A stretch of 64,000 nt of DNA from assembly GCA_013265495.1 (NCBI GenBank), contig MU058213.1, positions 434,001-498,000 of the forward strand, read 5' to 3'. Made by a program: the position numbers and the translations under genes. Position 1 is the stretch's first letter, and each line of letters begins with the position of its first letter. The notes beneath the pieces were generated by a model. The model saw only the letters and a program-made list of their open reading frames with translations. It was not told the origin of the DNA and made no database searches. This DNA is from Vicugna vicugna. Taxonomy: Eukaryota. Positions 1 through 64,000 of the stretch are shown here, one piece after another.

Positions 1-530
1 GGGTGAGCGCGCCGGGGGTGGGTGTGGGCCCACCCCCCGCCCCGGGCGAGATGCGGTCCGCAGTCCCCGGCCCGCAGCGCCGGGCGGCCGCGCCCTCCCT
101 GCCCGCCGGAGGATGCTCGGCGGCGTCGGCGTTCGGCCGGGCGGGCGCGCGGGACCGGGGCCGTCTCTGGCCTCCCCCGCCTGGCGGGCGGCGGGGAGGA
201 GAGCGCGGGGCAGGGCGGCGCGGGCGGGAGGCGCCCGCCGGGAGCGGTCCCACGCCCTGCACTGCGGCTCCGCCGCCTCTGCAGCCCCCGAGCCGCCGCA
301 GTGAGGGCGCGGTCTCCTGTCCTCCCCGAGCTGCGGGGCTGGGTTTTTCCACGCTGGGCTTTGTTCCCCACTTTCTCCTCTCCTGTGAACGTTTGACAAG
401 CTCCTGGAGCCTAATGCCTGTCATTGCAGCCTTAGAGCAGGCGACAGGGAAGGGTGGACTCCCGCTGGAGCTGTCACCCGCGGGGCGTTTCAGCCTCCGA
501 GAAAGCAGCGTTCCAAGAGCGGCCTGAAGC
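1..530. promoter_or_regulatory. TMOD2: CpG island at the TMOD2 5' end (promoter / non-coding exon 1 region); in human this island is shared head-to-head with LYSMD2
   Basis: Very GC/CpG-rich, with many GGGCGG/CCGCCC boxes. Candidate exon-1 donors are G|GTGAGC (GT at 3-4) and GCA|GTGAGG (GT at 301-302); which is used cannot be decided from sequence. The LYSMD2 link comes from human synteny only. Confidence 0.75.
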
Positions 531-1529
531 AGGTCCTGAGACTTCTCTTTTTTTTCCTGGTTAAAATAATGATAGCATTTGCTCCCTTGAGCCCTCCTAA
601 ATTTTATTCTGTTGACTTACAGAAATGAAGATTGATTTTTTAAATAATAACAACAACAACAACAACAATAATAATAGTGATAAGGGCTTCTAATGGGAAT
701 TTTGACTTAAGGTGTTCAGAGATGGGAAGGTGATGCAGGCAAAATGCAAATTAGCAGTGAAGGAGGCCGTAAATGCTACAGGCTTCCTTTTGCCTACTAA
801 ACATCTGAATCACCAGGTCCTTGATTGGGAAGGGAATGAAAAGAACATCGGAGCAGGTATTTATAAAACCCATTTCCAGCCTGAGCTCTTCCCTTAAGGA
901 GCTGAGGGATCCCAAGGGACAAGTCCCTTCGCGTCTCTTGGCCTCTTTCTCCATGTAAAATGGGGACATTCTGGCTAAATGATTTCTAAACCTCTGTTCT
1001 GCCAAGATTCTCATATCATGGAGCTGAAACGATGAGGGTGCTTCTGTTCAATAGCATTGCAAAAAGCCTGCTTGTGACAGAACAAGTGGCTTTACCCTAG
1101 TGAGGAGGTAAGATTTGTCAGGGCTTAGACTATCTGATTTAAAAAAAAAAACAAACAGATTTCCTCTATCTACGCTCTGCAGTCTAACCCAGTAAATATC
1201 ATTACAACTTTTTTAATTTTTGTAAATTACTCTAAATTGGTAGACAACATTCTGTGGGTTTTTTGTTTGTTTTTAATTTGCAGAAGGTGAAGTGATGGGA
1301 TTAGCAGGTAAACGAAGAAGCAGATGGCTCCCTAGGGCTGGGCAAGAGCTGTCAGATGTGGTCAGCAAGGAGGTAGTGAGGAAACTGCAGCAAGAAGTAA
1401 CCAGAGAGTACATCCACTGAGGAGAGAGAGAGGATGGGTACTGATGGGTCATTGTTTGAATTGCAAATACACAATAGAAGGCACAAGAGAACCAGAAAAC
1501 CAGTGCTGTGTAACCCGAACACAGGATTC

Positions 1530-1566
1530 ATAATAATAATAATAATAATAATAGCAATAATAATAA
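1530..1566 (+). repeat. (AAT)n microsatellite; a compound (AAT)/(AAC) tract is also at ~643-676
   Basis: Direct reading. Confidence 0.9.
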
Positions 1567-4500
1567 CAGGGCAAGGATTCATCCATGGGCACAAACCTTT
1601 GAGCAAAAGGTTGTTGGGGAACAGGATTTTCATGCTATTTCAAAGTATCTCACCACAGATTACCTGGGGGAAATGTGTGCTTACAGTGGGGAGGTGAGGA
1701 AGTCATCACTCTTAGCCTAATAATCAAGCTTACCAGCGCCTATGCTGAGTCTTCTGTTGGGATACAATAAGAAGGTCATAACTTCCCTGGTGCGGTGTTC
1801 CTGTCAGAAAGACAATGGGGCTGGGATATTGTAGATTAAAATATTTAACTGATACAACAACCAGTTGGAGTATGAGAACTTTGGATCCTAGATCAGGAAA
1901 AAAAAATAGCTATAAAAGATGAGTTGGAGACAACTGGGGAAATCTGAATATGGGCTGCATGCTAGATAATGTTATGGAATTACTTTAATTTTCTCAGGTG
2001 CAGTGTTGGTAGTGTGGTCGTGTAGGACACTGTTTTCTTTTGCGATGTGGGTATTAGAGACAAAGCATCATGACGTCTGCAACTTTCAGCTGACTTGGGG
2101 GAAAAAAACGTATAAGGGCATGGGAGCAAGCTCAGAAATGTAGCAAAACGATGACAGTTGGTGAATCAAAGAGAATGGAATACAGATGTTTCTTGTACTA
2201 TTCTTTTACCTTTTCTATATATTTGAACTTTTTGAATTAAAAATTGAGGTGATTAATAAAATAGATAGGTAATCAAAGAAAGGATTGGAGACGACCGTGT
2301 GGTTAGTGACAGGCAGCTGCAATGAATCTGTGAAGAACTCACAGTGAACCTGTGGCTTCAAGTCCCAAGATTTAAATCCTGTTGGAGGTGTGAGTGGGGT
2401 CAAGGGGAGTTCCCTTTTTTGGTTTGTCTTGGCTACTGTCAATCATTTATTCTTAAAACACCTCATCCCCTAACTCCAACCTCAAAGCATTAATAATCCC
2501 CAAACCTTATAAATGCTAACTCTACAACCATCCTGAAAGGGCTGTCCCTTTCCTCTCTGAGTTCAAGCTCTGCCCCAGTGCAGAAGGAAATTCCAAATGG
2601 GGGTTCTTTTTATTTTGAGTTAGGAGAGTGTTGGGGGAGAGAACTGATCCATCTTTTTGATAGAGGTTGTAGGATTTCCTCTCGTTTATTTGTAAATCAC
2701 ATACAACCAGGTGTTTTCCTAATAGACGTGAAGGGGCTCAAAGAAGCTCATAGAAGGCATGTGCAGAAGAGACTTCTTGTTGCCAGACCAAGAAAACCAA
2801 TTCTTAAGATATAACACAATTTTATACAGAACTTTTTACTGCTATGATGGTCTTCCTATACCTGAAATATATATACATATATAAATATGTATATATATGT
2901 GTGTATCTGCTTTCATGTTTTGACCCCCTGTTTTGGCATCAAGGCTACCCCATCTCTTCCATGTGTGTCGCCAGTATTTCTGGGTTTCCCTTGTGACAGC
3001 TGAGTAAAGTGGGAATGAGAAGGTCGGCTCTAGGACTGTGGGTAATAGGAGCTCATGAAACAGCCGTGCCACGCCTGGGCAGGAGGAGTAAGGAGCAAAT
3101 CTGGGGCACCAGCCCTGTGAAAGGACCAGGAGGCCTCTTGTCAGAGCAGTGGGCGGGGTCTAGAGTCCAGGGAGCTGGGCTGCTGTTCAGCCTGTATGTG
3201 CTGGGTCAGCCACCCCTGTTGTTTATAGCTGACACCCATTCTGATAGGGCAGTGCCCATTTCACACCAGTTAAACATTTTACGTATCATCTTGAAAAGCA
3301 GTCATGAGTCAAGGTACACATAGCACCCATAAGCCATAACAAAGCTTTAATCAAAACCTAAGTGGAAAGTTCTTTAGTTTTCTTTTTTCTTTTTAATTTG
3401 GACATCTAATATATTCCAATATTTTATGTACACTGTAGGAAAATTCTAGAATATGAAAAAGTCAAAAAGAGTAAAAAGACTTAGTCATGGGAAAAAAAAA
3501 AACCTAGGTGGCATACAGATGCCAGAGAAGGAGAGAAGATAGGTAGGCAAAGATTCATAAGCAGGCAGGTGCGTCACAAGACCAAAAGAGGAGACCCCGT
3601 AGTGCAGTGGGGAAGTGAGACGCCCACAGCTTCTCGAAGGCAAGATGATGGGACATGGCGAGTACAAATAGGCCGTTGAAAGCCAGAAAGACCCAGACAC
3701 CCAAGTGGAAGGCAAGGAGGTAGACAGAAGTCAAGAGACAGGAAGTCTTCAGAAAACAGAATAGGGCCAGACAAAGGGGTAGGGCAGCAACAAGAAGTAG
3801 GATCTGCCAGGAGAATTAGAAACCAGGTGGCTATCTAGGTAGGCGGTGAGACTTCCATGGCACAGCACTTCGGCCCCAGCAAGGAAGCTTCTTGGCAGCT
3901 GCTGCCCTGGTAGAAACCTATCTCCTACTTTGGCCCGCCTACACATGGCGACGTGCTATACCTGGCACTGCTGACCCAGGGCTCCGATGGGGTGCACCTC
4001 TCCACGTTCAGCAGATCCCAACAAGGATAACAGAGGTGCAAACAGCCCAGACAGAAGAGTATGCCCAGACCAAGGACTGAGGGCTTGCACGTGTCAGCTA
4101 CTGTGCCTGGTATACACGTCGTCACATTAGGCATCACCTCCACCTTCTGAGATAAGTACTCTTTGCCTGTTGTACAGAGGAAGGGACAGAGGCTTGGAAA
4201 GGCTGTCACTCGCACATGGATCTGTAAGCGTCAGGTCAGGGCTGGTTGACTCCAAGACCCATACTTCTAGTCTTCTGTGCTCTTCTGAACCTGGAATGGG
4301 AGGTTACTGGTGAGCACATTGTTTTAAAAGGAGCCTGTTTTTAAGCACAGTTGGAGTTCTGGCAGTTTTTATGTTACTAGATCGGGAAGTCAAGAACAAA
4401 GAGTCTCAGATACAAACTCTTCATTCTGGTAAGACCCGTTCCTCATTCCTCGTTCACTTTGCCCCTTCCAATTGCCTTCTCATATTTTTTTGCCTGAAAT

Positions 4501-6279
4501 TCCTCCTTATCACGCCCCATTCTCTGTCCTTCATCTCCTGCAAGTATTTCCAAGAATATGGCAGGAGCCATTTGGTCATTTTAGAAAAGAAACAGACCGG
4601 AATGGGCCATCTTCGAATAGCTAGATCCCAAAACACAGGCTGTGTGTTTTGTACACATCTTTGTATGTGTCTGCAGCTAGAAAGGAATTAAATATGTAGG
4701 ATCGATTCATGTTTTGTTGGAGGATGTATTTATAAACTGATTTTGTTCTAATTTACTAGTTGTAGAAAATGTAGATTTGGCTCTTGTGCAAACTGGTTCA
4801 CTGATTGTTTACAAATTATTATAAAATATTGACAAGATGTAATAAAGAATAATAACTTCCTAATGACTGACTACCCTACTTGGAATTAAATCATCACCAG
4901 TGTCCTGGAAGCCCAAGGCCGCCTTCTCCAACTGAATCCCCCTCCGCTCCCACAGTGGTATCTGTCCTTTCCACGTGCAGCCCTCGGAAGCTTTCCCAGA
5001 TATGTATGCACTCCAAAGCAATTTATGGCATTGTTTTGCCCATTGAAAAACCTTTTCGCTGGGTTTTATGAGTGTTTTTTGTTCACTCTTTCGTAAAAAT
5101 TGGTCTTTGGTTTGTAGCGGGTGCAATAAATAGGGCTGCCCGTTTTAGCTTTGGTTCTAAGTCTGTGCTTAGGCAGGGCCAACGGCTGGGCACTTCATGT
5201 TGTGTCTGAGTGTCCTCTTTCATGCGACAGTTGTACAAATAAGGTAGTGGAGAGGGAAGCAAAGAAAGCCACACGCCTTGTATCCCCCCTCAGGGCTCAT
5301 ATCTTTGGGTGACAGGAAGAGTTATTAGAAGGCCCAGGTCATCCTTCCTTCAGCTCAAGTCCTTGCTCCTGTTTTCCGTTTCCCTAACCGGCTGGTGAAC
5401 ATGCCCACCTGGACTCCTGGAAGCCCTGTTTGGCAGTTGCTTTATTCCAGTGTATACATTAATCTCTTGTTGCGTGTTGAGAGCTTGCCACCAGACAGAC
5501 ACTGTGTCGGAGGTGAGACTGCAGCAGTGCTTTGCAGACTTTCCACTGCGGCATCACTAACAGGAGGAGAGGGCAAATATGAACCCTTGAGGGCCTGGGT
5601 GGGGGCTAAAGTAGGCCAGCCATGAGCCAGAAACCTGTGATTTGACTTTAAAAGCTATATGAATTGTATATTCACATGTATCTGTATTTGTTATTAAAAA
5701 ATAAAACCAGCTTTCCCCCAGACCTTCAGGTCAACGTTGTGCTCCAGGGGGGTGGACTATTTTTGTTTCCTCCTCTGGCTTTGAGACCCCCTGAAGTATT
5801 GACACAACATTTGCAGTTTGTTTTAACAGGCACTGTTGTGTAGTATGAATGTGTTATTGTAACTTCTGAATGTCTCTCTCACTGCTAAACTGTAAGCTCG
5901 GTTAGGGCACAAGCTGTCATCTGTTTTGTTCACTGCTCTTGTCCCAGCAGTGTCTGGAACAGGTGGGCTTTCAATAGATGTGTGTTAAATGAGCTTGAGA
6001 AGCCCAGGAACATGAGTGACGCCATCATCCCTGTCCCTGAGCGTCTGCGGTGTAGCTGGAGAGAGAACCATTTATGGAGCATACATGCAAAATATTGAGA
6101 GAGAGGGGTGGGCACCTGACTGGTGACATAGGCAACGTGAATTTAGGAAGCAGAGCAACTTCTCTTGGCTTCGGTGGCCTTACAAAGTTCCAAGACAAAG
6201 AGTGGAGGCTGTGGCTATGGTGGAATGAGCACTGTGGGTCCCTTCACCTCTCTGAGCTCATTTCCTTCCTTTGACGTTT

Positions 6280-7330
6280 GTTGCACAGTATTTATTGGAT
6301 GCCTACTCTGGATCAAGACCTGTGCCGGGAGCCAGGATTATAACACTGGCTAAAACTGATACAGTCCCCACCCTCACAGAAATTAGCAAGGAAGGCAGAG
6401 ACAAAACAGGAAATTGTAATAAAATCAGGGAGCGCTCTGATCAAGGGGTATGCCACCGGGTACAGACCTGTCTAGGGGTCTGAACAAGGCCTCTCTGAGG
6501 AATTGAAGCTTCCGTTGAGCCTGGAAAATGAGTAGGTTAGCAGTAAGGCAGAGGAAGAGAGAATAAGAGTGCTCTGAGCAGAGGAGATGACATAAGGCAT
6601 GATCCAGGAATTGGAAGTGGTCCAGGAGGCTGGAGCCAGGAGGAGATGGGGAGAGTGCAGTGCAGGATGAGGCTGATGAGAATGACAGAGGCCAGACTGT
6701 GAACTTGAACCTTATCCTTAAGGCAAAGGGAAGCCCCTGGAGGATTTTAAGTAACTAGAGCAGAGTTGTTTAAAAAGATCACTTTGGCCATTTGTATAGA
6801 GAATAGATCTGAGTGGACTAAGGCTGGATGTGGTGGTGCAACAATGAGTGAAGAAGGTAGATTCTCAACATGTTTAGGTAAAGCCTGGATTTCGTGATTG
6901 ATGGGTGGAGAGCAGACAAGAAAGAGAAGGTGTCAAGGATGGCTCCCTGGTTTCTTGGCCAAATTCCCGAAATTGGGAATTCCAGAGGAGGAGAAGCTAT
7001 TTGGAAGGAAAGATGATGTGTGAGTACTTCTGACATTTGAGGTTCCTGATTCAGCGAAGCAGAGATGTTGATTTGGCAGTGGAAATATGTGGATCTAGCC
7101 CCCAAGGAACAAAGTCTGGAACAAAGGTAGGGATTTGGGGTTCTTCGGGATATGGATTATAATTAAAACTTTGGAGGGGATGCGTTTCCCCAGGGAGGAT
7201 GCGTAGTGTAAGAAAAGAAATGCTAAGACAGGATCTTGTAACACACCAGTATTTAAGGTAGAGAAAGAAGAATTGCCAAAAGAGACCAAAAAGGAGTGAT
7301 CAGAGAAGTGGGAGAAAAACCATCTATGCT
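6280..7330 (-). mobile_element. L2 LINE fragment
   Basis: Antisense L2 3' end (TATTTATTGGATGCCTAC..) followed by typical purine-rich L2 body. Confidence 0.6.
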
Positions 7331-7898
7331 GCTGGACTGGATGATCTTTAAGGCCTCACTCAGCCCTGACCTTCTGTGGTCCTGCAGAGCTGGGATCTGA
7401 GCCAGGCCTCAGAAGCAGAGCTCATGGATAGGCCACGAGAACACAGAAGGGCATTCCAAGTAGTCTTACTATATCAGCCAAGGTCCCAACAAGAAACAGA
7501 GGACACACTCAAACTGAATAATTTGAGGGAACTTTCATCAAGAGGCTATTTACAAAGTTGTAAATGGTTTGAGGAATCCAACAAGGCAGAAATCTGGCAC
7601 TAGCCACACAGAGACCCTTCACCACCCCCAGGCCTGAAATCAGCGAGGCGGAGGCAAGAGGATGGAGAGGGCTTCCTGGCAGGCGATGTAGCCTCCCTCT
7701 CCCCCTGCCCTCCAGTTTCCTGCTAGTGCCTCCTGTTGGCCAAACAGAAGCCAGAGAGCAAGGAAGCCCATGGATGCAGTGTAAATACATCATCTTCCGG
7801 GGACACGGAGCAGGGTGGGGAGTGAATGGGGAGGGGAGGAGCAAACGAGCTATCCAGAGCAATTACCTTGGGAAGTAGAAGTTTATAACTAAGACAGC

Positions 7899-8345
7899 AC
7901 ATTAGTTTCCTACTGCTGCTGTCACGGATTCAGGGGCTTAAAATGACACAGATTTATTATTGCGCAGTTTTGGAGATCAGAAGTCCAAAGCAGGTTCCAC
8001 TGGGCTAAAATCATGGTGTCAGTAGGACTGCATTCTTTTTGGGAGGCTCTAAGGGAAAGGTCCTTTCCAGGCCTTTTCCAGCTCCTAGAGGCCGCTCCCT
8101 GCATCTTCAAAGCCAGCAACTGCATCACCCTGTCCCTCTGCTTCCGTCTTCTGCCTTCCTCTTCCATCTTTTAAGAACCCTTGTGATTCCATTGGACCCA
8201 CCCAGATAATCCAAGATAGTCTCCCTAATTTAAGATCCTTGCTTTAATCACTCCTGCTCCCTTTTGCCATTTAAAATAACATATTCCCAGGTTCTGGGAA
8301 TTCGCATGTGGACCTCTTTAGGGGGCCATTATTCTGCCGACCACA
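7899..8345 (-). mobile_element. MaLR LTR (MLT1C/D-like)
   Basis: Terminus GGGGGCCATTATTCTGCCGACCACA and internal GGGCTAAAATCATGGTGTCAG..CTTCAAAGCCAGCAA. Confidence 0.75.
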
Positions 8346-8999
8346 GAGAGCCAATGAACCCTTTTGACGAGACTGGAGAAAAGTAATGAAGCCAGAAAAG
8401 TGCAGATCAAAGCCAAATCATGGGAGTCTGGGATGCTAGACTGTCTGAATTTCATTCTGTAGACAAGAGGGAGCCATTGTAAGTCCTTACCCAGCGAAGT
8501 GGCTTGTTAGCAGTGTTAAGAAAGATGATCTGATCGTGGTACTCTGGGTGGCTTAGAGCAAAGAATGGAATCCTTTCAAGATGCAATGAGAGGACTCCAT
8601 GTCCAAAGGAACAAAGGTCTAAAACAAGAGTGACAGGAAGGGCTGGTGTGAAAAGTGCCGTGTGGTAAGAATCCCCTGGAGGTGCTAACCGACCTGACGT
8701 AGGGAGAAGGGGAAGAACCTCATGTGGTCTGAGTTTTGGAAGTGACTGACTGGTAGAAGGATAGTATGATCTAGAAAACCAAGAGAGTCTGTTTCAGGGG
8801 AAGATAAGGAGTTGAGGTACAGTTGTAGAATCCTGGAATAGAAATACAGGTAGAATCTTACCAACTCGAAGATACCAGTGATTGTGAAATATACCAATAT
8901 TTTACGTATTGCTGAGAAAAAAAAATGCTGCCAATTAAAGTGTAATTTTTTACTTTATTGAAGAGCTGTTTTAGACTTACAAAGATTTTTGAAATCTTT

Positions 9000-9450
9000 T
9001 AATCAACATACAATAAATCGCATATATTTAAAGTGATATAGTTTGATAGGTTTTGACATATGCCTATGAAGCAATCACCACAGTCAAGGTTGTGAACATA
9101 CACAACCCCCCCAAAAGTTTCCTCAGGCCCCTACATAATCCTCGCTCTTCCCCTCCCTAAGCAACTCCTGATTTGCTTTCTGTCATTTAGACCAATTTAC
9201 ATTTTCTAGAATTTAGGCAAATGGAATCATGCCACATACATTCTTTTTGGTGTAGCTTCTTTCATTCAGTATAATTGTTTTGAGTTTCATCCACATTGCT
9301 GTGTGTATCAAGAGTTCATTCCTTTTTATTTCTGACTAGATTCCATTATGTGGATGTATCACAATTTGTTTATCCACTCACACCCTAAGGATCATTTGGA
9401 TTGTTTACAGTTTTGGCTATTACAAATGAAGCTGCTATGAATACACATAG
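9000..9450 (-). mobile_element. L1M(B)-type 3' fragment
   Basis: Antisense L1 3' UTR motifs (AATGGAATCAT.., CACAATTTGTTTATCCACTCAC.., TTTTGGCTATTACAAATGAAGCTGCTATGAA). Confidence 0.7.
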
Positions 9451-11857
9451 ATTTTTTGAAATCATATATTACCTCTGTGCATACATTTGAAAAAAGAGGG
9501 GGAATGGAAGTGAAATGAATTGGTTAATATTGTTAAAGCTTCTTCATGTTTGGATTCCAACTTTTTGAATCTCTTATTGACTCACATTCATCGGTGCTTT
9601 GTTTTTTTCCACACAGTATCTCTTCTGTGCCATCAAGAGTGGTAATTTTTAAAAATCTGAACTAAAACCTTTCTTGTTGGCTCTTAAACCCACTCCGTAC
9701 ATTCTGTGGACCTGACCTAACCTGGACCTTCCTTTGGGAGGGATGCTACACACCACCTGAATCACTACCTCTACTACTCCCTCCCCACTAGTTTTTTTTA
9801 AAGAGTGTTCCACTATATTTTTAAAAATCCCTGGGATATTTTCCAAATCCCTGACTCCCATTTCGCTTGTTTCGAGGCTGGTGATTTTGATATTTACACA
9901 TATGTAGGCAATGACAAGTGTATCTTGACTGCTGCTGGGTCAGCAATAATTGAAGACCATCAGTTGTAGAACACACCTCAAATTTCAGAGCGTTAAGTGT
10001 GGGAAACTGTGCATCTTAGGAGCTATTGGACAGGGTAGTCCAACCAGGTCATTTGATGGCTAACAGCCTGGCAGATTGAGATCCTTGTCCAAAGTCACAC
10101 AATAAATCAGTAGTAGCTGGGACCAGAACAAAGTGTGTATGATCCAGTTGGTTTCTCTGACTTTAGTGGAATGGGAGCTTTTTGTTTGTTGTTTTTGTTT
10201 TTGTTTTTGTTTTTACTGGAATATCGCAATTGGAGCTGAAAAGAAGGTGGGCTGATGGGAGGGAAAGAGAGTTACATTGTATGAGGAAAAAACACGAAAA
10301 TAGAAAACCACAAGCTTGAACATAGTGAGCAGTTGAAGTAAGGAGAAAGGAACAACCTTCTAATAGCTCTTAAGTGGCCCGCCTACAACTAATCTCTTTC
10401 CATGACAACCCATCTTTCATTCTTACTGTTTGAATTGCCTTATTAGAAACTGGGCTTCTCAGACCATTCCTCCACTTTAAAAATTTGTAGTGGCTCCCAT
10501 CTCCAACGGAATAAAGCCCATAGGGAAAGGCCTTCCCAGATGTCCCTTCCTGTCTTTAGTTCTTTTCTCCCCGCTGCCCCTCCTCAACATGGTCCTCTCT
10601 AGTCACACCAGCCATTCAGCATCACCTCCTATGCTTTATCTTTGTGCCTTTGTTTATGCTGTTCTCTTTTCCTGGAAGGACCCTCCCCTGCCCACATCCA
10701 CCTTATGACCTCTTCCTTCACAGTTCAAACACAGCCTCTTTCACAGTTGCCCCTCAAACTCCCCTTATCCAATGATTATTTCCTCATGTGTTTTAAGCCT
10801 GTGTTAGACCATAGCACTCTTCAGGTGGTGGTATCCCTTTTTGTGTGTCTCACTAAGCTGTGATCTCCGTGGGGGAGGGGCCATATCTTGCTGATCTGTG
10901 TATTCCTGTTTTCTAGAACCATGCCTGGCAAACAGTAGGTATATGGCAAGGATTAATTGCTTTGAAAGATCAGCTTGATGTTGATATGGCCAGAGGAGAA
11001 ACACAATCGGTTAAGCACATTGGTATTTCCTGAATAAAGTATTCTCTTTCTAGGGACGATCTGTAAAAGGCTCTACAAGAAGAAAGGGGTTGGGTAAAAA
11101 TTTCATTTAGTGTGGAAGTTTAGAAATAAGGTAGTGTAAAAGGAGGAGGTTGAAAAAAAGAATGGACTCAGGGTATAAAGAATCAGAGAGGGTGTCTAAA
11201 GAAACAGAAAGGAAATGGGGCTAGAAAGAGAAGAGTGGAGACAGTAGCCAGGCTTTTAGACTCTGACTTAGTTTAATCACAGAGGAGTTTCTCGACAATG
11301 CTTTCTCACATGGACGTTCCAAACTCTCTTTCCTGAATGAACCCCATTCTGTATTCTTCACATCACTCTCCCTCTGAAAAGACACAAGTATGCTTCTTAC
11401 AACTGCCGTACAATTAGTGCATTGTTCTTCATTATTTTCTGTGGAAAGCAGGGGGAGGCAGAGTAGTATGGTGGAAAGGCACTCACTACACAGGGACTCC
11501 GAGGGCCTGGCACATCCCAGCTCTGGGGCCTCGAGCTAGGCTCTCAGCCACTCTGACCCCAGAATCTTCATCTGTGAAAATGGGATATTGATACCTGTCC
11601 AGGCTTCCTTTCCAGGTCATTGTAAAGATCAAAATAAGTGAAATAATAAATATGGAAACACTTTGTAAGCGGTCGGGCTGCCCTGCAAATGAAGGTAATA
11701 TTACTTACTTTGTTAGACTATCTGTCTAGAGGAAAGACTCCATGGGCAGGTAGCATAGCCCTGTCTCCTGCTAATAGGCTCTGTTTACAGAAAGGAGATA
11801 GCAGTGTTTCTTTCTTCCTAGTAGTATTCTGAAGTCTCCAGAAGCTGGCACGTTTAA

Positions 11858-11887
11858 ATGTTCATGGCCCGTGAGAAAGGCGTGTAA
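11858..11887 (+). promoter_or_regulatory. Upstream ORF in the TMOD2 5' UTR (MFMAREKGV*)
   Basis: ATG TTC ATG GCC CGT GAG AAA GGC GTG TAA; in frame with, and ending 6 nt before, the main ATG. Confidence 0.6.
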
Positions 11888-11893
11888 GAGACC

Positions 11894-12019
11894 ATGGCGC
11901 TCCCTTTTCAAAAAGAGCTGGAGAAATACAAGAACATTGATGAAGATGAGCTTCTTGGCAAACTCTCAGAAGAGGAACTAAAACAGTTGGAAAATGTCCT
12001 TGACGACCTAGATCCTGAG
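11894..12019 (+). CDS. TMOD2: Tropomodulin-2, first coding exon (exon 2), MALPFQKELEKY...LDPE
   Basis: Strong Kozak context accATGg; translation matches the TMOD2 N-terminus; donor GAG|GTTAGT at 12020; acceptor ttcttccTAG/TAG at 11819-11824. 126 nt. Confidence 0.98.
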
Positions 12020-13301
12020 GTTAGTGACCTAGAACTGACGCAGTTAATGGCAGGATGGGGTAAACGGTGTGGTGCCATCCGTAAACAGTAGTGTGGATCC
12101 CTCGGCTCCACGTGCAAGTTCTGTGCTCTTCCCTGATTAGCTCTGGGTCACTTACTTTTAAAAACCCATGGAGAGCCTCGGCAGCCACATCTATGGTATG
12201 ACATGGCAATTACACTTCTCAAAAGCCAGTTAATGTAAATGGGGGAAATATTTTCCCATTGGCTGAAGAAGGACTAATCTGACTTAGGGAATACGAAAGG
12301 AAAGAGGGAAAGGACATACGCTCTGCTGGGCCCAAAAGTCCTTGAGATAAATTGTATGATCCTTGTTTCGTAAATGAGGGGACAGACCAGGGACAGTAAT
12401 TTACGTTAAGATCCCACACTGGCAAATGTCAGAGATAGTATTTAAACCAAGTCTTTAACCCTGAAAGCAGATCTTTTTTAGAGCTTGTTTCTTTAACGTG
12501 TATAAGTGACTTGAAATCTTTGGTGCTCTCACAACAGTGGCTAGATTAGAATAACTAACTGTCATATCAAGTAAATTTAAATGGAGCTTCTCATATTTTT
12601 TTGAGCTCCTGAAAAGGTAAATAGCTTGTCAAAGTGTTTGTTTAGCAAGCACTTTTCTTCAGCCCTGCTAGTATTATCTCACACTTAGAATCAGAGGTAC
12701 ATAAAATGGTGATTCTACTATAAATAAAAATATCACTAAAATATTTATATGATATTCTATTATGCCAGATAATTTAGATATTGTATTTACTTTAAAAAAT
12801 GCAAGTGTCTTGTTTTTATTTTTTAAACTTGAGAAAGGAACCTCTAAGTTTAATCAAGCAGGTATCAACATCTACCCTAAAATTCACTTCCCAGCTTGGA
12901 TGTTTCCTAGGAGAGAGGTTAGAAATAAAAGAGTATGGTATACATGTCTGCCTGGGAGCACGTTGGGTGCAGACTTGGTCAAACCTAAGTGGGATCTATG
13001 AGGAAAGAGGCTGTGCAGGGTGGCTGACCTTATGCTGCCACATTCTAGAAGGCATGTGCAGGAGACTGAGGCTGCTCCAGCCATCTGTGTTCTGCCTGAG
13101 CTCATTGGGAGCCTCCTCTTAGCACAGGACGTTAGAGCCAGTAGGACCTCAGAGATATGCCAAAACCCAGCCCTCAGCTCACCGCACATCTCTGCACCGG
13201 TGTCCTCTCCATGCTTCCCCATGCCCAGCAGGGGTAGGGGAGGTAGCAAAGTATCAGGCAGGCAGACACCTTCCTTCCTGCTCACACCGCTGTCTTGTCA
13301 G

Positions 13302-13458
13302 AGCGCACTGCTGCCAGCTGGATTTCGGCAGAGAGACCAGACCCAGAAAGCAGCCACCGGCCCGTTTGACCGTGAGCACCTCCTCATGTACCTGGAGAAG
13401 GAGGCTCTGGAACAGAAAGACAGGGAGGACTTTGTGCCCTTCACCGGGGAAAAGAAAG
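13302..13458 (+). CDS. TMOD2: Tropomodulin-2 exon 3, SALLPAGFRQRDQTQKAATGPFDREHLL...GEKKG
   Basis: Acceptor tcttgtcAG|, donor AAG|GTAAGG, 157 nt; tropomodulin motif LPAGxRQ...TGPFDR. Confidence 0.98.
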
Positions 13459-13609
13459 GTAAGGACCCCAGGCAGCACATCTGGGGACGTGGGTTCTCCT
13501 AATGTGTCGTCGTGGAGGGTCAAGCAAGGGAACTTGCCTGAAGGTGGGAAATAAGCCCACGAACTGGGTTCAGTATTAGAATCATGGCGGTGGATACATG
13601 TTGGTAGAC

Positions 13610-14165
13610 ACTTGTCCAGACGCATAGACTGTACACCCCCACGAGTGAGCCCTCGTGTGAACTACAGGTTTGGGTGATAGCGGTGTCAGCGTAGGTTCAT
13701 CCTTTGTAGCAAATGTCCCACTGTGCAGTGGGCTGTCGGTAGAGGAGAGGTTGTGAGCGTAGGGACGAGGGTACCTGAGAAATCTCTGTACTTTCCTCTA
13801 CTAACCTAGAATAAAACTTGTTAATTAAAATAAGTAAAATATAATAATTAAAACTTAATAAAAATAAAACTTACTAATTAAAAAAAAAAGAGCCATGGCA
13901 GAGTATGTAGGCTACAGATATAAAGAACAAAGTAGTGGTTACCACTGGGGAGAGGGAAGGGAGGAGGGGCAAGATAGGGGTAGGGGATCAAGAGGTACAA
14001 ACTGCTATGTATAAAATAAATAAGCTACAAGGATATAGTGAAATTTGATACTATTTTGTAATAACTTTAAATGGTATATAATCTATAAAAATATTGGATC
14101 ACTACATTGTACACTGAAACTAATATGATATTGCAAATCAACTATACTTCAATAAAATAAAACAA
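13610..14165 (+). mobile_element. Two adjacent L1 3'-end fragments (older L1MC-like ~13610-13810; cetartiodactyl-type ~13910-14165)
   Basis: Recognisable L1 3' UTR text ending ...CAACTATACTTCAATAAAA. Confidence 0.7.
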
Positions 14166-15730
14166 CATAGAATATTGTGCAGAGAAATTAAAGATCTGAA
14201 CAGCAACAATAAAAAAAGTTACCAGTCTGAAGGAAAGAAAATTGTCTTCAGAAAGTTTATGAATCCGGCTTCTAAAACCCATGCGGGGAACCATAGTTTA
14301 CTAAAAACAATCTGCTTGAGGAAGGGGGGATAAAAGGAATATGTAGGCTAATGAAATGAATACTTGGTGTGATGGTACTCAAATCAGTTTTGTAAAAAAC
14401 AAAAACATAAACCCCGAAGAAGCAGTTTTGGAAGCGTGCAGTAGTGTAGGGCCTGGAAGAGGGCCTTGGCGTGTTCCTCCCAGCCGGGGCTTTTCCGGCT
14501 GCAGAAGTCTACTCTGTGTCTGGGCGTTGTCTCTGTTCCCTTAGATGCTACCGTCAGAGGCCAGTGCAGTCAGTCATCCATTCACCCAGCATGTCCCAGG
14601 CACCTCCTGGGTATAAAGCCGTGTGCTACGTGCTGGGACCACAGGGAACAAGACCCCATCCTGCCCTCAAGGAGCCTGTGATCTAGTGATAGAAACACTA
14701 TGATAGACCTGGCAAGGCCTGAGAGCAGGGGGCTATTTCTCCACACAGGGATCGATCTCAGAACTAGGACAAGGAAAATCCTCCTCCCAGCTCCTGACCC
14801 TGAGCTCCCCTTTGGGGGAAAAGTGAGTGCCAATCGCCAGATCAGGTTCCTCAGCCATGAACAGTGACGTGGGCCCAAAGATACAGATGTGATGGCTGAT
14901 GACCTCATGGCAACTGTGGTCTTTTTAAACCACAAATCAGATCACGTCACTTCCCTAATTAAAGTCTCAGACCATTACCGTGGTCCTCGGAGTCCTGGGA
15001 GAGCTCGCCCCACCCACTTATCTGACTGTGACTCTCCTTCCCTCCCTGAGCCTTGGCCTCACTGTCCTCATTCAGTTCCCCAGACCTGCCAAGCTCTTTT
15101 CCCGTCTCATGGTCTTCTTCTCCTGAACTTTTCCCTCTGACCCACATCCCCATTTTTCACCCTCTAAAAACCCCAGCTTAAATGTCTGGCTTTCCCTGTC
15201 CAAAACATACCCCTTCTTTCTAGCATGACACTCATCTATTGCTTTCACAGCACTGTGACAGTGTTCATCCTTTTGTTTATTTACTTTGGGGCTTGTATGT
15301 TTTCCACATGAGATTGAGATCCGCAATGGGGCCATGTCTCTCTCACATCTTGGCACAGAAACTGATACAGGGGAGGTGCCCAATATGTGTGGATTCGAAT
15401 CAGTGCTTCTCTGAGCTTCTGTACCACGGCCACAGCGGGCAGGAGCACCGGCGCCACAGCTGCCTTCTCTTGTGCGGCCCCCTGCTCTCCGGGCACCTCC
15501 AATGGATCATGCACCATGGATAGTGTCATTTTATTAAGTCAAGTTGAGCAGTGACAAACTGGGCAAATTACTGAGGATTACAGTAGAAATAAGGGGCTGT
15601 TTCAATGGTGGCACAGTTATTGTTAGACATTTAATTGTGAAAGAAAAAATATTTCAATGTCAGATCTTCAGTAAAAATCCCAATTAACATCCAGTATTTG
15701 GGTAGCGAAAGCAGAATAAGAGGAAAGCTC

Positions 15731-15860
15731 GGGGGAGAGGATAGCTCAGTGGTAGAGCACGTGCTAAGCATGCATGAGGTCCTCGGTTCAATCCCCAGCA
15801 CCTCCATTAAATAAAGAAAAAAACAAAGAAACCTAGTTACCTCCCCTCCGCACCAAAAAA
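15731..15860 (+). mobile_element. tRNA(Ala)-derived SINE (camelid Vic-1-like)
   Basis: A box TAGCTCAGTGG, B box GGTTCAATCC, A-rich linker, tail AAACCTAGTTACCTCCCC; 12-bp TSD AAGAGGAAAGCT (15718-15729 / 15859-15870). Confidence 0.88.
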
Positions 15861-17816
15861 GAGGAAAGCTGCTGTCTTCTGTTCTCAGAGCAGAGGTCTG
15901 AGGAGCAGCTATGGTAAATTATCTCCTGACCCAAGTTGGTCTGCAGATGGTTCGCGAGAGGTTGGGAATACAGGAGCAGCTGGAGTAATAAATGGGGGTA
16001 CAGAAGATGAACACAGCTGCACAGTGGAGCTTAGGAGAAGGCTGAGAGGCAACACAATTGGACCGAAGGAGCAGAGAGCAAGTTTCTCAGAAAGAGCAGA
16101 GGATCAGAGTGAGGCGTCCGCCGGGCCCCTGGAAGAACGGCGCTGAGCCAGGAGCAGCTGGGGGCTGTCAGGAGGGCCTCGGGTGAGGGGCCGCCCAGCC
16201 TCAGTTCTGAACGGCGTGTGCCCTAGGCCCTCAGGTTCCTGGGCCGCATGAGTCATTTAGAACTTGTTCAGTTGGACCCCAGGAATGGATGTGCAGTAGC
16301 AGTTATCCCGAACACTGATAGCTGGGCCACCTGTATACCTGGTGTTCAGAGTAATCCTAAATGGTACCTGGGATTAGGTACTCAGAGAGCCCATTTTGAC
16401 TTTGGATCCAAGATTGTGGAGCCAGAAAGCAAATGCTTCAGGCTGCAGACATGATGCAGAATCAAGTCTGAGAGGAGCCTCAGTGTCTGAGATATTATTG
16501 ATTTATTGATGCTTTTTCCTTTGCTGTCCTCTGGCCACTCTCCTGTTTTGTTTCCCAGTGTATTTCCGTTCTTTCTGGGAAATGTGGCAGCTTATGTCAT
16601 GGTCAGTCCAGACGTTCAAACTGGGGCCGGGAGTAGGGGAGCAGGTGCTGTAGACATCGGCATATTCAGAAGTGAGTCGGGGGCAAAATAAATGGACTGA
16701 CAGGATGACATGGGAGATGGTGGCAGAGAATGCATGTGTGGGGAGCACAGGGCCTTGCTGCTCAGACCTCCACATCTCCAAATATGACAACCCTGGTTTT
16801 TCCTTTTAAGTCAGGCTGGCTCTGGTGTGCTCTGGAGAGGTAGCTGTGTCCCCAGGTCACTACACTCATCAAGTGACCTAGATAGAGCATCCTGGTTGCC
16901 TATAGTCTCAATTGATAGGAAGAAATCTCTGCGGGGATCACCAGCTTGTCCCTCAGGAACCCTCCAGGGCTGTTGGATGCATCTGCCCTCCCTATGCAGG
17001 GTCCAAAGCAGGGACACAAACAGAAGTCCATGTGTCATTTTTATAAATAGTTAAAAGCTATAACAGATTGTTAGAATATGTGCTTTCCTCCTACAAATAT
17101 ACCTGGGCCAGTATTCTTGGACTTCAAGAGTTCCACATAGGGATGTGGGTCCATCCTACACTGCCAAGGCCTCAGGCACCATGATTGACACCCCAGCCCA
17201 CATATCCAAGCTTCGTCCACACTCACCCATGGACAGCCTCCCCTTGGCCTGGGGGTGCACACCCTAGCAGTGTGACTTGCTTTCAGGAGGATGGACATGG
17301 GGAAGGGACTCACACGGGCCCTGGAAGCAGGTTCAAGGCTCTTTGGCAGGGAATTTCAGGGGCCCAAGTGCTTGGAGTATATCCAGCAGGTGGCCTGTAT
17401 TCTGGATGGGAATGTCCCTTTGTCCCCGTGACTCCTCCCTCTGTGGGGCAGAGGCAGTGGGGAATAGGGTGCAGCCAGAAGGGACTGGAGTTGAGCTCTT
17501 TAGAGTACAGGGCTCCTCTCACCCAAGTCTAAGGGCAGAGCTGCCCATGATGGGGAAGCAGAAGCCACTGTTTCCCTCTCTGCCTCCTCAGATCTCCATG
17601 TGGCAGAATCCAGGATTCCTCCTCCAACCTTTCTTCCCTCTACCAGTGGAATATTGATATTGGCATCATCCCAGAAATTAAGGAATCCCAGCTAGACATG
17701 CAGTGGTTTAATGATTCAGCTCTTAATGGCCAGAGCCACTCATTCTCTGGTCAGTCCCCTCACCCTACAACAAGGCAGCAGCACACAATGGTTTTTGTTT
17801 TTCTTCTGATTTAAAG

Positions 17817-17939
17817 GGAGAGTCTTTATCCCCAAAGAAAAGCCCATAGAAACTCATAAAGAAGAAAAAGTGACCCTTGACCCAGAACTGGAAGAAGCTT
17901 TGGCTGGCGCCTCTGACACTGAACTCTACGATCTTGCAG
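17817..17939 (+). CDS. TMOD2: Tropomodulin-2 exon 4, RVFIPKEKPIETHKEEKVTLDPELEEALAGASDTELYDLA
   Basis: Acceptor ttcttctgatttaaAG|, donor CAG|GTTAGT, 123 nt, frame continuous with exons 3 and 5. Confidence 0.97.
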
Positions 17940-18879
17940 GTTAGTCCTCAGCTCTGGGAAACTTTCCTGTCTGGCGCTGTGACCTCTAGGCATGTGCTGA
18001 CATCCCTGGAAGCAGCCTCAAGCTCCTGTGTAACTATCGATTATTATTAACACTCTGAGCCTCAGTTTCCCCGTCTGTGAAATTGGGATAATAATTATAC
18101 TTTGCCTGTTACAAAGATTAAATGACTTCCTATGTGTTAGGCACTGTACTAAGTGTTTTACAAATTCTTTTCAAATAAATGAGAGTCTGTCATTGTGTTT
18201 CTGGCATTGCCTAGGAAGACAATGAGAGACCATCCAACAAACATATCTTGCTCTGGCCCCATGCTCACTAAGCAGCTTCTGATTATAATTTGGCTCCCAG
18301 TACCAAGTTCAGTTTGTGTTATCATAACACCAGGTTGACTTCAGCTGTCAGGGAGCTATAAGACTGGATACAGGTGACTTAACCTCTCTGAGCAAACATT
18401 CTGCTGTGTCTCAGCTGTAAAATGTAAAACCATATTTCAACTATAAAGTACTCCCCAAAATACCCATCCTACAGAATTCAGGGGTTACTATGAGAAATTA
18501 AAGAGAATAAACATAAAGGAGGGTTGGAAAGTTAAATAGTGAAATAATAGCCCTTGTGCTTTCTAAGGAACTGTCACATTTGGCATTTTATTATCCCAGA
18601 ATTTCCATTTCCATCACAAAATTTCTTGCAGTTCCCCAGTCACTGTTCCATTTTGATTCCCACTGGCAGGTCTGTTAGCCTAACTGTAGAGCAGGAGTAA
18701 TTTACTGTTACATTTCCCCAGTAACATAAATCTATATTCAGCCCAGTCTGCTCATTTTTTCTCGTTTTCTTAACAATAGCAGTAATACAATAATTATTGT
18801 TATTATTATATGAATTGCTTATACATGCATATAGAAAAAACCCAAATAGTACAAAAGAATGTGCAATGAAAAGTAAGTG

Positions 18880-19070
18880 TCAACAACAAGATTCTACTGT
18901 ATAGCACAGGGAACTATATTCAATATGTTATAATAACCTATAATGGAAACAAATCTGAAAAAGAGTGTATATATGTATATATATATGTATGTATGTATAA
19001 CTGAAGCACTTTGCTGTACACCTGAAACTAACACAACATTGTAAATAACTATACTTCAATAAAAAATGCT
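18880..19070 (+). mobile_element. L1 3'-end fragment (cetartiodactyl type)
   Basis: CTACTGTATAGCACAGGGAACTATATTCAATA...TGTACACCTGAAACTAACACAACATTGTAAAT..TATACTTCAATAAAAAA. Confidence 0.8.
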
Positions 19071-21434
19071 TTTAAAAAAGTTATTTTCTCACCCTATTAC
19101 CTAAGTCCCCTCCCATTACTTATATTTCCTTCAAAAAAGATTCATGCATATACCAGCATGTTTGTGTACTAACTGAATGGAAATTTGGAATATTAGGATC
19201 ATTAGGTCCCCTCAGGATAGAGGTGCTTTGAAAGACAGTCCACTGCTTTGGCAAGAATTCTCACATTTCTATTCCATTGGAAGACATAATAATCAATGAT
19301 AATCAACATAATAATAATCAGTCTCCTTCCTGCCAGGAGAACCATCTATGCCTTATTCTAATAGCGTGCCAATCATCTCAGCTACATTTTCATTGCTTCT
19401 GTGATGATATCAGTGGTCGATAATTAAATTCACATGTTTGAACCCCTCTCCGAAGTCACTGCGGGAGCTGAGGCACCTACATCACACAGTTGTAAAGGTG
19501 CTTTGCCGTAACCATTCTTAGCCCTGTGGTTGCTGTGGAGGGATCCTGTTTTGGTTACTGCTCTTCCCAAGGGTCGCCTCATGTTCTCTCCTGGAATTGC
19601 CCAAAGGGAGAATGCAGGCTGGGCTTAAATTCTCAGGAAATGCCTAAGAAAGGAGAGCGAGAAAAATACCAATCATTTGGAAGACACTAGATCCTGAATT
19701 TCATACGGTAAAATGGGGTGGGGGGGGAGCAGTCCCAACAGAAAACTGTCTCATTCATCTTTGCTCAGCCTCCCTCCCTCGGAACTCAGGAGGAAGCCCA
19801 GCGGGGAGTGGGTGGCAGCATCTCCTCTAGGGTGTATCTGGTAGGTCAAGAGCGGCCCCATGACTGGATGGGCTGACAGTCTTTGAGGTTTAGATTAGAA
19901 AGAGTACCAGGGCCCTTCCCATGTTACTGTGGCAGATCAGGAGCAGAAATACAGGCAGTTCATCAAGGAAGCAGAAATTGACCTCCAAGACAGCATCTCC
20001 CAGAATGGCCGGATTTCGGTCTGGTCATTACCCAGAGCCCAGTTCTCAGCTCTGCTGGCCTAGAGACTTGATCTTGTCAGTGTACCTGGGAGCTGTCAGA
20101 TTGGAGCAGGGCAAAGGGGACTGATCCACTAGCCAGATTCACAGGAAACAGATAAAACAAAAATGGAACTTGGCACTGGGAGCCAAATTATAATCAGAGT
20201 TGCTTAGTGAGGACAGGGCCAGAGAAAGATATGTTTGTTGGATGGTCTCAGTGGCCTGTGTTTATCACACAGAGCATCTTCTTCCAAGACAATGCCAGAA
20301 ACACAGTGAGAGATTATTTATTTGGAAAGAATTTGTAAAGCACTTAGAACAGTGCCTAACATGTAGGAAGTCATTTAATCTTTGTAATAAGCAAAGTATA
20401 TTTATTAACCCGATTTTACAGATGAGGAAGCTGAGGCTCAGAGGAATTTAGCAACTTCTCAAATCTTACAGATAGTATGTGACACTCAGAATTTAAACTC
20501 TAGCTGATTGCCCCTGACTGCCACTCTTAACCACCAGACTTGCTGGCTCTGAACATTTGCCCTTTCTTGGCTGTGCTGGCTGCCTCCCTCCTTCTAAGAT
20601 GTAGATTTCATCACATGAGGAGCTCAGAGGTGCACCTCTGCCACCTGTTGGCCGACTATTCTGGGATCCTTCCCAGGCAGCCACCTGTAATTTCTCACTT
20701 GGAATTGCATTAGCAAAGGGAAAGCTGGGTGGGCAGTTGCAGTTAGAGCACTGCCCCCGCCCCCGCCCCGCCCGCCTGGCTCCCACTTCCCCATGCTGTT
20801 TCTTGCAGACTGTACTGCCCCCCAGTGCAAGTTCCCTGTCATACAGGAGACTCAAAATCTCAGCCTGCTTCTCTGAACTTTTATATGCTGATGTCTCTTA
20901 TTTCCCACCCTGGGAAGCTTTAGATTGGGAAAGGACAACTCTTTTTGGTACTGAGAGATGGGAGAAATGAGGAGATTTACACTGAAAGAAGCCTATGATT
21001 TTTCAGCTCTTTGTCTCTAGGAAAACTGCATGCCATAGTCCATATAATGTTAGATCTTAAAATATCCTCAGATTCAGTCCTACCTTCACATTTTACAGAC
21101 GAGAAAACTGAAGGGATGAATTTTCTTAACTAGGAGGTCTAAGTAGATTTTCAATTTGGAGACATAACTAGACCATTGTCCCTTAGAGCCTAAGTGATTC
21201 CACATGTGTAGATGTAGAAAGACATGTGAAGATTGCTAGTGGTCTTGGGATGAGAGGTTTTTTAATACTTATTTAATACTACGCATGTGTCATGCACTTT
21301 GCAAGGCAAGAGGGGTCTAGAGACTAATCTTTATGATACGAAGAATTGTTCTTCGAGGGGCAAATGAACAATGTGGACATCTTAACATACCTTCCCGAAC
21401 TTAAAGTTTATTCACTGATTATCTTTGCTTTCAG

Positions 21435-21521
21435 CTGTTCTTGGGGTACACAATTTGCTCAACAATCCCAAATTTGATGAAGAAACGACCAGCACAAAAG
21501 GAGGCAAAGGGCCTGTGAGAA
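21435..21521 (+). CDS. TMOD2: Tropomodulin-2 exon 5, VLGVHNLLNNPKFDEETTSTKGGKGPVR
   Basis: Acceptor tttgctttcAG|, donor GAA|GTAAGT, 87 nt, frame continuous. Confidence 0.97.
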
Positions 21522-22547
21522 GTAAGTTGACGTGAAATCTGTGATTCTGTGAAACTTGGGAGCCTCCGGGTGGTGCTGGCGGGAGAGAGGCCTGTTGACT
21601 TGGGCCCCCTGGTGTGCCCAGAATTCTTTTAGGCTTTGAAGGTGGATTTTGTCAGCTCACCAAGGATCACTGGCTCTGAGCAATCAAACTGGAATAGATC
21701 AGCGAATAATGGGAGCTCTGTTTAGCGGTATAACTAGGACCAATCAATGTTTTGCTCAGAACATGCTCTCTTGGTAGGTCTGTTCAGTCAGGAGAGGAAA
21801 TTACTGATAAAAAGTTGCTTTACGTTCCTCATGATGTTTTAATCAACTCCAGTATCTTCGATAAGTTTCCTTCTCTATTAGAGTGCCTTCTTGTCTCAAT
21901 AATGGATGCTTGTCATTAGAATTTGTATACCCACTTCCCCCAGAGAGCAGGAAAGACACACTGAGGTGAATTTACTGGCACAGAAAGTTCAAGAACACTA
22001 TCTTCTAGGTCACTGTTTGCCGGAGAAATGTACAATTCATTAGACTCTCTCGCTTACTCATTCATCAGTCATTTACTAAATGCCTACTGTGTCAGGAATG
22101 TTCTAGGCTTAGGTACAATGGTCAAAGATGGTCCCAGCCCAAGGGAACTTAGTCTCTCTGTGGGAGGGAGGGATGGATCAATAATCAGGTCGTCACAGTA
22201 CAGTGTGATCCAGGTGCTGTGAAAACTCAAAAAAGATCACAGCGTCTCTTAGGTTAGTTATATTTTATTCTCTTTCATAGTGACTTGGGCAATGCTTTCT
22301 ATTCTCAGAAGTATATTTATCAACCACTGTTCACACTGGGTGATTTACCCAGATGATGTGCAATATTCCTTTTATTTTCCTGCTGGTTTCTTATGCATAC
22401 CGATGAAAAATATTCATCCTTTTAACTTCAAAATCAAAGGGTAACGCTCTGCCAACATGTTTGTTACTAGAAGTCTGGTGCATAACCTTCTGGGCTTTTA
22501 TACATACATACACACACACATATCGTTAACTTTTCTAAAGATTTCAT

Positions 22548-24520
22548 TTTTTTAGAGCAGTTTTATATTCACAGCAAAATGGAGAGAAAGGTACAGAGAG
22601 TTCCCATATAGCCTCCCCCATTATCAGCATCCTGCACAGAGTGGGACATTTGTTACCATGGATGAACCTACCTTGATACATCATTATCACCCAAAGTCCG
22701 TGGTTCACATTACAGTTCACTCTTGGTTTTGTACATTCTCTGGGTTTGGGCAGATGTACAATGACATGTTTCTACCAATCCACTCTGCTCTGCCTGTTTG
22801 TCTCTCCTTTCCTGTGAACCTCTGGCAACACCTGATCTTTTAACTGTCTCCAAAGTTTTGCCTTTTCCAGAATGTCATACAGTTGGAATCATACAGTTTA
22901 TAGCCTATTCAGACTGGCTTTTTTTACTTAATAATATGCATTTACAGTTCTCCGATGTCTTTTCATGGCTTGATAGATCATTTTTTTTTGAATTGAGATA
23001 TAGTTGATGTACAATATTATATAAGTTATAGGTGTACAACATAGTGATTCACAATTTTTAAAGTTTTTACTTCATTTATAGTTATTATAAAATATTGGCT
23101 ATATCCCCTGTGTTGTGCATTATATTTCTGTAGCTTATTTATGGTCCACAAAAGAGTTTATACTTCTTACTCTATCCTTGCCTTTCCCTCCCATCTTTCC
23201 TCTCCCCAATGGTAACCACTAGTTTGTTCTGTATATCTGTGAGTCTCTTTTCTTTTTATGAAGTCTTAAAAAAGTTAATGAAATGTGTGTATGTATAAAA
23301 GCCCAGAAGGTTATGCACCAGGCTTTTAATAACAAACATGCCAGAATGTTACCCTTTGATACTGAATTTAAAACTAATTTGTTTTATTTTTTTGATTCCA
23401 CATATAAGTGATATCATACAGCATTTGTCTTTCTCTGTCTGACATTTCACTTAGCATAACACCCTCCAAGTCCATCCATGCTGTTGCGAATGGTAAAATT
23501 TCATCCTTTATTATGGCCGAGTAGTATTCCATTGTATGCATATATGTACCACATCTTCTTCATCCATTCATCTGTTGATGTAGACCTAGGTTGCTTCCAT
23601 ATCTTATCAGTTGTAAATAATGCTGCTCTGAACATTGGGGTGCATGTATCTCTTCAAATTAGCGCTTTTTTTTTCAGATATATTCCTAGGAGTGTAATTG
23701 TTGGGTCATATGGTAGTGATACATGATTTCTTTTTAATGCTGTATAATATTCTATTATCTGAATATACCACAGTTTATTTATCAATCCACCTACTGAAGG
23801 ACATCTTGGTTGCTTCCAAATTTTGGAAATTATGAATAAAACTGCTGTAAATTTTCATGTTCTGGTTTTTGGGTGGACATAAGTATTTCATTTTTCATTA
23901 ACTGTTTTTCATATCATGGTTCTCATCACTCATCAGTACATGCAGGTTTACTTCATTCTCAATGAATAGATAGCATCATGTTATGTGATTATGCTGTAAC
24001 TTATTTAACATTTTTGCATTGATGGGCATTTTGTTTATCCTGTTTTGCTGTCACAAGTAATATGTCAGTGAACATCCTCAAATTTATATCCTCATGTATT
24101 CATGCTATTTTTTCTGTAGATTAGACTTCTAGATACAGAGTTACTGGATCATAAACTATCCACATTTTATATTTTAATAGATAATGCCAAATTATTCTTC
24201 CAAAAATGTCACACCAGTTTACATTCCCACCAACAATATGTGAGGATACTTTTCCCCCCACATTGTTGCTGACTCTGAATATTATCTCTTTTTACACTTT
24301 TTGGCTAATCAAATAATATCTCATCTTTTAATTTAAGAGTTTATAGTTACTTTTTTATATTTTTTGGTTGACTCACAGAGATTCCTCTGATTGTATTACT
24401 TGTTCTGTTCATTTTCAATTGGGTTGTCTTGTTGACTTGTAGGAGCTCTGTGTGTTTTGGAATATTAACCCTTTGTATGTTACATATATTGCAAACATTT
24501 TCTGTTAACTGCTTTTAAGA
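22548..24520 (-). mobile_element. Nested minus-strand L1 fragments (L1MC-like interrupted by a younger L1 at ~22985-23720; older L1M beyond)
   Basis: Antisense L1 3' UTR/ORF2 text (CCATTCATCTGTTGATG..., GGTTGCTTCCA...); the older element resumes after the younger one. Confidence 0.7.
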
Positions 24521-25031
24521 ATTCTTCCATTTTTCTCTTCTATTCCTTTCTCTTCCTGTACTATTCTCAAAATTAAAGCTCCAAAATGGAAATCAGAGGC
24601 CATGGTCAAGAGGCCGGGGGAGGATTAAGGTTTGGGAAATAAAGAGACTCATCGTTTCTTTTCTGCTTCTTAGATTCTTCGGTTTGGTTAGTATAGTCTG
24701 AAAGAGGTCCATGTGGAGCACCAGTAACCACTCATGAATATTCTTTTGAGGGTTGGAATTTGCTGTAGGGCCTCCTGCACTTTGGGCTCAATGGAAAGTC
24801 AGCCACTGAGACTTCTCATTGTGCTTAAAAAGCCCCAACTTTTGAGACTATAATTCAGAGCCCACATCTTTCCTATGCTTGCTTAGCTGAGACTAAGCTA
24901 ATTGTCATTGATATTAGAATATTACTGGAATCAGAGCATATGAAAGAAAGGTCGTTTGGAGGGAAGTCATCTCTGATTTTTAATGGGAGAGCCCTTACAT
25001 TTTCTTTTTAAAATTAAAACTTGAATCTTAG

Positions 25032-25162
25032 ATGTGGTCAAAGGTGAAAAAGTCAAGCCAGTGTTTGAGGAACCTCCCAATCCCACAAATGTGGAAGTAA
25101 GTCTGCAGCAGATGAAAGCCAATGATCCCGGCCTGCAAGAGGTCAACCTCAACAACATAAAG
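25032..25162 (+). CDS. TMOD2: Tropomodulin-2 exon 6, VVKGEKVKPVFEEPPNPTNVEVSLQQMKANDPGLQEVNLNNIK (start of LRR domain)
   Basis: Acceptor aatcttAG|, donor AAG|GTATTT, 131 nt; PPNPTNVE and VNLNNI are tropomodulin signatures. Confidence 0.97.
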
Positions 25163-25372
25163 GTATTTCACTGTACTTGTCAGTCGCTTGATTTCTTATG
25201 AGATCAGAAACTTGCTGGAGATGACTGAATGCCTGCTTTCACACCTGTTTGCAATCCTTTGTAGCCACTGATTTTGAGGCAGGATATCCTATTCCAGAGA
25301 AGTGGGTTTGAAAAAAAAAGAGTGATTTCTAGAATTCTTTTAAAAGAATCACAGTACTTGTGTTAAACATAG

Positions 25373-25830
25373 TGTATTAGTTATCTATTGCTGAGTAACA
25401 AATTACTCCAAAACTTAGAGGCTGATAATAGCAAACATTTATTATTTCACACAATCTCTGAGTGTCAGGAATCTGGGAGTGACTTGCTGGGTAGTTGTGG
25501 CTCAGGATTTCAAATGAGGCTGTAGTGAAGCTGTCAGTCAGGGCTGCAGTCATCTGAAGGCGTGACTAGGGCACAGTGACCCAGTTCCAAAATGGCTCAC
25601 TCATGTGGCTGTTGGCAGGAGGCCTCAGTTTCCCACCACATGGACCTCTAATACAGCTGCCTGAGTATCCTCACATCATGACAGCTGGCTTCCCCCACAG
25701 CAAGTGATCCAAGAAAAAAAGAGCAAGCAGGAAACCACAATGCCTTTTATGACATGTTCTCCGAAATCACACATTGTCACTTCTGCTTTATTCTATTTGA
25801 CAATAAGTGAAGTCCCTCTCCAAGGCAGGA
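25373..25830 (-). mobile_element. MaLR LTR (MLT1F/G/H-like)
   Basis: Starts TGTATTAGTTATCTATTGCTGAGTAACAAATTACTCCAAAACTTAG; typical MLT1 antisense text. Confidence 0.7.
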
Positions 25831-26793
25831 GAAATGTGTATGTGTGTGAGAGAGAAAGGAGGTTAGGGAGTGGGGGTGGGAGGAGAAAACACTGCCTGAC
25901 ATCTGTTTTGTTCATTCTTGTTGGGCCAATTTTTAGCATTTAATAATATTAACTGATTTTTTTTTTATTGAGTACTGGCTATGCATCATATATTTTGCTG
26001 AATACTTGAAATTCATTATCTCATTTAATCCTTGCTGGGACTTGAAAAGCTTTAAGTTGCCCCAGCGGTCACAGAGCTAGTCTGTAGTGCCTGCAGGACT
26101 CAGGTCACCCTCGAGCCATTCCCCATGTTACCTCCCCCTCAGGTGGTCAGTACTGTGCTAAGTGCTGTAGAGGGTGGAGTGAGATTCATTCAGTCTTTAT
26201 TCTGAAGAACTTAAGGTAGGAGGAAAACACTAAACAAATAATTACAGCATGATGTGGTAAGCCCCCAAATGTTACAGAATTGTGGGTAAGGAAAATGTCG
26301 ATCCTGCCTAGAAGAGCCAACAAAGGGGGCGATATTTCTACTGGATCTTGAGAGATAAGTAGGAATCAGTCAAAGCAAAGGACAAAGGAATTTCTAGGCA
26401 AAAGAAAAAGCATGTCTGAAAGATGGAGGGGAGAAAGACCATGGTATAATAAAAGAATGGCAAGTAGGTCACTCTGGCTAGAATATAGAGAATGAAGGAG
26501 AAAAAGAAGGAAGTACAGTGCGTGATGCATAATTTGAGAGGAGTAGGGTAAACAGAAAAGTGACGCCAGAATGTCCCTTTGTGCTAGATTGCCTCATTGG
26601 ACACTAAGTGGCGCTGTTGGCTCAGGTTAGGTTGGTTGCTGAAGATGGGTGATAAGTGTCTTGATGGAGGGGACAGTGTGCAATTAGCCATCTAAACATA
26701 CACGGTATTTAAAAGCTGTGGGCCCTTAGCTTGGGGTGAAGGTGCTGCAGACTGGGACTGGGTCCTCAACTCTCCGTGCCTTCCTCACCTTAG

Positions 26794-26901
26794 AACATTC
26801 CAATTCCAACCCTGAAGGAATTTGCAAAGGCTCTGGAGACCAATACCCACGTGAAAAAGTTCAGCCTGGCCGCAACCCGCAGCAATGACCCTGTGGCGAT
26901 T
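26794..26901 (+). CDS. TMOD2: Tropomodulin-2 exon 7, [36 protein letters not shown]
   Basis: Acceptor cttcctcaccttAG|, donor ATT|GTAAGT, 108 nt, symmetric phase 0-0 exon. Confidence 0.97.
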
Positions 26902-27519
26902 GTAAGTAAAATCCTTAGAAATACAACATGAAACATTTAATTTATTAGAATTTATTTTTAATTTGCTTTTTCAATTAACAATTTTTAGATCTGGTATTTT
27001 ATTTCCCATATAGTTAATAAACAAAATTAGTTACAATGAGGCAGTAAAACGAGAGCTCAAGAGTCAGGCACTCTGAATTCATTGGAATGTTGTTCAAACT
27101 ACACTTTTAGGAGAAAGAAACAAGACTAGATTAGGCATCTAGCTAAATACAGATTTAGATTTTGTGCTGTGGTTAGTACAAATTTTCTGAAACTTTGGCA
27201 TCTATAATAACATTCTGTCATAGTCATTGGCTATTATGAGACCCCCCCAAGCCCTACAGGAACTTGGCCAACATTAAAAAATATTAATGTATATTTCATT
27301 TTAATCTTTGAAATAGATTAATATGTCTCAAAAATATTTTAAACAACCAAATCTTGAAACATTCTTTGTTTGATACTATTAACCAGAATATGAAAAAAAT
27401 AACCAACCAGAAGCCCTATTCCTTCTCTGCACATTAGATAATTCAAGTAAATAAGGAAGCTCCTGGACCCAAATAAATACAATTACCATTGCTGTCATCA
27501 GTGATAATCCTTCTATTAA

Positions 27520-27775
27520 TAGCTAACATTTCTTGAGCGATCAGTAAATACCAGTGCTGATCTCTGGGCTTTACACGTGTCACCTCACCTAATCCTCACT
27601 GTAACACAGTGAGGTGTGTACTGTTATTAGTTCTTTCCCACTTTAATAAATGAGCAGTCTGAGGCTCAGAGGGGTTAAGTAACTTTTCCAAAGTAACGCA
27701 ACCAGCAAGTGGCAGAGCCAGGATTCACCACCAGGCCTTTCTGGTTCCACAACCCCGGATTCCTGACTACCAAGC
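27520..27775 (-). mobile_element. MIR SINE (other MIR pieces at ~11460-11700, 20330-20530, 46540-46770, 49820-50010, 55370-55610)
   Basis: MIR core TGAGGCTCAGAGGGGTTAAGTAACTT..AAGTGGCAGAGCCAGGATTC. Confidence 0.7.
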
Positions 27776-28894
27776 TATGCTATATTTTATACACAGCGCC
27801 TCACTGTCATAACGTTTGCTAAAATATGCCAATTATCAGAAGGCTGAGCATGAGCCTGTGGTTCTACAGCATCTGATGCTCAGCACTTGAATCAAGCTAG
27901 AAAAATAAAAGTGTTCTTGACTTGATGATGTGACTTAAGTAACATGTCTGTCGGAAGATCTAAAATAGCATTAAAACCGGGCAACGTGAGAGTAACGACT
28001 GCCCATCACGGGTGCTGGCACAGGGTAGATGTTTGAAAAATATCTGTTAAATGAATAAATGAACTTGCCCTCCAGTCTCTCAGCAATAGAGACTATTTCC
28101 ATGATGATGACGGCAAACTTGGAATAAACATTCATGTAAAAAAGGGACTAAGCTACAAAACTGACGTGTTTTTCCAGCAGTTATTACATATCTAAATTTG
28201 TAGGTTGAAAGCAGTTTTAATTTGAAACCTATCATTAAAATAGAAAAAGAGCAGAACTCGATCATTGGTAAGGTGAAATTAGCAATTTAAGGGTTCTTAT
28301 CTGTGTATGATCTCTATCCTTTAGTAGACTTGTTTTCAACAAACCAAAGATATTTGCAGTATATTTTGTATGTAAGTAACTAAAGGGATAATAAAGAAAT
28401 AATTTGTTATTTCTGTTTAATATATTATTTACAGTAAAATGGCAAGGATGTGAGCAGTTTATAGTTCATTGTCAACACTACTGGAAAATAATCTAACTTC
28501 TGCTCTAGATCAAATAGATAACTTGCTAAACAGACTGAATAAATTCAAAATATAATTATCTCTTTGATACTGTTTTTCATCCAACAATTATGTATTGAAT
28601 GCATGCCATGTGACAAGCACACCGTACAACTACAAGGAATAATTGCCATCCTTTAGGGAGAAGAAAGCAAAGCTTCTTTCAGCCTTATGCCTGGATGGCT
28701 TCACATGGTCTAGCCCTCACCTGGCTGCCCCCAGATGGTTCCCCTTTCACCTATGCCATAGTCAGGAAAGACCTTTTCTTAGCTTGGAAGTTGGTTGATT
28801 ACCCCACAGGCAAAAGAGATATTAAGACTGTGACTATGGCTGAACAACTCACTGTTAAGAATTACAAATCAGCATTAAAGCAAGAGCTTCATAA

Positions 28895-29030
28895 GGGGAG
28901 GGTATAGCTCAATGGTAGAGTGCATGCTTAGCATGCACAAGGTCATGGGTTTGATCCCCAGTACCTCTGTTAAATAAAAAAATAATAATAATAAATAAGT
29001 AAACCTAATTACCCCTCCCCCCCAAAAAAG
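28895..29030 (+). mobile_element. tRNA-derived SINE (Vic-1-like)
   Basis: Same body and tail as the 15731 copy; 16-bp TSD TAAAGCAAGAGCTTCA (28876-28891 / 29031-29046). Confidence 0.9.
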
Positions 29031-29452
29031 TAAAGCAAGAGCTTCAAGAGACTTTTCTATATATGTTTCAGAAACAAATTCAACAAAGTACTTGTGGGAT
29101 TATTGTGAATGTAAACAAATCATGTGTATGTGAGATAACATTATCCCCATTTTACAGATGTGACAACTGAGTCTCAGAGTTTGAGTCACTTAACTAAGCG
29201 TACATAACATGTGGCCAAGCTAGGAAGCGAATTCAGCCTGTAAAATTCTGTAGTTTGACCTGTAATCAAATTATTGTATGGTAAATTTTCAGTTTACCAT
29301 GCCCCAGGCACTTCCATATAACCATGTCTGTGGCAGGGAATATTCATGAAACTTGCCGCACTGAATGCCCATGTAGAGAAAAGGCCCAAATGTATTTTTT
29401 TAAATGTTGTTATTATTAGCAGTGATGCCACATACAAATCAAAAGTTTAGGA

Positions 29453-29771
29453 CAGCACTGTCCAATAGAAGTAAAATGAGAGCCACAAATGTAAGGCACA
29501 TGTGTAATTTTAAATCCCCCAGAAGCCACATTAAAAAAAGAACAGAAAGAAATGGGTGACATTAAATTTAATAATATATTTTCTTTAAACCAGCATACTG
29601 AAATAGTATTATTTCAAAACATCAATGTGAAAATGTAGTGAGGTCTTTTACAGTATTTTTCTTGTACTACATCTTTGAAATCCAAAGCGTGCTTTTCATT
29701 TACAGCATGTGTCGATTCAGAACAGGCACTTTTCTGAATTGTGCACCGTGGCTACTGCTGGGAGAGTACAG
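29453..29771 (+). mobile_element. MER33-like hAT-Charlie DNA transposon fossil
   Basis: CAGCACTGTCCAATAGAA..GAGCCACA..TAATTTTAAAT..GCCACATTAAAAAA...GTGGCTAC. Confidence 0.7.
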
Positions 29772-30361
29772 GTTTGGGCAATGCAGGAAACTGCATTTCC
29801 CCCCAATACTGTAAAGTACGGACAGCAAAACCTTCTCTTTGAAAATGTTTTTCTACTCTAATTGTTTTCTATAACCTTTAAGAAATCTTGTCTTTGCTTT
29901 ACTAATGTTCTTATCCCCAGCACATGTAATAGGTGCTCAAATGTTTACTGAACTGAAGTGAACCTGGGCCTCCAGCCCAGGGTTATGTTTGGCTGGGTCT
30001 CTCCTTGTTTTGTTCAGTATGAGAAAAGTGTTTTTGCAAGTTGAAAAGAAATTGGCAAGATCCCGGCTACTTGCCAAGAGGTCCCGCAACTTTTTTTTAT
30101 AAAGGCCTAATTGCTCTGACATTTTGTTATTCTAGTAATGGAAGTAAATCCCAAAGCTTGGGGCGTCCACAAGGAAAGACCTGATGCCTTCCCTTCTGGG
30201 GCTCTAATTAAAATGTGTGCATTTAATTCTAACTGAAGACCTAGCACTGAATAAATGTATTTTTAATTTACATGGTGCATGATAACATCAGTGCAAATCC
30301 TTGAGCCTTTCTTGTAGTTCAAGTAACTGCTTGCGTACTACACCAGATTATTCTTCTAGTC

Positions 30362-30569
30362 CGGTGGTTCTCAACTCAGAGCAATTTTGTCCTCCCAGGG
30401 ACACTTGGCAGTGTCTGGAGATATTTTTGGTTGTCATGGTGGGGAGGGGTACTGTTGGCATTTAGTGGGTCTCAGAGGCTGCTGAACCTTCTGCAGGACA
30501 CAGGACAACCTCCCACAACAAAGAATTATTTGGCTTCAAATGTCAATGGTGCTGAGGTTGGAAATCCTG
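30362..30569 (+). mobile_element. MER20 hAT-Charlie DNA transposon fossil
   Basis: GTGGTTCTCAAC..GGGACACTTGGCAGTGTCTGGAGATATTTTTGGTTGTCA..CCCACAACAAAGAATTAT..AAATGTCAATGGTGCTGAGGTTG. Confidence 0.85.
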
Positions 30570-31371
30570 TTCTTGTCTCAAGTTGGTTTCCTTCTCCTCT
30601 TCCTTCTTGTCTTTTCCACCGTCAAAGCAATTAAAATAGTCCAGAAGTTCCTTGTTCTACTCCCCAGAGCAATCACTAGTCGTGGTTTGTTTTTTCATTC
30701 TTCTAGTTGTTGTCTGTACAACTTTAAATAAGGAGACTGTTGAGCCTGGCTGAATATTAGTCACCTAGAGAGCTTTTGAGAAATGCAGCTGCGAGTCAAC
30801 TATACTGTAATAACAAAAAAACAAACAAAAGCAGCCATCCAGGCCACAGCCTGAGATTCTGATTTAATTCATCTGGGGTGGAGGCTAAGCATTGGTATGT
30901 TTTTTAAAGCTTCCAGGTCACTCTGATATACAACCACTCTGCCTTCTATCCCTCCTTCCTCTTTATCTTTGAATGGTAGTTAGTCTATCATATCACACAT
31001 TTGAGCTTTATACATTTTATGTCATCATATTCTGTTGTGCATATAGCCTAACTCCAAAAAGTTAAAACTTACCACCAGCATTTACAATTATCTGACTGTA
31101 CAAATACATAAATCTCTGTTCTTGTGGGCCTTACAGTCTGGTGACTCATGCTCGTCTTGTCCTTGTTCTTTTGTAAGTTTTTCTTCCTAGATACTTTTAG
31201 GACTCTCTCTTTTCCTTTGGAGTTCTGAAATTTCACTTATATGTGCCCACTTAGGAGTCTTTTGTATTTATTCTACTGAGCATCCAGTGGGTTCTTTCAG
31301 ATAAAGACTCATGGCTTTCTTCAACCCTGGGAGATTTTCCCCTGTTCATTTCTGTTGTCTTTTTGCTGCTG

Positions 31372-31427
31372 TTTTTTTTTTTTTTTTTTTTTTTTTCCTT
31401 TTGAAAACTTTCTTTTTTGATTTTTTG

Positions 31428-31469
<42 letters not shown>
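31372..31469 (+). repeat. Long interrupted poly(T) tract
   Basis: Direct reading; it produces the spurious poly-F and poly-K ORFs. Confidence 0.9.
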
Positions 31470-31470
<1 letters not shown>

Positions 31471-33421
31471 GTCCTTCTGAAACTCCTGTTAGATGAATGC
31501 TGAGCTGCTCTGTCTTTCCTCCATGTCTCCTAACATTTCTCTTGTATCTTCTCTTTGTCTTTTCCTCTACATTTTTGAAAACATCTTCAGCTTCAGCTTC
31601 TAGATTACCAACTTGGTCTGCAGCCACATTCATTTTATAATTCTAGATTTTTAATGCAGTATTTCAAAATTTCAAGGCATTTTCTTGTTCTTTGTCCTCT
31701 TTTTAAATATATATATATATAATAGCCAGTATTTATTTATTTTATGGCTTTTCTTTTTCTTTCTTTCTTTTTTTTTTTTTTTTGTTGGGGTGACAGAGAG
31801 AAATAATAATATTTAGAAGTTTTGCATATTTCTGTTCCCTGAGTGATCTTGGTTCCGTAAGTGGCATGTTATCCTGTTTGGTCAACTTGGTTTTTCTCTT
31901 TCATGATGTTGGTTTTCCTGATATGTCTGGCAATCATTGGTTGCCTGTTCATATTTCCAAATAGAGAACAAAATAGATTTGTGTAAACCAGGACCATCTC
32001 CCCCTCTGCAGTTATGTGGATCTGGTTCACCGATAGATCTCTCCCTTAAAAGGGAGGCCCCTTTATATTTCTCCATTTGTTACCAACGGACAGGCTATGT
32101 ATTTTATTTATCAATTATTGACTCTGCCCCTCCTGCTCAAATATAAGCTCCCTAGTACAGGGATTTTTATTTTCTCTACTGCTAGCACACAATAGAAGCC
32201 TGATAGTCTTTTTTTAGTAAATGATTGAATGAATGAATGGGTGGTTTTGTAAGGAGGCAGGTGAATTGTTGGGCAGCCTTCCCTGTAGTGTGTGCAGTGG
32301 AGGCCCACAGGCAACCTAGGAGTCCTCCGCAACTGCTCCACTTAGGAGGGCTTTGCTCTGGGACGGGTGCATTTCAGTATATTTCCTTCCTGGACATCGT
32401 CGCACTGCATCTGGTGGAAGGTCTGGAGATGCCTCAGTTTCTGCACCGCTCTCTCAGGACCTAGCACCCTCAGTAGAGGCTCATCCTGGGAGATTTCTCC
32501 CTGATAGTTGTGCTGGGAGTTGCTCTCTTTCAGGGAAACTACAAGGAGGGGTGCTGTGCCCTCCATCTGCTCTAGCAAAACTGTGTGTTCCTAAGGCAGT
32601 TCTGTAATCAAACGCCCTTACCAAGTCTTACCTCTGGCGTCTCAGGCAATCATGTGCTAATTTCTCCTCCAGTCTTTCTATTTTTTGTATTTTAGCAATG
32701 TTCCAAAATAATGGCCCTCTTTTTTTGTTTTCTTGCACTGTGAGAGTTCCAGGCACTTAAAAATTATGTCTTTTCTTCATGACAGTGGAAAACTTTGGGA
32801 GTAAGGAGAGCAGACAGGTATGTGTGTGCAGTCTGCTGTCTGGAACTGAGTCTTCAGTGGCTCTGCCACTCTGGGGGTGAGCCAGGGGTGATTTTGTTCT
32901 AAAAGTTATCTTTGAAAAATCCTGATTTACAGATGACCTGAAATAATAGGACTAAATTAGTAGTGCCCAAATGCTAGTCAGTGATAAAATTTTCTATACA
33001 TTTATATTAAAAGGGAAAAAATGAAATAATTCTGAGATTATGTCCTTTCTACATTTTTTATAATGTTAAAATGCCTTTTCTTTAAAAAATGACAATGATA
33101 ACAGATGGTAGTGGGTTTTTAAAAAATGTCCTTACTTAATAAAACAAAGTTTTATTTTATAACAGTGTATATTCTTTTTCATTATATGTTATTACAAACT
33201 ATTGAATATAATTCCCTGTGCTATACAGTAGGACCTTGTGGTTTATTAAACTAAACAATTTTTATTGCAGTTTTCTTATTTTTGTTACTTGGTGATGAAA
33301 GTATGATTTAACTAAGATTTTCCTTAAGTACTGCAAAAAATATCTATTTAAGGTAGGGGTGGGGAGTTGAGTAAATAAATCTTTGGAAACCCTAATGGTT
33401 ATTTCTTTTTTACATAATAAG

Positions 33422-33565
33422 GCTTTTGCAGATATGCTAAAAGTAAACAAGACCTTGAAAAGTCTAAACATAGAATCCAATTTTATCACTGGTGCTGGGA
33501 TCCTGGCCCTTGTAGAGGCACTAAAAGAAAATGACACCCTGACAGAGATCAAGATCGACAACCAG
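33422..33565 (+). CDS. TMOD2: Tropomodulin-2 exon 8, [48 protein letters not shown]
   Basis: Acceptor ...tacataataAG|, donor CAG|GTGAGC, 144 nt; LRR motifs LNIESNFI and IKIDNQ. Confidence 0.97.
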
Positions 33566-35165
33566 GTGAGCTAACTCCCCAGGGTGCGTGTGAGGAGGAG
33601 GAATGCCGCAGTGAAGGGAGCTGAAAGACCCAGTTCTGTGACTTGATGTGATGTTCTGGTTTTCCGGTGAACTGGGACTGCTTCTAGCCTGTGGAGGGTG
33701 TGTGGGAGACCATATTAATGATTAAATGGTACACCGTGGGGCAGCCTGAGACAGAAAGCGTCCGCTCTCCCCCAGCCCTGGGCTCCTCAGGCAGCAGAGG
33801 AGAAAGAGAGGAGGTGGGGGCAGAAGCGTCGACAGCTGCTTTTTTTTCAGCCTTCATCATCCTTGCCTCTTAGCACGAATCTCAGCCCAGTCCTGCCCCA
33901 GCCGTGCTGCTGCCTCTCACTGGAACTGTGAAAAAAGCAGCGTGGCCATGCCCAGAAACAGGCTCCTTGTCCCTGGTTGGAGGCTGCCAGAGCCGAAAGA
34001 GCAGTCCCAGGTCCTGCTGTCTGGTGCTGGCCACAGAACCTGTTTAAAGGAATCAGGGTTCTAGAAGATGGTCTGGCTTAGAGTCCACACCCACAGTGTG
34101 ATCACAATCTCAGCCTCTGTTGCAGCATCTCTCCAGGTCCCACCAACAGCCAAAGTGGGCTGCTTTTCCTGAAGTCACCACCCCCTGTGCCCTGAAGACC
34201 CCCTTTCCCAGCATCAGCCCACAGTGTCTCTAGAGTTGCTCTGCTGACTTCAGCTGGTTCCTGCCACAGACAGCAGCTCTCAGTTCTCAGCATGATGCTG
34301 TGCCTTGCCCCTTTGGCTACAGGGACGTATCTGTAATGGGATTCAGTGAATTGGAGAGGTCTAGACACTGTATAGTTGGAATAAAGGATCCTGGAATGGA
34401 TCAGAAGGAAGAGAAAGCAAGGAGACTTGTATTGTGGGCATACCCTGTGGGGTGATGGGAGGTGCAGTGTAGGGAGGACCTGTTGAGAGTGCCCCCCGCC
34501 TGTCTGGGAAATGCCCTGGTCTGGAACCTCCAAGGTCTGATAAAGCCCCAGGATGCCACCCGAGACTTTTGCCTGAGCCTGGAGAACCCCAACAGATCCC
34601 ATGAATAGCTCTACTCTCCTTTTTTTTTGGCTAACCCGGACAAATGGGCTGTCTCAGTGCATGCAGGTCCTCTACCCCTAGACCCCTCCTGAGGCTTGTT
34701 ACCAGGGAAGCAGGGAAGCCCCACCAGGTACTCCCTCACTCTCACCCTCCCCAGAAGGGATGCATTATCAAAACAGCTTGCCCTGTACAGAGGTGTGGAG
34801 TGAGTCCCCAGAAATGTGCATGTGGGGATGCCTACACTCGGGAAGCTCACTCCTGTGTATCCTAGTGTGTCCAGCTGCTAGTAAATTAAGAAAGAGGCAT
34901 CAGGAAGTGAGAGAGTAGGTTAACAAGTTAGAGGGAAATAAGGAGTGAAAAGAAGTGAACCCTCAGGGATATATATCAAATAGACTGATATCAGGAAGAA
35001 GTTAAGAGGGCTCTTAGTGAGTTTTTCCAGGAGAGCTAAGACAGAAGTGGATTCCTTATTTGCAAGTATGTTTAACTTTTTGTGTTGGTTTAGGCCGTTG
35101 TGAAACCCCATATCTGAAATAATGTTCCAGATACTCTTTTTCCAGTTCCTTGTAAGATACTACCT

Positions 35166-35332
35166 AGAGCTGCCAGATAAAATACGGTTAAATTTGAATT
35201 TCAGATAAACAATGAACAATTTTTAGTACAGGTATATCCCAAATAGGACACACTTGTGCTAAAAATTATTATTTATTGAAATTCAAATTTAGCCATATGT
35301 CCTGTATTTTTAGTTGCTAAACCTAGCAATCT
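35166..35332 (+). mobile_element. MER53-like DNA transposon fossil
   Basis: GCCAGATAAAATAC..GTTAAATTTGAATTTCAGATAAACAATGAA...GAAATTCAAATTTA..TCCTGTATTTT..TTGCTAAA; palindromic arms. Confidence 0.7.
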
Positions 35333-37113
35333 TATACTTAGTAAGTAAGCGAAAATCCTGAAAATTTAGAATAGAGTAGCTTTTTAGAATGCACGTGAAG
35401 AAGACCCTGAAATGCAAAGTCTGAACTTGTTCTCTTAAATGCCCTTTGAATCATCGTCTTCCCCCTTCTCAGTCATCTAGGAATGGATTTGTATAATTTT
35501 CAACTTTCATTCTCCAGTATGCCTCTAAAATAGCTTCTCTTATGACAAGAGAAAGGATTAAGTTCTAGAGCAGCTGCAGAAAGTATTGGCTTTATTCCAA
35601 GAATGAGGAAATTCAGAGTTAAAACTTGTCTTCCATCCAGATTTTGTTGATTGACTTATACACTGTTAGAAGTGGACCTCAGTTTCCTCATCTGTGTAAT
35701 GAAGGATCTGAAATAAAATCAGCCCTGAGAGTTTCCCCAGGCAGGACCAGCAGCTGAGACCAATTTAACATCACTGCAGAGGCAGCTGCACCAAAATGAA
35801 GGCCTGCTGAGAATCCACGACCGGGGCTCAGCTCCAGGTCAACAAGTGATGATTTAATCAGGTGCCTCTGTGAGCTGAACAGTCAGTGATGCACATTAAT
35901 GAAACCGATGGGTAACTGCTCAATAAATTTGAGTAGAGAAAAAAGGTAACATGAAAAGGTGATCTGGAGAAATATATGCTGAAACTTTGTTTCTTTTTCT
36001 TTGTATTTAGTGACTTGAAATAAAAAAGAGACACATACCCAAATTATAAGAAATTCTGGTGCCCATTGGACACTCAGGCTGAGAAAGATGCTCTATGCTC
36101 TATTACTCTCTCCTCTTCCTTTATATGCTATCCTCCCAATATCATTTTCTTCAGCTCCTACATCGTTTATATCACCACAGCATGCCCAGCCTATATGTCA
36201 CCCAAATCTAGGACTCCAGATGCCTAAGATTTGCAAGAGGAAATAAAAGGGCTTTCTGTCCTCCCTCTCAGTCAGCTACATCCACTTTGAGCTCCTTCTG
36301 CCTTTGGAGAGCACCTTTGGCCCACCACAGGGGCATAAGCCATAACTGGGGCAGCCCTGACCTAAGCTCAGGTCTGTCCTTCTTGTGGTCCTGCTCTTCT
36401 AAACTGTGTGATGAGCTAAAGTTTCTCATGAGGCTTTAAGGTCAGTATCTTTTACTCTCCCTCCCACAGATCAGCATTGCTGAGAACACTAACCTCTACA
36501 CTGTGGATACCCAGAATTGCAATTGTCTGACTGGACATACCACATTTTGTTCATTTCTCAGAGAGAGACTCACTTGACAGGTTGCTGGATAGAAAGAAGA
36601 AAGAGAGCAGAGTGAAGCCTTAGAACTTGCCTAGGACACAAAAATTCCTCCATAAACTTTTCTTCTTCATCTACTCAATACTTAAATTTTCCAGATTTGA
36701 AAGGTACATGTATATTTTTAATCTGTTACCAGTCAATCAAAATTGCATGATACCAGCACAGACAAACTTGGCAGAGCAACAGAGTCCAGGAACATACCCA
36801 AGTCTACCAGAGAATTTTGCAGCAAAGTAGTATTTCAGCTCAGTGAGGAAAGAACGAAGTAAAAGATGGTGCGACAACTCACTAGCATTTTGGAACAAAA
36901 TTACGTTGGGACTCTACCTTAATTCTTATCCTAAAATTCATTCCAGGTAAAATGAAGATTTAAGTTTTAAAACATATGAAATCATAGAACAGATGGAGGA
37001 AATCAGAGGCTTTCTCATCATGGCATAAAATCTGAGAGATTAGTAAGTTTGACCATAAGAAAATGAAAAAGAAGTCTTTATAGTAATCAAAAAGACAGTC
37101 AAAAGACAAATGG

Positions 37114-37711
37114 AAAATGCTGGAGAGGGTTTGGAGAAAAAGGAACCCTCTTACACCACTGGTGGCAATGTAGTTTGGTGCAACCAGTATGGAAAACAGT
37201 ATGGAGATTCCTCAAAAAACTAAAAATAGACTTACCATAGATCCAGCAATCCCACTTCTGGGTATATATCCAGAGGGAACTCTAATGCGAAAAGATACAC
37301 ACACCCCAATGTTCATAGCAGCACTATATACAATAGCCAAGACATGGGACCAACCTAAATGTCCATCAGCAAATGACTGGATAAAGAAGTTGTGGTATAT
37401 TTATACAATAGAATACTACTCTGCCATAAAAAGAATAAATAATGCCATTTGCAGCAACATGGATGGACCTAGAGATCATCATTCTAAATGAAGTAAGCCA
37501 GTAGGAGAAAGAAAAATACCATATGATATCACTCATGTGGAATCTAAAAAAAAAGGACACTATGAACTCATCTACAAAACAGAGACAGACTCACAGACTA
37601 AGTAAACAATCTTATGGTTACCAAGGGAAGGGGGTGGGAAGGGATAAATTTGGGAGTTTGAGATTTACAAATGTTAGCCATTATATATAAAAATAAATTT
37701 AAAAAAATTTA
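37114..37711 (+). mobile_element. 5'-truncated young L1 (ORF2 C-terminus plus part of the 3' UTR), nested in an older L1M fragment (~36850-38500)
   Basis: ORF 37189-37491 ([11 protein letters not shown]...PMFIAALYTIAKTWDQPKCPS) is the L1 ORF2p C-terminus; TSD AAAAGACAAA(T/A)GG at 37101-37113 and 37712-37724. Confidence 0.9.
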
Positions 37712-39302
37712 AAAAGACAAAAGGAGCAAAATATTTTCAGCATGTTTGACAAAACTCTAATTTCCTAATATACAATATACTTAACAATCAGTTTTAGAAA
37801 CAGGAACTATAAGCTGGTAGAAAAATGGACAAAATGACAGAGATAGGTATTTTCTAAACGAAGAAATACAAATGCCTAAGAAAATTATTGTTCTTAGTCG
37901 TAATTTGAGAAATGCAAATTAAAGCAATTCAATAAATGTGAATGAAATACATTTTTACCCCTTGGATTGACAAAGATGAAAAAGATTCATAATATCCCAT
38001 GTTGGCTAGGGTAGGGAAAACAATGAATCTCCAACACTATTCCTAAGAGTAAGATTTCTCATAATCTTTGAGGGTATGTCAGTAATTTATCAAAATCTGA
38101 AACATCCTTACTCTTGGACCCAGCTATAATTTGCCCTACAGGCACGCTTCAGAAATGCCCCAGGACGTACTATGTTTGCAAGGGAACTTCACAGTTTGGA
38201 ACAGTACAGATGGAAAGCAGAACTGTCACTCGGTAGGGTGTAGCTAAATAAATGATGATCACTTACTACAGTGGAATGCCGTGCAGTTGTTTACAAGGAC
38301 AAGGGAACCATATATTTAACTACATGAAAATATATTCTTAATCTTAAATGAAAAATAAAAACATGTTTCAGAACAATATGCTAGTGTAATCCATTCACGT
38401 GAAAATAAGCATAGACGTACATGTGATTACACAGACAGGAATGTGCAGAAAATGTTTCAAAGACTACTTGCCAAACTGGCTTTCTTTTGGGGAATGGGAC
38501 TACTTGCAGAGGGAAGCGTTTATATTTTACTCACTTTTTTGTCTTTTCTAGGAACTTTTTAAAAAAATGAATGAATATAATATGAAAAAAATATATAATT
38601 TCCTTAAATTTAACTGTAAATTTCTATACTTACGTGCCCCCATTTTTTAAAAACTCTGCTTTTTAAATTATTATTCTGTGCCTCAAGTTAAAAAGCGAAC
38701 AGACAAAAAAGCCTCTTTCCACCAACTTAAAAAACTGAGGGGATTTTCTGTAGCCCCAATGACCCCTTTAGTGTTTGATCATTCTCCTGGCCATGGTCCA
38801 AACCACTTCAGTAAAGCTTCTTGAGGATCTCCTAGTAAGACTGGTGAGAGACAGTGGGCCATCTGGTTGATGATCTTTAGTTATTTTTGGATATGGATCC
38901 CAGAATAGAAAATTCCGTAATTGGATTGATTGCTATAAGACAGTGTCACGATTGCAGAACACCCTTCCTTTGTTTAAACAGCAGACACTGGAGTAAATGG
39001 GAAACACCAAGCATTAGCTTTGCTTTAATTTTACATCTGGAATCGTCTTTTCCTTTATCGGTAATTTGCTTAGTCTTTTCAGTTTAACATACCAACAGAC
39101 TCATCCATCTGTTAGATTTTGCTTCTAGACAAGGTATAGGTCTCAAATGACTGTATGAGAGAAAATGTCTCGTGACATTGTCCCTTTCGATTTGAGACTT
39201 TTGCCTTTTTGTGTAACGAATAGCCATGCCTCTTTTCCATGCAAGTAACTGTTTCCTCTTCCTTCTTGGCCGTCCTCCGTTTGTGTCCACAACGGCAATC
39301 AG

Positions 39303-39447
39303 AGACAGCAGTTGGGTACAGCCGTAGAGATGGAAATTGCCCAGATGCTCGAGGAGAATTCAAGGATCCTCAAGTTTGGATATCAGTTTACCAAGCAAGG
39401 GCCACGAACAAGAGTGGCAGCTGCAATCACAAAGAATAATGACCTGG
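39303..39447 (+). CDS. TMOD2: Tropomodulin-2 exon 9, [48 protein letters not shown]
   Basis: Acceptor caatcAG|, donor TGG|GTAATG, 145 nt; KFGYxFxxQGPR signature. Confidence 0.97.
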
Positions 39448-41330
39448 GTAATGCGGTCTTAATATGTGCTGTTAGCGGTTGAAAGAGAGGGGTGACCATT
39501 CCTTTCTCCACTTCGAATATAACATCCCACAGATACCATGACACTCTGGTGTCAGCCCTTCATCAAAAGCACATTACTGCATGATCACAGGAATCCTCAT
39601 CATCTTCACTGTGTTGAAGTTTTATTGTAACATTTTTTCAAGAGAAACTGTTCTTTTTTTTCCAGACAGCCTTAGATTTTTGCTTGATTTCCCTTATGTA
39701 TTTACTTCTCCTTTACTTACTTCCTTACACATAATCACCCTCTGTTGTTATCTGCACTGGAAGATGGACACAGTGACATGGAAATTTCCAGTTCACTTAT
39801 GTTTGACTCCAGACTGTGCTTTTGTACTTGGGTTTAAATATGGTTATGTCTGATACACTGGGGATTTACATGCGAAATGAACTGACAGAGGTGTGCTGTG
39901 AAGGTCAGGCTCAGATGTAGCTTTTTCAGTTAGCCCTGCTTTAATCTTTCCTGTTACCCACTCTTTGCTGAGGATTCATGGCACGTCATCTGTTAGATTG
40001 AGGTGGAGCATGTCCTGGTCAACAAAGCAAAGAAGAATGGAACTGATGGGGAAGGCTTGGTCTGGGGACATCCCAGCCACTTGAAGCTGCATGGAAAAAA
40101 GGACATCCAGGTACAGACAATCCACTTGGCAAGCAGTCTGCTAACAGCAATGTTTCAGTCCCCAGGTAGAGGTTCGGGAACAGAATGCCAGACCTTGGTC
40201 AGGGGAACCGGACAAGGTTTCCCACCAAGTACAGTGCTGGTGGTGGACAAGATGGATGCTAAGGCTTAGACCCAGAAGGCGCAGATCAATGTCAGCGTCG
40301 AGTTCCCTGTCCAGACAGGCTCAGCCAAGACCCTGGGGCCCAGCCAAGGTGCAGCGAATGGCTCCTGAGACTGGCCCAGGCATATGACAGTGCTTACCTC
40401 CAAGGTGAAAAGGGGTGGGCTCGGGGGCAGCCCAGCAAACAGGGCTTTGGAGAATGATTGGAGCAGCAGTCGGAGGCGCCTGGGAAAACACAGTGGTCTA
40501 GGGCTGAACAACACGAGACCAAAGAAAAATAAGCAAAACAAGAGGTTTGAAGTAGAGAGCGATCCTGAGCCCAAGAGTGGCAGCTGTGGGCAACAGCTTT
40601 TGTGGAATTTCCTGCAGCCTAGGCAGGACCCTTGCCGGGGCACCTGTATTTTGCTGAATCCAGGAAGATGAGAGCAGCCCTCTTCCTACCCACCAGAGGA
40701 GCCTGCAGGTGAGGAGGTGAAAGGGAGAAGAACAGGGTTGCACAAACTGGGAAAGGCAGTCGGCGCAGCTTCTTTGACACTAGGTACCAGATTAAAGGAC
40801 CCTTAATCTCTTGAGTTTGCTAGCCATCTGAATCACACCTTCCTTGGAGGTTGATACTTCGGAATTTCTATTTGAAACAGGCTTGGAGACTTTAAACTTC
40901 TGTTTGTAGCTCCTCCTGATCTTGAAGCTGAAATCAGAATTCTGAATGTGTCGTCCTGGGGGGTTAGTTAGAGTAGCTGATGACTGAGTTACACAGAAGC
41001 TGAGAAGTTGCATCGGGGAAAGTAAACACAAACAGTTAGAAGTTCACTGTTTTGTGGGCTTTTTCTCGACCTTCTACTCCATTGAAAAGGGAAACTTCTA
41101 ACATTCAAGTTCCCAATTATCAGACATAACTTTATTTAAATGTGAATTCCACAAGGCACTGGACTTCTGTGTCATTTCCATTTCTTGGCAAGAGTAATTG
41201 AGTGTTGAAATTTTTGCTAACTGTGTCCTCTGGTGTGTAGGATTGCTCGTCTGTGTGGTTAATGTTGTTTGTCTGAAATTTAAGGACTGTCCCTTCGTCT
41301 GGTCTTTTTAAACCTTTCTTTCTCATCTAG

Positions 41331-41365
41331 TTCGTAAGAAGCGAGTTGAAGGAGACCGAAGGTAA
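41331..41365 (+). CDS. TMOD2: Tropomodulin-2 exon 10 coding part, VRKKRVEGDRR*
   Basis: Acceptor ctttctcatctAG|, TAA at 41363-41365. The nine coding exons total 1056 nt = 351 aa + stop. Confidence 0.96.
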
Positions 41366-43149
41366 ACTTCCACGAGAAGAGGCGAGGTTTCACCACGGCG
41401 GTGATTTGAAAACAAAAGTTTTTCTCCTTCTCCGTTGGGACCATTTTATCAAAGGTTATTCATTTCCGTTAACCACGCAACTCATCATTTAACTGTTTTT
41501 CTTTTTTAGCATGACTTACTTGTCTTGAAATTTTCAACATCTATTATTGTATTGCTGGCTCCTGGGCACCTCTGGCACCCTGGACCCGTGGACCGGTGCA
41601 GATCTGGGTGGGTGGCAACAGTCGAAAGCGATTTAACCACTTTCATATTAGGTTGTCTTGCTTCCTTACATGGACTTTTTTTTTATTTAACCATTGAAGG
41701 AACTTAGTATATAAATGTGTTTGTAACTGTGATTATGATAGAGGCCTTTCTCTGTTTACATGCATAATTTTGAGTAAGGCTAAATATATCAGAACACTTC
41801 TGACCCCGTGGAAGTTAGTATTGCCAATCTTTCCCTGGGTGAGAAAATGCGACCAGCTTAGCACAAATTCTCCCTTACGTTCCAGAAAAATCACTAAATG
41901 CACATGCCCCACTGATTGAAGATCAGCGGTATTCTCTTCATATGAAACAAGAGAGCATTATGATGCATTAACACAGCTTTAGCAAATAAGTGCGAAATAT
42001 TTATTAACCCACAAATACAGCTTCAAGCCAGACTCACAGGTAGCAGAATGAATTAGCACAGCTACCTTTACTGATTATTCCACATAAATCCGATCTTGAA
42101 TGTCACTATATGGATAACAGAAGCTGTTTTAAAGTTTTCCAGACATGATGGGACATTTTTAAACTTTAGCAAGGGGGAAGCTTTTAAAATAGTGCATTCC
42201 AAAATACAACAATAGTAATTGCACCTTAAGGTTGTCAGTTACACACGATTACATTGTCTTGGCGAATTTTAGAAGCATTTGTGGCTTTGTCTTTAGGGCA
42301 ACAAGGTTACAGGATGAAATGTGAACATTCAAATTAATCATATAGATTTTGTCTACATGGCATGATCCATCGAGACATTTGCAAACATCAGAAAAAAATG
42401 TGAATTATCCAGATGTTTGTCATCTCAAGGACAAAGCCTATGAAAGTACAGCTGAGGTGATCGCATGGTAGATGCAACAATCTTTTCATCTGGCAGCACA
42501 GCACTGTGATGTTAAGGGAAGGGAACGTGTGTCTGCAGCCTCTGGCACCAGCTCATGGGTCTTTGATAACTGTCAGTGCCTGAGGCTGGACTCGGTGGCA
42601 CTCTGACACTGCCTTAGGCACCTCTCCCTCCCTCCCCGCTGCTTTCCTTCCAACTCATTCCCTTTTTTCTTCTTTTCTGTATGATTTTGAGCCTTGTAAA
42701 GGTGACATCCCTTGTCCTAGTGATACCTGGAGCTGAAGAAGTTGCTGAGTCAGGCAGAAGGAGGGCCCAGTGTAGAATTTACTAAGTAATTGAGTGTCCC
42801 TGAGTTGCTTGACAGCAGTAAAACAAGTAAATGGGAAAACCATTCAGATATCACTCTAGTTACTTTGTAGAGCACATGGAAACTGTTTAGGGTAGAAAGC
42901 CTTTATAAAAGTGGACATTTACATGTATTATAAGTGCCCGCCTCTCTCTCTCTAAAATCCTTTGAAACATGAGAATATTTTACGTTTTTTGAGAGAATAT
43001 TGAGCAGAGCATCTTGAATTCTGGAAACTCTAAAAATCCTTTCATTAGTTTTCTACTACATCTCCCTACCTATATATATTTTTTAAAGTATTAACTCCTA
43101 CTTGATGGTTTTCAGTCTGGTTTCTTCTTCCCCTCTTACTCTTTTGGGT

Positions 43150-43570
43150 GTGGTGTGTTGGAGCCCACTCATACAGGTTCCCCGTTATTAAATTATCAAG
43201 AATTTTGCAAACTAGTTGTTAATAAGCACAGTCATTATTAAAAATTAAATGACATGCACTTACAATGAAATAAATTGTAGTAAAAAGCCAAACTAATACT
43301 CAAAAGTACATTTTACTATTTATATACTCTTGAGATGATTCGCAACTCTTGTGCCTGTGTGGCAGAAAGACCAGATAATGGTGTGCTGATGTGCATCTCT
43401 GCCCGACTCAGTGGTTCTTCCCACCTCAATTCAGTACTTCTTGTTGGTAGGTTGAAATTGGTAGTGGTGGGAGTATTTACACCATGGAAATCAGCAAATA
43501 TTACAGATCATGGCTTCAATGCTCCCTTTCCCCCCAGGTTGCTGGTTAATAAACATTCATCAGCACATTA
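43150..43570 (+). mobile_element. MER63-like hAT DNA transposon fossil in the 3' UTR
   Basis: GTGGTGTGTTGGAGCC..GAATTTTGCAAACTAGTTGTTAA..CATTATTAAAAATTAAAT...GGGAGTATTTACACCATGGAAATC...CAGCACATTA. Confidence 0.6.
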
Positions 43571-44164
43571 TATAAATATATAGAATGTATACAGTTCTTG
43601 CTTGCTTTTTGTAGACGTGTTTTATTTACCATGTTGCCAAAGGGAAGAACACTTCTCTTAGTTGTCTTTCTCCTATCCCCTTAGGTTTGTTGCAGATGTA
43701 TTTAAGTGCTGAGTCCCTGACATGCCCCACTAAGTAAGGCTTTTTCCTTTCTTTTCTCATTTACTCTCTCTCTTGCCTTCACTCTGAAGAAATCTTGGAT
43801 CCTACAGAGTGTTCCCTGCAGCCCCAAGGTGCTGTGGACCAGGAACTAAAGCAATTGTTGCAGACCCTGGCAGAGAGCAAGGAAAAACAAAAACAAAAAC
43901 AGGATTTGTTGACTATGCTGCTGTTGTTGATAGTATTAAAGCAAGATAATGAGATATTTCCAAATTAGTTCTGTTTCTAGCTTATAAAATAGTTGGGTCA
44001 CATGTAATAGAGTCTGCTAACTCAAATATTTATTATTAATCAGTTAATCATTTGCTTTTGAAGTAGCTTGAGAGGTGACATTTCCATGAGTATTCATGTA
44101 ACTATTAGAAGATAAATTGACATTCTGGGGAACGTATAAGTCATTTAATTAGGCTAGGACCATT

Positions 44165-44612
44165 TCTTCATCTGTCCAGTACGTGTGTGTGAGTAGAAGC
44201 TCTTTCGTGATCCTGAGCATAATTAATCCCTTGCCATCCGTCATGGTGGGGCATAATGTATATAAAATATTTTTATATGGAGGCATTTTGCCAAATATTA
44301 TGTCAAGGTATTTGGCAACATCTGGACAATTGACTGAAGGGAGATCATCTCTCCCCAGACCACCTCCTTTTCGAAACCTTTTAGACTTGTCCAGGCATCC
44401 ACTAGGTGTAAAATCACTCACCTGGACTTGCAGGCTCCTGTCACCAACACCCATCCCAGCATATGTGGAAGGTGACTTCTAGAGAGATCATGTCATTAGT
44501 CCAGTAGTATATCTCCCCATCTGCCTGCAGTGGATAATGGCAGCTGTTTTGTCCTCATCGGCACAATGAAATCCCTTCCTTTCATCTTGGTAGAGCATAA
44601 TGTAAATAAATG

Positions 44613-44645
<33 letters not shown>

Positions 44646-45175
44646 TTGCCAAATATCTAACTGGGTATTTGGCTGCATCTGGACCACTGATTGAAGGGAG
44701 ATACTCTCTCCCCAGCCCCATTTCCCTTGTCCTATTTAGAGTTGCCTCCGGCCCAAGTTAGATGTGAAGTCACTCCCTAGAGTTTGCAGCTTAGATCACC
44801 AACCACCAAATTTCCTAGCATGTATGGAAGATAACTCTTAGGGAGTAAATATCAGAAGCCTGGAAATCATTTCATCATTCCAGCACCGAATCTCTCCATA
44901 TGCCGAAAGTGTGTGAGTGGAAGTGCTTTCATCTTCATCAACATGAGGAAGCCCCTTCCTTCCATCTTTGTAGGATATATTGTATATAAATATTCTGTAC
45001 ATAACAATTGCCAAATACTGTAAGGAGGTATTTGGCTAAAGCTGGATACCTGATTGCAGGAGCTGCTGTCTCCCAGGCCCTCTCCCTGTCTCCTCTCAGT
45101 TGCCACGGGCCTAGGTTAGACAGAGAATCGCTAACCTGGAGGGGCACGTGCAGCTCACCCATCTCAGAGCACGCA
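44165..45175 (+). repeat. Diverged tandem triplication (~360-nt period) in the TMOD2 3' UTR; each unit has a Pumilio element and two hairpins
   Basis: Shared ordered anchors: CCCTT..., TGTAWATA (44257, 44601, 44981), GCCAAATA..TATTTGGC (44290, 44648, 45010), CTGGA..TGA.TG, GGAG..CTCCC, then TCACC. Confidence 0.85.
44615..44644 (+). repeat. (GT)15 microsatellite
   Basis: Direct reading. Confidence 0.95.
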
Positions 45176-47096
45176 GTTCATCCTACAAGAAACGCCCATC
45201 TCCATTTAAAAATTCAGAAAGCATCCTGATGCCTATACTCCTCAAGACAATTTCCCGGAGGGAAGCCTGGCCAATCAGACCCAAAGAACGGCTGCTTCTC
45301 TTCCAGACAGAAGTGTGGCCCTGGCATTAGGGCCACCAGTGTGTTCTGAATAACTCTACGAGAACGTTTCAGATAGTCAGACCTGAAACTGGCTTTAGCA
45401 TCAACATGCTATGAATGTAAGATAGCCCTTTAAATTTTATGAAAGCGTTTGCAGATAGTTTCTTTTTTCATGGATATGATGTACTTAGCCCTCCTGCAGG
45501 CACTGTGACAGAGGCAGAGGAAGTGTGTGAACTCTAGATTATTATAATTTGATCTGTGTTTCTGGGTTTGGGGGTAGAGCGCCTTTTTGAAAATCTTTAG
45601 TTCAAGTATTGATGACATCAGTGAAAATGGGTAGGGGGCAGTAAGTTGTGAATAGTGGGTTCTGTGGTATGTTGCTTATACTCAGCAGGACTGTTTTGGA
45701 GTTAGGTTTTAAGCCATGATTCTGAAGTTTCTTTCCTCTTTTCCACTAATGAAGCAATGATAGCTACTTTCATTTTAATGAGCATAGAACTAAGAGGAAA
45801 TATTCTAGCTCTGCCTTCCAGTAGCAGTTTCCCCTTATTGTTCCTTAGTGAAAATATCCCCATCACTCACCATGCCATCTTTGAAGGTAAAAGATTGAGA
45901 CACATGCAAAGGAGAGGTGTGAGAATGCTAGGAAGCATCAGGTGAGCCCTCTGGATGAAAATCACATGATCAGGCCTCCTAGCAACTAGCTGGAGAGAGA
46001 AAAGTACCCAGAACCTCAAGGATGTATTCATTGCTCTTGTTCCCAACTCTAGGTCAGACTGAATTTTGTTTTTGTCTTTCAGGAGTATAGTAAATTAAGG
46101 GGCTAAGTGCAGTGAGGAAGGACAATGGAAATTGAAGGTTTTAATTTGCTTAAGGGCAGAAGTAAGCTCTGCCCAGCTTACCTCGTTCCCATCTGCCCAT
46201 AACAGCGAAGATTAAACATTTAGTAGGTGGATGGACAAGGAGTTTCAAGGTTTGAATTTGTAACCTGCCTCTGGGTACTGTTCTAGGAAGAGTATACAAG
46301 AACCAGAGGTTATCCCAGTTGCGTGAGGCATCACTGACTTGGGGGGGTGAAGGAGCCTGGACCTTGCTCTGGCATCTTCCGTGGCAGTCATTCTGAGCAC
46401 ACTGGCTCTGCTGGTTGGTATGGTGGAAGGGCACCATACTGCAGATGTGGAGACTGACTCCTAATCCCATCACCAACACTTAGCAGGTGTATGATCATGG
46501 GCAATTCATTCAATTGCCTGACAATTATAGACTCTACAGGGGGAAGAGCACTGGATTTGGAGTCAAGAAACTTGGACACTTGGCTCCATACTTCTTTAGC
46601 TGGGAGACTTCAGGGCAAACCACTGAGTCTCTCAGGCCTGCGGTTCTTCAGCTATACTATAACGGGAATAATCTTCACTAACTACCTCACAGAGTTGTGG
46701 TGAGAATATGATCAGATAATGGGATGAAAACATTCTACTGGAAAGGGCTATACAAAAGTGGGAGATCATTTCTGTTATCTATCCACCAGTGTTTCCCACT
46801 GCCTCTCGAATCCATTTTATTTTCTTCTAACCAACCATTACATCTTTGCCACCTTTGTGAGTATGGAGAACTGACGCATGAGTGTGATGTGGGGGGCTGG
46901 AATTATTTCACTTTCAACACAGAAGGGGGAGAGGTGGTTGAAGGGCGTGGTGGGTGTTACGTATACCAGTTAGGAGTCTGGTCGGGCATTTTCCTGGGCC
47001 GCTTGACAGCACCCTGGGACATGGTCAGGACCTTGCAGAGAGCCTAAGGCTGGACACAGGAGGAAGCAACAGTGATTAAGAGTTGAGGTGGAGTTG

Positions 47097-47217
47097 GGGG
47101 GAGGGTATATTAGCTCAGTGTAGAGTGCCTGCTTAGCATGCACAAGGTCCTAAGTTCAAGCCCCAGTACCTCCATTAAAAATAAGTAAGTAAACCTAATT
47201 ACCTCCCCTCCTAAAAA
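47097..47217 (+). mobile_element. tRNA-derived SINE (Vic-1-like) within the TMOD2 3' UTR, followed by a short L1 3'-terminal piece (~47272-47319)
   Basis: GGGGAGGGTATATTAGCTCAGTGTAGAGTGCCTGCTTAGCATGCACAAGGTCC...AAACCTAATTACCTCCCC. Confidence 0.85.
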
Positions 47218-48573
47218 TTTTTTTTAATAATGAAATAAATTTTAAAAAATTTTATACTGAATTTAAGGCAAGTACACCAGAAATTAACACAACATTGTAA
47301 ACTGACTATACTTCAATTTAACAGAACTAAGGGGAGGGTCTGGAGCACTGCTGCCCTCCTGTAAGCTCGGTCACCCCTCAGGGGGTGGGGTAGGCTGAGA
47401 CTTGAAGTGTGAGTGGAGGCCTAGGAAAGAAGACTGTCCTTGGGGCTCCAGCAGCTCGAGCCCCAGAAGCGAAGGGGAGAGAGTGTCATTTGTGAGATCA
47501 GCTCTCCCGGTCATCAGCCGCTTTGTTATCACCAGCAACCTTAGCCCTGGTCAGTGTTATTTTCTGCTCAGAAAGATATTGAAACATAGTCTCAAGGGAC
47601 TTTCATAAACACTGGGAGGCAGGGACTGTCTCATCAACCTTTGTGTCTTCAGTAGCATCTAGTAAGGTGCCTTGTACATAATAGGTGCTTAATAAATGTT
47701 GCTTGAATTGAATTGTCCTCCAGCACCACAAGAATTATGCTCCATTTGCCACCGTGTGATGCTTTTGGAAAACAGTATCGATTTGGATGTCAGCTACGTG
47801 TGACGTTGGGCAAGGCTTTACATCTATCTTGTCTTTTCATTTGTAAAATGAAGTGGGTGGGTTAGATGCTCTCTAAGGTCCCTTCCAGCTCCAAAATGTT
47901 ACAATCGTGTGATTCTAAAATGTTTCCATTGCCTCTGAACATGGGTGAGCGATGCCTCCCTTGCAGCTCCATCTCTCCTCAGTAGGCTTTGTTCAGAAGA
48001 AGAGGTCCACAGAGTTATTTGTTCCTCTTCAGTGGTTTTTACTGTCTTCAGAATAGTTCTGGAGGAGCAGCCTTTTCAGAAAGGACATTTTAAAATATAT
48101 AATATTTTCTCCTCAAAATTGGTGGAGCAGGAGAGGAGGAAATGCAAAGAGAGAAACTGAGCATAGTAAACACAGCATGTTTTTCATAGGTTTTTGTCGA
48201 AAGAGAGAGATAGAGAGTGTGTGTGTGTGTATCTGAGCAAGTATTGACTGGGTGACAGAGAAACCGATCAGAAGTACACTGTGCAACTGAGGGAAGCTGG
48301 CCCAGGATTAAAACTTTCCCATGGATAATCTAAATGTGGATAGATAGGAATTGGCCATATGCTGAGATGAGATGGATAGAAAATGTACTTTTAAAGGAAA
48401 TTTTATTTTAGTACCAAATTTTGCCAGTGACAATCTTTAGTTAAGAAAGAAATTATTCTGAACTAAAGTTCTCATCTCTGCCACTTTGTTTTTTTTAACC
48501 CATTGTATGGATGGAATAATATTTATATTTTAAACCTTTATCTTAATTCTATTTCATCTATTTAAAGAAAACA

Positions 48574-49213
48574 AATAAACAGCATTTTTTATTGCATTTA
48601 AAAATGTAAAATACTTGCATGCCACCAATCTGTAATCTCTTACCAGTTCAGATGCCTGTAACTTGTGACCTTACGTGTACCTGTATTGTTTTAAAGAGAA
48701 CAAAGGAAATAATACTTTGTAGACGGTTTAAACTCATACTGGCAACATTTATTTGGCTAAGCAGTTATTGAAAAATTCACAGTTTCATTTTTCATTTTGA
48801 AACTTTTCAAAGGTAGACGATTATATTCATTAGGGAATTAAAGACTAATTTGCCTTTTAAATGTGAAGTTGAACAGTATGTGGGAAATAAATGTGTGCAA
48901 AAGCAAAATGTATGAAGTGTGAAATACTTTTACCCTGATAATTAATAAGGATCTCAGTTGTCAGAAACAGGTGCAGTGTTTTGACCCTTTGGAATTAGCC
49001 AGCCTGACTTAATGCTAAGGTGAAAATATACTGTTTTAATTAATCGAGATCATTCTGCTTTTCAAAGATATAATGTATTCATTTGTGTCTGGAATGAAAT
49101 TTCCAAGTGAAAATGTATAGCATATTAGGAATTAATAAACTTTCCTTTTAAAATGAAAGTAATGACTGATTTAATCTAGATAATTTTTAGACACAGTGTC
49201 TCTTTAAAATAAA
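48574..49213 (+). terminator. Cluster of polyadenylation signals (AATAAA at 48574, 48886, 49134, 49208)
   Basis: Four hexamers with nearby TGTA motifs and U/GU-rich downstream sequence; the main site is probably 49134 or 49208 (inference). Confidence 0.55.
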
Positions 49214-50689
49214 TGGTTGGCACCATGTTCTCATACTAGAAAAGTACATTTGCTAGAAAGGACCATAGAGTGCCCTTATTATGATGAAGATGAGAAGTAG
49301 GCAGACAGCCGGAAGTAGGCAGAAGAGAAACAAGAACTCATTATTAAAATGAAAATACCCACACGTATACACACACTCTCATATACACACATACATACAC
49401 AAAAGCACACATTCAGCTAAACAGTTAACATTTGTTAGGATAAGTGGGAGCAGGAATACAGATAACCCAAACGGGTTAAGTGTTTTACCTTGAAATTTTT
49501 ATATTAACTTTGGAATTAATTTGTTTTTGTAAGCTATGCTGGGATTCAAAATAGGGAACACTACAAATAATAAAGTTACATTGTAAAGACTTGTCCTGGG
49601 AAAATCAGAGAGCCTACTCTTTCTGCCATCCTGCTGAACTCTGCCCGAAGTCTTTGTCACTTAGACTGATGATGAGGTCCAAGCAGCATAGAAGTCCTGT
49701 ATCTAATTTCTATATTTGCCTATTTGCTTTCACACCTTTTCATTGTCAAGGAAGTACAGTAATTGTCCTGTTTAAAGGAGTCTTTCAATTTGTGAGGCTG
49801 TAAGGAGCAGGAGTGAACAAGTGTGCACATTGGGGTCAGACTTGCCTATTTCAAATCTCACTTCTGTTTCTTGTGTGAATTTCTGCAACTTACGTAGCCT
49901 CAGTTTCTTCACCACTAAAATAGGAATCATAATCCTACTTTACAGTAGGACAATTGGGAGGATTCACATGTGAAACACTTCAAGCACTGCCTGGCATATA
50001 GAGGGCACTTAGATATTAATACCCTAAATTCTGGACTAAATAAATATCCATGAATATTAATGACAACACAGTTCTCCATTTTATGCTGACAATGTCAGGA
50101 ATTTAAGCAGGACTGAATCTTCCTCATTTTTGTGTTTCCACAGTCCATTCCCTCTTGGCAGACAGGCACTCCCCCATCACTCCAAGATTCAAATATAAAT
50201 AAGATAGAGCTGACTCAGGAGTTACTCCTGACCCACCCTTGTGAATTTTAGCTCCTTGTGACTTCCCTGATGTTTCTGCTTGCTTGTACTTGCCCTGCTT
50301 TCTGGGTGCCCTCCTTTGGTTTTGGCAGTCTGGCTTCAGGAGCAGCTCCTTGACTTTGGGCCTGTTGTATGTTAGATTTGACTATGATATGGACCACCCT
50401 CCCTCAGCTGATCATTCAGCCTTTCTCTATGGTTCTGAGAATTGGTGCCCCATAGCCCCAGCTTCCCAGTCCCACCAGTCAGAGAACAGAATCAGATGCC
50501 CACAGCCTCCTTCCTGCAAATGTTCCACCTATCACAGGACCTCCGTGGGAACTACATGTGTGTGTGATTGAAGGTAGTGGGGCTATGCTCTGGGCCCAAC
50601 AAACCTAAGAAAGAAGATGATGTAGAAAAATGAGGCAAGTGCATAATTCAAAAGGTGTGGTGGTGGAGGTGAGGGGGGAAGTGGGGAGA

Positions 50690-51425
50690 GGTCTCCAAAT
50701 TGTAGACTGCTGAACTTGTCGGTCCTGAGCAAAATTTTAGAAAAGTGTATTTAGAAAACCACTGTCCACTTTGTAAGCACCGAGAGGTGAAGCAGTGATC
50801 TCTAAGAGGCAGCACAGATTCACTTAGAATAAATGATAGTAAGTCATGAGTATAGTCAAAAGAGCATACTGTGTCTGGATTTCATCAAGATGTTTGATAA
50901 AGTCTCACAACATCCTTGAGAAATGTAGCATGCATAATAGGGCAACTAACTAGTTAAATGACAGGTTCAAAGAATCCTTTTTGGACTCATGATCGTAAGT
51001 AAATACTGATGAATGAAAGAATTTCAACCAGAAGGGCTTAGCAGCCGCTACAGGGCTCTTTCCTTGATGAGTTTTGATCAGCAGTTCATCAGTAATTTGG
51101 ATGTGATACTCACAGAATACCAACTGAGTCTTTAGCTAATGACCACTGGGAAAGATAAGGAATACTTTGACAGTCTCAAAAGTATCTGAACAGACCAAAG
51201 TCCAAGCCTATGTCTAATCAGATAAAATTGAATAGAAACAACAGGATAGTTTTCTATTTTTAATCCAAAATGTCAACTACAAAAGGGAGAATGGGAAGAA
51301 TATGACTTAACTGCCATTTGTGTGGATAAAGACTTTGGTGTTGACTTAAAGCTTAACTGTGAATAAGACATAGAATGTGTCTGCCTAAAAGCTAACTCTG
51401 TCTTAAGTGACATTAGACAAAGAGT
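50690..51425 (+). mobile_element. Ancient CR1/L3 LINE fossil covering the reverse-transcriptase region
   Basis: Decayed codons in the correct order: LDFIKMFDKVS (cf. LDFSKAFDKVS), FISNLD (cf. FINDLD), KDFGV (cf. KDLGV), KANSVL (cf. KANAIL). Confidence 0.6.
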
Positions 51426-51745
51426 CTTGGTACTTGGCCAAAAATCTGCTGTTTGTCCTGGGCTTTGGGTCTCAGCTCTTGGAATGCCTATTTCAATGTT
51501 ATTATTCCCATCATCTTTGAACTTTGGCATCGTTGATGTTTATGTGTTTTTAAAGATTATTCTTACATCAGTCAATGGTGTTGCTGATCAGAACAAAGTA
51601 TGCCATTTAGATTTGCTATTGTTATAGGAATGTTCATTTTCAGATAAAGGCATGTATTCCAGATGTAAGCTGAGTGAAAAAAATTTGTTATTTATTTGTT
51701 GGAATTCTATCAAAGTATAAATGTATATAGCTAATTAGATAAGTA

Positions 51746-51827
51746 TTTTTTAATGGAGGTACTGGGATTGAACCCAGGACCTCATGCATGCTAAGCATGG
51801 GCTCTGCCACTGAGCTATACCGTCCCC
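51746..51827 (-). mobile_element. tRNA-derived SINE (Vic-1-like), minus strand
   Basis: Reverse complement of the same SINE body (TGGAGGTACTGGGATTGAACCCAGGACCTCATGCATGCTAAGCATG..CCACTGAGCTATAC). Confidence 0.85.
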
Positions 51828-52659
51828 TGCCCCAGTCAATAAATGTTTTTAAATTTTTAAAATAATAATATAAGGAAGGATAAGTAGAGATTACATCATA
51901 TCATAACTCTATTCTTTATAGAAGTCTTTGGTGTACCTAGTATTTAAAACCAGAATTTAATTCTTATTTAATTCCATTTAGGACATGGCTCTTGTTCATC
52001 CACTCACATCCGCTGAAGTTGGCCTCTGCGTGACAGTAGGAGAGCCTAATAGCTGACAGAGCTGGGAAATTATTCTCCCTATGCTACTGTGTTACACTTT
52101 ACAATTTTAACATTAACATTTTAAATGCTATTAAAACAATAATTTAAATTTTGGCATAAAAATTTAGGTTTATTCGTGTATACTTAGAAGTTTATTTTTT
52201 GCTAGTAATATTTGTGAGCAAGCTTGGCTTCACAAATTTAAATTCTTAGCCCTTTGGCATTGGGCTGAAATGTGTATTTAGTGCACCTCCAGTGGAGGCA
52301 CAATAGGGTATGGAAATCTGAGGGTCAGCAAAATGAATCCAAGCTGATGGCATTAGGGAAGTTTGAGTGAGAAACAGGCATTTGAGACGAACAGTGAACC
52401 ATGAGGAAGCTTCTAACAAGCAGAAGTGGGGTGATAGGAAAGGATATTTCAAGCTAAAGTGCTTGCTTGAATCCCTTCTATAAAATTGTATGCCCCAGCT
52501 ATGGTGTTTGTCTTCTCTGATTCCTACCTCCCACTGCTTTAACCAACTCAAAGCTCCCAGGAATGAAATCTTTAACTTGTAGTTAAAACTTCATGTCTTT
52601 AGCTTAAGTTTTCTCAGCTGTCTTAATAAAATACATTAAAAATGAGACAAATTAATTTA

Positions 52660-52920
52660 TTTGCAAAACAGAAACAGACTCACAGACAGAAAACAAACTT
52701 ATGGTTACCAGGGGGAAATGGTGCGGGCAGGGATAAATTGGGAGTTTGGGATTTGTGGATACTAACTACTATATATAAAACAGATAAGCAACAAGGTCTT
52801 ACTGTATAGCACAGGGAACTATATTCAATATCTTGTAATAGCCTATAATGGAAAAGAATATGAAGAGGAAAATATATATGTATAATTGAATCACTACCAA
52901 CTATACTTCAATAAAAATTT
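52660..52920 (+). mobile_element. L1 3'-end fragment (cetartiodactyl type)
   Basis: AAACAGACTCACAGAC..AAACTTATGGTTACCAGGGGG..CTGTATAGCACAGGGAACTATATTCAATATCTTG..TATACTTCAATAAAAA. Confidence 0.8.
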
Positions 52921-54069
52921 TTAATACATTAAAAACTACTTAAGTATATCAGGGAAACTATTTCCTAAAGGAATCCTTTGATAATAAGAAAATTGCTGCA
53001 GGCATTAATTTGAAAATGATGATTCAGTGTGACATGCTTTATGAGTTACTCTGGATGGAAGTTTAAAGATAACATTAATTAGGGCTCATAATACATTCAG
53101 TAAAGTTACTGTGTCGTTTTATCAATCACTTTCCCTCTAACCAAATCCTGAAAATTAGCAGGAAGCATACTCTGTTCCTTATTTCAAATATTTTACCTAA
53201 CAGTCGATTTCTTCTCTCTTGTATGTTAAACAAACTATTTTCCATTACTTGGAGTGGGATTGAATGCGTGTGTGGAGGGGTGCCACACCACTTCTATTTC
53301 GGATGATCGCCTTTCACGGAGTAGGCAGTACAATGGTCAGCTTGGCTGGGCCAGTCTCTAGTCACGAACAAACCTAAATCTCAGTCTACTTCCTGCTCAC
53401 ATTACATGTTAGCACCTGTGTTTGGCCGAGGCTCTGATTCCATTTCTCATTCTAAGACCCAGGCAGAAGGACCAGAGACTCTGTTTGGGACATGACTTTC
53501 TCTCTTGGTCGAAGGAAAGAGTAAGCACACGAGTGAGAAATGACACCCTTAAAGCCTCCACTCAAAGCTGCCGTGTTGTCACTTCCACTCACATTTTATT
53601 GGCCAAAGCAAATACTTGTAAGCTTTGCGATTACAGTATGACAACACTTGTGTGAAGAAAGAAGGAAAAGAAGCCTAAAAATGCCTACAGGGAGGCACTG
53701 CAAGTCACATAACAGTGGGTAGGGCTGTCTTTTCCTCTACAGGAGAGCACATATTTGGGGACAATATTCCAGTCCACTACAGGCATTTAGTGGATTAACA
53801 TTTTCACTTATTTACATACATATAATTTTCTGATTTTGCCTTTTTTTCTCTTCCAGAATTGTGTTCTTCTAACCATAAGCTAATAAAGGCAACCTATAAA
53901 GGATAGTGCTTTTAAAAGAGAGCTCTGTGTCCATTTCGGGTTGAGTTTCACTAGATTTTGTCCTGTCACAGCTGGCATTTATATCCACATCAGGACACTG
54001 ACTGATATAACGTGAACCCTGTGGTTCTGTGTCTCAAAATGAGTGCAGGAGGGGGAGGGAAGGATCCAA

Positions 54070-54620
54070 TATTCATTTATTTACAAATATTTATTTAATA
54101 CCTACTGTATGTCAGGCACTGTGGAGATGCTAGGGAGAGAGGGGTAAACAGTGCAAACTCCTTGAGCTCACGTTAGGTAAATAAGCAAGATGTTCGGTCA
54201 CTACTGAGCCCTACAGGTGCTTCATAGCACTACAAGTGCTAGGAAGACTAAGGAAAGAGAAGAAAGACAGGGTAAGATGATCAGAGAAGGCCTTTTCAGA
54301 GGTGACATTTGAACAGACCCTTCATAAAAATGAGGACAAGGGCTATGATTCTTTGGGAGGGAAGACTTCCATGTAGTGGAAAGATCTTGAAGTGAGAATA
54401 TACTTGGCAGGACTGAGAAACCTCAGGGAGACTATTGTAACTAAAGTAGAGAGAGAGGATGTGTGGTAGAAAAAAATATTGATATAAGGACTCGTAGGGT
54501 GGTAGTTTTGAATTGTATTGGAATGTGATGGGAAGCCATCAGTGGTTTGGAGCAGGAGGGTGACATGATCTGATTTGTTTTAAAAAATCATCCTGGGTGC
54601 TGGTATAGAGAATAGATGTA
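54070..54620 (-). mobile_element. L2 LINE fragment
   Basis: ATTCATTTATTTACAAATATTTATTTAATACCTACTGTATGTCAGGCACTGTG...; L2 antisense pattern. Confidence 0.65.
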
Positions 54621-56754
54621 GTTAGAGAAAGGAAGCAATGAGGAGGATTCTTTTTTTTTTTTAAGTTTTATCCAATACTAGGTTGTTAGTCTTAACACTT
54701 CTGGTTCCATACGTGGTATTTAATGTACATGTGTTTAAGAGATTCATATTTATAAGTCTTGTGATTGCAATATGATAACATTTGTCTGAAGAAAGGGAAA
54801 GAATCCATTATCAAATCACTTTATTTTCAAAAAAGGAACTAGAATAAGGTAAAGGCATTTGTTAGGACAAACTTAAAATGAAGAGCTAAAAAAAAGAAAA
54901 TGCATTTAATGTATACCTAATGCCTTATATTGGAAGATCAAGGAGGAAACGTGTAATAGTTTAAATCAGTCAGACATTGAATTTAAAAGCCCTCTCTGCC
55001 TAAAGAACAAAGCAGAAGAAGCCACAATCCTGCAAAAGAAAGTCCATCTTAAAATAAACCATACCTGGGTAGCCATGGTTCTCTGCTTTGCTTTTTCAGG
55101 AAATCTGTTTTGTCAGTTTCCCCAGGAGTGATGTCCCAGAGGTATAGCAGGAGATCACAAGAGACTGTTGGTTAGCCACAATACTTATACATTAACTTAT
55201 AATGAAATACAGAACTATCAAATAAATCCAGATAGTCAGCTCATTGCGTCAGAGAACCATCTCCCTGGACTGTCAGAGAATTTTTTTTAATGCACCTTGA
55301 ATTTGGTCACAGATTATCTTACTTTAAAGAATTTGATGAGATTTAGGAGACACATCAGTCTGACCAACAGTGGGAAGCATGCTAGAATTTGAGTCAGGCT
55401 ACCTGTACTTCATTTCTGGATCTCCGATCATTGGTTGCATGATATTGTGCCGATTACTTAACTTTCCTGAGTCTTAGTTTTCTCATCTGTAGAAGTGAAG
55501 CATACTAATGTATTCTTTGTAGGGTTATTTATAGAGGATTGGATTAGAGATTATAAATGGAGTGCTGGCACAGTTCTTGGTGTGGGTGAAGTATTCAATA
55601 AATATTAGTTGAACCTGAATTCTGCATTCTGAATTCTGTAGGTAATTGCTTTCAGCTGTTATCTCCAAGAGTATCTGAGAAATTGATTCACACTAAGATG
55701 CTATAAAAAAATAAGATACAAGCACAGATTTAATGTTAACTGTCTTCTAAGAGTATTTGCATTTAGGAGGTGTTCCCCCCCCAAAAAAAACCCTCCAAAT
55801 CATCAGTGATCTTTATTGCTGGAATTAGTGGATGCTAATTGCATGAAATTCCAGGATATTTACCTAGGTTGCTCCCTCCTCTGAGGGGAAGAAGTAAATG
55901 CCATTAGAGTCTTAACCATTAGTCGGCTCCCACACTGGGTGTAGCTGGAATGTATCTTAAGCAGGCACTTCAGTCCTATCTGGCTGTGTCTTTGAGAAGG
56001 TATATCAAAGCTGAGCATTACTTCGGGGAATGCTTCATTCCTGAAGAACAGGCCAGGAAAATTATCGGAGAGTGATTTAATGAACGGGAGTACATCGCTG
56101 TTTCCTCTCCTCAGAGCCCTGGACAAAAGGCAGCCATTTCATAGGCCACCCTAGGACCGTCCCCTCAGGTATTCCCGCTGTCCTTGTCTTCGCCCCCAGA
56201 GCACTCATCTGCCCCAGCTCCCCCTTTTCAGCAGCGCTTCTATTTTTTTCTCGCAGCTCCACCGCCTGGTGTACAGCTTTTAGCTGGAATGCGAGGATGG
56301 GGTGGGGGTGGAAACCGCCGGGTAACACAGGGACGACGGCTGTGACATCAACCCTGGTTGCAAAACCAAGGAGATCACTGGGGTCACTACACCCGTGAGG
56401 TGACGTGACATCCTCCTGATTTATTTCCCTCTTGTGCCTTGGCCTTTATTTGTTTCCTTTGCTATCAGTTTTTTTAATGACAAGTTTAAAGGGTTCGGTG
56501 TCATGTCCTCACATTAGCAATCAAGGGTACAAGTCCTGCCATCTGTGCTTCGTGACTGAAAAGTCAAAGTAAAGAGGAAATCTACAGTAAGGAGCCTCCA
56601 GCTGCTGTTTATAGCTCCCAAAGGGTCGAAGGTAGATACTTCCACGAGTCAAGAGTGTTTTCTCAGGCTGCAGAAAGGCTTGGTATCCGCAGCCGCTTCC
56701 AACCTGCAGATGGAAAGGACCAGGGTCTGCGCCCAGCCGCGCCCTCCTCGCTGA

Positions 56755-56774
56755 AACTACGACTCCCAGGATGC
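56755..56774 (+). promoter_or_regulatory. ZNF143/THAP11-type promoter motif (ACTAYRnnnCCCR / SBS)
   Basis: AACTACGACTCCCAGGATGC fits RACTACRnnTCCCAGnATGC. Confidence 0.75.
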
Positions 56775-56790
56775 TCGCGCGGTCTGAGAG

Positions 56791-56802
56791 TGCGCACGCG
56801 CG
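56791..56802 (+). promoter_or_regulatory. NRF1 binding motif
   Basis: TGCGCACGCGCG fits YGCGCAYGCGCR, just upstream of the presumed TSS. Confidence 0.65.
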
Positions 56803-59800
56803 TCGCTGACGGAGTGGGAACCAGCGCCGTGGAGTTGGGGGAGCCGCTGGCGGGTGGATCCGACAACTCCCTGGGAGGCGCACGCAGGCAGACGGGCGGG
56901 TACTGGGAACCGAGCGGCAGGCCGTCCCCGCGGGTCTCTGAAGGAGGTCGCTGGCCCCAGCGGGCGTCAGTCAGGTAAGCCCAGCCCGGTGCTTTCCAGG
57001 AAGTCCGTCTGCGGGCGCGGGCTCGGAGTCGCACCGGCCATGGTGGCTGAGGAGGGAGAGGTTGCTGCCTTCCAGCCGCCCGGCTCCGACCTCCTTCAGT
57101 CCCTCTCTGGGAGCGAGGGGAGGCTGGGGGCTGCTTCGGGGCGGACCCGCCCGGGTAGGAGCCGTGGGACGCGCTGGGCGTCGCCCGCGGTGGAGGCGCG
57201 CGAACCCCGAGTTGCTGATGAATCACTCGGGGGCCCGGCCTCGCCGGGTTCGGGACCGGCCCCTTCCCCTCCCGCCTGGAGCCCGCGCGGGCCGCGGCCG
57301 TGCGAGCTCGCGGTGCCTGCTCGCCCCTTCCACCCGACTGAGGCGTAGCTTGGGGGACTATCGTCTGAAAGGCTTTTTTTCACCAAGACTCCTTCAAAGG
57401 CTTCTGCTTAGTGAAAGTTGGAAAAAAGAGGAAGAAAAAAGTACGGCACACCCTTTTTTTAAAAATTGAAATCTGGCTTGTCTTGCGTTTGCTGTTCTGA
57501 TCTATCTGCTCTTAGAATAAAGTCCTGGCTCCCGCGCAGCACAGCTGGATCCGGCTGTGAAGTCTGCATGTTGGTTTGTTTTGAGGACGTGACTAGGTCG
57601 TTATATTTTTGCTTACAAAAGTTGGTGTTTCCTCTGCAAGCCTGCGTTCCGATTACAAACAAGTGAGAAACAGCCGTAGGGTTTTTTTGTTTTGTTTTCT
57701 GGGGTTTTGTTTGTTTGTTTTTAGGGGTTTTTTTTTCTGTGTTTAGTTAAGAATCGCATTTCCAGCTTGCCCTTGGCTTCTCTTAAAACCAAAAGTCATC
57801 TCGCAATGAACACTGCAGTAAAACTTATCCCAGGAGGTCGTACTTGAACAGGAAATAAGCCTATGGAGATTTAAGTTAGTTATGTGCGGTCTTTCTTGGT
57901 TTGTAACATTTTTCAAGCAGCCCTTGTTTCTCTGAGAATCCTTCAGATTAATTTTTCAGCGGGTTTAGTTGATTAATTAATTGGCCTGTCCCAATATATA
58001 TTTGGCTTAGAAAAATAATTTTGTTCAGCCTCAATTACCTTTGCTAGTCTCTCCTTCCTAGTCCTAGGCATCTTTTTACTCTATCACTTAAGAGCCCACA
58101 GTCATTTTATTAGAATACTTAGAATCGCCTTTCTAATACATTCCTAGGAAAGGAAGAAAAATAATTAAAATGTGAGATCCAGTATATTTTAACTCTTTCA
58201 GCTTGCTTGCTTTTGAGCCTCCAGGATTTCTAGTTTGCTTATATTTAAGATGAGGTGGTTTGATCAGATGACCCCAGGAATGTCAGGCCTAAATATCTGA
58301 TTTTTAAAATTCATTTATTTTATTCATTTGGGAAACATCGGCCACGTCTGTCACTCCAAGCCCTGTGCTAGGCATGAAGAAACAAAAATGAGTTCTTGAG
58401 GATGACAATTTCGTTTAATCATGTTGTATGACTCATTCCAAAGTTTTGTGGTGGTCCCTCAAGGCCAGATTACCTGGTAATGAATAACTTCACCTAAAGT
58501 TAAATATACATACAGGTCAAATCCCATTACAATGATCGAGTTTCCTCTAATCAGAGATTTTTCAAGTCTCAGCTATTGCTTATTTAAATAAAGCACAGGT
58601 TCACACAACAGAAAGGGTTTAAATGGTGTAGGGTGGTGCTTCTTAAACTTTAGCATCCATAAATCACCCAGAATCTAGTAGGTTTGAAGTGGGGCCCTGG
58701 AATCTGTAGGTCAGACGGGGAATGCTGCGGTTGCGGTGGGAGACCATGCTTTGACTATCAAGGGTTGGAAGATGTTTTAAGGTGTTTATAATGAGCAGTT
58801 TAAAGACCAGTGCTGATTGCTGTGATGTGAGAAGGATAGCGATGACTTTCTCCAACTCTTTAATTTAAAAAACTAATCCTACTCTCTCTAAAAAAATCAT
58901 TTCCTTCACAAGTTTTCTCCTTTTCTTTTTTTCTCCTCTTTTGCTCCGTTTCTTCTCCTTTCTCTTTACTGAATCCTCTCAGCCTTTTTTTTTCTCTTCT
59001 CCTCTTCTACCCTGTACTGTTTTCATTCAATTAATTCAGTAATTCACTAATTTAACATGTATTTTGCCCCATCATGCACGAGACATTCTTAGGCTTGTGG
59101 TGAATACAGATATCAAAGACATTTTTTTTTGTCTAGGAGCTCACTGTCTGTGAGATTCAGCTTCTTGATAGTTCAGAGCACTGTAAGAATTGTCTATAGG
59201 GAATGAAATCATGCGGTAGGAGTTCAGGGGGAGAGATCTACAGTTATTAGGGGTGGGAAACAACTGAAGTCATCTTTTTTGCACTCAGCGGTCATCTGTT
59301 TCCTCCAGGCTATATCCTCTATACTGTCTGAGTGTGTATATGACATAGCTGCATAGAATACAGTAGAATTTCATGTATTTATTTATTTGGAACCCGGTAT
59401 GAGCTGGGTATATGAAAATCTGAGCAGAATCCTAGGGAGGGTGAAGGGTGGTGGGGATGAAAATAGACCTGGACAGAGATGTAGAGGAGGACTCAGTAAA
59501 ACAGTAGAAAAGGGCTGAGTGGTTTTCACGTGTCACTGCTCCTGTTAATTAGGCTGCATTATCTTTGGAAGATCAAATGAGCTGGCAAATTATTCTTCAT
59601 GCTTTTCAGTTGCTCTTAAATTTAAATATGTTTGGCTGTCTCTTGATTAAAATAGTTGAGAGCATTGTTCTTTAGGCTGCAGTAGTGGCCAACACACCGT
59701 TGTCCTTCCTAGCTGGCATTCGATTTACATGCCTTACTTACTCTCAGTCAGTTTTATCTGAGACCCTCTAAAGTGACAACTATAAAATCGTATGGAGAGG

Positions 59801-60079
59801 AATATGGCATAGAAGACAGAAAATTCTCCTGGACTTCTCACAGTCCATTAAGTATGTACTGAAACTCTAAAGAAGCAAGCTTGGTTTACTGTTTATGAAA
59901 AATTAAGCATAAACACATATATCTACCTATGTGCATCTGTTAGGTGATTTACAATAATGAAGGCATAGAGATGTAAGTAATTAAAAGCGGCAAGTAATTG
60001 AACATGTATGTGTGATATGCTGGAATTTCATTGGAAACAATCATTTGTATTTTGAAGCAGAGTGCTACTTTGTATTTTT

Positions 60080-61990
60080 TTATTGAGATATAATTAATAT
60101 TCAATGAAATGCACATATCTTAGGTGTCCAGTCTAAGGTGTTCTAACAATTTTATACACTGTAACTTCTACCAAAATGAAATAGAAAATATTTTTATCAC
60201 CATAGAAAGTTCTCTCGTGCCCCTTTCCAGCCATTTCCCTCACCCACCCTCCAAAGGCAGCCACTTTCTTACTCCGTATTTCTGACACTGTAGGTTTGTT
60301 TTGCCTAGTTTTGAACTTGACATAAATGAGCCACGCAGTAGTCTGTGCTTTTCGTGTCTGGCTTCTTTCCTATAACAGTGTTTCTGAGATTAGTCTGTGT
60401 TGTGTGTATCAGTGGTGTGTTTTTATCAGTGGTTTGTTCTCCTTTATTGATGAATAGTATTCAGTTGTATGAATATACCCTAATTTGGTTGTTGTTTGTG
60501 TGTGTGTGTGTGTGTGTTTTGCTTTTTTTTAGGACACAATTAAAGTTTGCTTTAAATGTTTTTTGGGGGGAGAGGACATACTTCTACTCAATTAAGAGAA
60601 ACATTTGTACCATCCAGGTTTTTTGTTTTCTTTACACCTGTCATGCCATGAATTCATAGGGAATGGGTTCCAAAAGTACAGCTCCTTTGCATCTGTTCTC
60701 AGGAAGTGCGCTTCTCTGGGTGGAGCAGGCTGGCGCTTCAGCTGAACCCACGTATCTTTTTCTTTGGCTTCCTTCCTTTTCTGATCATTTTCCTTCGCAT
60801 GTATTAGGAAGTTATCTCTGCTCTTAGACTGCTTCATGTGCTCCGTATGCACATTATCTCTTGGCAAGAATCTTGCCCTTCATTGTTTACAATAATGCCA
60901 ACAGTGTGCAGGGTAACATGGTAGACTCTTCCAATTTCACCATGGGAACATTTGTGGGGCAGTCTTTTCTGAACAGGGCCCATTTCCTTGATGTCTACAA
61001 TATCACTTGTCTTGTAGAGTCATGTGTATGTGGCCAAATGAACAACTCCATGTTTTCTAAAAGGCCTAGAGGACATATTTGTGTTGGTGATTTTGGTGAA
61101 TTACTGAAGATGACAGCTCCAGCCAAAAGGAAGCCCAATTTGTTTATCTTTTTTCCCTCTTGATGGATATTTGGGCTACTTCCAGATTTGAGCTACTAGG
61201 AATAAGGTTGTTATAGACATTCTTTTACACGTCTCTTGTGGATAAATGTTTTTATTTCACCTAGGAGTGGAATTACTGAGTCACAGGGTAAGATGTATGT
61301 TGAACTTTATTTAAAAATTGCCAGTTCACCAAAGTGGTTCATATGAGTTCCAGTTGCTCCACATTTTTAATGTTGCCAAATTTTAGTGCTGTCAGCCTTT
61401 TTTTATTTTTGCCATATTGGAGGATGTAAAATGGTACCTCATTATGGTTTTAATTTGCATTTTCCTGATGATTAAGGATATTGAATACTTTGTCATGTGC
61501 TAATTGGCTAAATTGTTTTTTTATGAAGCATCTATTCGAGTCTTGTACATATTTTTTCATTGGGTGGTTCATTTTTTTATTGTTTGTGGGAGTTTTTATG
61601 AATTTGAATACAAGTACTTTGCCTGATATATGTGCTGCCAGTATTTTTTACCCAGTCTTTGGCTTTTCTGCTTACTTTCTTAATGATGTTGTGATGAGCA
61701 GAAATGTTTTATGGAATCCATTTTATCAATTTTTAATTTTGTGGTTAGTGTTCTTTATGCCTATCCCCAGGGTTGCAAAGATGTTCTCTGTTTTTTTTCT
61801 TAAAAGCTTTCCTGTTCCAGGTTTTACATTTTAGATCTGTGATCCATCTCAAATTAATTTTTGTGTTATGATGGGAGATGGGGGTGTTAGGTTTATTTTC
61901 CCTCCATACAGATATCTAGTTTTTCCAGCAACACATGTTAAAAAAAACTTTCTCCAGTAGATTGGCTTGTCAACTTAATTGAAAATCAGC
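60080..61990 (-). mobile_element. L1M(B)-type fragment, minus strand, interrupted by the RPL21 retrocopy
   Basis: Antisense L1 3' text on both sides of the pseudogene that is contiguous once the insert is removed. Confidence 0.7.
60491..61133 (-). pseudogene. RPL21: Processed RPL21 (60S ribosomal protein L21) pseudogene
   Basis: Minus-strand translation [41 protein letters not shown] matches RPL21. Intronless; pyrimidine 5' start; start codon decayed to ATC (61089-61091); 5' deletion and frameshifts; stop at 60641-60643; decayed poly(A); approximate TSD ccctaatttggtt / cccaatttgttt. Confidence 0.95.
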
Positions 61991-63139
61991 TGAGCTACTT
62001 TATATTTCAGTTGTGCTTATACTGTCAGTTTCTTAAGATCTTAGATCTTTAAAACAAGCAAAACAACAGCTTTTATGTACCTCTTCCATACTACTAGATT
62101 GAGATTGATCCAGAGCTGGTTACCATGTATTTCCTGATGAATAAGCTAATGATGTATTTGAATTTTAAATGGCTTTTCTATGGGTTGAGTTAATGGAGGC
62201 AACGTCATTTCAGTAGCAGTTGCAGCCTGAGCAAGTTATAGAGAGCTTATTATTTTTTTGTATATTGATTTGGTCAAAATAGATGTAAATATATATACAT
62301 GTATATGTATAAGCCATGCATTTTAGTTTTCATCTTTTTACTACACTACTCCAGTTCAGTCCTTTTTGACACTCAATTCCTGAATTTGTCTTAGAACAAT
62401 TTCTAAGGAGACAAGTCAGTTCTTTTTTCTTCCAGATTTTATTGATTGACAACACAATAAAATGATAACATTATTTTTAAAAGAAGTTCACCTTAACCAT
62501 ATTACTCTAATGACACTGTTTCATTTTTCATTTCCTGCCAGGCTTTGCTCATCCACATACATATTTTTATATGGCTGTAATCACAATGTACATGTCCTTT
62601 TCTGTGGTAACCGGTGAGCGCTGTCTTCTGTACGTGGGTCACCTTTGTCATTAAAGTCAAATAAGGCTAGAGATGGAGATGAGACCACTAGGGGACTTAG
62701 TGGGAAATCTTGAATTCAAAGTTTAATTGAAATAGAAGCAGAACAAAGTTAAGATTTTCAAAGACAGAGTTATACTTTATGAAAATGCAGGACAATTTTG
62801 GGTTTTTTGTTATTTCTCTCTTTTTAATGTATAATAGCTTTATTGAAATATACTTTAAATACCATACAATTCACCCATTTAAAGTGTACAAGACAATGGA
62901 TTTCAGTATATTCACAGAATTGTGCAGCCATCACCACAATTCATTTTAGAACATTTTCATCACACCACAAAAAAAAATCCCTTTCCCTTTAGTAGTCACT
63001 GCCCACTTCCTCCCAGCACCCCCAGCCATAGGCAGCCATTCTGCCTTCTGTCTCTATGAATTTGCCTATTCTGAACATTTCATATAAATCATACAATACA
63101 TAGTCTTTTGTTACTGACTTCTTTTGCCCTTATACTCTT

Positions 63140-63233
63140 TTTTTTTTTTTGAGAATATAAGAGGGGTTTATTAGGGTACAACTCTGCTGTAGGCAACAGC
63201 GGACCACACAGATGGGAGGTGCCTGTGTGAGCC
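63140..63233 (-). mobile_element. Short polyadenylated retroposed insert with a perfect 15-bp TSD
   Basis: TSD TGCCCTTATACTCTT (63125-63139 / 63234-63248), T11 at 63140-63150, minus-strand AATAAA at 63167-63172. Confidence 0.85.
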
Positions 63234-63260
63234 TGCCCTTATACTCTTAATAGTTCTTTG

Positions 63261-63318
63261 TTTTCTTTTCTTTTCTTTTCTTTTCTTTTCTTTTCTTTTC
63301 TTTTCTTTTCTTTTCTTT

Positions 63319-63362
<44 letters not shown>

Positions 63363-63365
63363 TTT
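63261..63365 (+). repeat. (TTTTC)n / (TTTC)n compound microsatellite
   Basis: Direct reading. Confidence 0.95.
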
Positions 63366-64000
63366 GTAAGGATTGTATTTTATTCTCAACTGGTATTTTT
63401 GTTGCCTTTAAGAACTTTGCATCTAGACAAATTGTCTTTCTTTTTTTTTTGTTTTACTTTTTTTATTGAAGTATAGTCAGTTTACAATGTTGTGTCAATT
63501 TCTGGTGATTAGTTCTTTTTGAGAATCATTGAAATACAGGTTAGGTTCCTCCACCCATGTGCGTACTTTTTGACCTGTAGAGATACACTCCCTCAGGTAT
63601 GTATACTCAAACACCTACACCTACTTGCTAAGGAAGAAACACAAACACACCAAGACAAGCTTACAAACTAAGATAACTGATACACAAAGATAACCCTTTA
63701 CAAGTAAACGGTTTCACATCTGGGCATATCTAAGCACTGATATCACTACAAGACACACAAGTGAACACAATTCCTGACGTGTTTGTGAGAAAATGGGTGA
63801 AAATGTGCTAAGCTGGGAGGAAATGAGGCCTGAGTGGACAAGAGTGAATGAGAGCGTGGTGGCAAATTGGGTTTATTTCTAAAGCATTCTCCTGGGGTTT
63901 AAAACACTTACTAGAGCTTATAGTTTTTTAAGCCAGGAGCAATTGTCTGATATGTATGTATTATTTCATATGTATATAGACTTGTGGGTAAGATTGTTGT

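Follow-up and report, generated by a model that had tools for sequence, protein, structure and literature searches.

Repetition of a structured element within a single untranslated region has a precedent in the MAT2A 3′ UTR, which carries repeated paralogous conserved hairpins. NORAD (LINC00657) combines Pumilio sites (PREs) with hairpins in tandem units. In the accessible parts of the papers on this RNA, it is described as having 12 units and 17 PREs (PMC4947167), with unit counts given as 12–14 between accounts (PMC4947167, PMC8192489). The units are roughly 300 nt long and have one or two PREs each, with UGURUAUA as consensus (PMC4947167). The motifs follow one another in a set order: the PRE, a 4-bp stem-loop, a U-rich stretch and an 8–9-bp stem-loop (PMC4947167, PMC8192489). 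Pairs of SAM68 UAAA motifs, 15–35 nt apart, are also part of the design (PMC8192489). Ordinary targets of PUM1 and PUM2, with PREs clustered in their 3′ UTR, make a third point of reference (PMC5580656).

The locus described here lies in 64 kb of DNA from Vicugna vicugna, the whole of which is called the window below. Three diverged units stand in tandem downstream of a tropomodulin gene's stop codon, and Pumilio sites and hairpins are retained in all three, as well as in orthologues of the first unit where these cover them. We take this gene to be TMOD2. Its product is a capping protein of neuronal actin filaments, and the tail of its message is unusually long. We hold, with middling confidence, that the array represents a cis-regulatory module of the TMOD2 3′ UTR, triplicated long ago, and that the message is a normal PUM target, not a decoy of the NORAD type. 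Since each copy retains a Pumilio site together with a hairpin, the module is probably a repeated control element of an ordinary kind rather than a NORAD-like sponge. The array is not described in the literature searched on TMOD2 and Pumilio. Neither is a hairpin of the TMOD2 3′ UTR in the literature searched, with the proviso that the search phrase may miss ‘3′ UTR’ as printed.

Gene context and extent of the 3′ UTR

Exons with the Tropomodulin Pfam domain were found in the window, the closest solved structure being that of Tropomodulin-1. The gene that precedes the array is the first of two tropomodulin genes arranged in tandem. Its exon chain was obtained via tblastn with a paralogue from the same genome, the terminal exon and the stop codon by a frame scan. 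The last coding exon (VRKKRVEGDRR, 41330..41365, + strand) ends with the stop codon at 41363–41365, and the 3′ UTR runs from 41366. The array begins 2.8 kb and ends 3.8 kb downstream of the stop codon. To judge from sequence context and from the length of the mouse UTR, the terminal poly(A) signal is most likely the AAUAAA at 49134..49139 (+ strand). If so, the 3′ UTR would most likely be about 7.8 kb long, and the array, with about 1.05 kb, would account for some 13% of it. In mouse, the Tmod2 clusters labelled UTR3 span chr9:75565619-75574008, that is, at least 8.39 kb (PMC6407921). Because the predicted length matches this mouse 3′ UTR of at least 8.39 kb, the array is likely to be within the mature TMOD2 message. 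The location proposed by the sequence-only reading, in the TMOD2 3′ UTR, is thus upheld as regards the stop codon and made probable as regards the mRNA. Separately, the share of sampled words found in sequencing runs, a hint only, was 0.97–0.99 for one organism and 0.42–0.43 for two others; three of those runs are recorded as RNA, and the RNA-labelled runs contain 0.42 of the sampled words.

Three tandem units

On the + strand, unit 1 (U1) occupies 44150..44495 (346 nt), unit 2 (U2) 44496..44870 (375 nt) and unit 3 (U3) 44871..45200 (330 nt). The three were recognized by a repeat search, MAFFT alignment, nhmmer and segment z scores, to which K2P distances add that U3 is the most diverged, above all in its 3′ part. 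Identity between any two units is 62–67%. The repeat search returned two families of three copies each, one of 82 nt (65–72% identity) and one of 53 nt (68–74%), with a start-to-start spacing of 344–380 nt, and mean column identity in the MAFFT alignment of the units was 73%. With an nhmmer profile, exactly three copies were found within the 64-kb window (E 1e-94 to 1e-104). Homology runs along the whole unit, as z scores against shuffles are 4.7–8.6 in the 5′ flank, 23–28 in the core and 2.5–18.6 in the 3′ part. TRF misses the array because the units are too diverged. K2P distances between units are 0.45–0.55, as expected of an old triplication. Both the three diverged tandem units of about 360 nt and their ancient duplication, which had been proposed from the letters of the sequence, are thus confirmed. 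The further proposal that the linkers had drifted while the core was kept stands for the retention of the core, but drift of the linkers is only slightly greater, identity being 71–76% in the core vs 66–75% in flanks and linkers.

An ordered core is present in U1, U2 and U3 alike, as first read: a pyrimidine tract, a PRE, a long hairpin and a short one. The pyrimidine-rich tracts, placed by sequence reading and alignment, are at 44227..44244 (U1), 44572–44588 (U2) and 44952–44969 (U3), on the + strand. Motif matching gives four UGUAHAUA sites on the same strand, one in U1, one in U2 and two in U3, all at the positions first reported. The U1 site, UGUAUAUA followed by AA, is at 44257..44264, and two orthologue ORFs, P0003 and P0005, retain it. 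That of U2, UGUAAAUA, at 44601..44608, overlaps an AAUAAA hexamer (44605–44610), and a (GT)15 microsatellite (44615..44644, + strand) sits between it and the hairpin. In U3, a second copy of UGUAUAUA (44981..44988) is followed by UGUACAUA (44996..45003). The distance from PRE to hairpin is 17–39 nt, and the predicted accessibility of the PREs, at the 64th–83rd percentile, is unremarkable.

Each unit then has a long hairpin of 10–12 bp with the arms GCCAAAUA and UAUUUGGC. Energies and z scores were computed for each copy folded alone, pair probabilities in a wider sequence context, all for the + strand. The U1 hairpin (44288..44318; 12 bp, 7-nt loop) has −12.6 kcal/mol, a z of −4.1 and an in-context pair probability of 0.88. 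For U2 (44648..44673; 11 bp, 4-nt loop) the values are −14.4 kcal/mol, −4.7 and 0.51, and for U3 (45010..45036; 10 bp, 7-nt loop) −13.4 kcal/mol, −3.4 and 0.29. Pattern matching puts the starts of the stem-loop cores at 44290, 44648 and 45010, as the sequence-only reading had it. In context, the hairpin is predicted not to be dominant in U2 and U3, and in U3 its 3′ arm has another predicted partner, in competition with the hairpin. Folds of the whole module (107–125 nt) have a z of merely −1.4 to −1.7. A conserved spacer of 20 nt separates the long hairpin from the short one, GGGAGA/UCUCCC, at 44339..44355 (U1), 44696–44712 (U2) and 45059–45073 (U3), on the + strand. This GGAG/CUCC hairpin, said to be present in every unit, is well formed, with 6 bp, in U1 and U2, whereas U3 has a weak version of 4 bp; local pair probabilities are 0.8, 0.38 and 0.09.

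Smaug-type elements have a CNGG loop, and Roquin-type elements a tri-loop. The long-hairpin loops AUGUCAA, AACU and GUAAGGA fit neither, and both assignments were rejected.

Pumilio binding in mouse brain

In neonatal mouse brain, iCLIP places five Pum1 and three Pum2 sites in the Tmod2 3′ UTR (PMC5580656, supplementary file 3), and PUM2 CLIP in adult mouse brain gives 21 wild-type clusters on Tmod2 (PMC6407921, supplementary file 1). TMOD2 is absent from one supplement of another study (PMC11310781). The array had been cast as a PUM-binding platform: PUM1 and PUM2 are indeed cross-linked to the orthologous mouse UTR, but, as the mouse CLIP clusters take up about half of the zone in question, their overlap with the positions predicted for the PREs lacks statistical significance. 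Five of the eight iCLIP sites are in the distal 1.3 kb of the UTR, away from the array. A mouse Pum2 iCLIP site with TGTACATA has some 4108 nt between it and the 3′ end in mouse (PMC5580656), and for the second PRE of U3, also TGTACATA, the distance to the likely 3′ end is some 4160 nt. Matched by its distance to the 3′ end alone, this PRE is a candidate counterpart of the mouse site.

Constraint among units and in orthologues of the first unit

Of 312 ungapped columns, 156 are the same in all units. The arms of the long hairpin coincide exactly with the two longest runs without variation, of ten columns each, and a second-longest run of at least ten was met in 97 of 20 000 permutations. All seven fixed positions of the PRE are the same in the three units, as is the ATAAA tail. 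Within the hairpin, eight of ten pairs never vary and the other two vary on one side, U-G vs C-G. A two-sided compensatory change was proven at none of the base pairs of the hairpins.

Four chance ORFs from other sources, P0001, P0003, P0004 and P0005, serve as orthologues of U1, which is their best match, with a minimum nucleotide divergence of 7.9–14.9%. P0002 (588 aa, nine matched stretches) was rejected as an unrelated low-complexity repeat protein. The U1 PRE is unchanged in P0003 and P0005, and P0001 differs at the degenerate fifth position only (U to C). Four changes fall in the core stem, and all of them keep a standard pair, given the aligned partner base predicted by parsimony: A-U to G-U (in P0001, and in P0003/P0005), U-G to C-G (P0003/P0005) and U-G to U-A (P0004). 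Substitutions are few, and by our own estimate three independent transitions would all preserve pairing by chance in roughly 1 in 5–7 cases. The loop varies freely. In the most diverged orthologue, the longest identical stretch is the PRE block, where all eight residues agree, compared with 9 of 21 in the 5′ flank. No orthologue of U2 or U3 turned up, the protein search with the minus-strand ORF of U3 returning no candidates. When the hairpin pattern was used to look for orthologues elsewhere, it gave 24 loci in metagenome contigs, all matching the hairpin alone, three bacterial MAGs among prokaryote genome contigs, which is chance level, and no match in viral contigs.

A proposed repeated control element and its alternatives

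A segment of about 360 nt of the long TMOD2 3′ UTR went through two tandem duplications, which are old and probably date from about the time of the placental radiation or earlier. The copies have kept the order of their elements, from the pyrimidine tract to one or two UGUAHAUA sites, a short AU/GU-rich spacer and the hairpin of 10–12 bp with its invariant arms; beyond it the element continues with the 20-nt spacer and the small second hairpin. As an ordinary but multiplied control element, the array would have its three to four sites occupied by PUM1 and PUM2, with repression or destabilization of the message in neurons as the result, the neighbouring hairpin perhaps recruiting a second factor or setting the exposure of the adjoining sequence. 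A functional module would offer a defined handle on how Pumilio sites cooperate with nearby RNA structure, with three natural copies, four sites and three hairpins to work with.

The same features might be the leftovers of an old duplication drifting in a long UTR, its PRE-like and hairpin sequences being functionless and still present through chance and because an AT-rich, CpG-free sequence mutates little. There would then be nothing unusual about the array, an old tandem duplication whose host UTR is by coincidence a target of Pumilio. That core and flanks are nearly alike in identity, that pairs show no compensatory changes and that whole-module folds are not significant all fit such drift, as does the general excess of UGUAHAUA in the window (25 matches on both strands vs 5.8 expected); in P0004, the hairpin part, with 79% amino-acid identity, has diverged to a similar degree as the 3′ part, with 73%. 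Yet neutral drift accounts poorly for hairpin arms that form the longest invariant runs and for a PRE that is invariant at its fixed positions in units which differ at half of their columns. It would also have to explain orthologue changes that are all compatible with motif or pairing while the loop is free to vary, and a PRE block that outlasts its surroundings in the most diverged orthologue. We regard drift as unlikely, though far from negligible. A very unlikely origin, by contrast with a local duplication, would be an old fragment of interspersed repeat that was amplified in tandem, the palindrome being a transposon feature. The DNA search of the same genome returned the query alone and, with U2 as the query, missed even U1 and U3; it is too insensitive for units this diverged, so that by itself it does not rule out old repeats. 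Part of the unit moreover has a 47-nt motif in common with two other loci, L027 and L028, but the motif that these two share occurs nowhere else. Two pattern searches of the 2-Gb genome found neither dispersed copies of the unit nor an excess: the exact hairpin pattern has 8 loci in 2.03 Gb, three of them in these units, and a 23-base pattern with up to three mismatches has 12 matches, again three in these units, vs two for the reversed control. At the protein level, HMMER with the U1 ORF against 1.84 billion representative proteins gave the single-locus U1 orthologues and one low-complexity false match only. The unit has no terminal inverted repeats inside it, and Rfam is empty there as well (two tRNA-like matches elsewhere at the gathering threshold, and noise only in the array at E up to 10).

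Two readings give the module another function. The conserved UGUA(A/U)AUAAA could equally be seen as a CFIm UGUA enhancer that runs into a poly(A) hexamer and is followed by U/GU-rich sequence, in which case the array would be a cluster of alternative 3′ ends, and the TMOD2 isoform made there would have about 3 kb of 3′ UTR. U2 has every motif of the set, with AATAAA at 44605 followed four bases on by (GT)15, the ATAAA tail is common to all units, and shortening of the TMOD2 3′ UTR is reported in the accessible part of one study (PMC12742782). However, the hexamers of U1 and U3 are both a weak variant (UAUAAA), and the hairpin and the remaining module are left unexplained. Mouse PUM2 CLIP clusters are found on both sides of the candidate position, and their continuation past it argues that the long isoform is abundant in brain; we think such an array of 3′ ends quite improbable. 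It is extremely unlikely that the module is a triple microRNA site, masked or exposed by the hairpin, whose 5′ arm UUGCCAAA would pair with miR-182-5p. We take this arm to be an 8-mer seed match, and UUGCCAAAUA is invariant in the three units. Human TMOD2 is also among the 3240 miR-182-5p targets predicted by miRWalk, according to the accessible part of the source (PMC6839211), but a list of this kind is unspecific. Furthermore, an A-to-G change breaks the seed match in P0001, P0003 and P0005 with pairing kept, and the equally invariant 3′ arm is left unexplained.

Comparison with NORAD and other known systems

The repeated control element that we prefer shares several parts with NORAD, as the latter is described in the accessible text. 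Both consist of anciently duplicated tandem units of a few hundred nt (about 300–400 nt), with one or two Pumilio sites each, which is the number found in U1, U2 and U3, and both have short (4–6 bp) and long (8–12 bp) predicted hairpins with variable loops. Together with the PUM CLIP signal on the mouse UTR, this similar list of parts is what might make the array a NORAD-like decoy or platform, a multivalent sequestering device for PUM or a condensate scaffold placed inside an mRNA. The differences make that highly unlikely. The array has three units and four PREs, with no further copy in the window, vs 12–14 units (12 in the count that goes with 17 PREs) in NORAD; units fill most of the NORAD transcript, whereas the array covers about 13% of the 3′ UTR of a protein-coding mRNA. 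The order of the hairpins is reversed, the long one of 10–12 bp preceding the short one of 4–6 bp, and no U-rich element lies between them. SAM68 UAAA pairs at 15–35 nt are absent from the array, where UAAA occurs only in the PRE tails (twice, adjacent, in U2). Two of the four PREs depart from UGURUAUA: the UGUAUAUA sites fit it, while UGUAAAUA and UGUACAUA conform only to the general PRE. A genome search for NORAD by its paired-PRE pattern was swamped by microsatellites, with 12180 matches vs 10789 in the control. The likeness to NORAD is a loose analogy: PREs and hairpins in tandem units are there, as the sequence-only reading had proposed, but the number of units, the order of motifs and the SAM68 pairs do not follow.

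The MAT2A 3′ UTR is comparable in that one type of hairpin is present in several copies within a single UTR, with conserved stems and variable spacing. The TMOD2 hairpins differ in sequence and loop, are without a known reader protein and, unlike those of MAT2A, are embedded in long units that are clearly homologous. Were each unit to act through Pumilio and a hairpin-binding partner jointly, the three copies having been kept for some 100 million years, the array might serve the translation or dendritic localization of TMOD2, as an independently evolved counterpart of the NORAD unit embedded in an mRNA. We find this two-part platform doubtful. A neuronal double-stranded-RNA-binding protein is an example of a partner that may be imagined for it. 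If the module is functional, the design of the NORAD unit, a Pumilio site and hairpins in tandem, can arise within a coding message.

A further parallel is with ordinary targets of PUM1 and PUM2 that have clustered PREs. Like them, the array presents sense-strand UGUANAUA in a long neuronal 3′ UTR, with four sites on the gene strand past the stop codon, and mouse Tmod2 itself appears in two tables of PUM CLIP targets (one of them in PMC5580656). What sets TMOD2 apart from these targets is that its sites sit in a triplicated module of about 360 nt, each with a hairpin at a fixed 17–39 nt.

Three tandem units in the probable 3′ UTR of a tropomodulin gene

The gene that carries the array was traced by Pfam matches and by tblastn, the query being a paralogue taken from this genome. 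Its tropomodulin coding exons lie between 11906 and 39446 on the forward strand, and the last one, VRKKRVEGDRR followed by the stop codon, at 41330-41365 on the same strand, which places the array 2.8-3.8 kb past the stop. The closest solved structure to its product is Tropomodulin-1. A second tropomodulin gene, recognized by its Pfam exons, sits on the same strand about 40 kb downstream of the 3′ end (G000:C1645:523079-543825, +). In other mammals TMOD2 and TMOD3 stand in tandem, so that we take the gene in the window to be TMOD2, the downstream gene fitting TMOD3. The likely terminal poly(A) signal is the AAUAAA at 49134, shortly preceded by UGUA motifs; it would give a UTR of about 7.8 kb. 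In mouse, the PUM2 CLIP clusters annotated to the Tmod2 3′ UTR span chr9:75565619-75574008 (PMC6407921, supplementary file 1), hence a UTR of at least 8.39 kb. A hint that the array is transcribed comes from two studies: three of their runs, labelled as RNA, have contigs that contain a 0.42 share of the words sampled from 43600-45600. Two tRNA-like Rfam matches, one intronic (28898-28969, forward, 35.5 bits), the other downstream of the gene (51754-51824, reverse, 51.2 bits), are probably copies of tRNA-derived SINEs, not tRNA genes.

The array itself is real and above chance. Three diverged units, U1 (44150-44495), U2 (44496-44870) and U3 (44871-45200), follow one another head to tail on the forward strand, as the sequence-only reading had it, and come out of a repeat search, a MAFFT alignment and a profile alike. 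The repeat search gave an 82-nt family (three copies, 65-72% identity to the reference copy) and a 53-nt family (three copies, 68-74%), the copies starting 344-380 nt apart; mean column identity of the alignment is 73%, and with the profile made from it the 64-kb window yields three copies and no more (E 1e-94 to 1e-104), everything else there staying within noise. At the array, Tandem Repeats Finder called only (GT)15 (44615-44644), the units being too diverged for it. Pairwise identity is 62-67% (K2P 0.45-0.55), U3 being slightly more distant from both U1 and U2 than these are from one another. If neutral change in mammals runs at about 1-2.2e-9 per site per year, such distances would put the duplications at some 100 million years ago or more, an estimate sensitive to constraint and to lineage rate.

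Anatomy, folding and constraint

From 5′ to 3′, each unit comprises a pyrimidine-rich tract, a Pumilio response element (PRE, UGUAHAUA) followed by AA, an AU- or GU-rich spacer, a long hairpin, a conserved spacer of about 20 nt and a short GGGAGA/UCUCCC hairpin. A motif search returned the PREs where they had been proposed, at 44257 (U1), 44601 (U2) and 44981 (U3), with a second one in U3 at 44996, all on the forward strand. In U2 (44601-44644) the PRE overlaps a canonical AAUAAA and the perfect (GT)15, which lengthens the spacer between PRE and hairpin, starts four bases later, so that this unit resembles a poly(A) site.

All three units have the same arms in the long hairpin, UUGCCAAAUA and GGUAUUUGGC. 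Folded alone, these hairpins (44288-44318, 44648-44673 and 45010-45036 in U1, U2 and U3) reach -12.6, -14.4 and -13.4 kcal/mol (z -4.1, -4.7 and -3.4). When folding is computed locally as an ensemble, the long hairpin pairs with probability 0.88, 0.51 and 0.29 in the same order and the short one with about 0.8, 0.38 and 0.09; firm formation of both is predicted for U1 only. Modules of 107-125 nt fold with no exceptional stability (z -1.4 to -1.7), and the PREs are moderately accessible (64th-83rd percentile). RNAalifold, run on 44226-44362 with the matching parts of U2 and U3, favoured, over the local short hairpin, a long-range helix that joins the pyrimidine tract to GAAGGGAG; it reported five pairs changed on both sides and no net covariation bonus.

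Half of the ungapped columns (156 of 312) are invariant among the units. The two longest invariant runs, ten columns each, are exactly the two arms of the long hairpin, and a second-longest run of this length arose in 97 of 20000 permutations. All seven fixed positions of the PRE are invariant. Eight of the ten long-hairpin pairs never vary, the other two alternating one-sidedly between U-G and C-G, and the loops vary in length and sequence. Homology spans the whole unit, core and flanks alike (z against shuffles 4.7-8.6 in the 5′ flank, 23-28 in the core, 2.5-18.6 in the 3′ part). The view that linkers drifted around a kept core is only mildly true: core identity is 71-76% against 66-75% in the flanks, a small gap.

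Orthologues were sought among chance ORFs, derived from assembled public reads, that have entered protein collections. Four of them (P0001, P0003, P0004 and P0005) align best to U1 among the units; none was recovered there for U2 or U3. Reading their residues back onto the codons of the window gives minimum divergences of 7.9%, 14.9%, 9.7% and 14.2%, respectively. The U1 PRE is unchanged in P0003 and P0005, and P0001 has U to C at the degenerate position, which still satisfies UGUAHAUA. The changes in core hairpin pairs are of three kinds, A to G and G to A facing U, and U to C facing G, and all keep standard pairing, given the partner base predicted by parsimony; one further ORF change breaks the outermost pair, a pair absent from U2 and U3 in any case. 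The data are few. By our estimate, three such pair-keeping transitions would arise by chance roughly once in five to seven, and the changes are compatible with an RNA structure, not proof of it. P0005 (96 aa, against 44186-44469) is composite: over its first 45 or so residues it matches U1's short hairpin and 3′ part translated in reverse complement, and over the last 47 the 5′ flank, PRE and long hairpin translated forward, so that its contig is either chimeric or has an inversion.

Pumilio binding

Tmod2 is already a PUM target in published supplementary CLIP tables. Its 3′ UTR holds five Pum1 and three Pum2 iCLIP sites in neonatal mouse brain (mm10; PMC5580656, supplementary file 3) and 21 PUM2 clusters in wild-type adult brain (PMC6407921, supplementary file 1). 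Five of the eight iCLIP sites fall in the distal 1.3 kb, away from the expected position of the array. Measured back from the 3′ end, one mouse Pum2 iCLIP site, with TGTACATA, stands at about 4108 nt. The second PRE of U3 has TGTACATA as well, at about 4160 nt when counted from the likely end here, and no other copy of this motif occurs in this stretch of the UTR. By this distance the two are candidate counterparts. The unit spacings (380 and 344 nt), applied from the mouse site, lead inside two more CLIP clusters, a weak agreement as clusters cover about half of the zone. Nearer the end, UGUAUAGC (within 49113-49139) precedes the likely cleavage site by about 45 nt, much as in mouse a Pum2 iCLIP site, TGTAAAAA, stands about 45 nt from the Tmod2 3′ end. 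UGUAHAUA is over-represented throughout the window (both strands together have 25 matches, where dinucleotide shuffles predict 5.8), so that motif counts alone overstate significance.

Origin and possible role of the units

A numerous transposon family is an unlikely source of the units, judging from pattern searches and protein comparisons. The exact hairpin pattern occurs at eight loci in 2.03 Gb, three of them the units (reversed-pattern control, one), and a 23-base pattern made of the conserved 3′ arm and spacer, with three mismatches allowed, at twelve, again including the three (control, two). HMMER searches of 1.84 billion representative proteins with the U1 chance ORF returned only single-locus orthologues and one low-complexity false match. 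The DNA search of the genome is insensitive to diverged copies, the U2 query returning U2 alone, and a very old, rare repeat family is conceivable as the source. Two matches of the 23-base pattern, otherwise unrelated loci (L027:638-684, forward; L028, minus strand, about 638-694), have in common a 47-nt motif (39 of 47 bases identical) resembling the 3′ arm and spacer of the unit, which occurs nowhere else in the genome; L028 has an additional small palindrome, CCAAACAU/AUAUUUGG.

The reading we prefer, to which we give about an even chance, is that a composite element of PRE and hairpin in the TMOD2 3′ UTR was triplicated in tandem long ago and works as an ordinary cis-regulatory module in multiple copies. 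That the units are a neutral relic of an old duplication is less likely, at about one chance in four. A cluster of alternative polyadenylation sites is a further reading, of small probability. A CFIm motif with a poly(A) hexamer is another way to read the conserved UGUA(A/U)AUAAA, U2 has the canonical hexamer followed by (GU)15, and shortening of the TMOD2 3′ UTR in disease settings is reported (PMC12742782). The 5′ arm of the hairpin also contains UUGCCAAA, which we take to be an 8-mer seed match of miR-182-5p, but an A-to-G change in three of the four orthologous ORFs destroys the match while keeping the pairing, which argues against a microRNA site. We found no published description of the tandem architecture in the literature on TMOD2 with Pumilio, with hairpin and 3′ UTR, or with alternative polyadenylation.

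Comparison with NORAD

NORAD, a long non-coding RNA, is described as having 12 units, each about 300 nt long, with 17 PREs in all, that duplication produced over 100 million years ago; in each unit one or two UGURUAUA sites are joined by two stem-loops, of 4 bp and then of 8-9 bp, with a U-rich stretch between them (Tichon et al., PMC4947167). Pairs of UAAA sites for SAM68, 15-35 nt apart, are further described by Chorostecki et al. (PMC8192489). In comparison, the TMOD2 array has three units and four PREs, its long hairpin precedes the short one instead of following it, there is no U-rich element between the hairpins, and inspection of its sequence shows no UAAA pairs. It makes up only about 13% of the mRNA tail, and nothing in our results for the array suggests action as a decoy. 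With unit count, hairpin order, U-rich element and UAAA pairs all different, the NORAD-like platform proposed in the sequence-only reading is unlikely as it was stated. In design the array does resemble a NORAD unit, having similar parts and likewise arising by duplication, but it lacks several defining features.

Follow-up and report, generated by a model that had tools for sequence, protein, structure and literature searches.

The 64,000-nt stretch of mammalian DNA considered here (hereafter, the window) contains three short hairpins that share their stem and differ in their loops, which raises the question of what holds the stem fixed and of what reads it. A sequence-only reading of the window had proposed that they are triply conserved copies of an RNA helix under selection, recognized by its stem sequence or shape and fitting no class familiar to that reading. 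The hairpins are located on the + strand at positions 44290..44316 (10 bp, or 12 bp with the flanking TT/AA at 44288-44318; loop ATGTCAA), 44648..44673 (10 bp; loop TAACTG), and 45010..45036 (10 bp; loop GTAAGGA). Their letters and coordinates proved exact in all three cases; the hairpin pattern has three matches in the 64 kb, whereas 100 shuffles gave none. The first copy is indeed extended by TT/AA, the first flanking pair being T.T in the second and third copies. The loops, 6-7 nt in length, are unrelated among the three copies and have diverged freely. As had been proposed, the + strand is preferred: the isolated folds have energies of -12.0, -13.9, and -13.4 kcal/mol on this strand vs. 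-9.1, -8.9, and -11.3 kcal/mol on the minus strand.

According to the protein-level comparison of exons, the window carries TMOD2, a neuronal actin-capping gene, on the + strand. Its first coding exon encodes a tropomodulin domain with up to 100% identity to tropomodulin-2 of many mammals, and eight coding exons were mapped at 11,894-39,446 (+). The last coding exon (41331..41365, +) ends in VRKKRVEGDRR-stop, the C-terminus found in mammalian TMOD2, with the stop codon at 41,363-41,365. The hairpins thus lie 2.9-3.7 kb 3' of the TMOD2 stop codon, and the tandem units that contain them (described below) lie 2.8-3.8 kb from it; the TMOD2 3' UTR is presumably about 8 kb long. For the interval 43,900-45,400, a fraction of 0.46 of the sampled words was found in three RNA-labelled runs of two studies and in one run guessed to be RNA, among the 24 runs listed, the matching sequences being contigs that carry neither strand nor continuity; two further runs contained only 0.20 and 0.08 of the words of this interval and are given no weight. 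AATAAA hexamers are present at 43,269 and 43,548, 5' of the tandem units, and shorter TMOD2 isoforms could end there, before the units.

Other features of the window are as follows. CpG islands occur at 1-1000 and 56000-58000 (observed/expected ratios of 0.8 and 0.7-0.9); the first is likely the TMOD2 promoter and the second likely that of the next gene, presumably TMOD3, its neighbour by synteny. LINE-1 3' end fragments are located at about 37100-37720 and 52660-52920, and we take them to be camelid-like. Two Rfam tRNA matches (51754-51824, - strand; 28898-28969, + strand) and a similar third stretch at about 47100-47190 (+) are presumably heads of a tRNA-derived SINE rather than tRNA genes. 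TMOD2 mRNA has been reported on neuronal late endosomes, a location attributed to its 5' UTR (bioRxiv 2026.01.19.700337, in excerpt).

Self-comparison of the window and a sequence model place the hairpins in three tandem units on the + strand, namely, unit 1 (~360 nt; 44122..44480), unit 2 (44483..44839), and unit 3 (44848..45197). No fourth unit was found in the 64-kb window with the sequence model or in 41,300-56,000 with a structure model (next best E-value 0.13); the Tandem Repeats Finder program applied to the window did not detect the three units. The homology of the units spans their whole length, with a pairwise identity of 61-66%, and 164 of 334 ungapped columns are invariant. At a neutral rate of roughly 2e-9 per site and year, the Jukes-Cantor distances among the units (0.45-0.55) suggest that the triplication is about 100 Myr old or older, so the units are predicted to be common to placental mammals. 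A search for orthologues with the hairpin pattern gave two matches in metagenome contigs and none in viral contigs or prokaryote genomes; since the two contigs (L001 and L002) have no BLAST similarity to the window, these matches are attributed to chance. The match in L001 (360-412), an animal-like metagenome contig, falls within a short element that has repeated GGAACTGGA words on its flanks.

Apart from the long hairpin, every unit carries a short hairpin 3' of it (44339..44355, +, in unit 1), whose GGAG/CTCC core is invariant in all three units and which is 6 bp long in the first two. Unit 2 also contains a (GT)15 microsatellite (44615..44644, +) between its Pumilio element and hairpin 2, in the place where unit 3 carries a second Pumilio motif. 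The microsatellite is likely length-polymorphic; UG-repeat RNA is of the kind bound by TDP-43 or CELF proteins.

The triple conservation is therefore real and exact, but the copies are paralogues within a tandem triplication and do not count as independent occurrences, so that the comparison with shuffles makes them look more surprising than they are. To assess the retention of the stem, neutral drift was simulated at the observed level of identity (one million draws for each setting), with unit 1 as a stand-in ancestor and the hairpin assumed ancestral. The chance that all 10 pairs are kept in three lineages was 1.3-1.5e-4, and the chance that the outer 16 bases are invariant was 6e-6 to 7e-5. 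The two arms are the longest invariant runs among the units (10 and 10 columns; the next is 6). Position-free column shuffling, before complementarity is counted, gave 0.005 for two invariant runs of at least 10 columns and 0.011 for two runs of at least 8 within 15 columns. Because the chances of neutral retention are so low, the stem is likely under selection, the conservation evidence being drawn entirely from three paralogous copies of one genome.

What the selection acts on is less clear-cut than had been claimed. The inner pairs indeed stay paired only in the RNA of the + strand, but the wobble-consistent changes amount to two one-sided C/T transitions; across the units, two-sided changes occur in 0 of 16 compared pairs and one-sided changes in 3 of 16, and transitions make up 55% of all two-state differences among the units. 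Unit-level folding z-scores (-1.37, -1.14, and -1.17 on the + strand; -1.44, -1.87, and -0.99 on the minus strand) are not significant, and the minus strand is as good. A single hairpin of such strength is ordinary here, since 19 stems of at least 10 bp with an MFE of -10 or lower, some of them overlapping, were counted in the window. In local folds, hairpin 1 has a predicted formation probability of 0.94-0.99 and hairpin 2 of 1.0, the latter being absent from single folds at a span of 150-250 nt; hairpin 3 has only 0.33-0.63 in these local folds and is predicted to be mostly not formed in its context (0.01-0.63). Thus, selection and a reading on the mRNA strand are supported, by the retention far above neutral, the free loops, and the sense-strand Pumilio motifs beside each hairpin, whereas the case for a helix recognized by its shape is weaker than claimed in view of the lack of two-sided changes, the weak z-scores of the units, and the mostly unfolded state of copy 3.

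The claim that the hairpins fit no known class held against the Rfam covariance models, none of which reached the gathering threshold in the region (best E-value 0.39, all 12 matches far below the threshold). The identities of IRE, histone stem-loop, and SECIS are ruled out on this basis, and that of a pre-microRNA on the same basis and by the stem, which is too short. The Roquin CDE has a conserved three-base loop on a short stem and is ruled out by the unrelated 6-7-nt loops. Families of paralogous hairpins in a single 3' UTR, for example that of MAT2A, are reportedly collected in EvoFam. The MAT2A hairpins conserve a loop read by METTL16; the likeness to TMOD2 lies in several similar hairpins in one UTR and the difference in the TMOD2 loops, which are free while the stem is fixed.

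The letters of the stem, in addition to its pairing, are informative. Each 5' arm holds the invariant 8-mer UUGCCAAA, which matches microRNA positions 2-8 with an A opposite position 1 in all three units. In the excerpted text of PMC3273822, the miR-96/182 seed is UUGGCA, position 8 of miR-182 is A, and a site TTTTGCCAAAT made a reporter responsive to miR-182; TTGCCAAA is therefore the miR-182 8-mer site. It occurs on the + strand at 44288..44295, where it is wholly paired, and as exact 8-mers at 44646..44653 and 45008..45015, which places the three sites 2.9-3.6 kb 3' of the stop codon. The invariant 5' run begins two T's 5' of the stem, and the second T faces a T in copies 2 and 3. Since this T of the 8-mer is invariant despite facing T in two of three copies, the constraint exceeds pairing; the chance that the two extra T's are both invariant is about 22% (0.47 squared). 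Conversely, the neutral chance that 10 bases of the 3' arm are invariant is 0.0007-0.0024, so the seed alone is insufficient to account for the fixed 3' arm. The match was found post hoc, and a rough estimate gives 2-5% for an invariant 10-mer pair matching some conserved microRNA 8-mer. In total, four miR-182 8-mers are present in 8.2 kb vs. 0.34 expected, three of which share descent.

The fourth 8-mer (43634..43641, +) lies outside the units and has no conserved hairpin (structure-model E-value 2.5), and a 7-mer-m8 match is found at 41821-41827, 3' of the stop codon. These two matches are predicted to be fairly open, with opening costs of 4.2 and 0.8 kcal/mol, respectively. A near-Pumilio sequence, TGTATACA, is located about 50 nt 5' of the match at 43634.

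A microRNA site buried in 10-12 bp is in an unusual place for a working site. The TMOD2 sites share the exact UUGCCAAA with canonical 8-mer sites of miR-182-5p (miR-183/96/182 cluster; PMC3273822, in excerpt) and are also 7-mer-A1 sites for miR-96/miR-1271; canonical sites are open sequence, whereas those of TMOD2 lie inside a retained 10-12 bp stem in two of the three copies. Human TMOD2 is among 268 differentially expressed genes of ovarian cancer that overlap miRWalk-predicted miR-182 targets (PMC6839211), which is weak evidence because 3,240 targets were predicted. In Xenopus axons, miR-182 silences cofilin-1 mRNA reversibly (PMC5300892). The Mir182-knockout organ of Corti, as presented in the excerpt of PMC7903918, shows no seed enrichment, which counts against the miR-182 reading, and Tmod2 is absent from the one supplement on the Mir182-knockout organ of Corti that was searched.

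The Pumilio consensus UGUANAUA (PMC5758885, in excerpt) is matched on the sense strand by four motifs in the units, which are candidate PUM1/2 sites: TGTATATA followed by an invariant AA in unit 1 (44257..44266), TGTAAATA followed by AA in unit 2 (44601..44610), TGTATATA followed by AA in unit 3 (44981..44990), and a second element, TGTACATA, in unit 3 only (44996..45003). The string UGUA-N-AUA with AA is present in all three units and varies only at N, the degenerate position 5; the simulated neutral chance of this retention is 0.007-0.015. Four of the five such motifs in 41,364-49,600 are inside the units, and six occur in the 41 kb upstream. The gaps between the Pumilio motifs and the miR-182 seed matches are 23, 37, 19, and 4 nt and fall inside the 50 nt taken as the range of cooperation between PUM and microRNAs (excerpts of PMC3667768 and PMC9522289). 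Among the seven PUM-cooperating microRNAs listed in the excerpted text of PMC3667768, miR-182 is not included, and TMOD2 has no entry among those listed for a PUM reporter library. The motifs at 44257, 44601, and 44981 overlap polyadenylation-like hexamers at 44,261 (TATAAA), 44,605 (AATAAA), and 44,985 (TATAAA) as well as UAAA motifs; UAAA is the type of motif bound by SAM68 in NORAD (PMC5828396, in excerpt).

The predicted cost of opening the 8-mer differs among the copies. Against a background of 150 random sites (median 3.0, 90th percentile 6.1), it is 7.6-8.2 kcal/mol for copy 1, 10.5-11.8 kcal/mol at short span and 3.9 at a 120-nt span for copy 2, and 0.2-1.5 kcal/mol for copy 3. The seed match of copy 3 is predicted to be open because a downstream segment, 45,041-45,051, captures the 3' arm of the hairpin in a competing 11-bp helix (45026..45051, +; 11 of 11 pairs), which prevails by about 2.5 kcal/mol. 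In units 1 and 2, the homologous segments (at 44,321, with 8 of 11 pairs, and at 44,678, with 7 of 11) lose to the hairpin, as their rival helix is less favourable than the free ensemble by 5.6 and 15.4 kcal/mol, respectively; hence, such a switch is not common to all units. The CTGGA core of these segments is invariant. Full 11/11 pairing with the copy-3 arm is found in three of about 8,200 downstream 11-mers, one of which is the copy-2 arm. Masking the Pumilio motifs changed the opening cost from 6.6 to 6.4, from 6.9 to 7.0, and from 1.0 to 0.5, i.e., by at most 0.5 kcal/mol.

Two known systems resemble this arrangement. The first is the structure switch between Pumilio and a microRNA in p27, which is reportedly due to Kedde (2010). 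In the p27 (CDKN1B) 3' UTR, a Pumilio element pairs with the miR-221/222 site, and PUM binding opens it (excerpts of PMC3667768 and PMC9522289). Both cases have a seed match concealed in a hairpin no more than 50 nt from a Pumilio element, the occlusion in TMOD2 being predicted for copies 1 and 2 only; in TMOD2, however, the partner of the seed is a separate dedicated arm instead of the Pumilio motif, and there are three copies of the module. A switch of the p27 type is ruled out here, as the Pumilio motif is outside the stem and masking it has the negligible effect given above.

The second system is NORAD, a lncRNA of 12 units with at least 17 PREs that antagonises PUM (excerpts of PMC4947167, PMC5828396, and PMC7617650). 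Its tandem units are ~300 nt long and at least 100 Myr old (excerpts of PMC4947167 and PMC5828396), and their order is PRE, short hairpin, U-rich segment, long hairpin, and A/G-rich segment (PMC5828396, in excerpt). The TMOD2 locus resembles it in being built of old tandem units, 300-360 nt long, that each combine one or two Pumilio elements with UAAA, a long hairpin, and a short hairpin of 4 bp. It differs in consisting of three units placed in cis in what is probably an mRNA, downstream of the coding exons and on the same strand, and in the long hairpin, which precedes the short one in TMOD2, whereas that of the NORAD unit NRU7 differs in sequence and comes after the short one. Based on the hairpin sequence and the order of motifs, compared by eye with NRU7 and NRU9, identity with the NORAD repeat is ruled out. 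NRU7 also has TTGCCAA, a 7-mer match to miR-182, just after its long hairpin, and NRU9 has TTGCCAG, as far as the excerpted NORAD sequences go; the loose resemblance that about 20 nt of NRU7 show to unit 1 by eye is probably due to chance.

The reading to which we lean, while giving it somewhat less than an even chance, is a triplicated module of a long 3' UTR, each hairpin gating the access of miR-182 beside Pumilio sites. This reading covers both the fixed 3' arm and the exact 8-mer with its unpaired invariant T. The sequence itself establishes the gene, the three units, the invariant motifs, and the potential to pair; beyond this, the units would be carried in the mature long TMOD2 isoform, and PUM1/2 would bind the Pumilio motifs. 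In copies 1 and 2, the seed match is predicted to be hidden by the stem, and in copy 3 the downstream segment is predicted to capture the 3' arm and expose the match. Argonaute loaded with miR-182 would bind only an opened stem, whether opened via the alternative helix or by some protein or helicase; Pumilio binding by itself is not predicted to open it. The effects of Pumilio and the microRNA would then add up, and TMOD2 mRNA would be repressed or destabilised in neurons rich in miR-182.

The alternative that survives best, possible but clearly less probable, is a scaffold similar to NORAD, in which the hairpin docks a stem-reading protein or positions the Pumilio sites, the array of four Pumilio motifs and UAAA controls the stability or localisation of TMOD2 mRNA, and the miR-182 match is incidental. 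The repertoire of motifs parallels that of the NORAD units, with PREs, UAAA, and a long and a 4-bp short hairpin (excerpts of PMC4947167 and PMC5828396), and the GGAG/CTCC core of the short hairpin is kept in every unit. Moreover, given that all pairs are kept, the neutral conditional chance that the outer 16 bases are fully invariant is roughly 0.05-0.46, which leaves room for selection on shape alone. This explanation, however, does not account for the invariant unpaired T and the exact 8-mer, hairpin 3 is predicted to be mostly unfolded in its context (0.01-0.63), and the proteins that bind the NORAD hairpins remain unidentified according to the excerpted text of PMC7617650.

Gated alternative polyadenylation is an unlikely explanation. 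Each unit has UGUA and (U/A)AUAAA, and the hairpin, 22-37 nt downstream, would hide the cleavage site and a GU-rich element, so that the sites would be skipped or used conditionally. The hexamers TATAAA, AATAAA, and TATAAA (44,261, 44,605, and 44,985) are kept in all three units, the AA after the Pumilio motif completing each of them. Against this, UGUA abutting a hexamer is the ordinary look of a Pumilio motif, the 8-mer is left unexplained, and two of the three unit hexamers are TATAAA, a weak variant. A model of UGUA, structure, and AAUAAA has been discussed for another gene (bioRxiv 2026.10.24.761493).

It is very improbable that the hairpins are a neutral relic left by an old duplication in tandem, perhaps of a decayed piece of a transposon, and kept by patchy survival or local gene conversion. 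End-to-end homology of the units (61-66%) with a core more alike than the flanks, the occurrence of strong hairpins about once per 4-5 kb in this region, and position-free shuffles of only 0.005-0.011 would suit such a relic; nevertheless, neutral retention has a chance of 6e-6 to 1.5e-4 for the stem and about 0.01 for the Pumilio motif, and the free divergence of the loops between the arms is incompatible with conversion. The least probable reading is a DNA-level element of inverted transcription-factor half-sites (TGCCAA/TTGGC presumably resembles an NFI half-site) in an enhancer that would precede the next CpG island by about 12 kb: invariant arms without covariation suit a DNA palindrome equally and a CpG island does lie at 56-58 kb, but the halves diverge and the spacer varies, unlike the NFI layout TTGGC-N5-GCCAA, the Pumilio motifs retained alongside are RNA motifs specific to one strand, and the inner changes preserve pairing only in the RNA of the + strand.

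An extension of the gated miR-182 module, which we consider a rather long shot, is that a NORAD-like array evolved independently in an mRNA and that each unit is a switch of arm, anti-arm, and decoy arm that sets the access of miR-182. The copies would have drifted to closed, closed, and open states and would form a graded, signal-reversible gate beside Pumilio sites on an actin-capping mRNA in neurons. Such a gate would provide a cis-encoded route to the rapid and reversible shifts of miR-182 silencing that have been observed in growth cones.

The units have no description in the literature searched, and genome-wide lists of structures may already include the hairpins; TMOD is absent from the main text of three conserved-structure screens and from the portions of two supplements examined. 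The ingredients of the gated module are each known, and their triplicated, lidded arrangement in an mRNA appears to be undescribed. Few microRNA sites are documented as concealed by a helix that is dedicated to them and under selection, and in the p27 model the Pumilio element is within the helix. With three replicate units whose arms are fixed, whose loops are free, and whose predicted openness differs, microRNA gates can be tested directly against protein scaffolds. If the gated miR-182 module is real, it would name a regulatory input for the dosage of TMOD2 in neurons.
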